Origin: an uncultured bacterium
GTDB taxonomy: Bacteria > B130-G9
Direction of reading: 5' to 3'
Assembly (NCBI GenBank): GCA_965372715.1
Contig: CBDVDH010000030.1
Span: 1-44,385, forward strand
Length of the DNA: 44,385 nucleotides
A model generated the notes under the pieces. It saw nothing but the letters and a program-made list of their open reading frames with translations. It did no database searches and was not told the DNA's origin. The translations under genes were made by a program, and so were the position numbers. Position 1 is the stretch's first letter, and each line of letters begins with the position of its first letter. Shown here piece after piece: positions 1-44,385 of this stretch.

Positions 1-165
1 CATGTAGGCGGGCGGGTCTGAGACACCGCCCCTACAGGCCGATTCCGACAATCGCGTCGCATAAGAAAACCGCCGCGTCGATCTTGACAATCGGCCGTAT
101 TCCCTGTATCGTTGTTGTCTGAATGGACAACGAAATCCTCGCCAATCGAATTATGACCCAGCCTC
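1..165 (+). mobile_element. MITE-like element family A, copy 1 (5'-truncated by the window edge)
   Basis: Aligns without gaps over 165 bp to 13546-13710. Ends in TIR TTATGACCCAGCCTC and contains one REP-like unit GGGCGGGTCTGAGACACCGCCCCTAC. Confidence 0.85.
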
Positions 166-438
166 TTCCAGCCTGCCATTATTGAATGCGCCGCCGGCAA
201 AACGTCCCGCTCTGACAGATAGTTCATCCTCGCTGCTCGCGTCTTTGCTGGGCGCTGCAAATGCGAGCGCTCGAAAATCGAGCTTGTGATTTTTCGCCTG
301 AGCTTCGATCGCTTAAATCACAGGTTTTCAAGCGCGCTCGATAAAGATGATCCGGCCTTCTAGGCGGTGATCGCCCTTCCATGCACCATTTTGTAGGAGC
401 AGGCCTTGTGTGGCTAGCCCATAAGTCGGCGTCGGGTC

Positions 439-511
439 GTAGGGGCGGTGCTTGCCCCGCCCTGTGTGCATTCGGCAGATCAGAGGAGGGTGCGGCAAGC
501 AGCACCCCTAC
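439..511. repeat. Inverted pair of GTAG-type REP-like palindromes (REPIN-like)
   Basis: GTAGGGGCGGTGCTTGCCCCGCCC (439-462) faces GGGTGCGGCAAGCAGCACCCCTAC (488-511). A further degenerate GTAG unit lies at about 393-420. Confidence 0.7.
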
Positions 512-634
512 ACGACTTCTGTTCCCTTCTACAGCCTAGATCTGAGCCCCGCGAATTGATTCGTGATCCAGTCTCCTGCTGCGATGGTATGATGTTATGG
601 CGTTACAATGCTGGACACGAGGATGATTCATTGA

Positions 635-2929
635 ATGCTTGAGGAAAGCTCGGTGGAAACAGCGAATGGTGCGGATAATCTGAGACCGGCTGGAGGACAA
701 CGCCGAAGTCACCTTGTCCTGCTTGCTCTTGTATTTCTGCTGCTTTCGGTAGTCTTCACTCGCGACGTCATTCTGTTCATCGCGGACAGCCCGCCTTGTG
801 GGGCAGGGGACTCAGTGACGTTCGCCTGGAACTTCTGGTGGGTTGCTGAACAGCTGAGTGAAGGTGAACTGTTCTTCAAGTGCGATTACGCGATGCTCCC
901 GTTCGGCATCCGGACGGTCTATCACACTGCTATCCCGCTACATTGTGCAGTCCTGGCCCCCATAACGTGGCTTTGGGGGCCGATCGTGTCCAGCAACCTA
1001 CATCTGATACTCTCGTTCGCGCTTGGGGGCTTCGGGATGGCGCTGCTCGTGAGGTTCGTTACCGGGTCTCATCTCGCCGGTCTTTGCGGCGGGATCGTCT
1101 TCGCCTTTTCGACGACGCACTGGTATCACGCGGCCGGACATTACAACCTCACCGCAACCGAGCTCTTGCCTTTTTGCCTCTTTTTCCTGCTCAAATGGAT
1201 GCAGAAACACAGGGCGGCGGATTTGGCGGCCGCATCCGGCTTGCTCGCTCTGAATCTCTACAATGACTACACTACGACGGTCGTTCTAGGGCTGTGCGCC
1301 ATGCCGCTCTTCGTGCTGGCGCTAGTTCGGACGTTGAGGCGCCGGAGGCTGAAGAGGACTCTCCTGTCAATTGCTGCCTCGTCCCTTGTGTTCGGCCTCA
1401 TTGCTCTTCCGCTGGGTTACTGCGCTCACGAGTTCTCATCGTTGTTCGATACAAACTGGGCAAGGGACCCTGGCCTTGCCGCGAGGACTTCCGCCGATCT
1501 GCTGAGCTACTTAGTCCCCGATGCCCATTCCTGGTATGCCATACAAAGCCTTCAACAGGGGTGGCTGGCCGGCTTGACTGGCGGCGAACTCGACCGCCCG
1601 CAGTTCTTCGGTGTGTTCGCCTTGGTTCTAGCGTGCCTGGGTGCAGGAATCCTTCACAACCGGGATCGAGCGCTTTTCTATTGTTTGCTGGCCGGGGCGC
1701 TCAGCTGTTTTGCCATCTCCCTCGGCCCCGAACCGAGGCTCTTGGGAACACAACTCATCCCAATTGCCCTGTCGCCTTTCAACGCTCTGACAGGTGTGCC
1801 ATTCCTCGATAACCTCAGAATCCCCGGCCGCTTCGGTCTCGGCGTGACCCTTGTTGGGGCAATTCTCGTGGGCATTGGCTCGGCATGGGTTCTCTCGAAG
1901 GTGAGAGGCAAGGAGACGACGACGATACTGCTCGTGTTGATTGCTGGGCTGCTTTTCGCGGAAAAGGTCCATAAGCCGATAGCAACGGGAAAGATCAGGA
2001 TACCTTCAGTTTACAAGGCGCTCGCGACGCTTTCACCGAAGCCAAAGGGTATCGTCATAACGCCGTTCCACATTTGGTCAGGTCAGGGCCTAACTGGCAG
2101 TTTCCCGTTCGTCGATCGCTGCATCATGCTTTTCTACCAGAGAGTTCATCAGACGCCGATGATTAACGGGTTCGCAGCCCGGATTCCTGAGGAGATCACG
2201 TCCTACTACAGGCAGGCGCCTCTGACATCCAGCCTGATGGCGCTTCAAACGGGACGCGGCATTGATGCGGAGCAGATACTGGCCGAGAGGGATTACGTGG
2301 AGCAGATTACGTATCTCTTCGGCGTGACGCACATCGTCTGTGACTATGGTGCGAGGTATTTTGGCTCTGGGCTGTGGATGAAGCGATACGTCGAGGACGT
2401 GCTTTGCGCAGAGCTCGTCCACAAAGACGCCACTGGACGGGTCTATAGGTTGCCATTTCCGGACGCTGCGCCAAACGAACTCACGATCACCCCGGACGAC
2501 GCCTCAGCGAGGCTTTATCTCATGGAGGGCTGGCACAAACCCGTAGTGCACGAGGGGCAAAAGCGACTCGTCTTCGATCCATGCCGTCCCACTGATGAGA
2601 CATCACGTCATTGCCGCGTCCGGGTGATCTTCAGAACCTCCGAGGCCACGAATGCGCTGCGATATTCATATCAATTCAGCCCCAGTTTTCCAGACCGGTT
2701 CAGGCAGACACGCTTCAGAATCGACCTCGACGGCATGACCGTCGGAGAGGTCGAACCAGCAGTCGATAGGAGCTTTTCAGTCGTAGGCGTCATCGAGTCT
2801 GACATGGAACCGGGGCTTCACTATTTGACCTTGACGCCGTGCACTGGCGGCTTCTCAGAGGCGCCCTCCCACCCATCCGGCCTTTCGAGGGGCGCGATGT
2901 TCATCGAAAAGATCGAGCTGAAGTGGTGA
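635..2929 (+). CDS. Multi-pass membrane protein, putative GT-C superfamily glycosyltransferase with soluble C-terminal domain
   Basis: 764 aa with many hydrophobic helices. N-terminal 'GAGDSVTFAWNFWW' loop, 'SADLLSYLVP' and 'LRIPGRFG' motifs resemble YfhO/ArnT-like GT-C proteins. Confidence 0.6.
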   Translation: MLEESSVETANGADNLRPAGGQRRSHLVLLALVFLLLSVVFTRDVILFIADSPPCGAGDSVTFAWNFWWVAEQLSEGELFFKCDYAMLPFGIRTVYHTAIPLHCAVLAPITWLWGPIVSSNLHLILSFALGGFGMALLVRFVTGSHLAGLCGGIVFAFSTTHWYHAAGHYNLTATELLPFCLFFLLKWMQKHRAADLAAASGLLALNLYNDYTTTVVLGLCAMPLFVLALVRTLRRRRLKRTLLSIAASSLVFGLIALPLGYCAHEFSSLFDTNWARDPGLAARTSADLLSYLVPDAHSWYAIQSLQQGWLAGLTGGELDRPQFFGVFALVLACLGAGILHNRDRALFYCLLAGALSCFAISLGPEPRLLGTQLIPIALSPFNALTGVPFLDNLRIPGRFGLGVTLVGAILVGIGSAWVLSKVRGKETTTILLVLIAGLLFAEKVHKPIATGKIRIPSVYKALATLSPKPKGIVITPFHIWSGQGLTGSFPFVDRCIMLFYQRVHQTPMINGFAARIPEEITSYYRQAPLTSSLMALQTGRGIDAEQILAERDYVEQITYLFGVTHIVCDYGARYFGSGLWMKRYVEDVLCAELVHKDATGRVYRLPFPDAAPNELTITPDDASARLYLMEGWHKPVVHEGQKRLVFDPCRPTDETSRHCRVRVIFRTSEATNALRYSYQFSPSFPDRFRQTRFRIDLDGMTVGEVEPAVDRSFSVVGVIESDMEPGLHYLTLTPCTGGFSEAPSHPSGLSRGAMFIEKIELKW

Positions 2930-3080
2930 GGCACGCAGCAGGGCTGGTGGGCCTGGGTCATAATCGGTTGGGCGTTTTGTGGAAACTCCTCCCAACATCA
3001 TGGTTGCGAGGGCGACCATAATGATGTACATTCCTTATCTGTCTGATTGACAAGGTGAAACTGCTTAGAGGCGGATAGAA

Positions 3081-5567
3081 ATGGGAACGGAAATGGGTGT
3101 CAGGGCGCAGCTGGTTATACAACGCGACATAACTGAGGAAATGAAGACCGCGTATCTCGAGTACGCGATGAGTGTTATCGTCGCACGCGCCCTGCCGGAC
3201 GTTTGTGACGGTCTCAAGCCAGTTCAGCGCCGGATACTCTACGCGATGAAGGACTTGGGGCTTGCGTATAATCGGCCCTACAAGAAGTGCGCCAGGATCG
3301 TCGGCGACACGATGGGAAAGTATCATCCGCACGGCAACGATGCGATTTACAACGCTCTAGTGCGGATGGTTCAGGACTTTTCGCTTAGGTATCCGCTCAT
3401 TGACGGACAGGGGAACTACGGCTCGGTTGACGACGACCCACCCGCGGCGATGCGTTATACCGAGGCGCGGCTGGACCGGATCTCGGACGAGATGCTAGCG
3501 GACATCGAGAAGGATGTAGTGCCTTTTGCCCCGAATTACGACAGCACAACGACGGAGCCGACCGTATTGCCGGCAAGGGTCCCGAACCTTCTGATCAACG
3601 GCTCAAGCGGCATCGCGGTGGGGATGGCGACCCAGATTCCGCCTCATAACCTCTCGGAGGTTGTTGATGGGTTGATACGGCTGATTGAGCATCCAAGTGT
3701 GACGGTCTTGGAGCTCATGGACACGATTCGGGGACCTGATTTCCCGACCGCTGCGTTCATCCTTGGGCGTTCTGGCATCAAGCAGGCGTATGAGACGGGG
3801 CACGGGCAGGTGATCATGCGCGCCAAAGCAGCGTTTGAGAGCTTCGGGCCAAAGGATAACAGAACGAGGATCATCATAACTGAGCTGCCGTATCAGCGGC
3901 AGAAGAATGTAATCGTCGCGTCGATTGCGGAGCTAGTCCATCAAAAGCGAGTTGAGGGCATAGCGGACATAAGGGACGAGTCGGACCGACATGGGATGCG
4001 CATCGTAGTTGACCTCAAGCGGGATGCGCAGGAGGAGGTCATACTCCGGCAGCTGTATAAGCACACGGCTCTTCAGGACTCTTTCAACGTCAACATGCTG
4101 GCGCTCGTGCACGGGCAGCCTCGGCTTCTTAACCTGAAGCAGATGCTTCACGCATTTGTCGAGTTTCGGCAGATGGTGGTTCAGCGCAGGTGCGAGTTTG
4201 AGCTCAAGAAAGCGGAGGCGAGGGCGCACATTCTCGAGGGCCTCAAGATTGCTCTCGATAACCTTGACGCCGTGATCTCAACGATCCGTGAGTCAGCGAC
4301 GGTCGAGCAGGCGCAGGGCCAACTGATGACTCGGTTTGCTCTGACGGCCATTCAGGCAAAGGCCATTCTCGACATGCGCCTCCAGCATCTGACGAAGCTG
4401 GAGCAGAAGAAGCTCGACGAAGAATACGCAGAGCTGAAGGAACAGATCGGGCATTTGCAGGAGGTTCTCTCGGACGAGAAGCTGGTCATGGGGATAGTGA
4501 AGGACGAGCTAGGCGAGGTCAAGAAGAAATATGGCGACGAGCGCCGTACCGAGATAGTCGCGGCGGCGGAGGCCGTAACGGACGAGGCGCTGATCCCTGT
4601 TGAGGAGATGCTTGTAACATCGACGAGGTCGGGCTACATCAAGCGAACTCCGCTGTCACTGTTCACTGCGCAGCGCCGCTCGGGTCAAGGCTCCTACGGG
4701 ATGGCCACGAAGGATGAGGACTTCATCGAGACGATCTTCGCGACGATGACACACGACTGGGTCATGTTCTTCACGGACCGGGGCAGGGTCCATCTTTTGA
4801 AGGTCTATAATCTGCCAAGCGGCGAGAAACACACCAAGGGGCGAGCGATCAGGAACCTATTGAACCTCATGCCGGAAGAGACGATACGGACGCTTTTGCC
4901 GGTCAGGAATCTCGACTTCGACGGCGAGCAGTTCCTGTTGATGGCCACCCAACGGGGCCAGGTCAAGAAGAGTCCGATTTCGGCGTTCAGAAACATTAGG
5001 TCCAACGGAATCATCGCCATTGGCCTCAATGAGGGAGACAGTTTAGTCTCGGCGAGCCTGACGGCGGGCGACCAGGACGTTTTTCTGGGCACCCGAGGTG
5101 GCAATTCGATACGGTTTGATGAGCAGCAGGTCCGCCCGATGGGCCGCTCTGCGCGAGGCGTCAGAGGCATAAAGCTCCGCGAGGGCGATGAGGTGATCGG
5201 GATGGAGGTCCTCTCCGCGACCGCGACGATTCTTACGGTGACAGAGAACGGCTACGGGAAGAGAAGCCGCGCGTCCGATTATAGGCCGCAAAACCGCGGC
5301 GGTTATGGATTGATAAACATCAGGTGCAGAAAGAAAAACGGCAGGGTGGTTGGTTTAGTTCAGGTCAACGACGGCGATGAAGTCATAATGATTACCCACA
5401 ATGGGAAGACGTTGAGATTCAAGCTTGAAAGACGGAGCGTTCGGATAACGGGTAGAGCAACGATGGGCGTGAAGCTGCAATCTCTGCTTGAAGACGATAA
5501 GGTTGCATCAGTTTCGGTGATACGCAAAGAATACGCAGATCAGAAAGGCAACAATTCAAAGGGCTAA
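3081..5567 (+). CDS. gyrA: DNA gyrase subunit A
   Basis: [23 protein letters not shown], catalytic [11 protein letters not shown]-terminal beta-pinwheel repeats and a GyrA-box variant QRRSGQG. Confidence 0.93.
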
Positions 5568-5579
5568 CAGGAGGCGAAG

Positions 5580-5939
5580 ATGGCTGAGGTGAACTCAGAA
5601 CAAGAAAAGAAGGTTTACACCCAGACTTTTCTAGGGCTGGTTCAGTCGCTGGCAGCGGCGGGGATGGCTCAGCTCGGCAAGATGGCCAATCCGGTCACTG
5701 GCAAGGTGGAAAGAGACCTCGAGCAGGCGCAGTCCTCAATAGCTATGCTTGAGATGCTGAAGAAGAAGACTGAGGGCAATCTCGACAAGGACGAGGCGAC
5801 AGTTCTGGACACTGTCCTTACGAATCTTCGACTCAATTTCGTTGAGGAAGCGAAAAAGGACCAGTCATCAAAAGGTCAAGAGACTGAAAAGGACCAGGAA
5901 GCAGCCAAAGAGAAGGATGACACGTCAGAACAGGGATAA
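5580..5939 (+). CDS. DUF1844-like conserved hypothetical protein
   Basis: 'F..LV.SL...M.QLG...NP.TGK...DLEQA..SI.MLEMLK.KTEGNL..DE' pattern; GGAGG RBS upstream. Confidence 0.75.
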   Translation: MAEVNSEQEKKVYTQTFLGLVQSLAAAGMAQLGKMANPVTGKVERDLEQAQSSIAMLEMLKKKTEGNLDKDEATVLDTVLTNLRLNFVEEAKKDQSSKGQETEKDQEAAKEKDDTSEQG

Positions 5940-6852
5940 CGCCTGGCAGGCCCTGACTCTTCTTCTGACGACCGCCATCCGCGCCATCCGTCTTACCCCA
6001 ATACAGTTCTCTCTGAGCGCGCTCTCACTCGCCGTTTTCGCTTTCATGTTCTCATTTGTTGTCGCCACATCTCACACCGATGCGCGACTGGCCGGAGAGC
6101 TCGCCGGCGCTAATCGTATGACGGTTTATGTGCCGGGCGGTCTTGAGCAGAAGCAGACTGACGATCTTGTCGCTTGGGCCAAGTCGCGGGTTTTTGTTCA
6201 GGATGTTGAGCAGAAACCGTTTGATTCGTATTTCTCGGACCTGTGCGCTTCGCTGGGTCTGGACGCGGATGTCTTCGGCGAAGTTCCTTCAGACGCCGTC
6301 CCAAGAGTCTTGGTCGTGATTCTCGATTCCAACGAGGTTTCTCGCGACCGGCTCAGGCAGTTCATAACCGAGTTAAGGGCGCGATCTGATGTGCTTGACG
6401 TCCATTTTGGTGGGGACGCACTCCTGAGCTTGTCCGAGCTCGTCCGTCGTTTCAAGAGGTTGGTATGCGCGCTGCTTTCGGTCTGTTGTTTGCTCGTCGT
6501 CGTTTCGCTGTTCTCAGCCAGCAGATCGGTGGTCCAGGCCAACGACGACGCGATAGGTATAATGAAGCTTGCCGGCGCCAGCGCAACGACGCTTGCTGGG
6601 CCCTTTGTCTGCTATGGGGCATTGCTATGGGGGACCGGCGTGGCTCTGGCTTTCATCCTGTGGCACGCTTTCTTCCCCATCAGAGCTATCCGCGTTGAGG
6701 GCTTCATCGCACAGCTCCAGGGCCTGGGCGCCCCGCAGCTGAATGTGTTGGATGTCGCGCTTGTTGGGTTGACGTCCGCTGCCCTGTCTATTGTCCCGCT
6801 TCTTATTGCCCACCGATCAAAGCTCCGGGCAACGGATGTATTCTCCTGCTGA
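5917..6852 (+). CDS. ftsX: FtsX-like cell division permease
   Basis: TM1, large periplasmic loop, then three TMs; 'IGIMKLAGAS....AGPFVCYG' FtsX motif; followed by an envC-like gene. Start moved to ATG 5917. Confidence 0.7.
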   Translation: MTRQNRDNAWQALTLLLTTAIRAIRLTPIQFSLSALSLAVFAFMFSFVVATSHTDARLAGELAGANRMTVYVPGGLEQKQTDDLVAWAKSRVFVQDVEQKPFDSYFSDLCASLGLDADVFGEVPSDAVPRVLVVILDSNEVSRDRLRQFITELRARSDVLDVHFGGDALLSLSELVRRFKRLVCALLSVCCLLVVVSLFSASRSVVQANDDAIGIMKLAGASATTLAGPFVCYGALLWGTGVALAFILWHAFFPIRAIRVEGFIAQLQGLGAPQLNVLDVALVGLTSAALSIVPLLIAHRSKLRATDVFSC

Positions 6853-6856
6853 ACGG

Positions 6857-8086
6857 ATGGTCAGGTCCAGACCGCGCACCTGGCACGGACCCTGCGTCAG
6901 GAGCATAGCTGCTTTCATCGGCATAGTCCTCTTGCCGCTGTGCACTGGATTCGCAGTTGGCGACTGGCAGAATGCCGATTCAGACTTTGAACAGAACCTA
7001 GTGCGGGAAGACCTCGAGAATTGCTTAAAGAGCTACATTTCCGCCGCTAAACGGGCAGAGATACTTGAGTGCCCGGGCGCCCTCGGCGCCTCATTCTCGA
7101 AGAATTGGGCTGAGTTCATAAAGTCGGACCTGATATTCCTTGAACACCAGACCAAGTATCTAATCCTTTCTGTAGATCTACAGACAAAAAACCGAGGCAT
7201 GGATGAGATTATTACACTTCTGGCCGAGACAAGGTCCCGAATTGAGACGCTGCGGGGGATCGCGTTTCGGTTCGCCTCGAGATGCCCCGCTTGCGCCGCA
7301 CACCTGACCCCATTGTTGAAGGGCGACTTGTCTTCGAGCGAGTCGCCGAAAGGGGAGTTCAGGTGTCTCACAAGGTCGCTCCTTACGAATCTCTCAAAGA
7401 GTTTGGCTGAGGCGCACTTAACGCAAGGTCAGTTGCGAGCTCGTCAACAGGATGCCCTTGCGAGCCTGGCGCAGATGCGATCTGACCTTGCGGCGGAGAA
7501 GGAGCAGCTCGACGAGGCGCGGTCCAGCAAGCAAAGAGCGTTGGCTTGCCTCAATTCAGGTCCAGACGCTGAGAAGGCGGTCCCGGCGGTACTCAGCCAC
7601 TGCCGGAAGAGGCTGCTCACTGCGATCAGGGACGGCGAGGCGGCTGGAACACGGAGGACATACGGAAAACTACCCAGGCGTTTCGCACCTCCCGTTTCAG
7701 CCGACGTAGCTCTGCGAGCTGCTATGGCGAAGTCTGCTACCTCAACGACTCATGACGTATCCTCCGCTGAATGCAATCTCGAACCAACGCTGTCCGTGGC
7801 GCCGCGCTCTTTAGTTTGCTCTGTTGCAGAAGGCGGCGTCGTTTTATCGGAATACATCCCGGGCTTTGGCCTGACGATTGTGCTTCGGCACGGACAGAGG
7901 GACGTGGCCGTATTCTCGCACCTGGCCGCGTCGTTCGTGTGGCCTGGCGATCGAGTGAAGTCCGGGCAGAAGATAGGGCTTTCAGGTGAGAGCGGAGTGG
8001 CAGAGCGCCCGTCCCTGCTGTTTGCGCTCGTGAAAGAAGGCAAGTTCAGAGACCCACGTCCTCGCATCGACTGGCGGGAGCCATAG
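6857..8086 (+). CDS. EnvC-like murein hydrolase activator (coiled coil plus degenerate M23/LytM domain)
   Basis: Signal-like N-terminus, coiled coil, C-terminal 'GFGLTIVLRHG...FSHL....V.PGDRVKSGQKIG.SG'. The HxH Zn motif is replaced by 'PSLLF', as in EnvC. Start uncertain. Confidence 0.7.
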   Translation: MVRSRPRTWHGPCVRSIAAFIGIVLLPLCTGFAVGDWQNADSDFEQNLVREDLENCLKSYISAAKRAEILECPGALGASFSKNWAEFIKSDLIFLEHQTKYLILSVDLQTKNRGMDEIITLLAETRSRIETLRGIAFRFASRCPACAAHLTPLLKGDLSSSESPKGEFRCLTRSLLTNLSKSLAEAHLTQGQLRARQQDALASLAQMRSDLAAEKEQLDEARSSKQRALACLNSGPDAEKAVPAVLSHCRKRLLTAIRDGEAAGTRRTYGKLPRRFAPPVSADVALRAAMAKSATSTTHDVSSAECNLEPTLSVAPRSLVCSVAEGGVVLSEYIPGFGLTIVLRHGQRDVAVFSHLAASFVWPGDRVKSGQKIGLSGESGVAERPSLLFALVKEGKFRDPRPRIDWREP

Positions 8087-8128
8087 GTTCACGGGCATTG
8101 ACTGGGTGGGACAACCGGGAGATGGTTC

Positions 8129-9049
8129 TTACCGGCGGACGAGGCTGCGAGCGAACCTCTCGAAGAGGGCCCTGTTGAGTTTGCCCGATTCTACCTCGGC
8201 TTTCATCAGACTGAGCGCCTTGAGGGGCGCCATCGCGCTTCTATAAGGTCTGTCGTCATTTGTTATTGCCTCGTAGCAATCAACCATCCCTACTGTCTGG
8301 CCGACAAGGGAGACGGCGGTGATGCCCCTCGGATAACCGCCTCCGTCCAACTTCTCATGGTGTTCGCGAGCACCCTCGAACACTGCCTCCTGCGCAAAGT
8401 CGCACCTCTTCAGTATCTCGTATCCTAACGTGGGGTGCTTCTTTATTTCCGCGAATTCCGCGTCTGTAAGCGTCCGGCTGGCGGTAAGGATCTTTGGATC
8501 GATCTTCGTCTTGCCGACATCGTGCAAAAGCGCCCCAAGCCCCATTGCTCTGCTGTTGTCCAACGAATAATTGCTGTGAAGGCAGTAGCCCAGCGTTATA
8601 GCCATGACGTTCACAGAGTGCACTGCCGTCGTGTAATCTTTGAAATAGACATCGGCCAAGGCCAGCAAGACGTTCGGCTGAGTAGCTAATTCAGCGGTCA
8701 AGATATCCACGGTCTCGGCAACTCCCTCCAGGCTGCCCGACCTCGGCTCCCTCAGTGTCTCTTCGACCACAGCAACGAGGACCTCCTTCATCTTCGTCGT
8801 GTCCTGCGATTTGATACACTGTTTCAGGTCTTGATTAAAGGACTTCTGAAGCTCTCTGATGCCTTGCAGTTTGTCCTCTGCCCTGAGGAACAGCTCCGAC
8901 GGGAACTTCCCTGTCTTGACCCGCATATCTTGAAGCGACATGCCCTCCGGCTTGTAGAGAACGAACTCTCCTCCCTCTGTTCTGATATAGAGGGGAATCC
9001 TGTAGCGGCCCATTTGCGATTTTCTCGCTCGAATCATCTCTTCAGACAT
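8129..9049 (-). CDS. HD-GYP domain phosphodiesterase (cyclic dinucleotide)
   Basis: HSVNV, LLHDVGK, HHEKLDGGGYP and DRPYR motifs; start at ATG 9049 behind a GGAGGAG RBS. Confidence 0.88.
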   Translation of the reverse strand: MSEEMIRARKSQMGRYRIPLYIRTEGGEFVLYKPEGMSLQDMRVKTGKFPSELFLRAEDKLQGIRELQKSFNQDLKQCIKSQDTTKMKEVLVAVVEETLREPRSGSLEGVAETVDILTAELATQPNVLLALADVYFKDYTTAVHSVNVMAITLGYCLHSNYSLDNSRAMGLGALLHDVGKTKIDPKILTASRTLTDAEFAEIKKHPTLGYEILKRCDFAQEAVFEGAREHHEKLDGGGYPRGITAVSLVGQTVGMVDCYEAITNDDRPYRSAMAPLKALSLMKAEVESGKLNRALFERFARSLVRR

Positions 9050-9209
9050 ACCGCTCCTCCGCGTCAAGAATACGTCAAAACATATCAGTCTAACTATATC
9101 AAATCGAAACGGAGAACAAGAGCGATTCGTGTCATAGAAACAACCTACCTTTATATTAGCTCTGCTGTACCAACGCATCGACTGAGCAGTGCGCAGTCCT
9201 CGTCAGCGA

Positions 9210-10244
9210 TCACAGGGCGAGGTTCGGCGTCGCGTCTAGGTCGAGGCCGGCGAATTGCCTTTTCTCAAGATGGTGAAACGCGGCGCCGGCGATCATTGCG
9301 GCGTTGTCGGTAGAAAGCGACTTTGGTGGGAATATGACTCGGAGTCCGGTCTTCTGAGCCGCTTCCGAGAAAGCCTTGCGCAGGGCGCCGTTTGCTGAAA
9401 CACCCCCGCCAAGCGCGAGAACAAAGACCCCTCTTGAGGCCGCAAGCCTCAACGTCTTTTGGATCAGCACCCGGAATACGGCTCTCTGGAAGCCGGCGCA
9501 TATCCTCTCGAGCAAGTCCGGCCCGATCCTGTCAGGGACCTCATCGGATGATGTTATCTGAAGATCGAACCTCAGGTAGTTCAGCACCGCGGTCTTGAGG
9601 CCAGAGAAACTGAAATCGTAGTTATCCTGCTTGATCATTGGGCTGGGGAATGTCACACAATCGCCGTCGGATTGGCTCGCAAGCGACTCGATTATCGGGC
9701 CGCCCGGATACCCCAGTGAGAGGGCCTTAGCAACCTTGTCAAAAGCCTCTCCTGCCGCGTCGTCAACCGTCCGGCCGACGAGCTCGTATGAACCCAGTTC
9801 CTTCACGACATAAAGACTAGTGTGCCCACCCGATACGACCAGTGAGACAAATGGGAAATCGTACTCAACACCCGTGACCATAAAGGGGGAATTGATGTGC
9901 CCCTCGATATGATTCAAGGGTATCAAGGGCAGGTCCCGCGAGTATGCGATCGCCTTTGCTGCGCCTATCCCAACAAGCAGCGCGCCGACTAAGCCCGGTC
10001 CGCGCGTGACGGCGACCGCGGAGAGATCGTCGAGCGTGCAGCCCGCGTCTGAAAGAGCCTTTCTGATAACCCAGATTATGTTCTCAACGTGCTTTCTACA
10101 AGCGATCTCCGGAACAACGCCGCCATATTCTGCATGATCGGCGGTCTGGGAGGAGACAACGTTGGAGAGGATTTCCTCGCCGTTTGAGACGACCGCGCAG
10201 GATGTATCGTCGCAGGATGTGTCTATGCCCAGGATGAGCGGCAA
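9210..10244 (-). CDS. tsaD: tRNA N6-adenosine threonylcarbamoyltransferase TsaD
   Basis: LGIDTSCDDT, GGVVPE, NHIEGH, SGGHT, FSFSGLKT, TDNAAMI. Confidence 0.97.
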   Translation of the reverse strand: MPLILGIDTSCDDTSCAVVSNGEEILSNVVSSQTADHAEYGGVVPEIACRKHVENIIWVIRKALSDAGCTLDDLSAVAVTRGPGLVGALLVGIGAAKAIAYSRDLPLIPLNHIEGHINSPFMVTGVEYDFPFVSLVVSGGHTSLYVVKELGSYELVGRTVDDAAGEAFDKVAKALSLGYPGGPIIESLASQSDGDCVTFPSPMIKQDNYDFSFSGLKTAVLNYLRFDLQITSSDEVPDRIGPDLLERICAGFQRAVFRVLIQKTLRLAASRGVFVLALGGGVSANGALRKAFSEAAQKTGLRVIFPPKSLSTDNAAMIAGAAFHHLEKRQFAGLDLDATPNLAL

Positions 10245-10250
10245 CGTGGT

Positions 10251-11042
10251 CTAGACCTCGGTTTCCTTCCCGAGAGAAGCGATGTCAAACAGATGAAGCG
10301 GTTTCTCTTGGCCCGACTCCATGTCAAAAGCGAACAGCCCGCTTCCGTCCTTTGACAGCCGCAAGAAACATAAACTGCCTTCGTTGAAGCCGGCAATCAT
10401 CACTAGCAGCTTCTTTCGCTTATCGACGACCATCTCGGAAAATATCGTCCGGTGACCATGGCCATAGACGACGAGGTCCGCCCCGGAGCTCATCCTCTTA
10501 TACGCAGATTCAAAGCAATGATAGTAGAAGCCAGTGTTCTTACCGATTACGTAATTCCTGCTAACGTGTGCGCACCAGTTCGCGACGCTGAGGCCAATGT
10601 GAGGCGGGAATATCTGAAACAGCCAGGTTATGGGTTTGCTTCTTACAACCTTTCTAAGAAGCCTGTATCCGGTGTCCTCACGGTCGATGAGGTCGCCGTG
10701 CTCGACGTGAACCCTGGCCCCCAGATAGCAAAGCTGCGCAGCATCGCTGAAGATCATCGCCGGGAGACAGCTTTCAAAAAAGGGCCCCGGCGCGAAATCG
10801 TGGTTGCCGTGGAGATACTTGAACTTGACGCCGCTATCGGCTAGTTCGAGCATCTTCGACAGCGCCGGAACGTAGCAGTAAGGGACCACGTCGCGGTAGC
10901 CGAACCAGAAGCTGAACAGATCGCCATTGATGATGATCGACTCGGCTTCGGGCCTCACGAAATCGAGAAAGCGAACGAACCCAGCCTGAAGGCGATCATC
11001 CTTGGGCCCAAGATGCAGGTCCGAAATCGCGATAAGGCTCAT
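10251..11042 (-). CDS. UDP-2,3-diacylglucosamine diphosphatase (LpxH/LpxG-like metallophosphoesterase)
   Basis: ISDLHLG, GDLF, GNHD, HGD and GHGH motifs of the calcineurin-like fold, with LpxH-type 'D.GYRLLRKVVR'. Confidence 0.75.
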   Translation of the reverse strand: MSLIAISDLHLGPKDDRLQAGFVRFLDFVRPEAESIIINGDLFSFWFGYRDVVPYCYVPALSKMLELADSGVKFKYLHGNHDFAPGPFFESCLPAMIFSDAAQLCYLGARVHVEHGDLIDREDTGYRLLRKVVRSKPITWLFQIFPPHIGLSVANWCAHVSRNYVIGKNTGFYYHCFESAYKRMSSGADLVVYGHGHRTIFSEMVVDKRKKLLVMIAGFNEGSLCFLRLSKDGSGLFAFDMESGQEKPLHLFDIASLGKETEV

Positions 11043-11114
11043 ATAGCTGATGTATTCTCCCTTGCTAGCCCATCAAAGAAGACGAGCACGGTGAACGTGT
11101 TGAGCGGAGGCAAT

Positions 11115-11377
11115 GAGGCTGAGTCATGGTAGATTGCTGAAGATTTCGTTGTGCATTTGCACAACATGATACATCACATCGCGTTGGCTGCAAGATCAAC
11201 GGGTGCTGTGGTCATTTGCGAGACGATTGCCGGAATTGCCTTGTAGGGGCGTGGTCTCAGACCCGCACGCCTAGATCAATCCCGTCAGATATGGGGCATC
11301 CTGGACGACCATCATTCAGAGCGGGCGGGTCTGAGACCACGCCACTACATACCGGCGACGAATTATGACCCAGCCTC
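11115..11377 (-). mobile_element. MITE-like element family A, complete diverged copy (263 bp)
   Basis: TIRs GAGGCTGAGTCAT...ATGACCCAGCCTC. The reverse complement aligns along 13445-13710. Internal inverted REP pair GTAGGGGCGTGGTCTCAGACCCGC / GCGGGTCTGAGACCACGCCACTAC. Confidence 0.85.
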
Positions 11378-11437
11378 CCTGAACCACCCCCTGACTGGAA
11401 TCCTGATTGGAATGATATACACCCTCTTCGGAGATGA

Positions 11438-13225
11438 TCAGGGAGAGAAGCCCTTGAGGAACTTGCGCCTCGTTGGGTGCCGGAGCTTCCTCAGGGCCTT
11501 GGCCTCGATCTGGCGGATACGCTCGCGGGTGACGTTGAACATAATACCCGCCTCCTCAAGCGTGTGCTCGTATCCGGTGTCGATACCCATCCTGAGCCTT
11601 ATGACCATCTCCTCGCGCGGAGTCAGATACTTCCTCAACAAATCACGCGTGATCTCCCTGAGATTCTGGCGATCGACCGAATCGCTCGGGGACATTATCT
11701 TCTTGTCCTCGATGAAGTCGCCAATGTGGCTGTCCTCCTCCTCGTTGATCGGGGTCTCAAGCGAGATCGGTTCTTGAGCGATCTTCATGATCTTGCGTAT
11801 CTTGTCAGCAGGCATCGCAAGCCTCTGCGCCAGCTCATCAGGTGTTGGCTCTCGACCATACTCTTGGACCAGGTAACGGGAGGTCCGAACGATGCGATTG
11901 ATCGTCTCGATCATGTGAACGGGTATCCTGATCGTCCGAGCTTGGTCCGCCATTGCTCTGGTGATAGCCTGACGAATCCACCAGGTAGCGTAGGTTGAGA
12001 ACTTGTAGCCTCGCTTGTATTCGAATTTGTCAACCGCCTTCATTAGGCCTATGTTGCCCTCTTGGATGAGGTCAGACAGATGCAGGCCGCGGTTGACATA
12101 CTTCTTTGCGATGCTCACCACGAGGCGCAGATTGGCCTCGGAAAGCTCTCGCTTCGCATCCTTTGCGAGCTCGTGGCCCATCGCGACCTTGTGCGAGGTC
12201 TGCATCAGCCCCGCCAAAGTCATACCCGTCTCTGCTTTGATCCTCTTTATCTTCCTGCGCCGATCCTTGACTATACTATTGACCTCCTCGAGCTCCTCAA
12301 GAGTAAAGCCGACCTGCGACTCCTTGCGAATCCTGTCCTCAGCCGGGAGCGAGTGGAGCTTCCGCATCCAGCTCCTCACATCGCGGACCGTCATCCCGCA
12401 GTGTTCTTCATACTTGCGTATCTCGCTCTCACATTCTGCCCATCGATTCAGAACATCCCGTATTCGGGCGATCAACTTGTTAATGTATTTCTCGCTCAGA
12501 TTAAGAGACATCAACCTCTCGACAAGCCGGGCGAAGAACTTCCCTGCCTTCTTCCTCTCTTCCCTCGTCCCTCCGGATTCGCGCTTGCAGACTCGTATCG
12601 TGTTTGAGTATTCCCTGTGAGTTGACTTTACGTCTGCAAGCGTATCGAAAACCCGTTGCCGTTCCTCATCTTCGTCGAAATTCTCGCGATAGTCCTCGAC
12701 CTTAACGATCGCTCGGATGTTCTGCCGTCGTCTGCGGTCAGCGGCGAAACGCAACAGGTCCTTTACGCTCATCGAACACGAGACGACCGCCTTGAGAACC
12801 TTGGTCTTGCCCATCTCTATTCTCTTAGCGATTCTAACCTCGCCCTCTCTGTCCAACAGCGGGACTTTGCCCATGTCCCTGAAGTACATCTTCAGCGTGT
12901 CGGAAACGTTTACCGGGGTGTGTTCCTTCGCAACGTCGTAATGATGAGCTTCCTCCTCGATCTCCAACTCCTCATCGGCGGACTCCGGCGAATCATCAGA
13001 TGACGACTTCTCCAAAAACCGGTCAATGAACTCGTCCGCCCTGTCATCTACTATCTCGATGCCGTTCTGGCTGAGAGCCATCATGAGTTCATCCAGCTCA
13101 TCACCGGAAATCGGGACACCGGAAGGCAGCATATCGCTTATCCACTGGTAGCTCACAACCTTACGAGCCCTTGCCTCCTGAACGAGTCCGTCCCGTACTT
13201 CGGCTAGCTTTGTCTTTGATACCAT
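11438..13225 (-). CDS. rpoD: RNA polymerase primary sigma factor (sigma-70)
   Basis: Region 1.1/1.2, non-conserved region, [47 protein letters not shown]. Confidence 0.97.
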
Positions 13226-13330
13226 TTAGTTACCTCTAGACAGGTTGGGTCTCAGATAGGCCCTCGTCACCGGATGAGAGCTAAAGGCTAGAACACCTGG
13301 GATCGCTCCTAACATACTCATGCCATCTCT

Positions 13331-13359
13331 ACATTAGGGTCTGCCGGACGATTTGTCAA
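13331..13359 (-). promoter_or_regulatory. Putative sigma-70 promoter of rpoD
   Basis: Minus strand TTGACA-N17-TAATGT about 105 bp upstream of the start codon. Confidence 0.45.
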
Positions 13360-13444
13360 GAAAGTCTTCTGCGAAAACCTATCTGAAGGAGGCCGTCCGA
13401 ATGATCCGCTGGCCCGAATGACACGGACTGTGGGTCTCACGGCA

Positions 13445-13710
13445 GTGGGTGTCTCATAAGTCGTTGCGGTTGTGTAGCGGGCGGTGTCTCTGACCCGCCC
13501 TTTCGAATTGATGCTCGCATAAGATGCCTCGTATCCGGAGGGATTCATGTAGGCGGGCGGGTCTGAGACACCGCCCCTACAGGCCGATTCCGACAATCGC
13601 GTCGCATAAGAAAACCACCGCGTTGATCTTGACAATCTGCCGTATTTCCTGTATCCTTGTTGTCTCAATGGACGACGAAATCCTTGCCAATTGACTTATG
13701 ACACAGCCTC
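13445..13710 (+). mobile_element. MITE-like element family A, complete copy (266 bp)
   Basis: Degenerate left TIR GTGGGTGTCTCATAAG, right TIR CTTATGACACAGCCTC, GGCA on both flanks (possible 4-bp TSD), internal inverted REP pair at about 13474-13580. Confidence 0.85.
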
Positions 13711-13714
13711 GGCA

Positions 13715-13736
13715 GTGGGAGGCTTTCCAGCCTGCC
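13715..13736. repeat. GTGG-type REP-like palindrome
   Basis: GTGGGAGGCTTTCCAGCCTGCC; related copies at 166-177 (half), 20709-20775 (pair) and 44369-44385 (truncated). Confidence 0.7.
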
Positions 13737-13800
13737 AAAGAAAGTGTCTCCCACGAGGGAATGTTGTGTGCCAGATGCAGCGCAGGTGGCGACCGGCTGG

Positions 13801-14553
13801 TTACGCGGGACCGAGGGCGCAGCGGAGAGTGGCGCACTTGCCGCAGACCTCGGACTTGTCGAGGTCAAGGAAGTTCTCGGCGTTTTCCGAGCAGTGCTCG
13901 AAACAAGGGGCCGCCTTGAAGCCGTCAGTCTGAATCGCGTCGACCGGACATGCTTGAACGCATTCTGTGCAGCTCTTATCGCGCAGATAAGCGCAAAGCT
14001 CTCCGACAGGTTTTGGCGAAGTCCCTAATTCCTGCGTCGTAAGTAACGATATTAGCCTGCCGGCGCAGCCACTAGCTGTAATTAGCATCTTATTGAGGCC
14101 ATATCGGCCTAGGCCGCAGAGGAACCCGACCAGCTTGTGAGACCACTCGGCAGCAAGTGTCTCACGGTCGAAGACGCCGGTTGGCGGAACCACCCGCGCC
14201 TTTTGACCCCACGCAATCAGAGTGAGAGCAACGACAGTGCCTACCCGATGAATGAGTGTGTTCGTTTTGACGTAGGCCTCGGCCCACTCCCGCGATGCAA
14301 ACCTACCACCACGATTGAGAGTCACAACCCGCTCGCTGAACGGCAAGAATATCCCGACCGCGCTCTTGGCGCCGGGCAAGACCTGCTCTGGCCGAACGTG
14401 CCACTCGGACGCATCGGCAAAGGCCTGCTTCGCCTCGGGACTCTTCAGGTCGCAGAATCCCATCAAGAGAGGTCTGTATAGGGAAGCATCCCCTTCTTGG
14501 TCCAGCACGCGCTGGGCCACGTCCAGCAGTAAACCCTTTAGGTCTTCGCTCAA
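13801..14553 (-). CDS. Epoxyqueuosine reductase (QueG)-like iron-sulfur protein
   Basis: P..VLPGAKSAV, WSHK....CGLG.YGLN, C-terminal C..C..ACP and CGKC ferredoxin-type cysteines. Confidence 0.7.
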   Translation of the reverse strand: MSEDLKGLLLDVAQRVLDQEGDASLYRPLLMGFCDLKSPEAKQAFADASEWHVRPEQVLPGAKSAVGIFLPFSERVVTLNRGGRFASREWAEAYVKTNTLIHRVGTVVALTLIAWGQKARVVPPTGVFDRETLAAEWSHKLVGFLCGLGRYGLNKMLITASGCAGRLISLLTTQELGTSPKPVGELCAYLRDKSCTECVQACPVDAIQTDGFKAAPCFEHCSENAENFLDLDKSEVCGKCATLRCALGPA

Positions 14554-14647
14554 GATCGTTTAGCCTTAAGACAAGACACGTTTTCAAGCCCAATCGCGAA
14601 TGAGCCGAGCCTCGCCTGCTCGCCATCTCAAGGATATTAACACACCC

Positions 14648-16192
14648 TCAGATAACGATCACGATTATCATCGGCCCCATCGACGAGTCGGAGGTCCCGA
14701 AGGTCGCGGAGCCCGTAGCGGATGAGAGCAACTTGGCATAGCCCACACCCCGCACCGGGCCGCTTAAGACATCCCTCTGCGCGGAAAGCACGTTTGACTC
14801 GGAGACTACGATGAAACGCACGCCCCGGTCCACATAGAACTGCCGCGAGCCTTCGCCGGCGCTTCTGATCTTTATTGTATCGAATTGTCTGGATGGCAAT
14901 GTCAAGCTTCCCCTTTCGACGGCGATTCTTGCGCCCTGCGGGGCATGAAGCTGGAGCCACTCCACGGCCGCATCGAATGTCGGCTTCCTCGACAGCCTCT
15001 CAACTGAACCGATGCTGCCGGCCATCGACAACGCCAGGATAGCCAGAATGAGCGTGGTCGCAAGGCGTCTGAACTTTGCCAGCAGCCTGAATGAGCTCCT
15101 GAGCATCCTGAGAGAGCCCTGCACACCAGCGGCGGCAAAAACGCAGAGGACGGGAATAGATGCCACGCCACACGACGATGCCTCGTTCTGGGCGCAGAAC
15201 CCGACGACGAGCGCCAATATCCCATAGCCCAACCAGGGCACATCCTTCCTCTTTGCACGGACGACAGCGCAGCCTAGGCCGACCGAGGCGGCGATTAGCA
15301 TCGGCATCGCCCCGAAAGCGAATGGCCGAGGGGCCGCCGCGGTGTAGAGCGCGTCAAAACCTTCCAAGCCAGCCCACTGCTTTGCCCCGAAGAAGTGGTA
15401 GGCGAAGAGCGCGCCAACCGCCCCGTACATTGCCCAGCGTGGATTCGTTACGCTTGGCGACTGTAAGGAAGGGCGGGTCTTGCGGCCCGAGAAATGCAGA
15501 AAGAGCCCGCTGACAGCCACGATGCAGAGCAGGATTGCCAAGAGAATTGGCCCGTCAAAGGCTGACACGGCAAGCCCTAGCAGCAGAAGGAAGAGGCAGA
15601 TGCGGGTCAGATCCGGCGACGAAGGTTTCATCGTATAGAGAAGGGCAGTCCACAGCAGCACAGCCAAGACGCCTGCGAACGAGCCAGCGACTAGCAGGAA
15701 TCCCGCGAAAAAGAAACTCAGCCGCGCCTTTTTTTCAGAGGACGTTATGACAAGTAGGAGTCCCAGCAGACCCAGGAGACCGATTGCTGTCTCACGAAGC
15801 GCAAATCGTGACCAGAATGACGCCAGGGGATGCACAGCGAGGAGCGCGGTGGCGAGTAGAGCGGCTAACTGACCATAGAGCTTTTTGGCAATGACCCAGG
15901 CCAGAAGCACCGATGCACAGGCCAGAATTGCCCCCACAAGTCGGCCAGCTCTTATGCGGGACGACGAACGCTCCGCATCCAGAATCCGACTATTTCGCCG
16001 CGCGGCGAATTCGGTCTCGTGTGTCGAGTCAATGCCCAGCGCTGCAAGGAGAATGCCGCCGGGTCCACCGGACAGCATCTTGGTCTCAGCAGAATGGGGC
16101 CAACGAGGCAGGCCGAAATCCAGATACGCGACTCGCAGAATAGCAGCCAGGCAGAGAAGGAGGACCAGCGTCGGGATTCGGAACCTAATCAC
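14648..16192 (-). CDS. Membrane glycosyltransferase, family 39/ArnT-like
   Basis: 'LRVAYLDFGLPRWPHSAE' N-terminal loop, 'GRLVGAILA...AKKLYG..AALLATALLAVHP' PMT_2-like pattern, many TMs. Confidence 0.65.
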   Translation of the reverse strand: MIRFRIPTLVLLLCLAAILRVAYLDFGLPRWPHSAETKMLSGGPGGILLAALGIDSTHETEFAARRNSRILDAERSSSRIRAGRLVGAILACASVLLAWVIAKKLYGQLAALLATALLAVHPLASFWSRFALRETAIGLLGLLGLLLVITSSEKKARLSFFFAGFLLVAGSFAGVLAVLLWTALLYTMKPSSPDLTRICLFLLLLGLAVSAFDGPILLAILLCIVAVSGLFLHFSGRKTRPSLQSPSVTNPRWAMYGAVGALFAYHFFGAKQWAGLEGFDALYTAAAPRPFAFGAMPMLIAASVGLGCAVVRAKRKDVPWLGYGILALVVGFCAQNEASSCGVASIPVLCVFAAAGVQGSLRMLRSSFRLLAKFRRLATTLILAILALSMAGSIGSVERLSRKPTFDAAVEWLQLHAPQGARIAVERGSLTLPSRQFDTIKIRSAGEGSRQFYVDRGVRFIVVSESNVLSAQRDVLSGPVRGVGYAKLLSSATGSATFGTSDSSMGPMIIVIVI

Positions 16193-16376
16193 CTCGCCCC
16201 TGTGTCACTGAAGCGCCAAACTTGGCGATGCAGCAGAATCGGAAGAACTATCTCTACAATAGTGCGATTAAATCATCAAATCGGATGCTGTGAAAGAACA
16301 GCAACGTGCAAGGTTCCTCTATCGTAGTGCGATTAAACCATAACCAAGATTACGGGTCCGTCGCGCCAACGTCAAG

Positions 16377-16699
16377 GGGTTTGACCCTGGATTGTACTTA
16401 ACATGGCTGCGTTATTGCCTATCCCACCGAGTCGCGGCCAGGTCGCCCAGCTTTAGCCGAGGCGACAGGTTGGCTATCATTGTATTAACTCCGATTTCAA
16501 TCGGGAGACCCCAGGACCCCGACACGCTCCTCTCCATCCTCCTCAGATCAAGATTTCAGGGAGGAGGAGGGAGTCGCGTCGGCTTCCAGACCACCCGACT
16601 CGAAGTCGGGTGCTAATATAATGAGAGCCATCCATCGCGCCGTGTTGAAACACGGCGCCCTGGATACGTTAACTCTACCTACAATCTAGAGTCACACCC
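16377..16699. mobile_element. MITE-like element family C (323 bp) with 8-bp target-site duplication and a long internal palindrome
   Basis: TIRs GGGTTTGACCCTGGATTGTA (16377-16396) and TACAATCTAGAGTCACACCC (16680-16699), 17/20 complementary. ACGTCAAG lies directly on both flanks (16369-16376, 16700-16707). Confidence 0.8.
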
Positions 16700-16780
16700 A
16701 CGTCAAGGACTTTGCGGGAGGAGTTTTCGCAGAATGGAGACGGAAGAAGATGGAAAGGGGAAGCAACGTTGCGGAGCCTG

Positions 16781-17362
16781 TTAGGGCGTGGCCGGGCCAA
16801 CGCCGAGTTCTCTTTCAAGCGGAGGGACGAAGAGGAAATACTTCGTCTGGTTGATGATCTCAGCATCAACTAGGAGAAGGTCGTCACTGCCGGGCTCGTT
16901 GCCATAAATCCTTGCTCCCGACGGCGATGTTGCCCCGAAGTGCATCGTCTGGACCGTGCTTTTCTGAGTTCTTGGGTTCCTCGACCATACCGAGATTGTC
17001 AGGCTTGGTCTGACTAAGCCAAATTGCTCCAGCCCGCGCCCGACCTGCTCAAGCCGAAGTTCTCTCACGTATTCTGCTTTCTGAAGAATAGAGATGAGGC
17101 GCTCGACTTCGTGCTGGTCGGCTGGCGCCCTTTGCGGCGCGGTGAGCATCCATCGTCCTTCCTGCTTGATCGCGGTGAGCTGCTTGTCCGCGGTCTGTAT
17201 CTCGAGCTTTGTGATGTGCTCGGACGAGAGACCGCTGAAAAGATGCGGAGGAGGAGGCGGCTGAGGCGCTTCGGAAGCGCTATGCTCAAATAGCACGTAA
17301 TACGCGCCAAGCAGGACAGCTATGGACGGTAATACGATGGTTCTCCAGACGCTTGCTCGCAT
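16781..17362 (-). CDS. DUF4340-like membrane-anchored protein
   Basis: N-terminal TM 'LLGAYYVLFE', 'W.LTAP...PAD...V..LI..L', 'LEQFGL..P', 'FG..SP.G..IY' pattern. Confidence 0.65.
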   Translation of the reverse strand: MRASVWRTIVLPSIAVLLGAYYVLFEHSASEAPQPPPPPHLFSGLSSEHITKLEIQTADKQLTAIKQEGRWMLTAPQRAPADQHEVERLISILQKAEYVRELRLEQVGRGLEQFGLVRPSLTISVWSRNPRTQKSTVQTMHFGATSPSGARIYGNEPGSDDLLLVDAEIINQTKYFLFVPPLERELGVGPATP

Positions 17363-17375
17363 GGCATTAGCCTTC

Positions 17376-18419
17376 TCAGTTAGCGATATGAGAGCCTCTT
17401 GCAACAAATCTGAACTTGAGTCTTTGCGCTTTCAGCTCGGCAAGCTCGGCCTCGACCGCGGCAGCCTTTTCAGGCGGGCAAATGAGCATCAAGAACCCGC
17501 CTCCGCCGGCGCCGGTGATCTTGCCGCCCAAGGCCCCGTTCCGCTTGGCCGACTCGTATAGCTCGTCAATGTGCGAAGATGAAATCGTGGAGACAATTCG
17601 CTTCTTGGCCCGCCAGGACAGGTCAACCAGCTCGGCCACCGTGGCGAGGTCATCTGAGAGAAACGCGGATTTCATTCGCTCCGCAAGCCGCTTGATCTCG
17701 CGCAGGTATCCGACGGTTGCGCGATGACCGCTGGCGGTTTTTTCTCTCTGCTCGGAGAGTATTGTGGCCGAGTCTCTGCTTTTCCCCGTGAAAAAAAGCA
17801 TCGTCCACGCCTCCAGCGAACGAAGGCGCCTGCTGTCGATGACAAGCGGCGTGACGGTGGTCTCTGAGGTCGAGAAGCGGACCTCGTTAAGCCCGCCGAA
17901 TGCTGAGGCGTATTGGTCCTGTTTGCCGATGGGCCTCTTGAGTTCTTCGATCTCGATGGTCGAGGCGAGCTCCGCGATAACCCCTGCGGAGAGCCTTTTG
18001 CCAAGGATGGCAGAGACCGCCTTGATCGCGCCGACTGTCGCTGCGCCTGAAAGTCCCAGGCCGGAGCCCGGCGGGACGTCGGACGCTGTGTGGATTTGAA
18101 GGCCAGTTGGTGGACTAAAGGCGCGGATTACCGCCTTGACAATACCGAATACTCCTTTTATATCGACATTGCCGATGTCATCGCACTCTTCGGTGAGGCC
18201 GTAGTCGGCTGAGGTGATGACAAGCCTTGAATCTCTGCGTAAGGAGACAACGCAACGGAAGTATTTGTCGATCGTTGCGGAAACTACGAGACCGCCAAAC
18301 CTGGCGTAGAAAGCCTCGAGGTCAGTTCCGCCACCGCCGAAACTTATCCGAACCGGGGTCTTAGAGACGATTATCGACGATGGAAACATGGGCGGCAGGG
18401 CTGGTGGCTGTGAGCTCAT
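17376..18419 (-). CDS. GHMP kinase, D-glycero-alpha-D-manno-heptose-7-phosphate kinase (HddA)-like
   Basis: TPVRISFGGGGTD, PPGSGLGLSG, GKQDQY, GGKITGAGGGGF. Confidence 0.85.
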   Translation of the reverse strand: MSSQPPALPPMFPSSIIVSKTPVRISFGGGGTDLEAFYARFGGLVVSATIDKYFRCVVSLRRDSRLVITSADYGLTEECDDIGNVDIKGVFGIVKAVIRAFSPPTGLQIHTASDVPPGSGLGLSGAATVGAIKAVSAILGKRLSAGVIAELASTIEIEELKRPIGKQDQYASAFGGLNEVRFSTSETTVTPLVIDSRRLRSLEAWTMLFFTGKSRDSATILSEQREKTASGHRATVGYLREIKRLAERMKSAFLSDDLATVAELVDLSWRAKKRIVSTISSSHIDELYESAKRNGALGGKITGAGGGGFLMLICPPEKAAAVEAELAELKAQRLKFRFVARGSHIAN

Positions 18420-18489
18420 CTATTCGGCGCTGGCTACTGAGCTGCTCTCGTCCCGTGCCGGACGATACGCCCTCCAAGGCAATCGAGCG

Positions 18490-19212
18490 TCACCGATTGG
18501 ACTTGGCCGTTCCCTCGCCGATCTCGGTGCCATAGTGTATCTTAGGCCCGCTGCCCATGGTGGTTTTTTCCTTGTCGCTCTGCTTCTCCTGCTGTGAGAC
18601 GGCAAGGGGTTGAGTCGGCTCAGCTCTTCTGGTGGTGCTGGCCCCGCTCGGCGAAAACTCCGTTGGCCCTATGGTCATGATGTTGCTTGCGGGCGAGGGC
18701 CCGGGGTTAACACATTTCTCGAACATCGCCATGCGCTTTGCGTTCTCAAACCTATCGACAAGATTGCGCATTCTGAGGAAGTCCCGCACTTCGCTGCACC
18801 CCGACTGAAGCCTAATCTCGAACAGCTCAGTAGGTCTGGCGCTGAAGTAGCTTTTGACCTGGGGATGGTTGTATTGGATGTTCACGGCCTGTCGAGCAGT
18901 CAAAAGCCCCATCCGCCAATAATACTCGTAGCCTCGCGATAGGAGAGGGAACTCCGCCATCTTGGCATAACATGCCTGAGCAAGGTTAAAATAGAGCGGA
19001 GCACGCTTTGGACTGAATTTATGCCTCTCATAGCCCTCGTATGAGCCAATTGCGGCTTTGAACACCTTAATGGCGTCGTCAATGCTCCCCTCCGAAAGGA
19101 ACAGAAGACCCTCTTTGTTCCGCTGCGTAGCGAACCAATTGGCCTGAGAGATTGAGTGGACAAGCCACATCGCTATTATTGTGCAAACCATAAACACGAC
19201 GCGTTTTTTCAT
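18490..19212 (-). CDS. Hypothetical exported protein with TPR-like helices
   Basis: Signal peptide MKKRVVFMVC..., 'NKEG......G.IDDAI..FK.AI' and 'LYFNLAQACY' TPR-like pattern, low-complexity tail. Confidence 0.5.
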   Translation of the reverse strand: MKKRVVFMVCTIIAMWLVHSISQANWFATQRNKEGLLFLSEGSIDDAIKVFKAAIGSYEGYERHKFSPKRAPLYFNLAQACYAKMAEFPLLSRGYEYYWRMGLLTARQAVNIQYNHPQVKSYFSARPTELFEIRLQSGCSEVRDFLRMRNLVDRFENAKRMAMFEKCVNPGPSPASNIMTIGPTEFSPSGASTTRRAEPTQPLAVSQQEKQSDKEKTTMGSGPKIHYGTEIGEGTAKSNR

Positions 19213-19272
19213 AGTATTCTCCCGAATCTTATCATCCACGCAAGATGTATAACTACTAGTAATGGGCGGTTC

Positions 19273-19827
19273 CTAGTCAAACGGAGTGCCTGTAGTGTCA
19301 GCATCCTCCGCAAGTGCGTTTTCCAGCGACATAAGCTGCCATCTTATGGGATCGGCCAAGTCCGTAAACCTGCTCCTGCGCTTCACCAGCAGTAGCTTGC
19401 TCCGAACATCGAAGGTTGGGTCCGACCGTGATGTGAAGCAAAAAAGCAGCAGTATCCTATCTGTGGTGTATCTTCTCGTAGCTTTGGGTCTTGCCCACTC
19501 CTTGGTCTCCAATTCGGCCTTTATGTCACGAACAACATCATAAGTAGGTTCGCCTATCCCCAGGTCTGTCCTGATCCTGAAGAGCTTATACAGATCAGCG
19601 TTGTAGCCGCATTTCTTCATAACGTCTTCGGCATTGTGGTTATAGGCCCAAACGTAGGCCTGAACTGTTGCGTCAGGGGTATCGAACTTCGGTTCAAACC
19701 CGCAGCCCACAAGCACAAAAACCATTGCCAAAGAGGCATAGGACAAGGACCGAATACGGACCTGCAGCCACCCTCTACATGAATAAGCGCACCGTTTCAT
19801 CGATGCCGACCCTCGCCGTTGGCCCAA
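19273..19827 (-). CDS. Hypothetical lipoprotein
   Basis: Hydrophobic stretch ending in lipobox-like LVGC, then 'TPDATVQAYV.A' pattern. Start codon uncertain. Confidence 0.5.
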   Translation of the reverse strand: MGQRRGSASMKRCAYSCRGWLQVRIRSLSYASLAMVFVLVGCGFEPKFDTPDATVQAYVWAYNHNAEDVMKKCGYNADLYKLFRIRTDLGIGEPTYDVVRDIKAELETKEWARPKATRRYTTDRILLLFCFTSRSDPTFDVRSKLLLVKRRSRFTDLADPIRWQLMSLENALAEDADTTGTPFD

Positions 19828-20177
19828 ATAATCAACCTGAAGCTAATAGCCCATCGTCAAATGTAAGCGAACGCATAATTCATGTCAACCTCGGAATGGC
19901 AGGAGTTTACGCAACAGGGGAAACAGGCAAAAGGGCAAGAGGGCAATCCTCCTTTTCGGCCGACGTTCGCCGCGCGGCGAAGACTCGCCGAACGGCCAGG
20001 CGAAGCAAGGCGAAGAACAGGGCAAAGGGGGAGTCGTCAACAGGAGACTCTGCATTGGGCTATACTGGCTCTTGAAATCGTCGGGCTCCGTCCTCACATC
20101 CCCCTGGTTCATCGGCAAAATCATGCCCTAATCCTTTTGTCCTACCTTTCCTCTCCTGCTTTACGGGAAGTTCTCAC

Positions 20178-20506
20178 ACCCGAAAAATCAGATTGGGCCG
20201 AGCAAAGAGGGCCTTTTGGAGTGCGTCCGCCGCGCGGCGGATTTCTTTGGTGGTGGCTTGACACCACCCTCTGATGGACGGCTCCTTCGACCTCGCAGAT
20301 AGTGATTCGGAGATACGGACGTTAATCGATGCGAACCGGTGCCGCGTCAAGCCGCGGCAAGTGAAAGCGGCGCCGGGTCAGAAGCACTCCAAATCACCCA
20401 ACGGGTGCAAGATGCATCGCTACTGTATGCAACAAGATCAGCCTTGTGAATGGCTGACGCGAGTTCAAGACACGATGTCAGCGACCATCAATCTGATTTT
20501 TCGGGT
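20178..20506. mobile_element. MITE-like element family B (329 bp)
   Basis: Perfect 18-bp inverted repeats ACCCGAAAAATCAGATTG (20178-20195) and CAATCTGATTTTTCGGGT (20489-20506). Internal inverted pair TTTGGAGTGC...GCACTCCAAA with hairpins. No clean TSD. Confidence 0.7.
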
Positions 20507-20518
20507 CCCACGTTCGGG

Positions 20519-20546
20519 TTGCATTCGGTTAGCAAAGGACTATAGT
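20519..20546 (+). promoter_or_regulatory. Putative promoter of tRNA-Asp
   Basis: TTGCAT-N16-TATAGT ending 11 bp before the tRNA 5' end. Confidence 0.55.
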
Positions 20547-20557
20547 TGTCAAGGGTT

Positions 20558-20635
20558 GGGGTCGTAGTTCAGTTTGGTTAGAACGCCGGCCTGTCACGCC
20601 GGAGGTCGCGGGTTCGAGTCCCGTCGACCCCGCCA
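20558..20635 (+). tRNA. tRNA-Asp (GTC)
   Basis: Acceptor stem GGGGTCG/CGACCCC, anticodon arm CCGGC-CTGTCAC-GCCGG, T-loop GGTTCGAGTCC, encoded CCA. Confidence 0.98.
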
Positions 20636-20708
20636 TCTCACCCCTTGGGCTGCGTTTCTGGGATACAGTAAGCCCCGCTGTTCATGATGTTAAGCCCGGG
20701 ATGAGATC

Positions 20709-20775
20709 TGGGGTATAGCTACTCCAGCCTGCCAGCCAAAACGTGCCAAGCGGCAGGCTGGAAAGCCTGCCCCAC
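20709..20775. repeat. Inverted pair of GTGG-type REP-like units
   Basis: Degenerate TGGGGTATAGCTACTCCAGCCTGCC faces GGCAGGCTGGAAAGCCTGCCCCAC, between the convergent tRNA-Asp and ccdA-like genes. Confidence 0.65.
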
Positions 20776-20851
20776 ACTTGCGAAGCAATCGGCTCCGCGG
20801 GAACACAGCGCTGTCGTTTCATAACGAGCCGAGACATCCGCCGATGCCGTC

Positions 20852-21709
20852 TCAGTTCGAGGCTGTTGCGGCGGTCGCCTGGAGCGCTGATTCGGTTGCC
20901 GAGGCGTTGAACTTTGCATCCGAGGCCGGGGTCAATGGTTCCTCGACCGATTCTGTTGGCTCTTGGAACTCGTCCGGCCATTCCTCGCCATCATCGAAAC
21001 TCGGCGCGAAGTATTCGTTGATTATCGACGAGAGCGAGCCCGTGTATATCATCACGCCAACGACTATCAGCAGAAGACCGGCGGCGATGTTTATCTTGCG
21101 CATGTGCTTCTTGACCTTGGTGAAGTAGCCAAGCGCCGTATCGACGGCGATCGACGTAAGAAGGAATGGGATGGCAATTCCGAGCGAGTAGAAGCACAAC
21201 AGGTAGATGCCCTGCCATATCGTCTCGGACTGGCTGGCGTAGAGCAGAATCGCGCCCAGGATCGGCCCCACGCACGGTGTCCAGCCCAGAGAGAAGGCGA
21301 TGCCGATGAGAAATGAACCGATATAGCCGGCGGGCTTGTTTCTGACCTCAATCTGCTTGTGCTTGGTTAGAAAACTGAGCTTGAGAACGCCCATGATGTA
21401 TAGACCGAAGATCACGACGATAACACCCGCGATCTTGCTGATTATTTCCATGTGTTGCTGGAGCAGAAGGCCGATCTTGCTAGCGCCAGCGCCGAGAGAG
21501 ACGAACACGACGCTGAACCCCAGAATGAAACACAGCGTGCTTAGGACCGTGGTCTTCCTAATCTTGGCGGACTTCTTATCGCTCGTCAGCTCTGAGAGAG
21601 AAAGCCCTGTGATGAAGGCAAGGTAGGACGGGATTATGGGCAATATACAGGGGGATAAAAAACTCGTAAGTCCCGCGAGAAAAGCCATTGCCCAAGATAA
21701 GCTTTCCAC
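20852..21709 (-). CDS. ccdA: Cytochrome c biogenesis protein CcdA (DsbD-family transmembrane)
   Basis: AGLTSFLSPCILPIIPSY and GWTPCVGPILG redox-cysteine motifs; acidic C-terminal tail. Confidence 0.9.
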   Translation of the reverse strand: MESLSWAMAFLAGLTSFLSPCILPIIPSYLAFITGLSLSELTSDKKSAKIRKTTVLSTLCFILGFSVVFVSLGAGASKIGLLLQQHMEIISKIAGVIVVIFGLYIMGVLKLSFLTKHKQIEVRNKPAGYIGSFLIGIAFSLGWTPCVGPILGAILLYASQSETIWQGIYLLCFYSLGIAIPFLLTSIAVDTALGYFTKVKKHMRKINIAAGLLLIVVGVMIYTGSLSSIINEYFAPSFDDGEEWPDEFQEPTESVEEPLTPASDAKFNASATESALQATAATASN

Positions 21710-21775
21710 GTTACAGATTCCTCCTGACAGTGGCGTATGACTGTTTCCTTAGACCGCTGTCGCCGTAATTATGAG

Positions 21776-22888
21776 CTAGAACCGGCGGCTGTTCGGCCGC
21801 GATGGTCCTCTCGATGAGTCACGGCCGTGTGAACCTCTCGATCTCGCATCTGTGCCTTCCCCGCGGCGTTTGCTGAATGACCCTTTGTATCTTCCTGGGG
21901 CGCGGCTGGCTTTCGCCTTTGACGGGTATTCCTTGGGCGGCGACGACGTGAGGAGTATTTTTTCGGGCCTGAGGACCATCGGCAAACTCGGCCGGCGCCT
22001 TTGATCGTCCGGTGACAGCTTCTCTGCCCGGAAAATGCCGATCAGCTTGCCCCGCCAGGTCCGGAGTATTACCGGGTCTCCTATGACCACTTCGCTCGAC
22101 AACCTTATCTGGTCAACGTCAATTGACAGGCCGTTCATTGCGTAGCGCTCGGCCAGCGGGGAGACTTCTCCTTGCGCGTAGTCCGGCAGAATGCCCTCGA
22201 TTGGCTCAAGCATGCCTGTGAGCTCGTTGCGGCCGAGTGTGAAGACGCGGCTATAAGGAATCGCGTCGCTCACGTCCCAGCTCCCGATGTTTGTCCGTTG
22301 TAGTCTAAAAACGTGCGCCCCGCATCCGAGTTTCTCGCCGATATCGGCACAGACAGACCTTATATACGTGCCCTTAGCGCAGGTTATCTTGAGATTTATC
22401 GTTGATCGCGAGAGCGACTGCATCTCCAGGTCATAAATGGTGACGTCCCTCGGCGGGACGTCTGCCTGAAGGCCCTCCCGGGCCAGGACATAGAGCTTCT
22501 TACCATCCCTCTTGATCGCCGAGAATATCGGCGGAACCTGTTTAATCTTCCCACGAAACTCATCCATGACCGACTCGACGTCGGATTCATCAAACTCTGG
22601 GACCTCTCTAACTCGCAGGACCTTGCCCGTCGAGTCGAGTGTGTCCGTGGTCACGCCAAGCTTCATCCAGGCCAAGTAGGATTTCGGCAAATCCACAAGG
22701 TAATCAAGCAGCCTGGTGGCTCTTCCGACGCATAAAAGAAGGACGCCACTTGCGATCGGGTCCAGCGTGCCCGTGTGCCCTACCTTTTTGACCTGCAACA
22801 CCTTTCTGAGCAGGCCCACCACCTCAAACGACGTCTTACCCCTGGGTTTCGAGATGTTCAGTAGTCCGAACGGCTCGTAAACCTTCAT
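21776..22888 (-). CDS. truB: tRNA pseudouridine(55) synthase
   Basis: KVGHTGTLDPIASGVL, QVPPIFSAIK, KGTYIRS; basic C-terminal extension. Confidence 0.96.
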   Translation of the reverse strand: MKVYEPFGLLNISKPRGKTSFEVVGLLRKVLQVKKVGHTGTLDPIASGVLLLCVGRATRLLDYLVDLPKSYLAWMKLGVTTDTLDSTGKVLRVREVPEFDESDVESVMDEFRGKIKQVPPIFSAIKRDGKKLYVLAREGLQADVPPRDVTIYDLEMQSLSRSTINLKITCAKGTYIRSVCADIGEKLGCGAHVFRLQRTNIGSWDVSDAIPYSRVFTLGRNELTGMLEPIEGILPDYAQGEVSPLAERYAMNGLSIDVDQIRLSSEVVIGDPVILRTWRGKLIGIFRAEKLSPDDQRRRPSLPMVLRPEKILLTSSPPKEYPSKAKASRAPGRYKGSFSKRRGEGTDARSRGSHGRDSSRGPSRPNSRRF

Positions 22889-23005
22889 ATTAGCTGATCC
22901 TGTGCTCAACACATGCCTCCCGCTTCTCAGCTAAAATGGCGTTTATATACCAGCAATTCAAGAACTTGGGAGGAATCCCAAAGCCCTCGATGCCGGTTTG
23001 CCATT

Positions 23006-24025
23006 CTAATCTAATACAGTTGACCGACTTGCACCAGCCGCTTCTTTCAAACCCGTGTCAACCGCCACCACCATTTCGGATATGATCTTGTCTAAGTCGC
23101 CCTCCACTCGGCAGCCCGCGGCACGCTCATGGCCGCCTCCGCCGAACGACCCGGCGAGCAAACCCGCGTCGATCTGTCCCCTTGAGCGGATGCTAACCTT
23201 GTATTGGTCCGCGCCATCCTGAACGAAGAACATGGCGACCTGGGCCGCCCGGACCTTCATCGCGTGATTGGCGAATTGCTCCGTTGAGCCCCAGAAATCC
23301 GCCTCTCGCCTCATCTCCTCAGTCCCCACCATCCATACAATTGAGCCATCCTCGTTTGACTGAGCCGATGCCAGCACCCTCCCCAAAAAAACCAGCCTGG
23401 GCAAGGTGAAATCGCATTGAAGATGCCGCGTTACAGATGCCACATCGACGCCCGCCTCCACGAGTCGGGCAGCGGCCCTCAGCGCGCTGGGCGTTGTGTT
23501 TGAATACGAAAAAGAGCCTGTATCAGTGGAAATGCCGGTGTAGATGTTAGTTGCGATCCGAACGTCGCCTGCGAGGCCAAATGCGTCAATGATCGAAAAG
23601 AGCAGCTCCGAGGCGCTCGAGGCGCCGCCATCGACGACGTTGACCTGGCCGTAAAGAGCGTTGTCCTTGTGGTGGTCGATATTGACGACGGCCTTTGCGG
23701 GGACGCTTTCTTCGTCATAGTCCCATGCAACGCGTGAGAGGCTTGGGCTGTCCAGGACGATAACGCAGTCGAGTTCGCCTGGTCCCAGGCGAGGAGCATC
23801 TAGGCCTGGCGGGGGCATGAGGTCGTATCCGGGCAGAAAATCGTAGATACTGGGAATAGGTTGATTCTGGAGCCAGAACGCCTCCTTGCCGAGCCTTTGG
23901 AGCATCAGCATCGACGCCAGAAGGCTGCCGGCGGAATCGCCATCTGGGTCAACGTGTGAGACCACGCCAAAGCTTCGTCCCTCACGTATGAGTGAGACTG
24001 CTCCTTGAAGGGGATCACTGTTCAT
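23006..24025 (-). CDS. nrnA: Bifunctional oligoribonuclease/PAP phosphatase NrnA (DHH/DHHA1)
   Basis: H.DPDGD, NIDHH, TDTGSF, GGGGH..AAG; usual rbfA-nrnA-truB context. Confidence 0.9.
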   Translation of the reverse strand: MNSDPLQGAVSLIREGRSFGVVSHVDPDGDSAGSLLASMLMLQRLGKEAFWLQNQPIPSIYDFLPGYDLMPPPGLDAPRLGPGELDCVIVLDSPSLSRVAWDYDEESVPAKAVVNIDHHKDNALYGQVNVVDGGASSASELLFSIIDAFGLAGDVRIATNIYTGISTDTGSFSYSNTTPSALRAAARLVEAGVDVASVTRHLQCDFTLPRLVFLGRVLASAQSNEDGSIVWMVGTEEMRREADFWGSTEQFANHAMKVRAAQVAMFFVQDGADQYKVSIRSRGQIDAGLLAGSFGGGGHERAAGCRVEGDLDKIISEMVVAVDTGLKEAAGASRSTVLD

Positions 24026-24392
24026 CTTCCGGGTCTTCGCTTCTTTCCCTCCCAAGTTCTGCTATGGTGTCTGCAACTGAAAGCGCCTGCTCATAAAGAT
24101 CATCCTTGACGAACTCTAGCTGGGGCACTCTCCTGATGTGCAGCCTCTTGCCAAGCTCGCTCCTGATGAAGCCCGTTGCGCTGTCGAGGCCCTTCTTTAT
24201 GTCGTCAGCGTTATGCTCCTCCTGCCGAGGCATCGTATAAAGGACCCTTGCCTGCCGCAGGTCGTGTGTCACCCTGACGCCTGTGATCGTGACGAGCTTG
24301 GCTCGCGGGTCCTTCACCCGCCTGAGAAGAAGATCGCAAACCTCCTTTTGGATCTGATGCTCAATGCGATTAGAGCGGCTATATGTGGGCAT
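24015..24392 (-). CDS. rbfA: Ribosome-binding factor A
   Basis: VKDPR, V..DLRQARV, GFIRSELGKRLHIRRVPQLEF. Confidence 0.96.
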   Translation of the reverse strand: MPTYSRSNRIEHQIQKEVCDLLLRRVKDPRAKLVTITGVRVTHDLRQARVLYTMPRQEEHNADDIKKGLDSATGFIRSELGKRLHIRRVPQLEFVKDDLYEQALSVADTIAELGRERSEDPEDEQ

Positions 24393-24404
24393 GACGGTGT
24401 TATT

Positions 24405-24905
24405 TCAATCCCTCGGGAGCTTCTCATTAAGGGCGCGAAGCACGCACCGGGTTACCAGGTTGCTCACGTCCCCACCCAGGGAAGAGATCTCTTTGACCAG
24501 GCTGGAGCTCACGTAAAAATACCGCTCGCTCGGCATCAGAAACACGGTCTCGATCTTCTGCCTGAGGTTACGGTTCATCAATGTCATCTGGAACTCCGCC
24601 TCGAAGTCCGCAATCGCCCTGATCCCCCGCACAATCGACACAGCGCCGACTTCGGCTGCGAAGTCAACTGTCAAGCCAGCGAACGTTTGAGACCTGGCGT
24701 AGGGCTTGAGACCCAGCTCTTCAAACGACCCTTCGAGCATGGCCAACCGCTCTTCGACGCTAAACGTTGTGGCCTTGCTCATGTTCCGCACGATGCCTAC
24801 CACGATCTCGTCGAAGATGCCGAGAGTCCGGCGGACAACGTCGAGGTGACCGAGCGTAACAGGGTCGAAGGTTCCAGGGTAAAGCGCCAGCTTCGTCATA
24901 GCCAA
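24405..24905 (-). CDS. coaD: Pantetheine-phosphate adenylyltransferase
   Basis: YPGTFDPVTLGH, RGIRA..DFE.E, VSSSLVKEI. Confidence 0.96.
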   Translation of the reverse strand: MAMTKLALYPGTFDPVTLGHLDVVRRTLGIFDEIVVGIVRNMSKATTFSVEERLAMLEGSFEELGLKPYARSQTFAGLTVDFAAEVGAVSIVRGIRAIADFEAEFQMTLMNRNLRQKIETVFLMPSERYFYVSSSLVKEISSLGGDVSNLVTRCVLRALNEKLPRD

Positions 24906-24911
24906 GTGCGG

Positions 24912-25280
24912 CTATTTACGCTTAGTCGCGGTCGGGGCACGTCTTTTTTCCTTGACCCTTGCCGCCTTGCCGCGAAGCTTTCTGACGTAGTAGAGCTTCG
25001 CGCGCCTCACGTCGCCACGGCGCTTGACCTCGAGTCGGCCGACGTTTGGGCTGTTGAGCGGGAAGATACGTTCTACGCCGACCCCGTGCGTTACCCGCCG
25101 GACCGTGAACGTCTCTCTCAGTCCAGAGCCGCGACGCCCAATGACGAGTCCCTCGAACGGCTGGAGCCGCTCCTTGTCGCCTTCCTTGACCTTCACATAC
25201 ACGCGAAGCGTGTCGCCGACTGCGAACTCAGGGACATCTTTCTTAAGATACTCTTGTTCCACAAAGTCAGTTCTCTGCAA
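24912..25280 (-). CDS. rplS: 50S ribosomal protein L19
   Basis: ETFTVRR...[18 protein letters not shown]...GKAAR. Confidence 0.97.
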
Positions 25281-25335
25281 GCTGAATCACCCCCATAAGG
25301 ACGTAATACGCGCACAAATCTATCTAATTGTGCGC

Positions 25336-25360
25336 GGGGGCGTGGTCTCTGACCCGCCCG
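25336..25360. repeat. Solo degenerate copy of the family-A REP unit
   Basis: GGGGGCGTGGTCTCTGACCCGCCCG in the trmD-rplS spacer. Confidence 0.65.
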
Positions 25361-25379
25361 TCAACACGTTTATGTTCTT

Positions 25380-26123
25380 CTAATCATTATTCATAGCCTT
25401 CGAGAGCCTCTCGTACATCTCTTGGCTTTCTCGGACGTTCTGCCAGCCGGCTACCAGGTCAGGGCGCTTTGTGAGCGTGCGCAGAAGCGACTGCCTCGCC
25501 CGCCAGCGCTCAATCCTCTGGTGGTCGCCAGAGAGAAGGACCTTGGGAACCTTCCAGGCTCTAAACTTAGATGGCCTCGTATATTGAGGGTATTCGAGCA
25601 TAGCAAAGCTGTGCGATTCGTCAAACGTAGATTCCGCACAGCCCACAACGCCCGGCAGGAGCCTCACGATCGACTCAAGAAGCACCATAGCTGGCAATTC
25701 ACCGCCGGCGAGCACATAGTCCCCAATCGACAATTCATCGGTAACCAGGTGCTCCCGGACCCGCTCGTCAACGCCCTCGTAGCGCCCGCAGATAACGACA
25801 AAACCTGGCAACTTTGAGAGACTTAAGACCGTTCGCTGGTTCAATAGCTCGCCCTGGGGCGTCATCAATATCACCCTGTCAACGTCGTGATCCTTCGTGA
25901 CGCTCTCGACCGCCTCGAACAACGGCCCGGGCGTCAGCACCATGCCAGGGCCGCCGCCAAACGGCATATCGTCAACCGAGCGGTGGTTGTCGTGGGCGAA
26001 ATCCCTCAAGTTGTGAAGAGCTATCGAGATTGCGTTATTGTCTGTTGCTTTCACTAGCAGAGGATGAGCAAGGAAGGACTCGAAGACCTCGGAAAATAAC
26101 GTAATGATGTGCGCACACAGCAT
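25380..26123 (-). CDS. trmD: tRNA (guanine-N1)-methyltransferase
   Basis: [40 protein letters not shown]. Confidence 0.97.
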
Positions 26124-26124
26124 C

Positions 26125-26685
26125 TCACATCCCCTCCGGCAGTCGCACTCGAATCGTGCCTGACTCAAGGTCAACACCGAGCACCACATCGTCGATCATC
26201 GGGACGAGTCGCTCACCGGAATCGCCGCTGACGACCAGAACCTCGTTGCCAGCATCGCCGGCACGGAAGATGCTATCGACCTTGCCAATATCGCCGCCGT
26301 TCTCATCTACGACCATCAATCCCTCAAGTTGGTGCCAGTAGTATGTCCCCTCTTCGAGCGGCTCAAGCTCCTCCACCGGAATCCTGACGAATTTCTGAAC
26401 CAACGTCTCGGCGCCCGCGATCGTGTCAGTCCCCTCGAACTTCAACAAGAACGCGTTCTTGTGCGGCCTCGCCGATTGCACGGTCATGCGTGTCGGCTCG
26501 TAAGGCGGCTCAAGATAGACCTCACGTCTTTCGGCGAATCTCGCAGGGAAATCAGTCATCAGGACGACCTTTACCTCTCCCGTGTTGCCGTGGGGCTTGA
26601 CGATCTTCCCTATTGTGCAGTAGTTCGGATTCATTTTTTTTGAGAACTCGGGTAGAACGGGCCGAGGCCCAAACTTGCTCGCCAA
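26125..26685 (-). CDS. rimM: 16S rRNA processing protein RimM
   Basis: [22 protein letters not shown]; rpsP-khpA-rimM-trmD synteny. The true start may be slightly downstream. Confidence 0.93.
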
Positions 26686-26750
26686 ACGGGTATTGGCGGT
26701 GAGCTAGGCCCCTGATAATGGCGTTACCGCCGGCCGCGGGGTCTTTTGCG

Positions 26751-26981
26751 TTACTCTATGATCTCGAGTACCGCTCGTTTTCTGACTTTCTTCGAGGCAG
26801 CATCAAGAATAGTTCGCATTGCTCTAGCGGCTCGCCCTTGCCTACCGATTACCTTTCCCAGGTCGTTCTGTGCCACGTGAAGCTCAAGAACCAAAGTCTT
26901 GTCGCCGTCCATTTCGGTCACCTCAACCTGCCCTGGGTCGTCAACCAAAGCTCTGGCAATCTGTTCTATAAGTTCCTTCAT
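26751..26981 (-). CDS. khpA: KH domain RNA-binding protein
   Basis: [30 protein letters not shown]. Confidence 0.93.
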
Positions 26982-27073
26982 CCAGCCTCCTCCGCTTTTG
27001 AGTTCCGCAGAGGCTTCAGCTTCCTAGTTGATGCAAACACGCATCCCAATCCAGAATGCCGAACCTTCAAACC

Positions 27074-27349
27074 TTATTCTGCATTAACTGAATCTTGCTT
27101 CGGCTCCGAGTAAAAACCTGTGACCTTCAGTAGTCTCTTCACACTAACCGTCGGCTGAACGCCCTTTGATAGCCATGAGCGGACTTTGTCGAGGTCCAGT
27201 CTTATCTCAGAAGGCTCTTGCAGGGGATCGTAAGTCCCTACTAGGTCAATGTATCTACCCTGCCGAGGCGCCCTGGAATCGCATACTACAACTCTATAGA
27301 ACGGCTGCTTTTTCTTGCCTGCGCGACTAAGCCGCATCTTAACTGCCAT
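27074..27349 (-). CDS. rpsP: 30S ribosomal protein S16
   Basis: MAVKMRLSRAGKKKQPFYRVVV.DSR.PR.G; GGAGG RBS. Confidence 0.98.
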   Translation of the reverse strand: MAVKMRLSRAGKKKQPFYRVVVCDSRAPRQGRYIDLVGTYDPLQEPSEIRLDLDKVRSWLSKGVQPTVSVKRLLKVTGFYSEPKQDSVNAE

Positions 27350-27458
27350 ACAAGTCCTCCAAAATCGGGATGCCCTTAATCTCCATTAAACCGCAATTTA
27401 ACATAATACCAAAAGTTATGCGCCACTTCAGCGAGAATACAACAACAGCGAGCCAAAG

Positions 27459-28796
27459 TCAGCCTCCAAAGAAACGCAGTCCGCCGGGGACGGCGCCTCT
27501 TCTGCCTCTGCCCTTCATCTGCTTCATCATCTTCCTGACCTGCGCAAACTGCCTCAGCAGCGTGTTGACATCCTGAACGTGCGTGCCGCTGCCCCTCGCA
27601 ATGCGCCTGCGACGGCTGCCATTCAGAATCGCGCTGTTGACCCGCTCCTCTTTCGTCATCGAGCTTATGATCGCCTCAACCCGCTTGATCTCGCTCTCGT
27701 CAAACTCGAAGTTCTTCAGTATTTTCAACTTACCCATGCCGGGGATCATATCAATCAATTGGTCGAGCGGTCCCATCTTCTTCAGCTGCTTGATCGAGCC
27801 CATGAAGTCCTCGAGGGTAAACTCGTCCCTCCTGAGTTTCCGCTCCAGCTCCTCTGCCTGCTCCTTGGACATGGCCTTCTCGGCTTTCTCGATGAACGTC
27901 AGAACGTCGCCCATACCCAGGATGCGCGAGGCCATCCGGTCAGGATGAAACTGCTCGATCATCTCGAGTTTCTCGCCAATACCGATTAACTTGATGGGTT
28001 TGCCCGTGACGGCCCGGATCGACAGCGCAGCGCCGCCCCTCGCGTCGCCATCCATCTTAGTAAGAATGACGCCGTCTATGCCGACCTGCTCGTCAAAAGA
28101 AGAGGCGATGTTGACTGCGTCTTGTCCGGTCATCGCGTCTGCGACGAGCAATATCTCCGTGGGCTCAACCTTTTTCTTCATTCGCTTGAGCTCGCGCATC
28201 AGCTCCTCGTCGATGTGGAGCCGGCCGGCGGTGTCGATGATGACCGTGTCCCAGCCCTTCTGTCGGGCGTAATCAACCGCCTGAACAGCAGTCTTCACGG
28301 GGTCCTGCTTACCCTGAGAAAAGACCTCTACCTCGAGGTTCTTGCCGAGCTTCTCTAGCTGATCAATCGCAGCAGGACGATAGATGTCTGCGGCAACCAG
28401 AAGCGGGAACTTGTGGGCCTGCTTTATCAGCCTGGCCAGCTTCGCGCACGCTGTCGTTTTGCCCGAGCCCTGAAGCCCAACGAGCATCATGATTGTGGGC
28501 GGCTTGCTCGCGACCTTGAGCTTGGCCACCTTCTCACCCAAGAGCTTGATGAGGTTCTGATTGACAAGCCTCACTACTTGGTGCCCTGGATTCAGCCCAG
28601 AGAGAATGTCGGAGCCGATCGCCTCCTGCTCAACGGCGGAGACGAAGTCCTTGACCACCATGTAATTGACGTCGGCCTGGAGAAGTGCGCGCCGGATCTC
28701 GCGCATCGCATGGGATACGTCCTTTTTGGAAAGCGTCCCCTTACCTTTGAGCTTCTGGAAGACCGATTGGAGGCGAAGGGTTAGGCTTTCGAACAT
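27459..28796 (-). CDS. ffh: Signal recognition particle protein
   Basis: GLQGSGKTT, DTAGR, TKMDGDARGG, Met-rich M domain. Confidence 0.98.
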   Translation of the reverse strand: MFESLTLRLQSVFQKLKGKGTLSKKDVSHAMREIRRALLQADVNYMVVKDFVSAVEQEAIGSDILSGLNPGHQVVRLVNQNLIKLLGEKVAKLKVASKPPTIMMLVGLQGSGKTTACAKLARLIKQAHKFPLLVAADIYRPAAIDQLEKLGKNLEVEVFSQGKQDPVKTAVQAVDYARQKGWDTVIIDTAGRLHIDEELMRELKRMKKKVEPTEILLVADAMTGQDAVNIASSFDEQVGIDGVILTKMDGDARGGAALSIRAVTGKPIKLIGIGEKLEMIEQFHPDRMASRILGMGDVLTFIEKAEKAMSKEQAEELERKLRRDEFTLEDFMGSIKQLKKMGPLDQLIDMIPGMGKLKILKNFEFDESEIKRVEAIISSMTKEERVNSAILNGSRRRRIARGSGTHVQDVNTLLRQFAQVRKMMKQMKGRGRRGAVPGGLRFFGG

Positions 28797-29533
28797 GAAA
28801 GCGTCTTGCCCTCCTGCCTCTCGAGTTCCTCAACAGCTATTCCCGCCGCATGCTGCTCCGCATCCCGCTTTGACCGACCAGAACCCTTGCCCCAGACCTT
28901 GTCCTCAATCAGGATCTCAACCTCGAACACGCGGTCGTGCGGAGGGCCGATCTCGGCCGTAACGCGATACGTAGGAGAAACGCCAAACTTGCGGACGCAG
29001 AACTCCTGCACAAGTGACTTGTAGTTCAACTTATCCCTATGACGGACGGCGAAAACTATCTGCCTGCCCAGCTTGCCGATGATAAACCGACCCGCCTCTG
29101 GCAACCCCTGGTCGAAATATATCGCGGCGATAACCGACTCAAACGACGCTGCCAATATCGACACTTTCTTCCGACCGCCGGTCTGCTCTTCACCCTTGCC
29201 AAGAAGGATCGCTTCGTCCAAGCACTGTTCCGCGGCGTGCTCTGCCAGCACGACATCAGAAACCACATACGACAAAACCTTCGTTAGATCGCCCTCACGA
29301 ACGTTGGGGTACTGCCTATACAAATAGTCGCACACGACGAGCTTGAGCACCGCGTCCCCGAGAAACTCCATCCGCTCGTTGTTGGCGCACGCCGGGGCCT
29401 TAATCTCGTTCGAGTATGACGTGTGAGTGATGGCACGCTCCAAAATAGCCGGGTCATTGAATTTTATGCCCAGCTTCTTCTGGAGGGCGAATATCTTAGC
29501 GTCAATCAGATCACGCAGTGAGTCGGAAGTCAT
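28781..29533 (-). CDS. rnc: Ribonuclease III
   Basis: NERMEFLGDAVL signature and C-terminal dsRBD (GPPHDR.F, SKRDAEQ.AA); start at ATG 29533 with GGAGAG RBS. Confidence 0.96.
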   Translation of the reverse strand: MTSDSLRDLIDAKIFALQKKLGIKFNDPAILERAITHTSYSNEIKAPACANNERMEFLGDAVLKLVVCDYLYRQYPNVREGDLTKVLSYVVSDVVLAEHAAEQCLDEAILLGKGEEQTGGRKKVSILAASFESVIAAIYFDQGLPEAGRFIIGKLGRQIVFAVRHRDKLNYKSLVQEFCVRKFGVSPTYRVTAEIGPPHDRVFEVEILIEDKVWGKGSGRSKRDAEQHAAGIAVEELERQEGKTLSCSKA

Positions 29534-29593
29534 CTCTCCACAGACCGCGCGAATCCCTGACCGGGATACGGTCAAGTATTCGCTCGAACCTTC

Positions 29594-30835
29594 CTATTCC
29601 TCGAATTTTCTCAATACAATAGAGACATTGGTCCCTCCGAAGCCAAACGAGTTGCTCAGCGTGGTCCGAACCTGCGTGCGCCGAGCGACGTTTGGCACGT
29701 AATCAAGGTCGCACTCCTTATCTGGATGCTCATAGTTGATTGTCGGCGGAATGATGCCTCTGTCCATAGCTAGAACAGATGCGGCGCTCTCAACGCCTCC
29801 TGCGCCGCCAAGCAAATGACCCACCATCGACTTGTTAGCTGTAATCGGAATTCTGTGGGCGTAATCCTTGAACAGGGCTTTGATCGCATCTGTCTCCATC
29901 TTGTCGTTCAATAGCGTCGATGTTCCGTGAGCGTTGATGTGCTCAATCTCGTCGGGCACAAGCCCGGCGTTGTCTATTGCGGCCTTCATCGCTCTCCTTG
30001 CGCCGTCGCCGGTTGGGTCTGGCGCCGTTAAGTGGTATGCGTCCGCGCTCATCCCGGCGCCGAGCATCTCGGCATAGATTCTCACCCCGCGCGCCACAGC
30101 ATGCTCAAGGCTCTCTAGAACAATAATGCCCGCCCCCTCGGCCATCACAAACCCGTCTCGTTCCGCATCAAACGGACGGCTTGCTTTCTCCGGCTCATCG
30201 TTACGCTTCGAAAGGGCTTTCATCGCGCAGAAACCGCCAACGGCCAGCGGTGTAATCACGGCCTCAGAGCCACCAGCAAACATCACGTCGGCCTGGTTGT
30301 AGCGCACAAGGTAGTATGCCTCAGAAATCGAATGCAGCCCACTAGCACAGGCCGTAACCGACGCTGAGTTAGGCCCTTTGGCCCCAAAGAGCATTGAGAC
30401 ATAGCCCGAAGCCATATTGATGATCAGCTTGGGGATGAAAAACGGCGAAATCCGTCTCGGCCCCCTGTCAAGAAGCCGCTTGTGCTGCTCCTCAATCGTT
30501 GGCAAACATCCTATCCCGGCGCCGATGTGGACGCCCACTCGCTCGCCATTCGACCCATCGATCTGGAGGTTGGCATCTGATTTTGCCTCTCTAGCTGCCG
30601 CGACCGCGTATTGAATAAACGTCCCGACCTTACGGATTTCCTTTGCGTCCAGATAGTCAAGCGGGTCGAATCCCTTGACCTCGCCGGCAATCCGAGACGG
30701 ATACTCCGACGCGTCAAATCTCGTTATCGGGCCTATTCCAGAACGGCCTGAAACAAGCGAGTCCCAAAACGCCCCGAGGCCTATGCCAATCGGAGTCACT
30801 ACACCTAAACCAGTTACTACAACCCGTCTTTCCAA
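29594..30835 (-). CDS. fabF: Beta-ketoacyl-ACP synthase II
   Basis: RRVVVTGLG, TACASG, NAHGTST, GHLLGGAG, SNSFGFGG. Confidence 0.96.
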   Translation of the reverse strand: MERRVVVTGLGVVTPIGIGLGAFWDSLVSGRSGIGPITRFDASEYPSRIAGEVKGFDPLDYLDAKEIRKVGTFIQYAVAAAREAKSDANLQIDGSNGERVGVHIGAGIGCLPTIEEQHKRLLDRGPRRISPFFIPKLIINMASGYVSMLFGAKGPNSASVTACASGLHSISEAYYLVRYNQADVMFAGGSEAVITPLAVGGFCAMKALSKRNDEPEKASRPFDAERDGFVMAEGAGIIVLESLEHAVARGVRIYAEMLGAGMSADAYHLTAPDPTGDGARRAMKAAIDNAGLVPDEIEHINAHGTSTLLNDKMETDAIKALFKDYAHRIPITANKSMVGHLLGGAGGVESAASVLAMDRGIIPPTINYEHPDKECDLDYVPNVARRTQVRTTLSNSFGFGGTNVSIVLRKFEE

Positions 30836-30860
30836 AACCTGGCGCCTCTAAAGTTGAATA

Positions 30861-31044
30861 CATCCCGAATCAAGAGAGCGAATCAGGGACGCAACCAGAC
30901 TGATTGTCCATGCACCGCAAACCGCGCGATCCATCCCGTTCAAGGGCGACGCTGCGCTCACACCCGTGCCGACCGATGTCCAGCACCAAACGATCAGTCC
31001 ACGGACGGCTCGTCCTCTGAGAGAGGCTCAAGACGCCCAAGATG
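30861..31044 (-). promoter_or_regulatory. Long rod-like RNA hairpin in the acpP-fabF spacer (candidate RNase III processing site or structured RNA)
   Basis: Manual pairing on the minus strand: CAUCUUGGG/UUCGGGAUG, UCAGAGGACGAGCC/GGUUGCGUCCCUGA, GGACUGAUCGUUUGGUGC/GCAUGGACAAUCAGUCU, with several G-U pairs. Confidence 0.55.
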
Positions 31045-31052
31045 AAGGGGAA

Positions 31053-31298
31053 CTACTCGCCCCCCTCAACCTGTTGCCTGATGTAGTTCACCGCATCGCC
31101 AACAGTCAACAGCTTCTCGCCGTCTTCCTCGGAGATCTTGATGTCGAAATCATCCTCAAACTCCATTATCAGGTCGGCCAACTCAAGTGAATCGGCCCCC
31201 AGATCGTCCTTGAAAGAAGCGTCGCTCGTCAGTCGGTCTTTCTTGACGTTCAGCTTGCTCGCAATCGTGTCCAGAACAGCGCTTTCATCAAAAGCCAT
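31053..31298 (-). CDS. acpP: Acyl carrier protein
   Basis: DLGADSLE phosphopantetheine site; ATG 31298 with GGAGG RBS. Confidence 0.96.
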   Translation of the reverse strand: MAFDESAVLDTIASKLNVKKDRLTSDASFKDDLGADSLELADLIMEFEDDFDIKISEEDGEKLLTVGDAVNYIRQQVEGGE

Positions 31299-31360
31299 CC
31301 CAGCTATACCTCCTGTTGACAAATATGAAACACGAAACCGCATCGGCCTATCAGAGGCCG

Positions 31361-32107
31361 TTACATATATAACCCACCGTTTACGTTGATCACTTGCCCG
31401 GTTATATATCCTGCATCATCCGAGGCCAAATAAGCAACCACATTCGCAACGTCTTCCGAAGTCCCCAGGCGCTTCATCGGTATCATGTCGAACAGCTGCT
31501 GCTTCGCCTTCTCCGGCAGACCGAGCGTCATGGGCGTGTCGATATAACCCGGGGCCACGACGTTGACCGTTACCCCTCGGGCGGCAACCTCCCTTGCAAC
31601 GCTCTTAGAAAAACCGATAACGCCTGCCTTTGAGGCGGCATAGTTGGCCTGACCAACGTTGCCCATCAGCCCTGCCACGGAGCTAACGCTTACTACTCGA
31701 CCTCTTCGGCGGGAAATCATACCACGTATCACGCTCCTCGTGCAATTAAAAACGCTCGTCAAATTGACGGCAAGAACCTTGCCCCAGTCGTCATCTGACA
31801 TCCGCATCAGAAGCTTGTCAATCGTTATGCCGGCGTTGTTCACCAGAACGTCTAGCCGATCGTAATGGTCCTCGATGTCCTTCACCATCGCGGCAACCTT
31901 CGCCGAATCCGTAACGTCGCAGTTGAACGTCAGCGTGTCCGAACCGAGCGCCTCGAGCTCGCGCTGGGTCTCGTTCATTGCGTCTTCCAGCAAATCGCAT
32001 ATCGCCACGTTCATTCCGTCCCTCGCAAACCGCTCCGCGATGGCTTTACCAATGCCTCTCGCCGCCCCAGTAACCAGCGCCACTTGCTTTTCAGCAGTCA
32101 TCATCAA
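31361..32107 (-). CDS. fabG: 3-oxoacyl-ACP reductase
   Basis: TGAARGIG, NNAGIT, NYAASKAG, VAPGYIDT; fab operon context. Confidence 0.96.
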   Translation of the reverse strand: MMMTAEKQVALVTGAARGIGKAIAERFARDGMNVAICDLLEDAMNETQRELEALGSDTLTFNCDVTDSAKVAAMVKDIEDHYDRLDVLVNNAGITIDKLLMRMSDDDWGKVLAVNLTSVFNCTRSVIRGMISRRRGRVVSVSSVAGLMGNVGQANYAASKAGVIGFSKSVAREVAARGVTVNVVAPGYIDTPMTLGLPEKAKQQLFDMIPMKRLGTSEDVANVVAYLASDDAGYITGQVINVNGGLYM

Positions 32108-32183
32108 TCTCTCCCTTCAAATGTGGCCAATGCGTCAAGATACCGCCTGCGTGACTCGCTTTCGCCATGCGCCATCAGTCGTT

Positions 32184-33801
32184 TCAGCCGAACAACTTGG
32201 CGTTATCGTCGCTGCGTTGCTTCTTGGCCTTCGGCGCTCTCTTGAACGTGACATTAGTATGCTTCGACGGCGGGTAGTCAATTCCCTTCCCGCGCATGAG
32301 GTCATCGACAGTGAGAACCTGAATGCGCGGGTAGTGCTTATCCCAGCCGGGAGAGTAATAGAAGCCCGCGCCCGCAGCCTCTTCACTCATGCTCTTGGTG
32401 GGACACCGCATCGTGATTAGGACGCCGATCTCTGCTTCCTCGCGGTCCATCACGCCCCGCAGGTCCCGAATGTGAGAGACGGACACGTGGCCCGACTTCA
32501 CGGAGATGATTATCTGCTTTGTATCGGCGCCTTTGCCCTCATCGTGGAAGTAGAGTCTCCCGTCAATCCCCTTGTCGGCGCCTTTCTTCTCCTCGACAGG
32601 CCTCGCCCCAACAAGGCCCAACGCCCACCATTGGAACTGGTATGGATTATGCCTTGCGAGCTCCATCGCGCCGGAGATAGAGACGGGCTCGCCGATAACG
32701 TCAAACTCCTTCCGGATGTTCTCGCCGAACGTGTTCTCGAGCCGATACTTCATGAGCGTCACAGCGAGATGAGTAATGTCGATCCCGATCCATCGGCGCT
32801 TGAGGCGCTGCGCCACGGCGACCGTTGTCCCGCAGCCGCAGAACGGGTCGAGCACCACGTCCCCCTCGCTGCTGCTGGCCCTGACGATCCGCTCCAAGAG
32901 CGCCTCGGGCTTCTGCGTCGGGTAGCCAAGCCGCTCCTTGGCCTGCGAGTTAATTGGGGGGATGTCAGTCCATACCCCCGTGACAGGCTGGCCTTCGGTA
33001 TCGTCCAAATGCCGTTTGTATCTTGGCATGCCAGTGCGCGTGAAAACGATCCGGCCTTCGGCCATCCATCTGTCGATGGTTTCCTGCTCCATCCAATGGC
33101 ACCCCTTGGGCGGCGCTATCTGCCTGTCCCCGAACTTCCGCGGAGGACCGGGGCCTTTGCCATGCGCAACGACGAGCTGATATCGGTGCCCCGATTCGTC
33201 TTTTCGGCGATAATGTGTCCGAACATACTCATCATCATAACGCTGATAGCTTGGGTTCCAGAACACTTCGTCTCTATCCACGGCGTAATAGAGGATCGTG
33301 TCATGTATTGCATGGTAACTCGTAGCCCCCCCATGACTCGCGGACCTTTTCCAGATGATCTCCGACCTGAAGTTCTTCACGCCAAAAACCGAATCCATCA
33401 GCAGCTTCAAGAAATGGGTCGCAGTGCAGGTAGATACTGCCGGTCGGCTTCAGCACGCGCCTCAGCTCGACGAGGCGCGGGGCCATCATGGCGAGGTAGG
33501 CCAGCATATCATTCTCGCCCAGGAACTTCCTGAACGCCTGCATCGCTCCCAATACGGGGCCGCCGGCCTCCACAACCAGCTGATACGCAAGCGCCGCCTC
33601 CTGGTCCCAGCGCCAAGTGTCCTTGAACGCCTTGACCTGCGCCGTTGACTGAGTCCCGTTTCTCTCCGCGAACAGAACGTTATAGTCCTGATCGCTCTTA
33701 AACGGCGGATCAAGATAGATCAGATCAACCGATTCATCCTTGACGTATTGTCTCAAGACCTCAAGGTTGTCGCCGTAATACAAAGCGTTCTTGTCGATCA
33801 T
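32184..33801 (-). pseudogene. Frameshifted beta-class amino-DNA methyltransferase fused to a C-terminal Mrr-like PD-(D/E)xK domain
   Basis: 5' part has LYYGDNL, YLDPPF and GSIYLHCDP. The frame changes at about 33415. 3' part has [25 protein letters not shown] and 'GADKGIDG...IISVKSG'. Confidence 0.88.
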
Positions 33802-33873
33802 CGCCAACCTTCACCTGTTTCCGGAATAAGAGAACACATTCCAGATGTATTCTGGCTTTCCGGCCACATTTCA

Positions 33874-34827
33874 TCAAGAGCCATAAGAATCACAGAAGAC
33901 CTCGAAGCTCTCCGGTCCGTCAACGTTTGAGATGCCCACATCCCTCGATATTCGTTTGATGAACGACGAGATGATCCTCTGCGGGCCGACCTCCACAAAA
34001 TCCGTAACGCCCATCTCGATCATTCTCTTGACGCAATCCTCCCAAAGAACCGGCGAGGTCATCTGCCTCTTCAGGGCATCGACAACATCCTCTTTCGCTT
34101 CGACGGGCGAGGCGCTCGCGTTTGCGATGATTGGCACTTTGGCATCCTTGAATGGTAGCTTGACAAGTTCGAGGCCGAACTTCTCCGCTGCCGGCGCCAT
34201 CAGTTTCGAGTGAAACGGCGCGGACAGTGCGAGCTTAACGAGCCTTCTCGCGCCCTTCGCCTTGAGCATCTCCATTGCCTTGCCCAGAAGCGCCATTTCG
34301 CCGGAGATGACGATCTGACCTGGGCAGTTGATGTTGGCGGCGCGTATCTCGCCCTCGCTCCGGAGCTTCTCGCATACATCCTCGATTGAATCTCTGTCCA
34401 GACCGATGACCGCAACCATGCCGCCCTCGCCCACTGGGACCGTCTCCTGCATCAGCTGCGCCCTTCTCTGGACGAGCCGGAGAGCATCCTCAAACTCGAT
34501 ACAGTCCGCGCAGACCGCCGCCGTGTATTCGCCCAGGCTGTGGCCAGCGACGAGGCGCGGCTCGACCCCGGTCTTTTCCCTCATCATGGACAAAATGGCG
34601 TACGACGTCGCCAGCACGGCCGGCTGCGTGTTCTCGGTTAGGTCGAGCTGCTCCTTAGGCCCCTCGAAGCAGAGCTTGGCCAGGTCGAAGCCAAGCACGT
34701 CGTTTGCGGTCTCAAATGCCCCTCTCGCCGTCTCGAACTCCTCCGCCATCGCCTTGCCCATGCCCACGTATTGGGCCGCCTGGCCGGGGAACACAAACGC
34801 TAGCGTCTTGCCACTCACTGTTCCCAC
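33874..34827 (-). CDS. fabD: Malonyl-CoA:ACP transacylase
   Basis: FVFPGQ, TQPA, GHSLGEY, APFHS.LM, EVGP. Confidence 0.96.
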   Translation of the reverse strand: MGTVSGKTLAFVFPGQAAQYVGMGKAMAEEFETARGAFETANDVLGFDLAKLCFEGPKEQLDLTENTQPAVLATSYAILSMMREKTGVEPRLVAGHSLGEYTAAVCADCIEFEDALRLVQRRAQLMQETVPVGEGGMVAVIGLDRDSIEDVCEKLRSEGEIRAANINCPGQIVISGEMALLGKAMEMLKAKGARRLVKLALSAPFHSKLMAPAAEKFGLELVKLPFKDAKVPIIANASASPVEAKEDVVDALKRQMTSPVLWEDCVKRMIEMGVTDFVEVGPQRIISSFIKRISRDVGISNVDGPESFEVFCDSYGS

Positions 34828-34926
34828 CTCTGCTGACTGTTCAACCCCTTCAGGGTTGGGTGTTTTTCGCTCGCCACTTCGTCCGAAGGATGCCAGTCCA
34901 TAGTATGGTATTTCTGGCGCCCGACG

Positions 34927-36081
34927 CTATAGCTTCCCGGCTTCTTTGACCAGCTTGAGGCCGATGATCTCGCGCTGTATCTGGTTAGTGCCCTCGTAAA
35001 TCTGCGTTATCTTCGCGTCTCGCATCATCTTCTCGACCGGATACTCCTTCATGTAGCCGTAGCCGCCAAGCACCTGAACCGCGTTGGTTGTAACCTCCAT
35101 CGCCACGTCCGAGGCGAAGACCTTGGCCATCGCCGATTCCTTTGAGATGTCCTTCGCTCCGGCGTCGATCATCCTCGCGGCACAATAAACGAGCGCCCGA
35201 GCTGCCTCGATCTTGGTCGCCATGTCAGCCAGCATGTGCCGTATCGCCTGAAATGAAGCAATCGGCTTCCCAAATTGGACTCGCTCGGTGGCATATCTGG
35301 CCGCCTCCTCGAAAGCCCCCTGTGCAACACCGACGGCCTGGGCGCCAATGCCGGGACGCGTCTTCTCAAAGGTCTTCATCGTAATAATAAACCCGTAGCC
35401 CTCTCGCTTCAGGATGCTGTCCTTGTGAACCCGGCAGTCGGTGAACACGAGCTCCCGCGTGGTTGACGCGCGAATGCCCATCTTGTTTTCTTTCTTACCG
35501 AAATCGAAGCCCTCGTGGCCCTTCTCGACCATGAAAGCGGTCAGCCCCCTCGCTCCCCTGTCGGGGTCGGTGCTGGCGATCACGGTGTAAATCTCTGCCT
35601 CGCCGCCGTTGGTTATCCACTGCTTCGTTCCGTTAATGATGAAGTAATCCCCGTCGCGAACAGCTCTCGTCCGCACCGCCGCAGCGTCGCTGCCAGCGTC
35701 CGCCTCAGTCAGCGCAAACGCGGTCAGCCTCTTGCCCTCGGCGATATCCGGCAGGTATTTTCTCTTCTGCTCGTCGTTGCCGAACATGATTATCGGATAC
35801 GCCCCGAGCCCGGTAGCGGCGAACGAAAGCGCGATGCCGCTGCAAACGCGGCTCAACTCCTCTGTAACGAGGCAGAAGTCCGTAACGCCACCGCCGAGGC
35901 CCTCGTATTCCTCGGGAATCAGAAGCGCGAACAGGCCCGCCTGCCCGAGCGTCTTGACAATGCCCCAGGGAAACTCCCCCGTCTCATCCAGCTCCTCGCG
36001 GATCGGCTTCATCTGCTCCTCGGCGATGCGCCTCGCGAGTTTTCTCGTCTCTTCCTGCTCCTCAGTAAAGAAGTAATCCAT
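34927..36081 (-). CDS. Acyl-CoA dehydrogenase (short-chain/butyryl-CoA dehydrogenase-like)
   Basis: FALTEADAGSD, NGTKQWITNG, R.QFGKPI..FQ, GGYGY, QIYEGTNQIQ; start at MDYFF. Confidence 0.93.
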   Translation of the reverse strand: MDYFFTEEQEETRKLARRIAEEQMKPIREELDETGEFPWGIVKTLGQAGLFALLIPEEYEGLGGGVTDFCLVTEELSRVCSGIALSFAATGLGAYPIIMFGNDEQKRKYLPDIAEGKRLTAFALTEADAGSDAAAVRTRAVRDGDYFIINGTKQWITNGGEAEIYTVIASTDPDRGARGLTAFMVEKGHEGFDFGKKENKMGIRASTTRELVFTDCRVHKDSILKREGYGFIITMKTFEKTRPGIGAQAVGVAQGAFEEAARYATERVQFGKPIASFQAIRHMLADMATKIEAARALVYCAARMIDAGAKDISKESAMAKVFASDVAMEVTTNAVQVLGGYGYMKEYPVEKMMRDAKITQIYEGTNQIQREIIGLKLVKEAGKL

Positions 36082-36493
36082 TCCGTGCTCCCGTTGCGTT
36101 TTTTTGCTTGCACTTTGAAATTGGTTGTGCTCTGATAGCTTCGTCACATGATACATTGCCCAGTGGCGGGTTACCTCCCTGTTCACAAACTCGGCCGCCA
36201 CTGGGCGCCTCTCCCTCATTTCTCGCCTAACGACTCATCTAGGGCAACCGATGGAACTCCTGACTTCAATGCGCAGTATGACCCTTGGTGGGTCTGAGGG
36301 GCATCAATGGACTTCCGGTTACATACGAGGCACACACGTAACTCGCCATTCTATCGGTAGTTACGACGATGGGTGGCTGTCGCTCGCCGCCGCCGGTTAC
36401 ATCGCGTTACATACATTCTAGGCCCAAAATGGCACAAAGCTGGCGTCCCTCTTGGAACAGCTGCCTTGCTCACGCTGCTTGATCATATTGGCA

Positions 36494-37546
36494 TCAATTG
36501 TCTCCGGCCAGCGGTAGCCAGTGTTTCACCTCTAACCGAGTCCATGCGATTCGCATGTGTTGGGCATGGAACATCCTCCGTTTCCGGTCGGTCCATTGGT
36601 GAATCTTCCTGACTGCCTCATCGGCGTTCCGGGCGGGGGCTGCGTCATGACGAGAGACCCAATGGACCGATGACAGCAGTTCCATTCCATAAGGCGTCTC
36701 AAAGCCCTCGATCAATTCCGCCACTTGCGCCAGACGTGTTCGACTTTCTTGTTGTGTTTCTAGGAACTCGATTGCCTCTTGAGAAGCACCAGGAAGCAGT
36801 TCGATTTCCACATCTGGTTTCTGTGTGTCGCCGTAGCCCCGGGTGAAATGCCCCTCCATTACTTCCACAAGCTTGTTCAAATTATGGGCATAGGGTCCAT
36901 AAAAGCTCGGCTTGTACTTCAGCCGCAGACGTTCACCCGCTTCCTGTAGGAAGTACGCGAGCTTCTGGATTTCGAGCAATGTCAGGCGGTAGGCCATTTC
37001 GTTGTATTGCGCCATGAGTCTGATGAGCAGCGCTCTAGCCATCGTCATTTGTGGGCGTTGAGTCCCTACCGGCATGGTCTTGGCCTCTGGTGCTCCAAGA
37101 GGCTCAAACAACAGCACCCGAACTTCGGTAAGCGATGAGAAGGCCTTTTCGATCAACGGGCGGACAACATCCCAATTCAGACCGCCGAGACCGCATCCCA
37201 GCGGCGGGATAGCCACGGACGATACTTTCAGCTTCCTAATCTCGTCGACTAGTGCTGTCAGTCCGGATTTGATGTCATCCAACCGTGACCTGCCGCGCCA
37301 ATGCCGCTTGGTGGGGAAGTTGATAATGTACTTCGGGTTTAGCATCGTGCCGGTTTCGAATACGAACATCTTCCCCGGGCGCATCTCCCTCTCCCGGCAT
37401 GCGCGTTCATAAGCCTTGAAATTGCCCGGAAAGGCCTTCTTGAACTGCAGCGCGATGCCCTTGCCCATGTAGCCGCGACAGTTCACCGTATTGACCAATG
37501 CCTCTGCATCGGCCCTTAGAATGTTGCCTTGGGCAATTCCTATCAT
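36494..37546 (-). CDS. darG: DarG antitoxin (macrodomain DNA ADP-ribosyl glycohydrolase)
   Basis: EALVNTVNC.G.MGKGIALQFK, IINFPTK.HWR, PPLGCGLGGL, and C-terminal LEIQKLAYFLQ...YGPYA...GFETPYGMELLSSVHW; directly downstream of darT. Confidence 0.93.
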   Translation of the reverse strand: MIGIAQGNILRADAEALVNTVNCRGYMGKGIALQFKKAFPGNFKAYERACREREMRPGKMFVFETGTMLNPKYIINFPTKRHWRGRSRLDDIKSGLTALVDEIRKLKVSSVAIPPLGCGLGGLNWDVVRPLIEKAFSSLTEVRVLLFEPLGAPEAKTMPVGTQRPQMTMARALLIRLMAQYNEMAYRLTLLEIQKLAYFLQEAGERLRLKYKPSFYGPYAHNLNKLVEVMEGHFTRGYGDTQKPDVEIELLPGASQEAIEFLETQQESRTRLAQVAELIEGFETPYGMELLSSVHWVSRHDAAPARNADEAVRKIHQWTDRKRRMFHAQHMRIAWTRLEVKHWLPLAGDN

Positions 37547-37559
37547 AGCGACGCCTCCT

Positions 37560-38213
37560 CTAATCAACATAATACCATTCCGGCCGCACCCGAACAGTGC
37601 GATTCAATTGAGGTGGGAACCTGCTCATTATGGTCTCAACATTCTTCTTCATCCGGGCGTTGATGGTGGCGACCTCCTGAATCAACTCCCAGCTGCAGAA
37701 CCGGTGCACGAGGAACTCAGCCTGTTTGCGACGCTGGCGATCCATGTCGTCGACATCATCCTTCCAGTATTGAGCATAGATCGCATCCCAATCCAATTGG
37801 TCCAGTCTCTCCAAGTTGTCAAACCATGTAGTGAAGCCCGCTATGCCATGGCCGTCGGAAAAAACAAGCCCTGAGCCGGTCTCATGGACTGCCTGAGCCG
37901 TTGAAATTAGGTAGACAATAGGTTCCTGGCCCTCATCGTATTCTTCCACCCATCCGGTATGAAGCTGGTAGAGCATGGGTGAGCGAGGCCCCAAGTAGAA
38001 GGACACGTAGTCATGGATGACTCCTCCAGGTCCGCACGGTATCCGAGTGACTTGGCGCCGATTCTGGACATCAACGTTGTGAATGGTCTTGTATGTCAAT
38101 CCGTTGTCAGGAGTATGGTTTGGCGCATGCAGGCCGCCCCGCTGCAGATATGTGTGGAGATTATCAACATGCATAACGCGATATATCGGAGTCGGCTTTA
38201 GCACAGCCAGCAT
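37560..38213 (-). CDS. darT: DarT toxin (DUF4433, ssDNA thymidine ADP-ribosyltransferase)
   Basis: H.DNL, HDYVSFY..PRSPMLY, FSDGH, RRKQAEFLVH (catalytic Glu). Confidence 0.93.
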   Translation of the reverse strand: MLAVLKPTPIYRVMHVDNLHTYLQRGGLHAPNHTPDNGLTYKTIHNVDVQNRRQVTRIPCGPGGVIHDYVSFYLGPRSPMLYQLHTGWVEEYDEGQEPIVYLISTAQAVHETGSGLVFSDGHGIAGFTTWFDNLERLDQLDWDAIYAQYWKDDVDDMDRQRRKQAEFLVHRFCSWELIQEVATINARMKKNVETIMSRFPPQLNRTVRVRPEWYYVD

Positions 38214-38278
38214 GCTACCTCCGCTCGGTCATCCATCTTGCCCATCACCGCCACAATGATAAGTGAAGTCAGACACCG

Positions 38279-38338
38279 AAGTGGCACCTCAATGCTGTCG
38301 CCACAGCAGGGCGTGTTCTTGATGTGCGCAATCGTCAT
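38279..38338 (-). pseudogene. Decayed 5' remnant of the same methyltransferase gene family
   Basis: Minus strand CAAGAAC-N12-GGCGACA-GCATTGAGGT matches the 33801 gene start CAAGAAC-N12-GGCGACA-ACCTTGAGGT (IKNTPCCGDSIEV vs DKNALYYGDNLEV). Confidence 0.5.
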
Positions 38339-38392
38339 GATTCCCTATCCCCACATCAGCGCCCACCAGGGCAAATCTCACCCTCTGCTTGG

Positions 38393-39556
38393 TCATATCG
38401 GCTCGGTCCCTTCGTTGAGGATGTTGATGTATTGCAGGTAGCCAAAGCGGCGAGAGCGCTCCCTTCCAGTCAGCTCGCCGACAATCTGAAGCTCTTGAAG
38501 CCTCTTGAGTGCCGCGGATACGGTGGGCGCCGTCAGTTCTGTGAGGCGCGATATCTTATTGATCGTGGCAATAGGGCTTTCCTGAAGCGCCTGATGGACC
38601 CGCAGCACTGAGCCAGCCGCCCTGCCTATCGATTGAATCTTCTTCCGATCCTCCTCAAAGAGCTTCACTAGCCTCTGCACCGTGCTTACAGCCACCTCAG
38701 AGGTCTCTTTCACTCCCTCGACGAAGAAGCGCAGCCACGCCTCCCAGTCGCCCTCCGTGCGAACTCTTTGCAGTAGGTCGTAGTATTCCTGCCGGCGGTT
38801 CTTGAAATAGAGGCTCAGATAGAGCATGGGCTCTTTCAGCGCGCCTTCCGCGCATAACAGAAAGGTAACCAGTAACCGTCCAAGGCGCCCATTGCCGTCC
38901 AAGAAGGGATGAATCGTCTCAAACTGCACGTGCGCCAGAGCGGCTCTGATTAGTAGCGGCGTTCTCACCGGCTGGTCATGGAGGAACTTCTCAAGCGCTC
39001 CCATACAGTCGGCAATGCTGGATGCTGGAGGAGGCACGAATACCGCGTTGCCAGGTCGTGTGCCGCCTACCCAATTCTGGGATCTTCTGAACTCGCCGGG
39101 CTCCTTATCACTTCCGCATCCCGTGCTTACTAGGATTCTATGTATCTCGCGCAGCAACCTCAGGGAAAGAGGGAAACCGCCCCGAAGCCGCTCAAGCCCG
39201 TGAGTCATCGCCGCAACGTAATTGGAGACTTCCTTGACATCGTCCAACGGGACACCCGGCGCCTCCTCGCTCTCAAAGAGCAGGAGGTCGGAGAAAGACG
39301 ACTGCGTGCCCTCAATCTGTGACGAAAGAACCGCCTCTTTTCTGATATACATGTAGAGAAAAAGCGATGGGTCCGGAAGCAACGTGGTAACGCTGTCGAG
39401 GCGACCCAGCGCGATCAGCGCGCGGTCAATGAGATCCCGGAGGTCGTCGTCAATCTCAAGAGGTGGATTCGGAGGGAGCGGATAGGGCACGAAGGCGCGA
39501 CACTCTTCACCTCCAACTCTCGAAATAGTTATATAGTTCCCAGTCTCTCTCTTCAT
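38393..39556 (-). CDS. Fic family protein (Fic_N, Fic and C-terminal HTH)
   Basis: Canonical HPFLDGNGRLGR motif, inhibitory-helix-like SSQIEGT, C-terminal winged-helix pattern. Confidence 0.93.
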   Translation of the reverse strand: MKRETGNYITISRVGGEECRAFVPYPLPPNPPLEIDDDLRDLIDRALIALGRLDSVTTLLPDPSLFLYMYIRKEAVLSSQIEGTQSSFSDLLLFESEEAPGVPLDDVKEVSNYVAAMTHGLERLRGGFPLSLRLLREIHRILVSTGCGSDKEPGEFRRSQNWVGGTRPGNAVFVPPPASSIADCMGALEKFLHDQPVRTPLLIRAALAHVQFETIHPFLDGNGRLGRLLVTFLLCAEGALKEPMLYLSLYFKNRRQEYYDLLQRVRTEGDWEAWLRFFVEGVKETSEVAVSTVQRLVKLFEEDRKKIQSIGRAAGSVLRVHQALQESPIATINKISRLTELTAPTVSAALKRLQELQIVGELTGRERSRRFGYLQYINILNEGTEPI

Positions 39557-39754
39557 TGTTGCCACTTTCGCTTATTAAGATTTTTGTAATTGGGCTGATC
39601 GTTATTATAATTCTGTCGCTAAACTATAATAAGACTGCCCCGGGCCAGTCAATCGCCATCCTTCCGCCCGTTCTCCTATCGCCGGAAGTGCGCACCGATT
39701 CCTCAGAACGTCCTCAGGTCCGTGAGACAACAAGGGATACTCCTGTTGCCAGCC

Positions 39755-39979
39755 TCAGAGCTTCAGGTTCTTCGTCGTGTGCCCGTCCTCTTTCCCTGCT
39801 TTCGGGGCTTTTTTGAACGTGATGTTTGTGTGGCGTGACGAGGGATAGTCGATGCCCTTGCCGCTCTAACTGCTCTTAAACGGCGGGTCGAGATAGACAA
39901 GATCAACGGATTCCTTCTCCAGGTGTAACCTGATGATCTCCAGATTATCACCATAGTAGAGGAGGTTCTTATCTTCCAT
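39755..39979 (-). pseudogene. Internally deleted copy of the methyltransferase-endonuclease gene
   Basis: Translates MEDKNLLYYGDNLEIIRLHLEKESVDLVYLDPPFKSS* then, in frame, SGKGIDYPSSRHTNITFKKAPKAGKEDGHTTKNLKL*. These match the first and last ~36 residues of the 32184-33801 gene. Confidence 0.9.
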
Positions 39980-40002
39980 CGCTAGACCCTAACACCACGA
40001 TG

Positions 40003-40989
40003 CTACCACCTGACGATTGAGGCGCCCCACGTATAGCCCGAGCCGAACGCCGTCAAGAGTATCAGGTCGCCCTTTTGTATCATGCCCGTGGCCTGCGCCT
40101 CGTCCAGCGAAAGTGGTATCGATGCCGAGGAGGTGTTTCCGTGTTTCTGTATCGAGGGGACGACCTTATCAATACTAGTGCCAAGCCTCTTGACAAGGGC
40201 TTCTATGATCCGCCAGTTGGCCTGATGAGGGAAGATCATCTTCATCTGCTCGACCGTCATGTTCTGCTCTTGTAGAGCGTAGGTCGATATCTTGGCCATG
40301 CACCTAATCGCCATCTTGAATACTGACTGGCCATCCATCCATATATAGTGCATCCGCTTCTTGACTGTTTCCACGCTTGCGGGATTTCTGGAGCCGCCGG
40401 CTGGCAGCTTCAACGAATCACCGTAAGAGCCATCTGACTTCATGTGCACGCAGAGAATGCGGGACTTTTCGGAATCATCCGACGCCTGGACTACGATAGC
40501 GCCGGCGCCATCGCCGAATAGCACGCACGTCGTTCTGTCCTCAAAATTGGTGAACCTCGATAGCACCTCGCTGCCGATAACGAGAATGGTCTTATATCGG
40601 CCTGCTTTTATCATGTTGTACGCAACGAACAGGCCGCAGATGAAGCCGGAGCAGCCAGCGGTCACGTCGAACGCCATGGCCTTCTTGGCCCCGAGCTTCG
40701 CTTGCGTCAAGCACGCGGTTGAGGGGAATGCCATGTCGCCCGTAGCAGTGCCCACGATGATGCACTCGACGTCTTCCGGGGATACCGAGGCCCTCTCGAG
40801 GGCGATGAGAGACGCGCGATGGGCAAGGTCAGAGGAGGCCTCATCATCCGCGCAGTAGCGCCGCTCCTTGATCCCTGTTCTCGTGGTTATCCACTCGTCC
40901 GTTGTATCGACGATCTTCATCATGTCCTCGTTGGTAACGATCCTTTCAGGAACGTAGCTTCCGATGCTTGTTATCCTTGCCTGAACCAT
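40003..40989 (-). CDS. fabH: Beta-ketoacyl-ACP synthase III
   Basis: DTTDEWITTRTGI, AGCSGF, LFGDGAGA, HQAN, HGNTSSASIP. Confidence 0.96.
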   Translation of the reverse strand: MVQARITSIGSYVPERIVTNEDMMKIVDTTDEWITTRTGIKERRYCADDEASSDLAHRASLIALERASVSPEDVECIIVGTATGDMAFPSTACLTQAKLGAKKAMAFDVTAGCSGFICGLFVAYNMIKAGRYKTILVIGSEVLSRFTNFEDRTTCVLFGDGAGAIVVQASDDSEKSRILCVHMKSDGSYGDSLKLPAGGSRNPASVETVKKRMHYIWMDGQSVFKMAIRCMAKISTYALQEQNMTVEQMKMIFPHQANWRIIEALVKRLGTSIDKVVPSIQKHGNTSSASIPLSLDEAQATGMIQKGDLILLTAFGSGYTWGASIVRW

Positions 40990-40998
40990 ATTTTCTCC

Positions 40999-42018
40999 TC
41001 AATTCGTAGCGCTACGAAGTTCCATCTTCTCTGCTATTTGCTGCGCTATGTCGGATTCGGCGAAATCGTGAGCCCTCTTCAAAGCGTTTCGGATGGCCTT
41101 GGCGTTCGAGCCACCGTGGCATATCACACAGACACCGTTGACGCCCAGGAGAATGGCGCCGCCGTATTCGGCGGGGTCCATCTGCTTCTTGAGGCGCTTG
41201 AACGAGGGTTTCACAAGGGCTGCTCCCACCTTAGTCAGGATGCTTGACGATGACAGAGCGTCTTTCATCATGCCCATGACCGTCTCGGCAACGCCCTCGG
41301 TGATTTTCAGCACAATGTTCCCCACAAAACCGTCGCACACAACAACATCAACGTCACCCTTGAAAACGTCTCGGCCCTCCACGTTGCCAACGAAATCGAT
41401 CATGGGCTCCTCGCGCATCGCCTGAAGCACACGCCGGCTGAACTCGTTGCCTTTAGTATCCTCCGTGCCAATGCTCAGAAGGCCCACCTTCGGCCTGTCT
41501 TTCTGCAACACGATGCTCGTATAGACGCTGCCCATCACACCAAACTGAACAAGATAATCGATCTTGCAGTCAACGTTCGCGCCCAGGTCCAGGACAACGG
41601 TCCCGTGCTTGCGGTTGGGGAAAACCTGAGCAATCGCAGGCCGCTGCACGCCCTTTGCAAGGCCAAACTCGCACCGCGCGGCGGCCATCGCGGCCCCGGT
41701 GTTCCCAGCCGAAACTACTCCGGCGGCCTCACCCTTCTTAACCAAGTTCGATGCGATTCTTATCGACGAGCGCCTCTTACCACGAATGACGACCGAAGGG
41801 GCGTCAGACATGGACACAACCTCGGGCGCGTGGCAGACCTCGATCCTGTCGTTTTCCCTCTCGCCAAGCTGAGCCAACTGCGCCTTTATCTTCTGTTCCT
41901 CACCAACGAGGACGACTTCGATACCGAAGTCAGACGCCGCTCGAATTGCACCTTTGACTGTCTCAAGAGGCGCGAAATCGCCTCCCATAGCGTCTAGAGC
42001 AATTGGGCCCTTGGGCAT
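40999..42018 (-). CDS. plsX: Phosphate acyltransferase
   Basis: IALDAMGGDFAP, VSAGNTGA, LDLGANVD, CDGFVGNIVLK, HGGS. Confidence 0.97.
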   Translation of the reverse strand: MPKGPIALDAMGGDFAPLETVKGAIRAASDFGIEVVLVGEEQKIKAQLAQLGERENDRIEVCHAPEVVSMSDAPSVVIRGKRRSSIRIASNLVKKGEAAGVVSAGNTGAAMAAARCEFGLAKGVQRPAIAQVFPNRKHGTVVLDLGANVDCKIDYLVQFGVMGSVYTSIVLQKDRPKVGLLSIGTEDTKGNEFSRRVLQAMREEPMIDFVGNVEGRDVFKGDVDVVVCDGFVGNIVLKITEGVAETVMGMMKDALSSSSILTKVGAALVKPSFKRLKKQMDPAEYGGAILLGVNGVCVICHGGSNAKAIRNALKRAHDFAESDIAQQIAEKMELRSATN

Positions 42019-42021
42019 TGT

Positions 42022-42204
42022 CTATTCTTCGGCGATTTCAAGGACCTGCTCCCCGCCAAGATGCCCGCACTTCGCGCATACTACGTGGGGAAGCTTCGGA
42101 GCCTTGCAGTTTGGACAACGAACTATGGATGGCGGACGAAGAGCCTTTTGAGATGACCTCATCCGCCTCCTCGCACGGGACGTTCTTCGTTTCGGAACTG
42201 CCAT
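42022..42204 (-). CDS. rpmF: 50S ribosomal protein L32 (zinc-binding type)
   Basis: MAVPKRRTSRARR...CPNC....LPH.VC..CG. Confidence 0.96.
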   Translation of the reverse strand: MAVPKRRTSRARRRMRSSQKALRPPSIVRCPNCKAPKLPHVVCAKCGHLGGEQVLEIAEE

Positions 42205-42205
42205 A

Positions 42206-42658
42206 CTAATCCTTCCTCTCTGTTTGCAAACCGATTTCCATAAGCTCAGACTTCGAGAAGAAAAAGCCGACCTCAAACTCGGCCGAGCCTTTAGAATCAG
42301 AGCCATGCACCGCATTCTGCTGAATTGACGTCCCAAGTTTCTTCCGAATCGTCCGCTCCGCAGCTTCCGCTGGGTCTGTGGCTCCCATGATCGACCGGAC
42401 CCTCGAAATGGCATCCTGGCCCTCGAGAATCGCAACTACGCACGGCCCGCCCGACATGAAATCGCACAGACCGCCGTAGAATGACTTCTCTCTGTGAACG
42501 TAGTAGAACGCCTCAGCCTGGGCCTTGGTCAACCACAGCATCTTCATAGCCGCGATCTTGAGTCCGGCGCGTTCAAAAAAGGTCAGCACCTTGCCCGCTA
42601 CGTTGCTCGCAACCGAGTCCGGCTTCACTATCACTAATGTTCTTTCAATCTCGGTCAT
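42206..42658 (-). CDS. ndk: Nucleoside diphosphate kinase
   Basis: ERTLVIVKPD, MGATDP, QNAVHGSDS. Confidence 0.96.
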   Translation of the reverse strand: MTEIERTLVIVKPDSVASNVAGKVLTFFERAGLKIAAMKMLWLTKAQAEAFYYVHREKSFYGGLCDFMSGGPCVVAILEGQDAISRVRSIMGATDPAEAAERTIRKKLGTSIQQNAVHGSDSKGSAEFEVGFFFSKSELMEIGLQTERKD

Positions 42659-42713
42659 TCTCAATTGCCGCCAAATGAGGGTGTTCCCCTAAGGTTCACG
42701 CACAGCCCATCTT

Positions 42714-42740
42714 GCAGCGGCGTGGTCTGAGACCCGCGCT
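42714..42740. repeat. Solo degenerate copy of the family-A REP unit
   Basis: GCAGCGGCGTGGTCTGAGACCCGCGCT in the methyltransferase-ndk spacer. Confidence 0.5.
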
Positions 42741-42759
42741 GCCCGATTAGAGAACACAA

Positions 42760-43575
42760 CTATTCCTTCCTGAAGTTGAGGCAGTAATGGTGAAATGTGT
42801 TGCTCACCCAGGCGTTGCCTATGCCATAGGGCGCCAACTTCTGGTCACCCTGGCACCATATCTTCTCATCCTTAAGAGCAAATACCTCGCCCAAACGTTT
42901 CCCCAAATCCCATGCGAGAGGATATACCTTGCCTCTCTTTTTAACATTTTTGACGATAACAGTCAAATACGCGCGGTCGCGCATGAGCGAATGTACCTTG
43001 CCGAATATCCCGGCAAGTTCATCAATAAATCTATCGTATTCTGCGATATTCCCCAGGTCCTCCTCGTCCGACGAATAGAACACGTCAAGCCCCGCCTCAG
43101 CCCGTTCTTTTTGCGTCTGAGCGCCTTTCTGCCTCAGCATGTCCCAATATGGCGGACTCGTTATGCAGTAATCAATCTCCGGCAAATCGAACTGGTCCAG
43201 GCGCCTCGCGTCGCCCTCGAGAAGCACAGCCTGTCGGACAGGTCCGACGTGTCCGACTTGTCTGACCGCTCTGAGCGCGTCGGCGACTCGCTCCCTTGCG
43301 ATGGCGGCGTATTGGGGATTGAGCTCAATCCCGAAGCCCTTTCTGGCAGTTGAGATGCACGCCAGCAGCGTCGAACCCGTGCCTGCCATCGGGTCCAAGA
43401 CCGTCTGGCCCGACTTTGTGAAGAAGCGTACGAACTCGGAAACCAACTCCTCTGGGAACTTAGCCGGGTGAACAAGAACATCCTTTGAGCGACGAGCCGG
43501 GTTCAGCTCGAACCAGCTCTTCTGGAACTTAATCCATTCTTTGGGGGAGAGATCATTCAGACGGTTCTTGAGCAT
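42760..43575 (-). CDS. Orphan DNA methyltransferase (N4-cytosine/N6-adenine type; SAM motif precedes SPPY)
   Basis: HPAKFP, DPMAGTGST, GIELN, ITSPPYW. Confidence 0.85.
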   Translation of the reverse strand: MLKNRLNDLSPKEWIKFQKSWFELNPARRSKDVLVHPAKFPEELVSEFVRFFTKSGQTVLDPMAGTGSTLLACISTARKGFGIELNPQYAAIARERVADALRAVRQVGHVGPVRQAVLLEGDARRLDQFDLPEIDYCITSPPYWDMLRQKGAQTQKERAEAGLDVFYSSDEEDLGNIAEYDRFIDELAGIFGKVHSLMRDRAYLTVIVKNVKKRGKVYPLAWDLGKRLGEVFALKDEKIWCQGDQKLAPYGIGNAWVSNTFHHYCLNFRKE

Positions 43576-44302
43576 CTGAACCCGTTTGGGGCTTGGGCAG
43601 AAAGTCGCAACAACAGCGGAAGCTTACGGACGGAATCCTATAGAACTTGGTGGCCTTTTCGGTCTTGCTCAGACATGAAACCGTATCGGAGGCCGTCGCC
43701 CAGCATCCGCCCATCAGGATAGTGTCGTCTGCCACCCCGGCGTCGGTCCACTCCCAGTAGTTGCCGAGCATGTCGTAAGCCCCATAACCGCTCGCGCAAG
43801 ACCTGTATCTGCCCGCGCCCGCCGGTTCTGACAATACTACACCTCTATCCGTCTTGCGGAGGCCATACCACTTCCAGCGATGCGTAATGTGAACCGTCGC
43901 CAGATTGCATGCCGCATACCGAAACTCGTTCCCATACGGATACTTCAGCCTCTTTTGGCCAGAACACGCCCTCGACCACTCGTCCGTCGTGCAGAGCCGC
44001 TTGCCCTGCGAAAAACAGAGCCCTACCGCCTCGGCGAACGTTACCCGGCTGCGAGGCATAACTCCCGGCTCATTCGGATACTCATACTTGTCGATGCAAA
44101 ACGTCCCCGCCGGAACCATATCGACCGGGCATTTCTGCCAGCCTTGCGGCTCATTCTGCTCCCCAAGGAAAACAAGAGGACATAAAGCCACGAGAAAAAC
44201 AACGACAACGACAACAAATCTGTATAATCTCAAACCACGCACTCCAGAGGTCTTCCGGACAGACTGTTGCCGCAATCTAGCTGTACCCATACGCTCTGTC
44301 AA
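43553..44302 (-). CDS. Formylglycine-generating enzyme (SUMF1/FGE-sulfatase) domain protein, membrane-anchored
   Basis: CPVDMV, FCIDKYEYPN, GKRLCT.DEW..AC, YPYG, G.YDMLGN.WEW, FRCC; N-terminal TM. Confidence 0.88.
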   Translation of the reverse strand: MTERMGTARLRQQSVRKTSGVRGLRLYRFVVVVVVFLVALCPLVFLGEQNEPQGWQKCPVDMVPAGTFCIDKYEYPNEPGVMPRSRVTFAEAVGLCFSQGKRLCTTDEWSRACSGQKRLKYPYGNEFRYAACNLATVHITHRWKWYGLRKTDRGVVLSEPAGAGRYRSCASGYGAYDMLGNYWEWTDAGVADDTILMGGCWATASDTVSCLSKTEKATKFYRIPSVSFRCCCDFLPKPQTGSDAQEPSE

Positions 44303-44368
44303 GGGAGGCGAGCACCCTGAAAATCACATTTAGTCCGTATTATTCATAAACTCGCGATGCCATGAGGT

Positions 44369-44385
44369 GTGGGGCGGGCTTTCCA
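44369..44385. repeat. GTGG-type REP-like unit truncated by the window end
   Basis: GTGGGGCGGGCTTTCCA matches the reverse complement of 20759-20775 at 16 of 17 positions. Confidence 0.6.

Follow-up and report, generated by a model that had tools for sequence, protein, structure and literature searches.

The three families of short elements in the window, by which we mean the whole 44,385-nt stretch of DNA analysed here, are cut-down insertion sequences (ISs), each bearing a pair of hairpin repeats. We regard it as very likely that families A, B, and C are MITEs in which the terminal inverted repeats (TIRs) of three different DDE IS families enclose a short, non-coding, hairpin-rich interior, and this judgement covers the explanation as a whole, including the REPIN cargo and the mode of movement described below. 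The preliminary description had suggested REPINs riding in DDE-mobilised MITEs. This is supported for A and C, with copy boundaries at the TIRs, target duplications, and IS partners or their remnants, and it holds for B only in shape, as the REPIN part of the claim could not be upheld there.

The families are real, multi-copy, and mutually unrelated, and each consists of TIRs enclosing an off-centre inverted hairpin pair, as had been described beforehand; our feature positions agree with the earlier ones to 1–2 nt. In the 3.56-Mb genome (G000), blastn at E ≤ 1e-3 returned 157 HSPs for copy A1, 86 for B, and 54 for C, so that neither B nor C is single-copy, and the best E-value between families was just 0.43. 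Folding as single-stranded DNA gave z-scores of -8.5 (C), -6.0 (B), and -5.4 (copy A2) relative to shuffles, none of which folded equally well. The family-level comparison covered seven genomes, all of them fragmented assemblies (112–560 contigs); G001 belongs to the same genus and is 94–95% identical across positions 9500–22000 of the window. The features of the family C and family B loci are as follows.

16369..16377, no strand: left C target duplication, ACGTCAAGG
16377..16699, plus strand: family C MITE, TIRs GGGTTTGACCCTGGATTGTA / TACAATCTAGAGTCACACCC, start at 16377/8
16443..16655, no strand: C REPIN-like cargo, an extended imperfect palindrome, each arm bearing one hairpin, with two more hairpins flanking it
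16700..16708, no strand: right C target duplication, ACGTCAAGG
20174..20178, no strand: left B target duplication, TCACA, 5 bp
20179..20505, plus strand: family B MITE, perfect 18-nt TIR CCCGAAAAATCAGATTG at both ends
20210..20410, no strand: B inner module, paired hairpins on either side of a variable centre (about 70 nt), the second pair in inverted order
20506..20510, no strand: right B target duplication, TCCCA, identical to the left copy at 4/5 positions
20558..20635, plus strand: tRNA-Asp (GTC), 52 nt to the right of B, context only

Copy boundaries coincide with the TIRs. The syntenic G001 locus lacks exactly 16377/8–16699 (C) and 20179–20505 (B), from TIR to TIR, and the empty sites each retain a single target copy, namely GCGCCA-AGATCAAGA-GCTT for C and TTC-TCACA-GCGTT for B. 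Each indel may be either a gain in G000 or a loss in G001. The duplication length is family-specific, with 4 bp for A, 5 bp for B, and 8–9 bp for C; in roughly half of the copies the duplication is degenerate or absent. For C, the duplication reads as 8 or 9 bp because the last G of 16369..16377 is ambiguous with the first TIR base; in the nine elements, the best register (±1 nt) gave 9/9, 8/9, 7/9, 7/9, and 6/9 matches in five. Four of 20 B elements have perfect duplications and 8/20 match at 4/5 positions or more, compared with 0–1 perfect in the controls. The termini themselves are well above background, as TIR-B occurs at 107 sites at ≤3 mismatches versus 3–14 for three scrambled patterns, and TIR-C at 17 sites in this genome versus none for the reversed pattern.

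Family A is represented in the window by two complete copies, a partial copy, and a terminus of another subfamily.

1..165, minus strand: family A partial copy, cut by the contig start, oriented as A2, 93% identical to 13546–13710
392..510, plus strand: TIR-A terminus of another subfamily, TIR-A at 412–428
11113..11379, plus strand: family A MITE copy A1, TIRs GAGGCTGAGTCAT... / ...ATGACCCAGCCTC
11242..11349, no strand: A1 REPIN cargo, GTAG-tagged inverted REPs at 11242–11270 and 11321–11349, 50-nt spacer, 93% complementary
11438..13225, minus strand: primary sigma factor gene (RpoD/SigA-like), 595-aa ORF, atlas clusters named sigma-70/SigA
13445..13710, minus strand: family A MITE copy A2, opposite in orientation to A1, 4-bp duplication GGCA at 13441–13444 and 13711–13714
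13472..13582, no strand: A2 REPIN cargo, REP arms at 13479–13500 and 13555–13576 with GTAG/CTAC tags, 95% complementary

The sigma factor gene between A1 and A2 is listed for context only. A1 is an old copy (about 73–78% identical to other A copies) that is present at the orthologous G001 site and has no recognisable duplication and a REP half in its right flank only. A2 is also present in G001, which holds at least 20 copies about 86–92% identical to it. In both comparisons that sought empty G001 sites for A copies, the flanks fall on different G001 contigs.

Family A inserts into the loops of REP hairpins and duplicates 4 bp. A perfect 4-bp repeat flanks 10 of the 21 TIR-bounded elements, versus 0/21 in each of seven shifted registers. 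Among the 120 TIR-A sites in the genome (≤3 mismatches), 63 show a REP-stem motif within the 26 nt outside the TIR, a motif that occurs in 6.8% of random 26-mers, and in 6/21 elements both flanks together restore at least 7/8 stem pairs, versus 0.14% of random sites. The genome also contains many intact REPs of the targeted kind. The partial copy has TIR-A at 147–163 (one mismatch), GA/TC at 164–165, and the REP half GGCAGGCTGGAA outside; the terminus at 392..510 has the REP half GTAGGAGCAGGCCTTGTG outside and a REPIN of a different family starting 10 nt inside (GTAGGGGCGGTGCTTGCCCCGCCC ... CACCCCTAC). In 3–5 of the 21 elements the flanks are reverse-complementary rather than direct, which we attribute to putative recombination between copies.

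In A and C, the shell carries a genuine REPIN, which is also found alone and flanks RAYT genes. The A core occurs at 68 loci, 29 without TIR-A within 260 nt and 39 with at least one TIR-A nearby, at a chance TIR match of 0.004 per flank; the REPIN of the A1 type has 16 free copies that are alignable only from GTAGGGGCG to CGCCCCTAC. Similarly, 27 of the 38 C-core loci have no TIR-C within 260 nt, and 11 have at least one TIR-C nearby. Many free REPINs end at the REP hairpins, as predicted by a nested origin, and the shell copies end at the TIRs. Of the RAYT genes sought with the same REP units, those for the A and C cores were found. In G001, a RAYT-like gene on contig C40 lies between inverted REPs of the A-core type; this was not seen in G000, where the nearest gene is 48% identical and has another REP type. 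The C core directly adjoins RAYT genes at five loci in three genomes.

For B, the four hairpins are intrinsic to the MITE and resemble REPs in shape only. The inner arms (48 nt) are 71% complementary, most copies have the loop GCTTGA / TCAAGC, and the interior is collinear in 19/20 aligned elements. At least one TIR-B lies near 45 of the 52 copies of the B core, and the core was never adjacent at the 16 RAYT-like loci inspected, so that we do not count it as a REPIN here.

As REPs are very abundant in this genome, with 388 GTAGGGGCG sites versus about 49 expected and 36–138 sites for each of five REP types, REPINs could in principle have entered dispersed MITE copies independently, without being carried along by the MITE. 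That TIR-A shells hold different REP families would fit such incidental nesting. Nevertheless, we consider it quite unlikely, because the window copies of C and B were gained or lost whole, cargo included, and because the cargo position is constant among shell copies (19/20 B, 9/9 C, and the standard A elements). TIR-bounded copies rarely lack the pair, which is present in 19/20 B, 9/9 C, and 20/21 A elements (at least one REP); the single elements without cargo in B (1/20) and A (1/21) both have unrelated interiors. Shell-borne C cores also cluster on the tree. The window copy and three other shell-borne cores fall into one starred set of six rows, which also contains one one-TIR copy and one free copy, and the shell-borne labels require 4–5 changes versus 8.1 for shuffles, with 4/500 shuffles as low.

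The REPIN family inside the shell varies within A. GTAG REPs were found in 20/21 TIR-A elements, and 77/120 TIR-A termini have [G/T]TAG ≤40 nt inside the TIR. For 55 of these 77, a REP family could be assigned, 8–14 nt in (type 1, 30; type 3, 21; type 2, 3; type 4, 1), and about 19 of the 22 unassigned termini are also GTAG REPs by eye. In one A shell, identical junctions enclose either a REPIN of 108 nt, a REPIN of 71 nt from another family, or just one REP. The A shell hosts at least three REP families: two use one slot about 10–13 nt inside one TIR with identical junctions, and the third is found equally far inside that TIR in another subfamily. Different REP families in one slot mean that the cargo would be exchanged or collapse after capture, and we infer that it was captured rather than ancestral. 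A TIR-C shell in another genus has a different GTAGCC REP pair inside.

ISs with the same TIRs, or remnants of them, were found from three DDE families. An intact IS1182-family copy with TIR-A ends (G000:C5:32081-33904) encodes a 509-aa ORF scoring 297.6 bits on NCBIfam IS1182 (cut-off 270) and is flanked by the duplication GGAA within a REP loop; the same arrangement with the duplication TTCG exists in G004. This IS has only about 19–22 nt at each end in common with the A MITE. For B, a TIR-B-like end (14/17) lies about 225 nt past the C-terminal third of an IS1380-family transposase (G001:C19; E 1.4e-32). For C, the remnants come from related genomes: the stop codon of a 59-aa ISKra4-like C-terminus (G003:C96; E 3.2e-9) is separated by 8 nt from an exact TIR-C, and two contigs of G004 terminate in a 100% identical copy of this end. 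Full-length IS1380- or ISKra4-type transposases were not found in the seven family genomes, which contain only fragments below the curated cut-offs, and the partner assignment therefore rests on one remnant for B and two for C. The B and C MITEs may be immobile at present, or the repeated ISs may merely be unassembled in these fragmented assemblies. The 5-bp duplication of B and the 8–9-bp duplication of C are of lengths typical of the IS1380 and ISKra4/ISLre2 families, respectively.

An explanation without any DDE enzyme is that Y1 (RAYT/"TIRYT"-type) transposases act on the complete units including the TIRs, which would then be only the outermost arms of large REPIN/BIME-like palindromes. 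The genome contains at least six RAYT-like genes, the elements fold into long foldbacks, and Y1 genes with long TIRs as well as REP dimers in longer palindromes appear in the pertinent passages of Di Nocera et al. (2013; PMC3733652). However, the RAYT genes are flanked by cores only, with TIR-A or TIR-B at 0/16 loci (scan with TIR-A and TIR-B at ≤3 mismatches), and the termini of the elements match those of DDE ISs or remnants. Moreover, the elements have family-specific duplications of 4, 5, and 8–9 bp, whereas IS200/IS605-type Y1 enzymes are not known to produce target duplications, which together make this explanation very improbable. The other origin offered in the preliminary description is that larger TIR-bounded elements with a REP-flanked gene shrank, and the off-centre doublet could mark the place of the lost gene. 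This is hardly credible, as the intact IS1182 carries the transposase gene only, without REP doublet, the IS1380 and ISKra4-like remnants have no REP pair between transposase gene and TIR, and full-length same-TIR relatives with a REP-flanked passenger gene were not seen in the seven genomes.

Bacterial MITEs include Correia/NEMIS, RUP, Nezha, and MITEAba12. Like these, our elements occur in many copies, are short, and encode no protein; they also have 17–25-bp TIRs, target duplications, strong secondary structure, and termini in common with an IS that would supply the transposase in trans. They differ in their interior, which is no deleted IS body and which in A and C holds a REPIN of the RAYT system; the REPIN family at one A-shell slot varies between copies. 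As with the REPINs and RAYTs reportedly described by Bertels and Rainey in 2011 and Nunvar et al. in 2010, two inverted GTAG-tagged REPs surround a spacer, free copies end at the REPs, and Y1 transposase genes lie between inverted copies of these REPs, but here a sizeable share (A core 39/68, C core 11/38) resides in TIR shells of the DDE type, together with which it is gained or lost.

REP-specific insertion, as in family A, is known from IS1397, ISKpn1, ISPsy8, ISPa11, ISPpu9/10, and ISRm22, for which the passages of Tobes and Pareja (2006; PMC1525189) on these elements name the families IS3, IS110, IS4, IS256, and IS5; family A differs from what is described there in its IS1182 family, hairpin-loop site, 4-bp duplication, and in that mostly MITE derivatives insert. 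Within the IS1182 family, IS1272 / TnSha1 of staphylococci likewise picks DNA hairpins with little primary-sequence specificity, according to the relevant part of Furi et al. (2016; PMC4923244), where other palindrome-targeting members are cited from Siguier et al. (2015). As described there, IS1272 cuts the stem and partially deletes the hairpin without duplication, whereas family A keeps the stem and duplicates the 4-nt loop. REP dimers that are regularly enclosed by longer inverted repeats (A. variabilis GTAG-15, H. neapolitanus CGTC-1) and mosaic clusters of different REPs resemble our elements as well, and in the section concerned the outer repeats were taken as target palindromes without further analysis (Di Nocera et al., 2013; PMC3733652); here, in contrast, duplications, empty sites, and partner transposases identify the flanks as IS termini.

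In the mechanism that we propose, a transposase acting in trans would bind the 17–25-bp termini and move the whole TIR-to-TIR unit, and a staggered target cut would yield a duplication of enzyme-typical length. The acting transposases would be an IS1182-family enzyme for A, inserting into the 4-nt REP hairpin loop and duplicating it, an IS1380-family enzyme with a 5-bp duplication for B, and an ISKra4/ISLre2-like enzyme with an 8–9-bp duplication for C. As the REPIN lies inside the A and C shells, the REPINs of this lineage's RAYT (HUH Y1 transposase) system would therefore also be copied whenever the DDE shell transposes. REPs that are normally tied to one kind of transposase thus also ride on another, in at least two families.

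The three MITE families first noticed in the window (A, B, and C) are indeed found where the preliminary description had placed them:

1–165, third copy of family A, cut, with 93% identity to A2
11113–11379, family A copy A1, with an inverted pair of GTAG-tagged hairpins (93% complementary)
13445–13710, family A copy A2, in the orientation opposite to A1, with GTAG-tagged inverted hairpins (95% complementary)
16377/8–16699, family C element, with terminal inverted repeats (TIRs) of ~20 nt and an inner palindrome of 213 nt
20179–20505, family B element, with a perfect TIR of 18 nt and inner arms of 48 nt

As had been stated, the families are unrelated in sequence (best cross-family E-value 0.43), and a BLAST search showed each of them to be multi-copy in G000, the genome that holds the window as its contig C30 (3.56 Mb in 112 contigs, 95.9% complete). 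The elements are non-coding and 260–330 bp in size, and G000 contains 21 (A), 20 (B), and 9 (C) copies that are bounded by the respective TIRs, besides many further one-ended copies. TIR-A was detected at 120 sites with up to three mismatches, and TIR-B and TIR-C at 63 and 17 sites with up to two mismatches, as compared to 0–14 sites with scrambled or reversed patterns as controls. As single-stranded DNA, the elements fold far better than their own shuffles, with z-scores of -8.5 (C), -6.0 (B), and -5.4 (A2). At least 12 contig ends of G000 lie inside B elements (C15, C58, C93, C68, C79, C47, C53, C70, C89, C39, C2, and C19), and three contig ends in B elements stop at exactly 55 nt in. Because near-identical B copies break the assembly, the given copy numbers are lower bounds.

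Some further features of the window were noted. A lone TIR-A terminus lies at 412–428 (region 392–510), with a REP half outside and with a REPIN of another REP family that begins 10 nt inside the terminus; a nearby partner TIR was not found for it. Two stretches of 111 nt (33694–33804 and 39872–39982) are 71% alike, the first of which is located at the start of a minus-strand ORF.

Empty orthologous sites, a proposed check of mobility, were found in the same-genus genome G001, which is collinear with window positions 9500–22000 at 94–95% identity and lacks precisely the TIR-to-TIR units of the C and B elements of the window. At the site of C, G001 has GCGCCA-AGATCAAGA-GCTT, and the window has ACGTCAAGG flanking the C element on both sides. 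At the B site, G001 has TTC-TCACA-GCGTT, and the counterparts around the element in the window are TCACA and TCCCA. These indels may be due to gain in G000 or loss in G001, and both insertions include the inner hairpin module (the core, or cargo). For A copies, no empty sites in G001 were obtained in two tries, as the flanks were on different contigs. For two A copies of G000, the two flanks sit on different G001 contigs (loci L089/L088 and L086/L087) that run past the junction, a pattern suggestive of rearrangement between the two species at REP/MITE sites. A1 and A2 are both present in G001; they are inverted around the primary sigma factor gene (window 11113–13710), an arrangement reminiscent of a composite transposon, and their outer flanks have no duplication in common.

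Target duplications were found with all three families. A perfect 4-bp duplication flanks 10 of the 21 TIR-A-bounded elements, in comparison to 0/21 in seven shifted registers. With family B, a perfect 5-bp duplication was seen in 4/20 elements and a match of at least 4/5 positions in 8/20, with shifted controls near zero. Family C has an 8–9-bp duplication, as five of nine elements match at 6–9 of 9 positions when a register slack of one base is allowed, again with shifted controls near zero. The degenerate duplications of the remaining copies fit the 70–85% identity among copies. Reverse-complementary flanks occur in 3–5 of the 21 A elements of G000, and we read this as candidate inter-copy recombination. 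Just upstream of the C site, the window contains 25-nt direct repeats (CTCTACAATAGTGCGATTAAATCAT, 84% alike) at 16252–16276 and 16317–16341, the second of which is conserved in G001. The motif GTCAAG(G) is found repeatedly where B and C copies are inserted, either within the site or up to ~20 nt from it (window 16369–16377, 16700–16708, and 20544–20551, the latter just upstream of tRNA-Asp, as well as B/C flanks on other contigs); this motif could reflect a preferred target or belong to promoter regions.

With respect to the transposases that could mobilize these units, the single full match to DDE_Tnp_1 in a Pfam search of G000 lies within a 1.8-kb element (C5:32081–33904) whose ends are TIR-A. 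Its ORF of 509 aa matches the NCBIfam IS1182 profile NF033551 with 297.6 bits (cut-off 270) over profile positions 2–487 of 488 and has the Pfam domains DUF772, DDE_Tnp_1, and DDE_Tnp_1_6. A full-length insertion sequence (IS) sharing the TIRs of a MITE, for which a search had been recommended, is thus present in the same genome in the form of an intact IS1182-family IS for family A. The genomes G003 and G004 also hold IS1182-type copies with TIR-A.

The candidates for the two other families are remnants. On contig C19 of G001, an IS1380-family transposase is preserved in its C-terminal third (E 1.4e-32, profile positions 288–418 of 419, 112.9 bits with a curated cut-off of 180), and ~225 nt downstream of it lies CAATCTGATTACTGGGG, a TIR-B-like end with 14/17 matches that is one base off TIR-B variants found on MITE copies. 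On contig C96 of G003, a 59-aa reading frame corresponds to the extreme C-terminal end of the ISKra4 family (E 3.2e-9, 36.4 bits with a cut-off of 205) and more weakly matches ISLre2 (E 1.9e-5), and an exact TIR-C is located 8 nt past its stop codon; two contig ends of G004 carry an identical end. The ISKra4-like remnant is interrupted by a frameshifted IS3-family integrase remnant (locus L062, G003:C96, 376–982). Target duplications are typically 4–5 bp long in the IS1380 family and ~8–9 bp in ISKra4/ISLre2. Searches of the seven genomes of the taxonomic family, all of which are fragmented assemblies, turned up no IS1380- or ISKra4-type gene of full length. As other sources of TIR-B and TIR-C in G000, the Pfam families rve, DDE_Tnp_ISL3, DDE_5, and DDE_Tnp_4, which had no match, and Transposase_mut, which matched only small fragments, explain neither. 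The IS4-family ISs (G001:C145 and G005:C403) and an IS4/IS701-like gene (G005:C8) were rejected as partners because their termini differ. An N-terminal IS1380 fragment beside a B left end (G001:C46) raised the idea that the hairpins are part of IS1380; the B piece there is oppositely oriented, as if a MITE had inserted into the IS1380 remnant or next to it, and the idea was dropped.

Family A targets REP loops, and the outward flanks of TIR-A are non-random. A REP-stem motif is found within 26 nt outward of 63 of the 120 TIR-A termini, whereas 6.8% of random 26-mers contain one. When the two flanks of a complete A element are joined in strict register, seven or more of the eight stem pairs are re-formed in 6 of the 21 elements, versus 0.14% of random sites, and several more elements qualify one base out of register. 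The duplicated 4 nt are the hairpin loop (CACG, TTCC, CTTG, CAGG, and others). The IS1182 element of G000 is likewise seated in a REP hairpin, CTTTGGCAGGCT-GGAA-AGCCTCCCC, with GGAA on either side, and the IS1182-type copy of G004 also occupies a REP loop, with TTCG as its duplication. Intact REPs are abundant in G000, with 56 strict matches to GTAGGGGCGGCTCACGAGCCGCC-type hairpins and five REP types at 36–138 sites apiece (up to three mismatches). These counts were made with specific REP motifs, as a generic scan for GTAG plus a hairpin lacked specificity, with 848 hits in the 3.56-Mb genome versus 352 hits in 2.1 Mb of shuffled DNA. REPs are already known as IS targets (Tobes and Pareja, 2006, PMC1525189), and IS1272, a member of the IS1182 family, targets hairpins; as far as described for IS1272, there is no duplication and part of the stem is lost (Furi et al., 2016, PMC4923244), whereas the loop is duplicated with family A.

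The inner doublets of families A and C are true REPINs, which follows from the existence of free copies (without shell TIRs nearby, the shell being the TIR-to-TIR unit) that are bounded by the REPs, and from their adjacency to RAYT genes, i.e., genes of the Y1 (HUH) transposases tied to REPs. Among 68 A core loci in G000, both TIR-A were present at 15, one at 24, and none at 29, with a chance TIR match in a random flank of 0.004, and in 16 free A cores the alignment is confined to the span from GTAGGGGCG to CGCCCCTAC. A 191-aa RAYT-like gene on G001:C40 has inverted REPs of the A-core type on its flanks; in G000, such REPs were not seen flanking a RAYT gene, and a close copy of this gene is absent from the assembly. 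The 38 C core loci of G000 comprise nine with both TIR-C, two with one, and 27 with none. G000 has four Y1 transposase genes at the Pfam level and two more divergent ones, and a C core is located directly 3′ of two Y1 genes, with three tandem copies at contig C2; in total, the C core adjoins RAYT genes at five loci in G000, G001 (two loci), and G003. The GTAG tag at the REP 5′ end is present in the A cargo; inspection of the C and B hairpin sequences revealed no such tag. At five G000 loci, free A-type and C-type REPINs lie ~45 nt apart in a BIME-like mosaic:

C7:50734–51089, mosaic of A-type and C-type REPINs
C21:49018–49374, the same mosaic
C26:15958–16313, the same mosaic
C42:2258–2614, the same mosaic
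C9:16428–16752, the same mosaic

Two divergent RAYT-like genes (G000:C18:38017–38613 and G000:C58:15239–15922) have GTAG REPs around and inside the frame, as at C18:38310–38380, where the tblastn alignment passes through the REP as extra residues.

Family B differs in these respects. Its core, a quartet of GC-rich hairpins with the loops GCTTGA / TCAAGC, was found at 52 loci in G000, with both TIR-B at 23, one at 22, and none at 7, and it was beside RAYT-like genes at 0/16 loci examined. A weak B-core match of 40 nt by a RAYT-like gene (G004:C3) proved on inspection to be a small hairpin of no relation to the B core, beside ordinary GTAG REPs. The hairpin module is collinear in 19 of the 20 TIR-bounded copies, the sole exception being a 119-bp element, so that its regular presence in TIR-bounded copies was borne out; the stems vary by paired changes, and some hairpins are swapped for another at the same position. 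We treat the B core as a MITE component that is REP-like in shape only. The proposal that REPINs reside inside DDE-mobilized MITEs is thus supported for A and C, and B conforms to it in shape only. The alternative that these elements are shrunken remnants of TIR elements with a REP-flanked cargo gene is not supported.

Cargo position is constant within each subfamily. GTAG REPs are present in 20 of the 21 TIR-bounded A elements, and [G/T]TAG occurs up to 40 nt inside the TIR at 77 of the 120 TIR-A termini, 55 of which are assignable to four REP families and have it located 8–14 nt in; by eye, ~19 of the remaining 22 are also GTAG REPs. One A shell type occurs with three alternative cargoes, namely a REPIN of 108 nt, a REPIN of 71 nt that belongs to another family, and a lone REP, and these three cargo versions have identical junctions, GGAATCGGCCT/GTAGGGGC and CCCCTAC/(A/G)CAACCGCAACGACTTATG. 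Cargo may have entered the shells, and may be exchanged, via homology at the common GTAGGGGC heads, via RAYT action, or by repeated capture. The REPIN junctions within shells are GTAGGGGC and GCCCCTAC. In genus g4, the TIR-C shell has another cargo, in which inverted GTAGCC REPs form a pair on either side of a central hairpin. In a quick tree of 32 C cores, from which six shorter core loci were left out, the window copy and three other shell-borne cores fall into one starred set of six rows together with one one-TIR copy and one free copy, and the other five shell-borne cores are grouped with three free ones with weak support. The label shell or free changes 4–5 times on this tree, versus 8.1 times for shuffles.

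We tentatively consider, as a rather doubtful reading, that DDE shells are vehicles with a REPIN slot, that REPs are swapped in and out, and that the HUH and DDE systems are interdependent. The slot would lie 10–13 nt inside one TIR of an IS1182-derived shell, and REP families of different RAYT systems would be exchanged there at identical junctions. The same plan would apply in the sister genus with another TIR and other cargo. On the DDE side, the IS1182 transposase would select REP hairpins as targets, and because of this targeting, the carried REPs may recruit the transposase or mark the element.

Family B was found in 6/6 and family C in 5/6 of the other genomes of the taxonomic family, TIR-C sites occur in 7/7 genomes of this family, and B and C were found in none of 34 sampled genomes from other families. 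The TIR-A 17-mer has 27 loci in the genome contig database, ten of which are within one uncultured-bacterium MAG. As the other matches are single and scattered over unrelated taxa, there is no sign of family A outside the lineage.

To our knowledge, REPINs are viewed as a population that is copied only by its RAYT and vertically inherited, with an unsettled mode of spread. Here, a share of two REPIN families resides inside elements with the marks of DDE transposition, namely duplications, empty sites, and IS partners. Each ingredient is already known, i.e., MITEs, REPINs and RAYTs, REP-targeting ISs, and hairpin-targeting IS1182 members, and REPINs as cargo of DDE-type MITEs were not found described in the open-access literature searched. 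That some REP dimers lie within longer palindromes has been noted in passing (Di Nocera et al., 2013, PMC3733652).

With DDE shells, REPINs gain a second copying route, and MITE hitch-hiking can confound REP/REPIN counts and trees, which calls for caution. The IS1182 family, with its loop-duplicating mode, joins the known REP-targeting ISs. A testable system is also provided, which comprises an intact IS1182-family transposase, ~60 copies of the MITEs, and defined targets in REP loops that show 4-bp duplications. If the slot reading is true, HUH-type and DDE-type mobile systems would depend on one another, and RAYTs would not be the sole replicators of REPIN populations.
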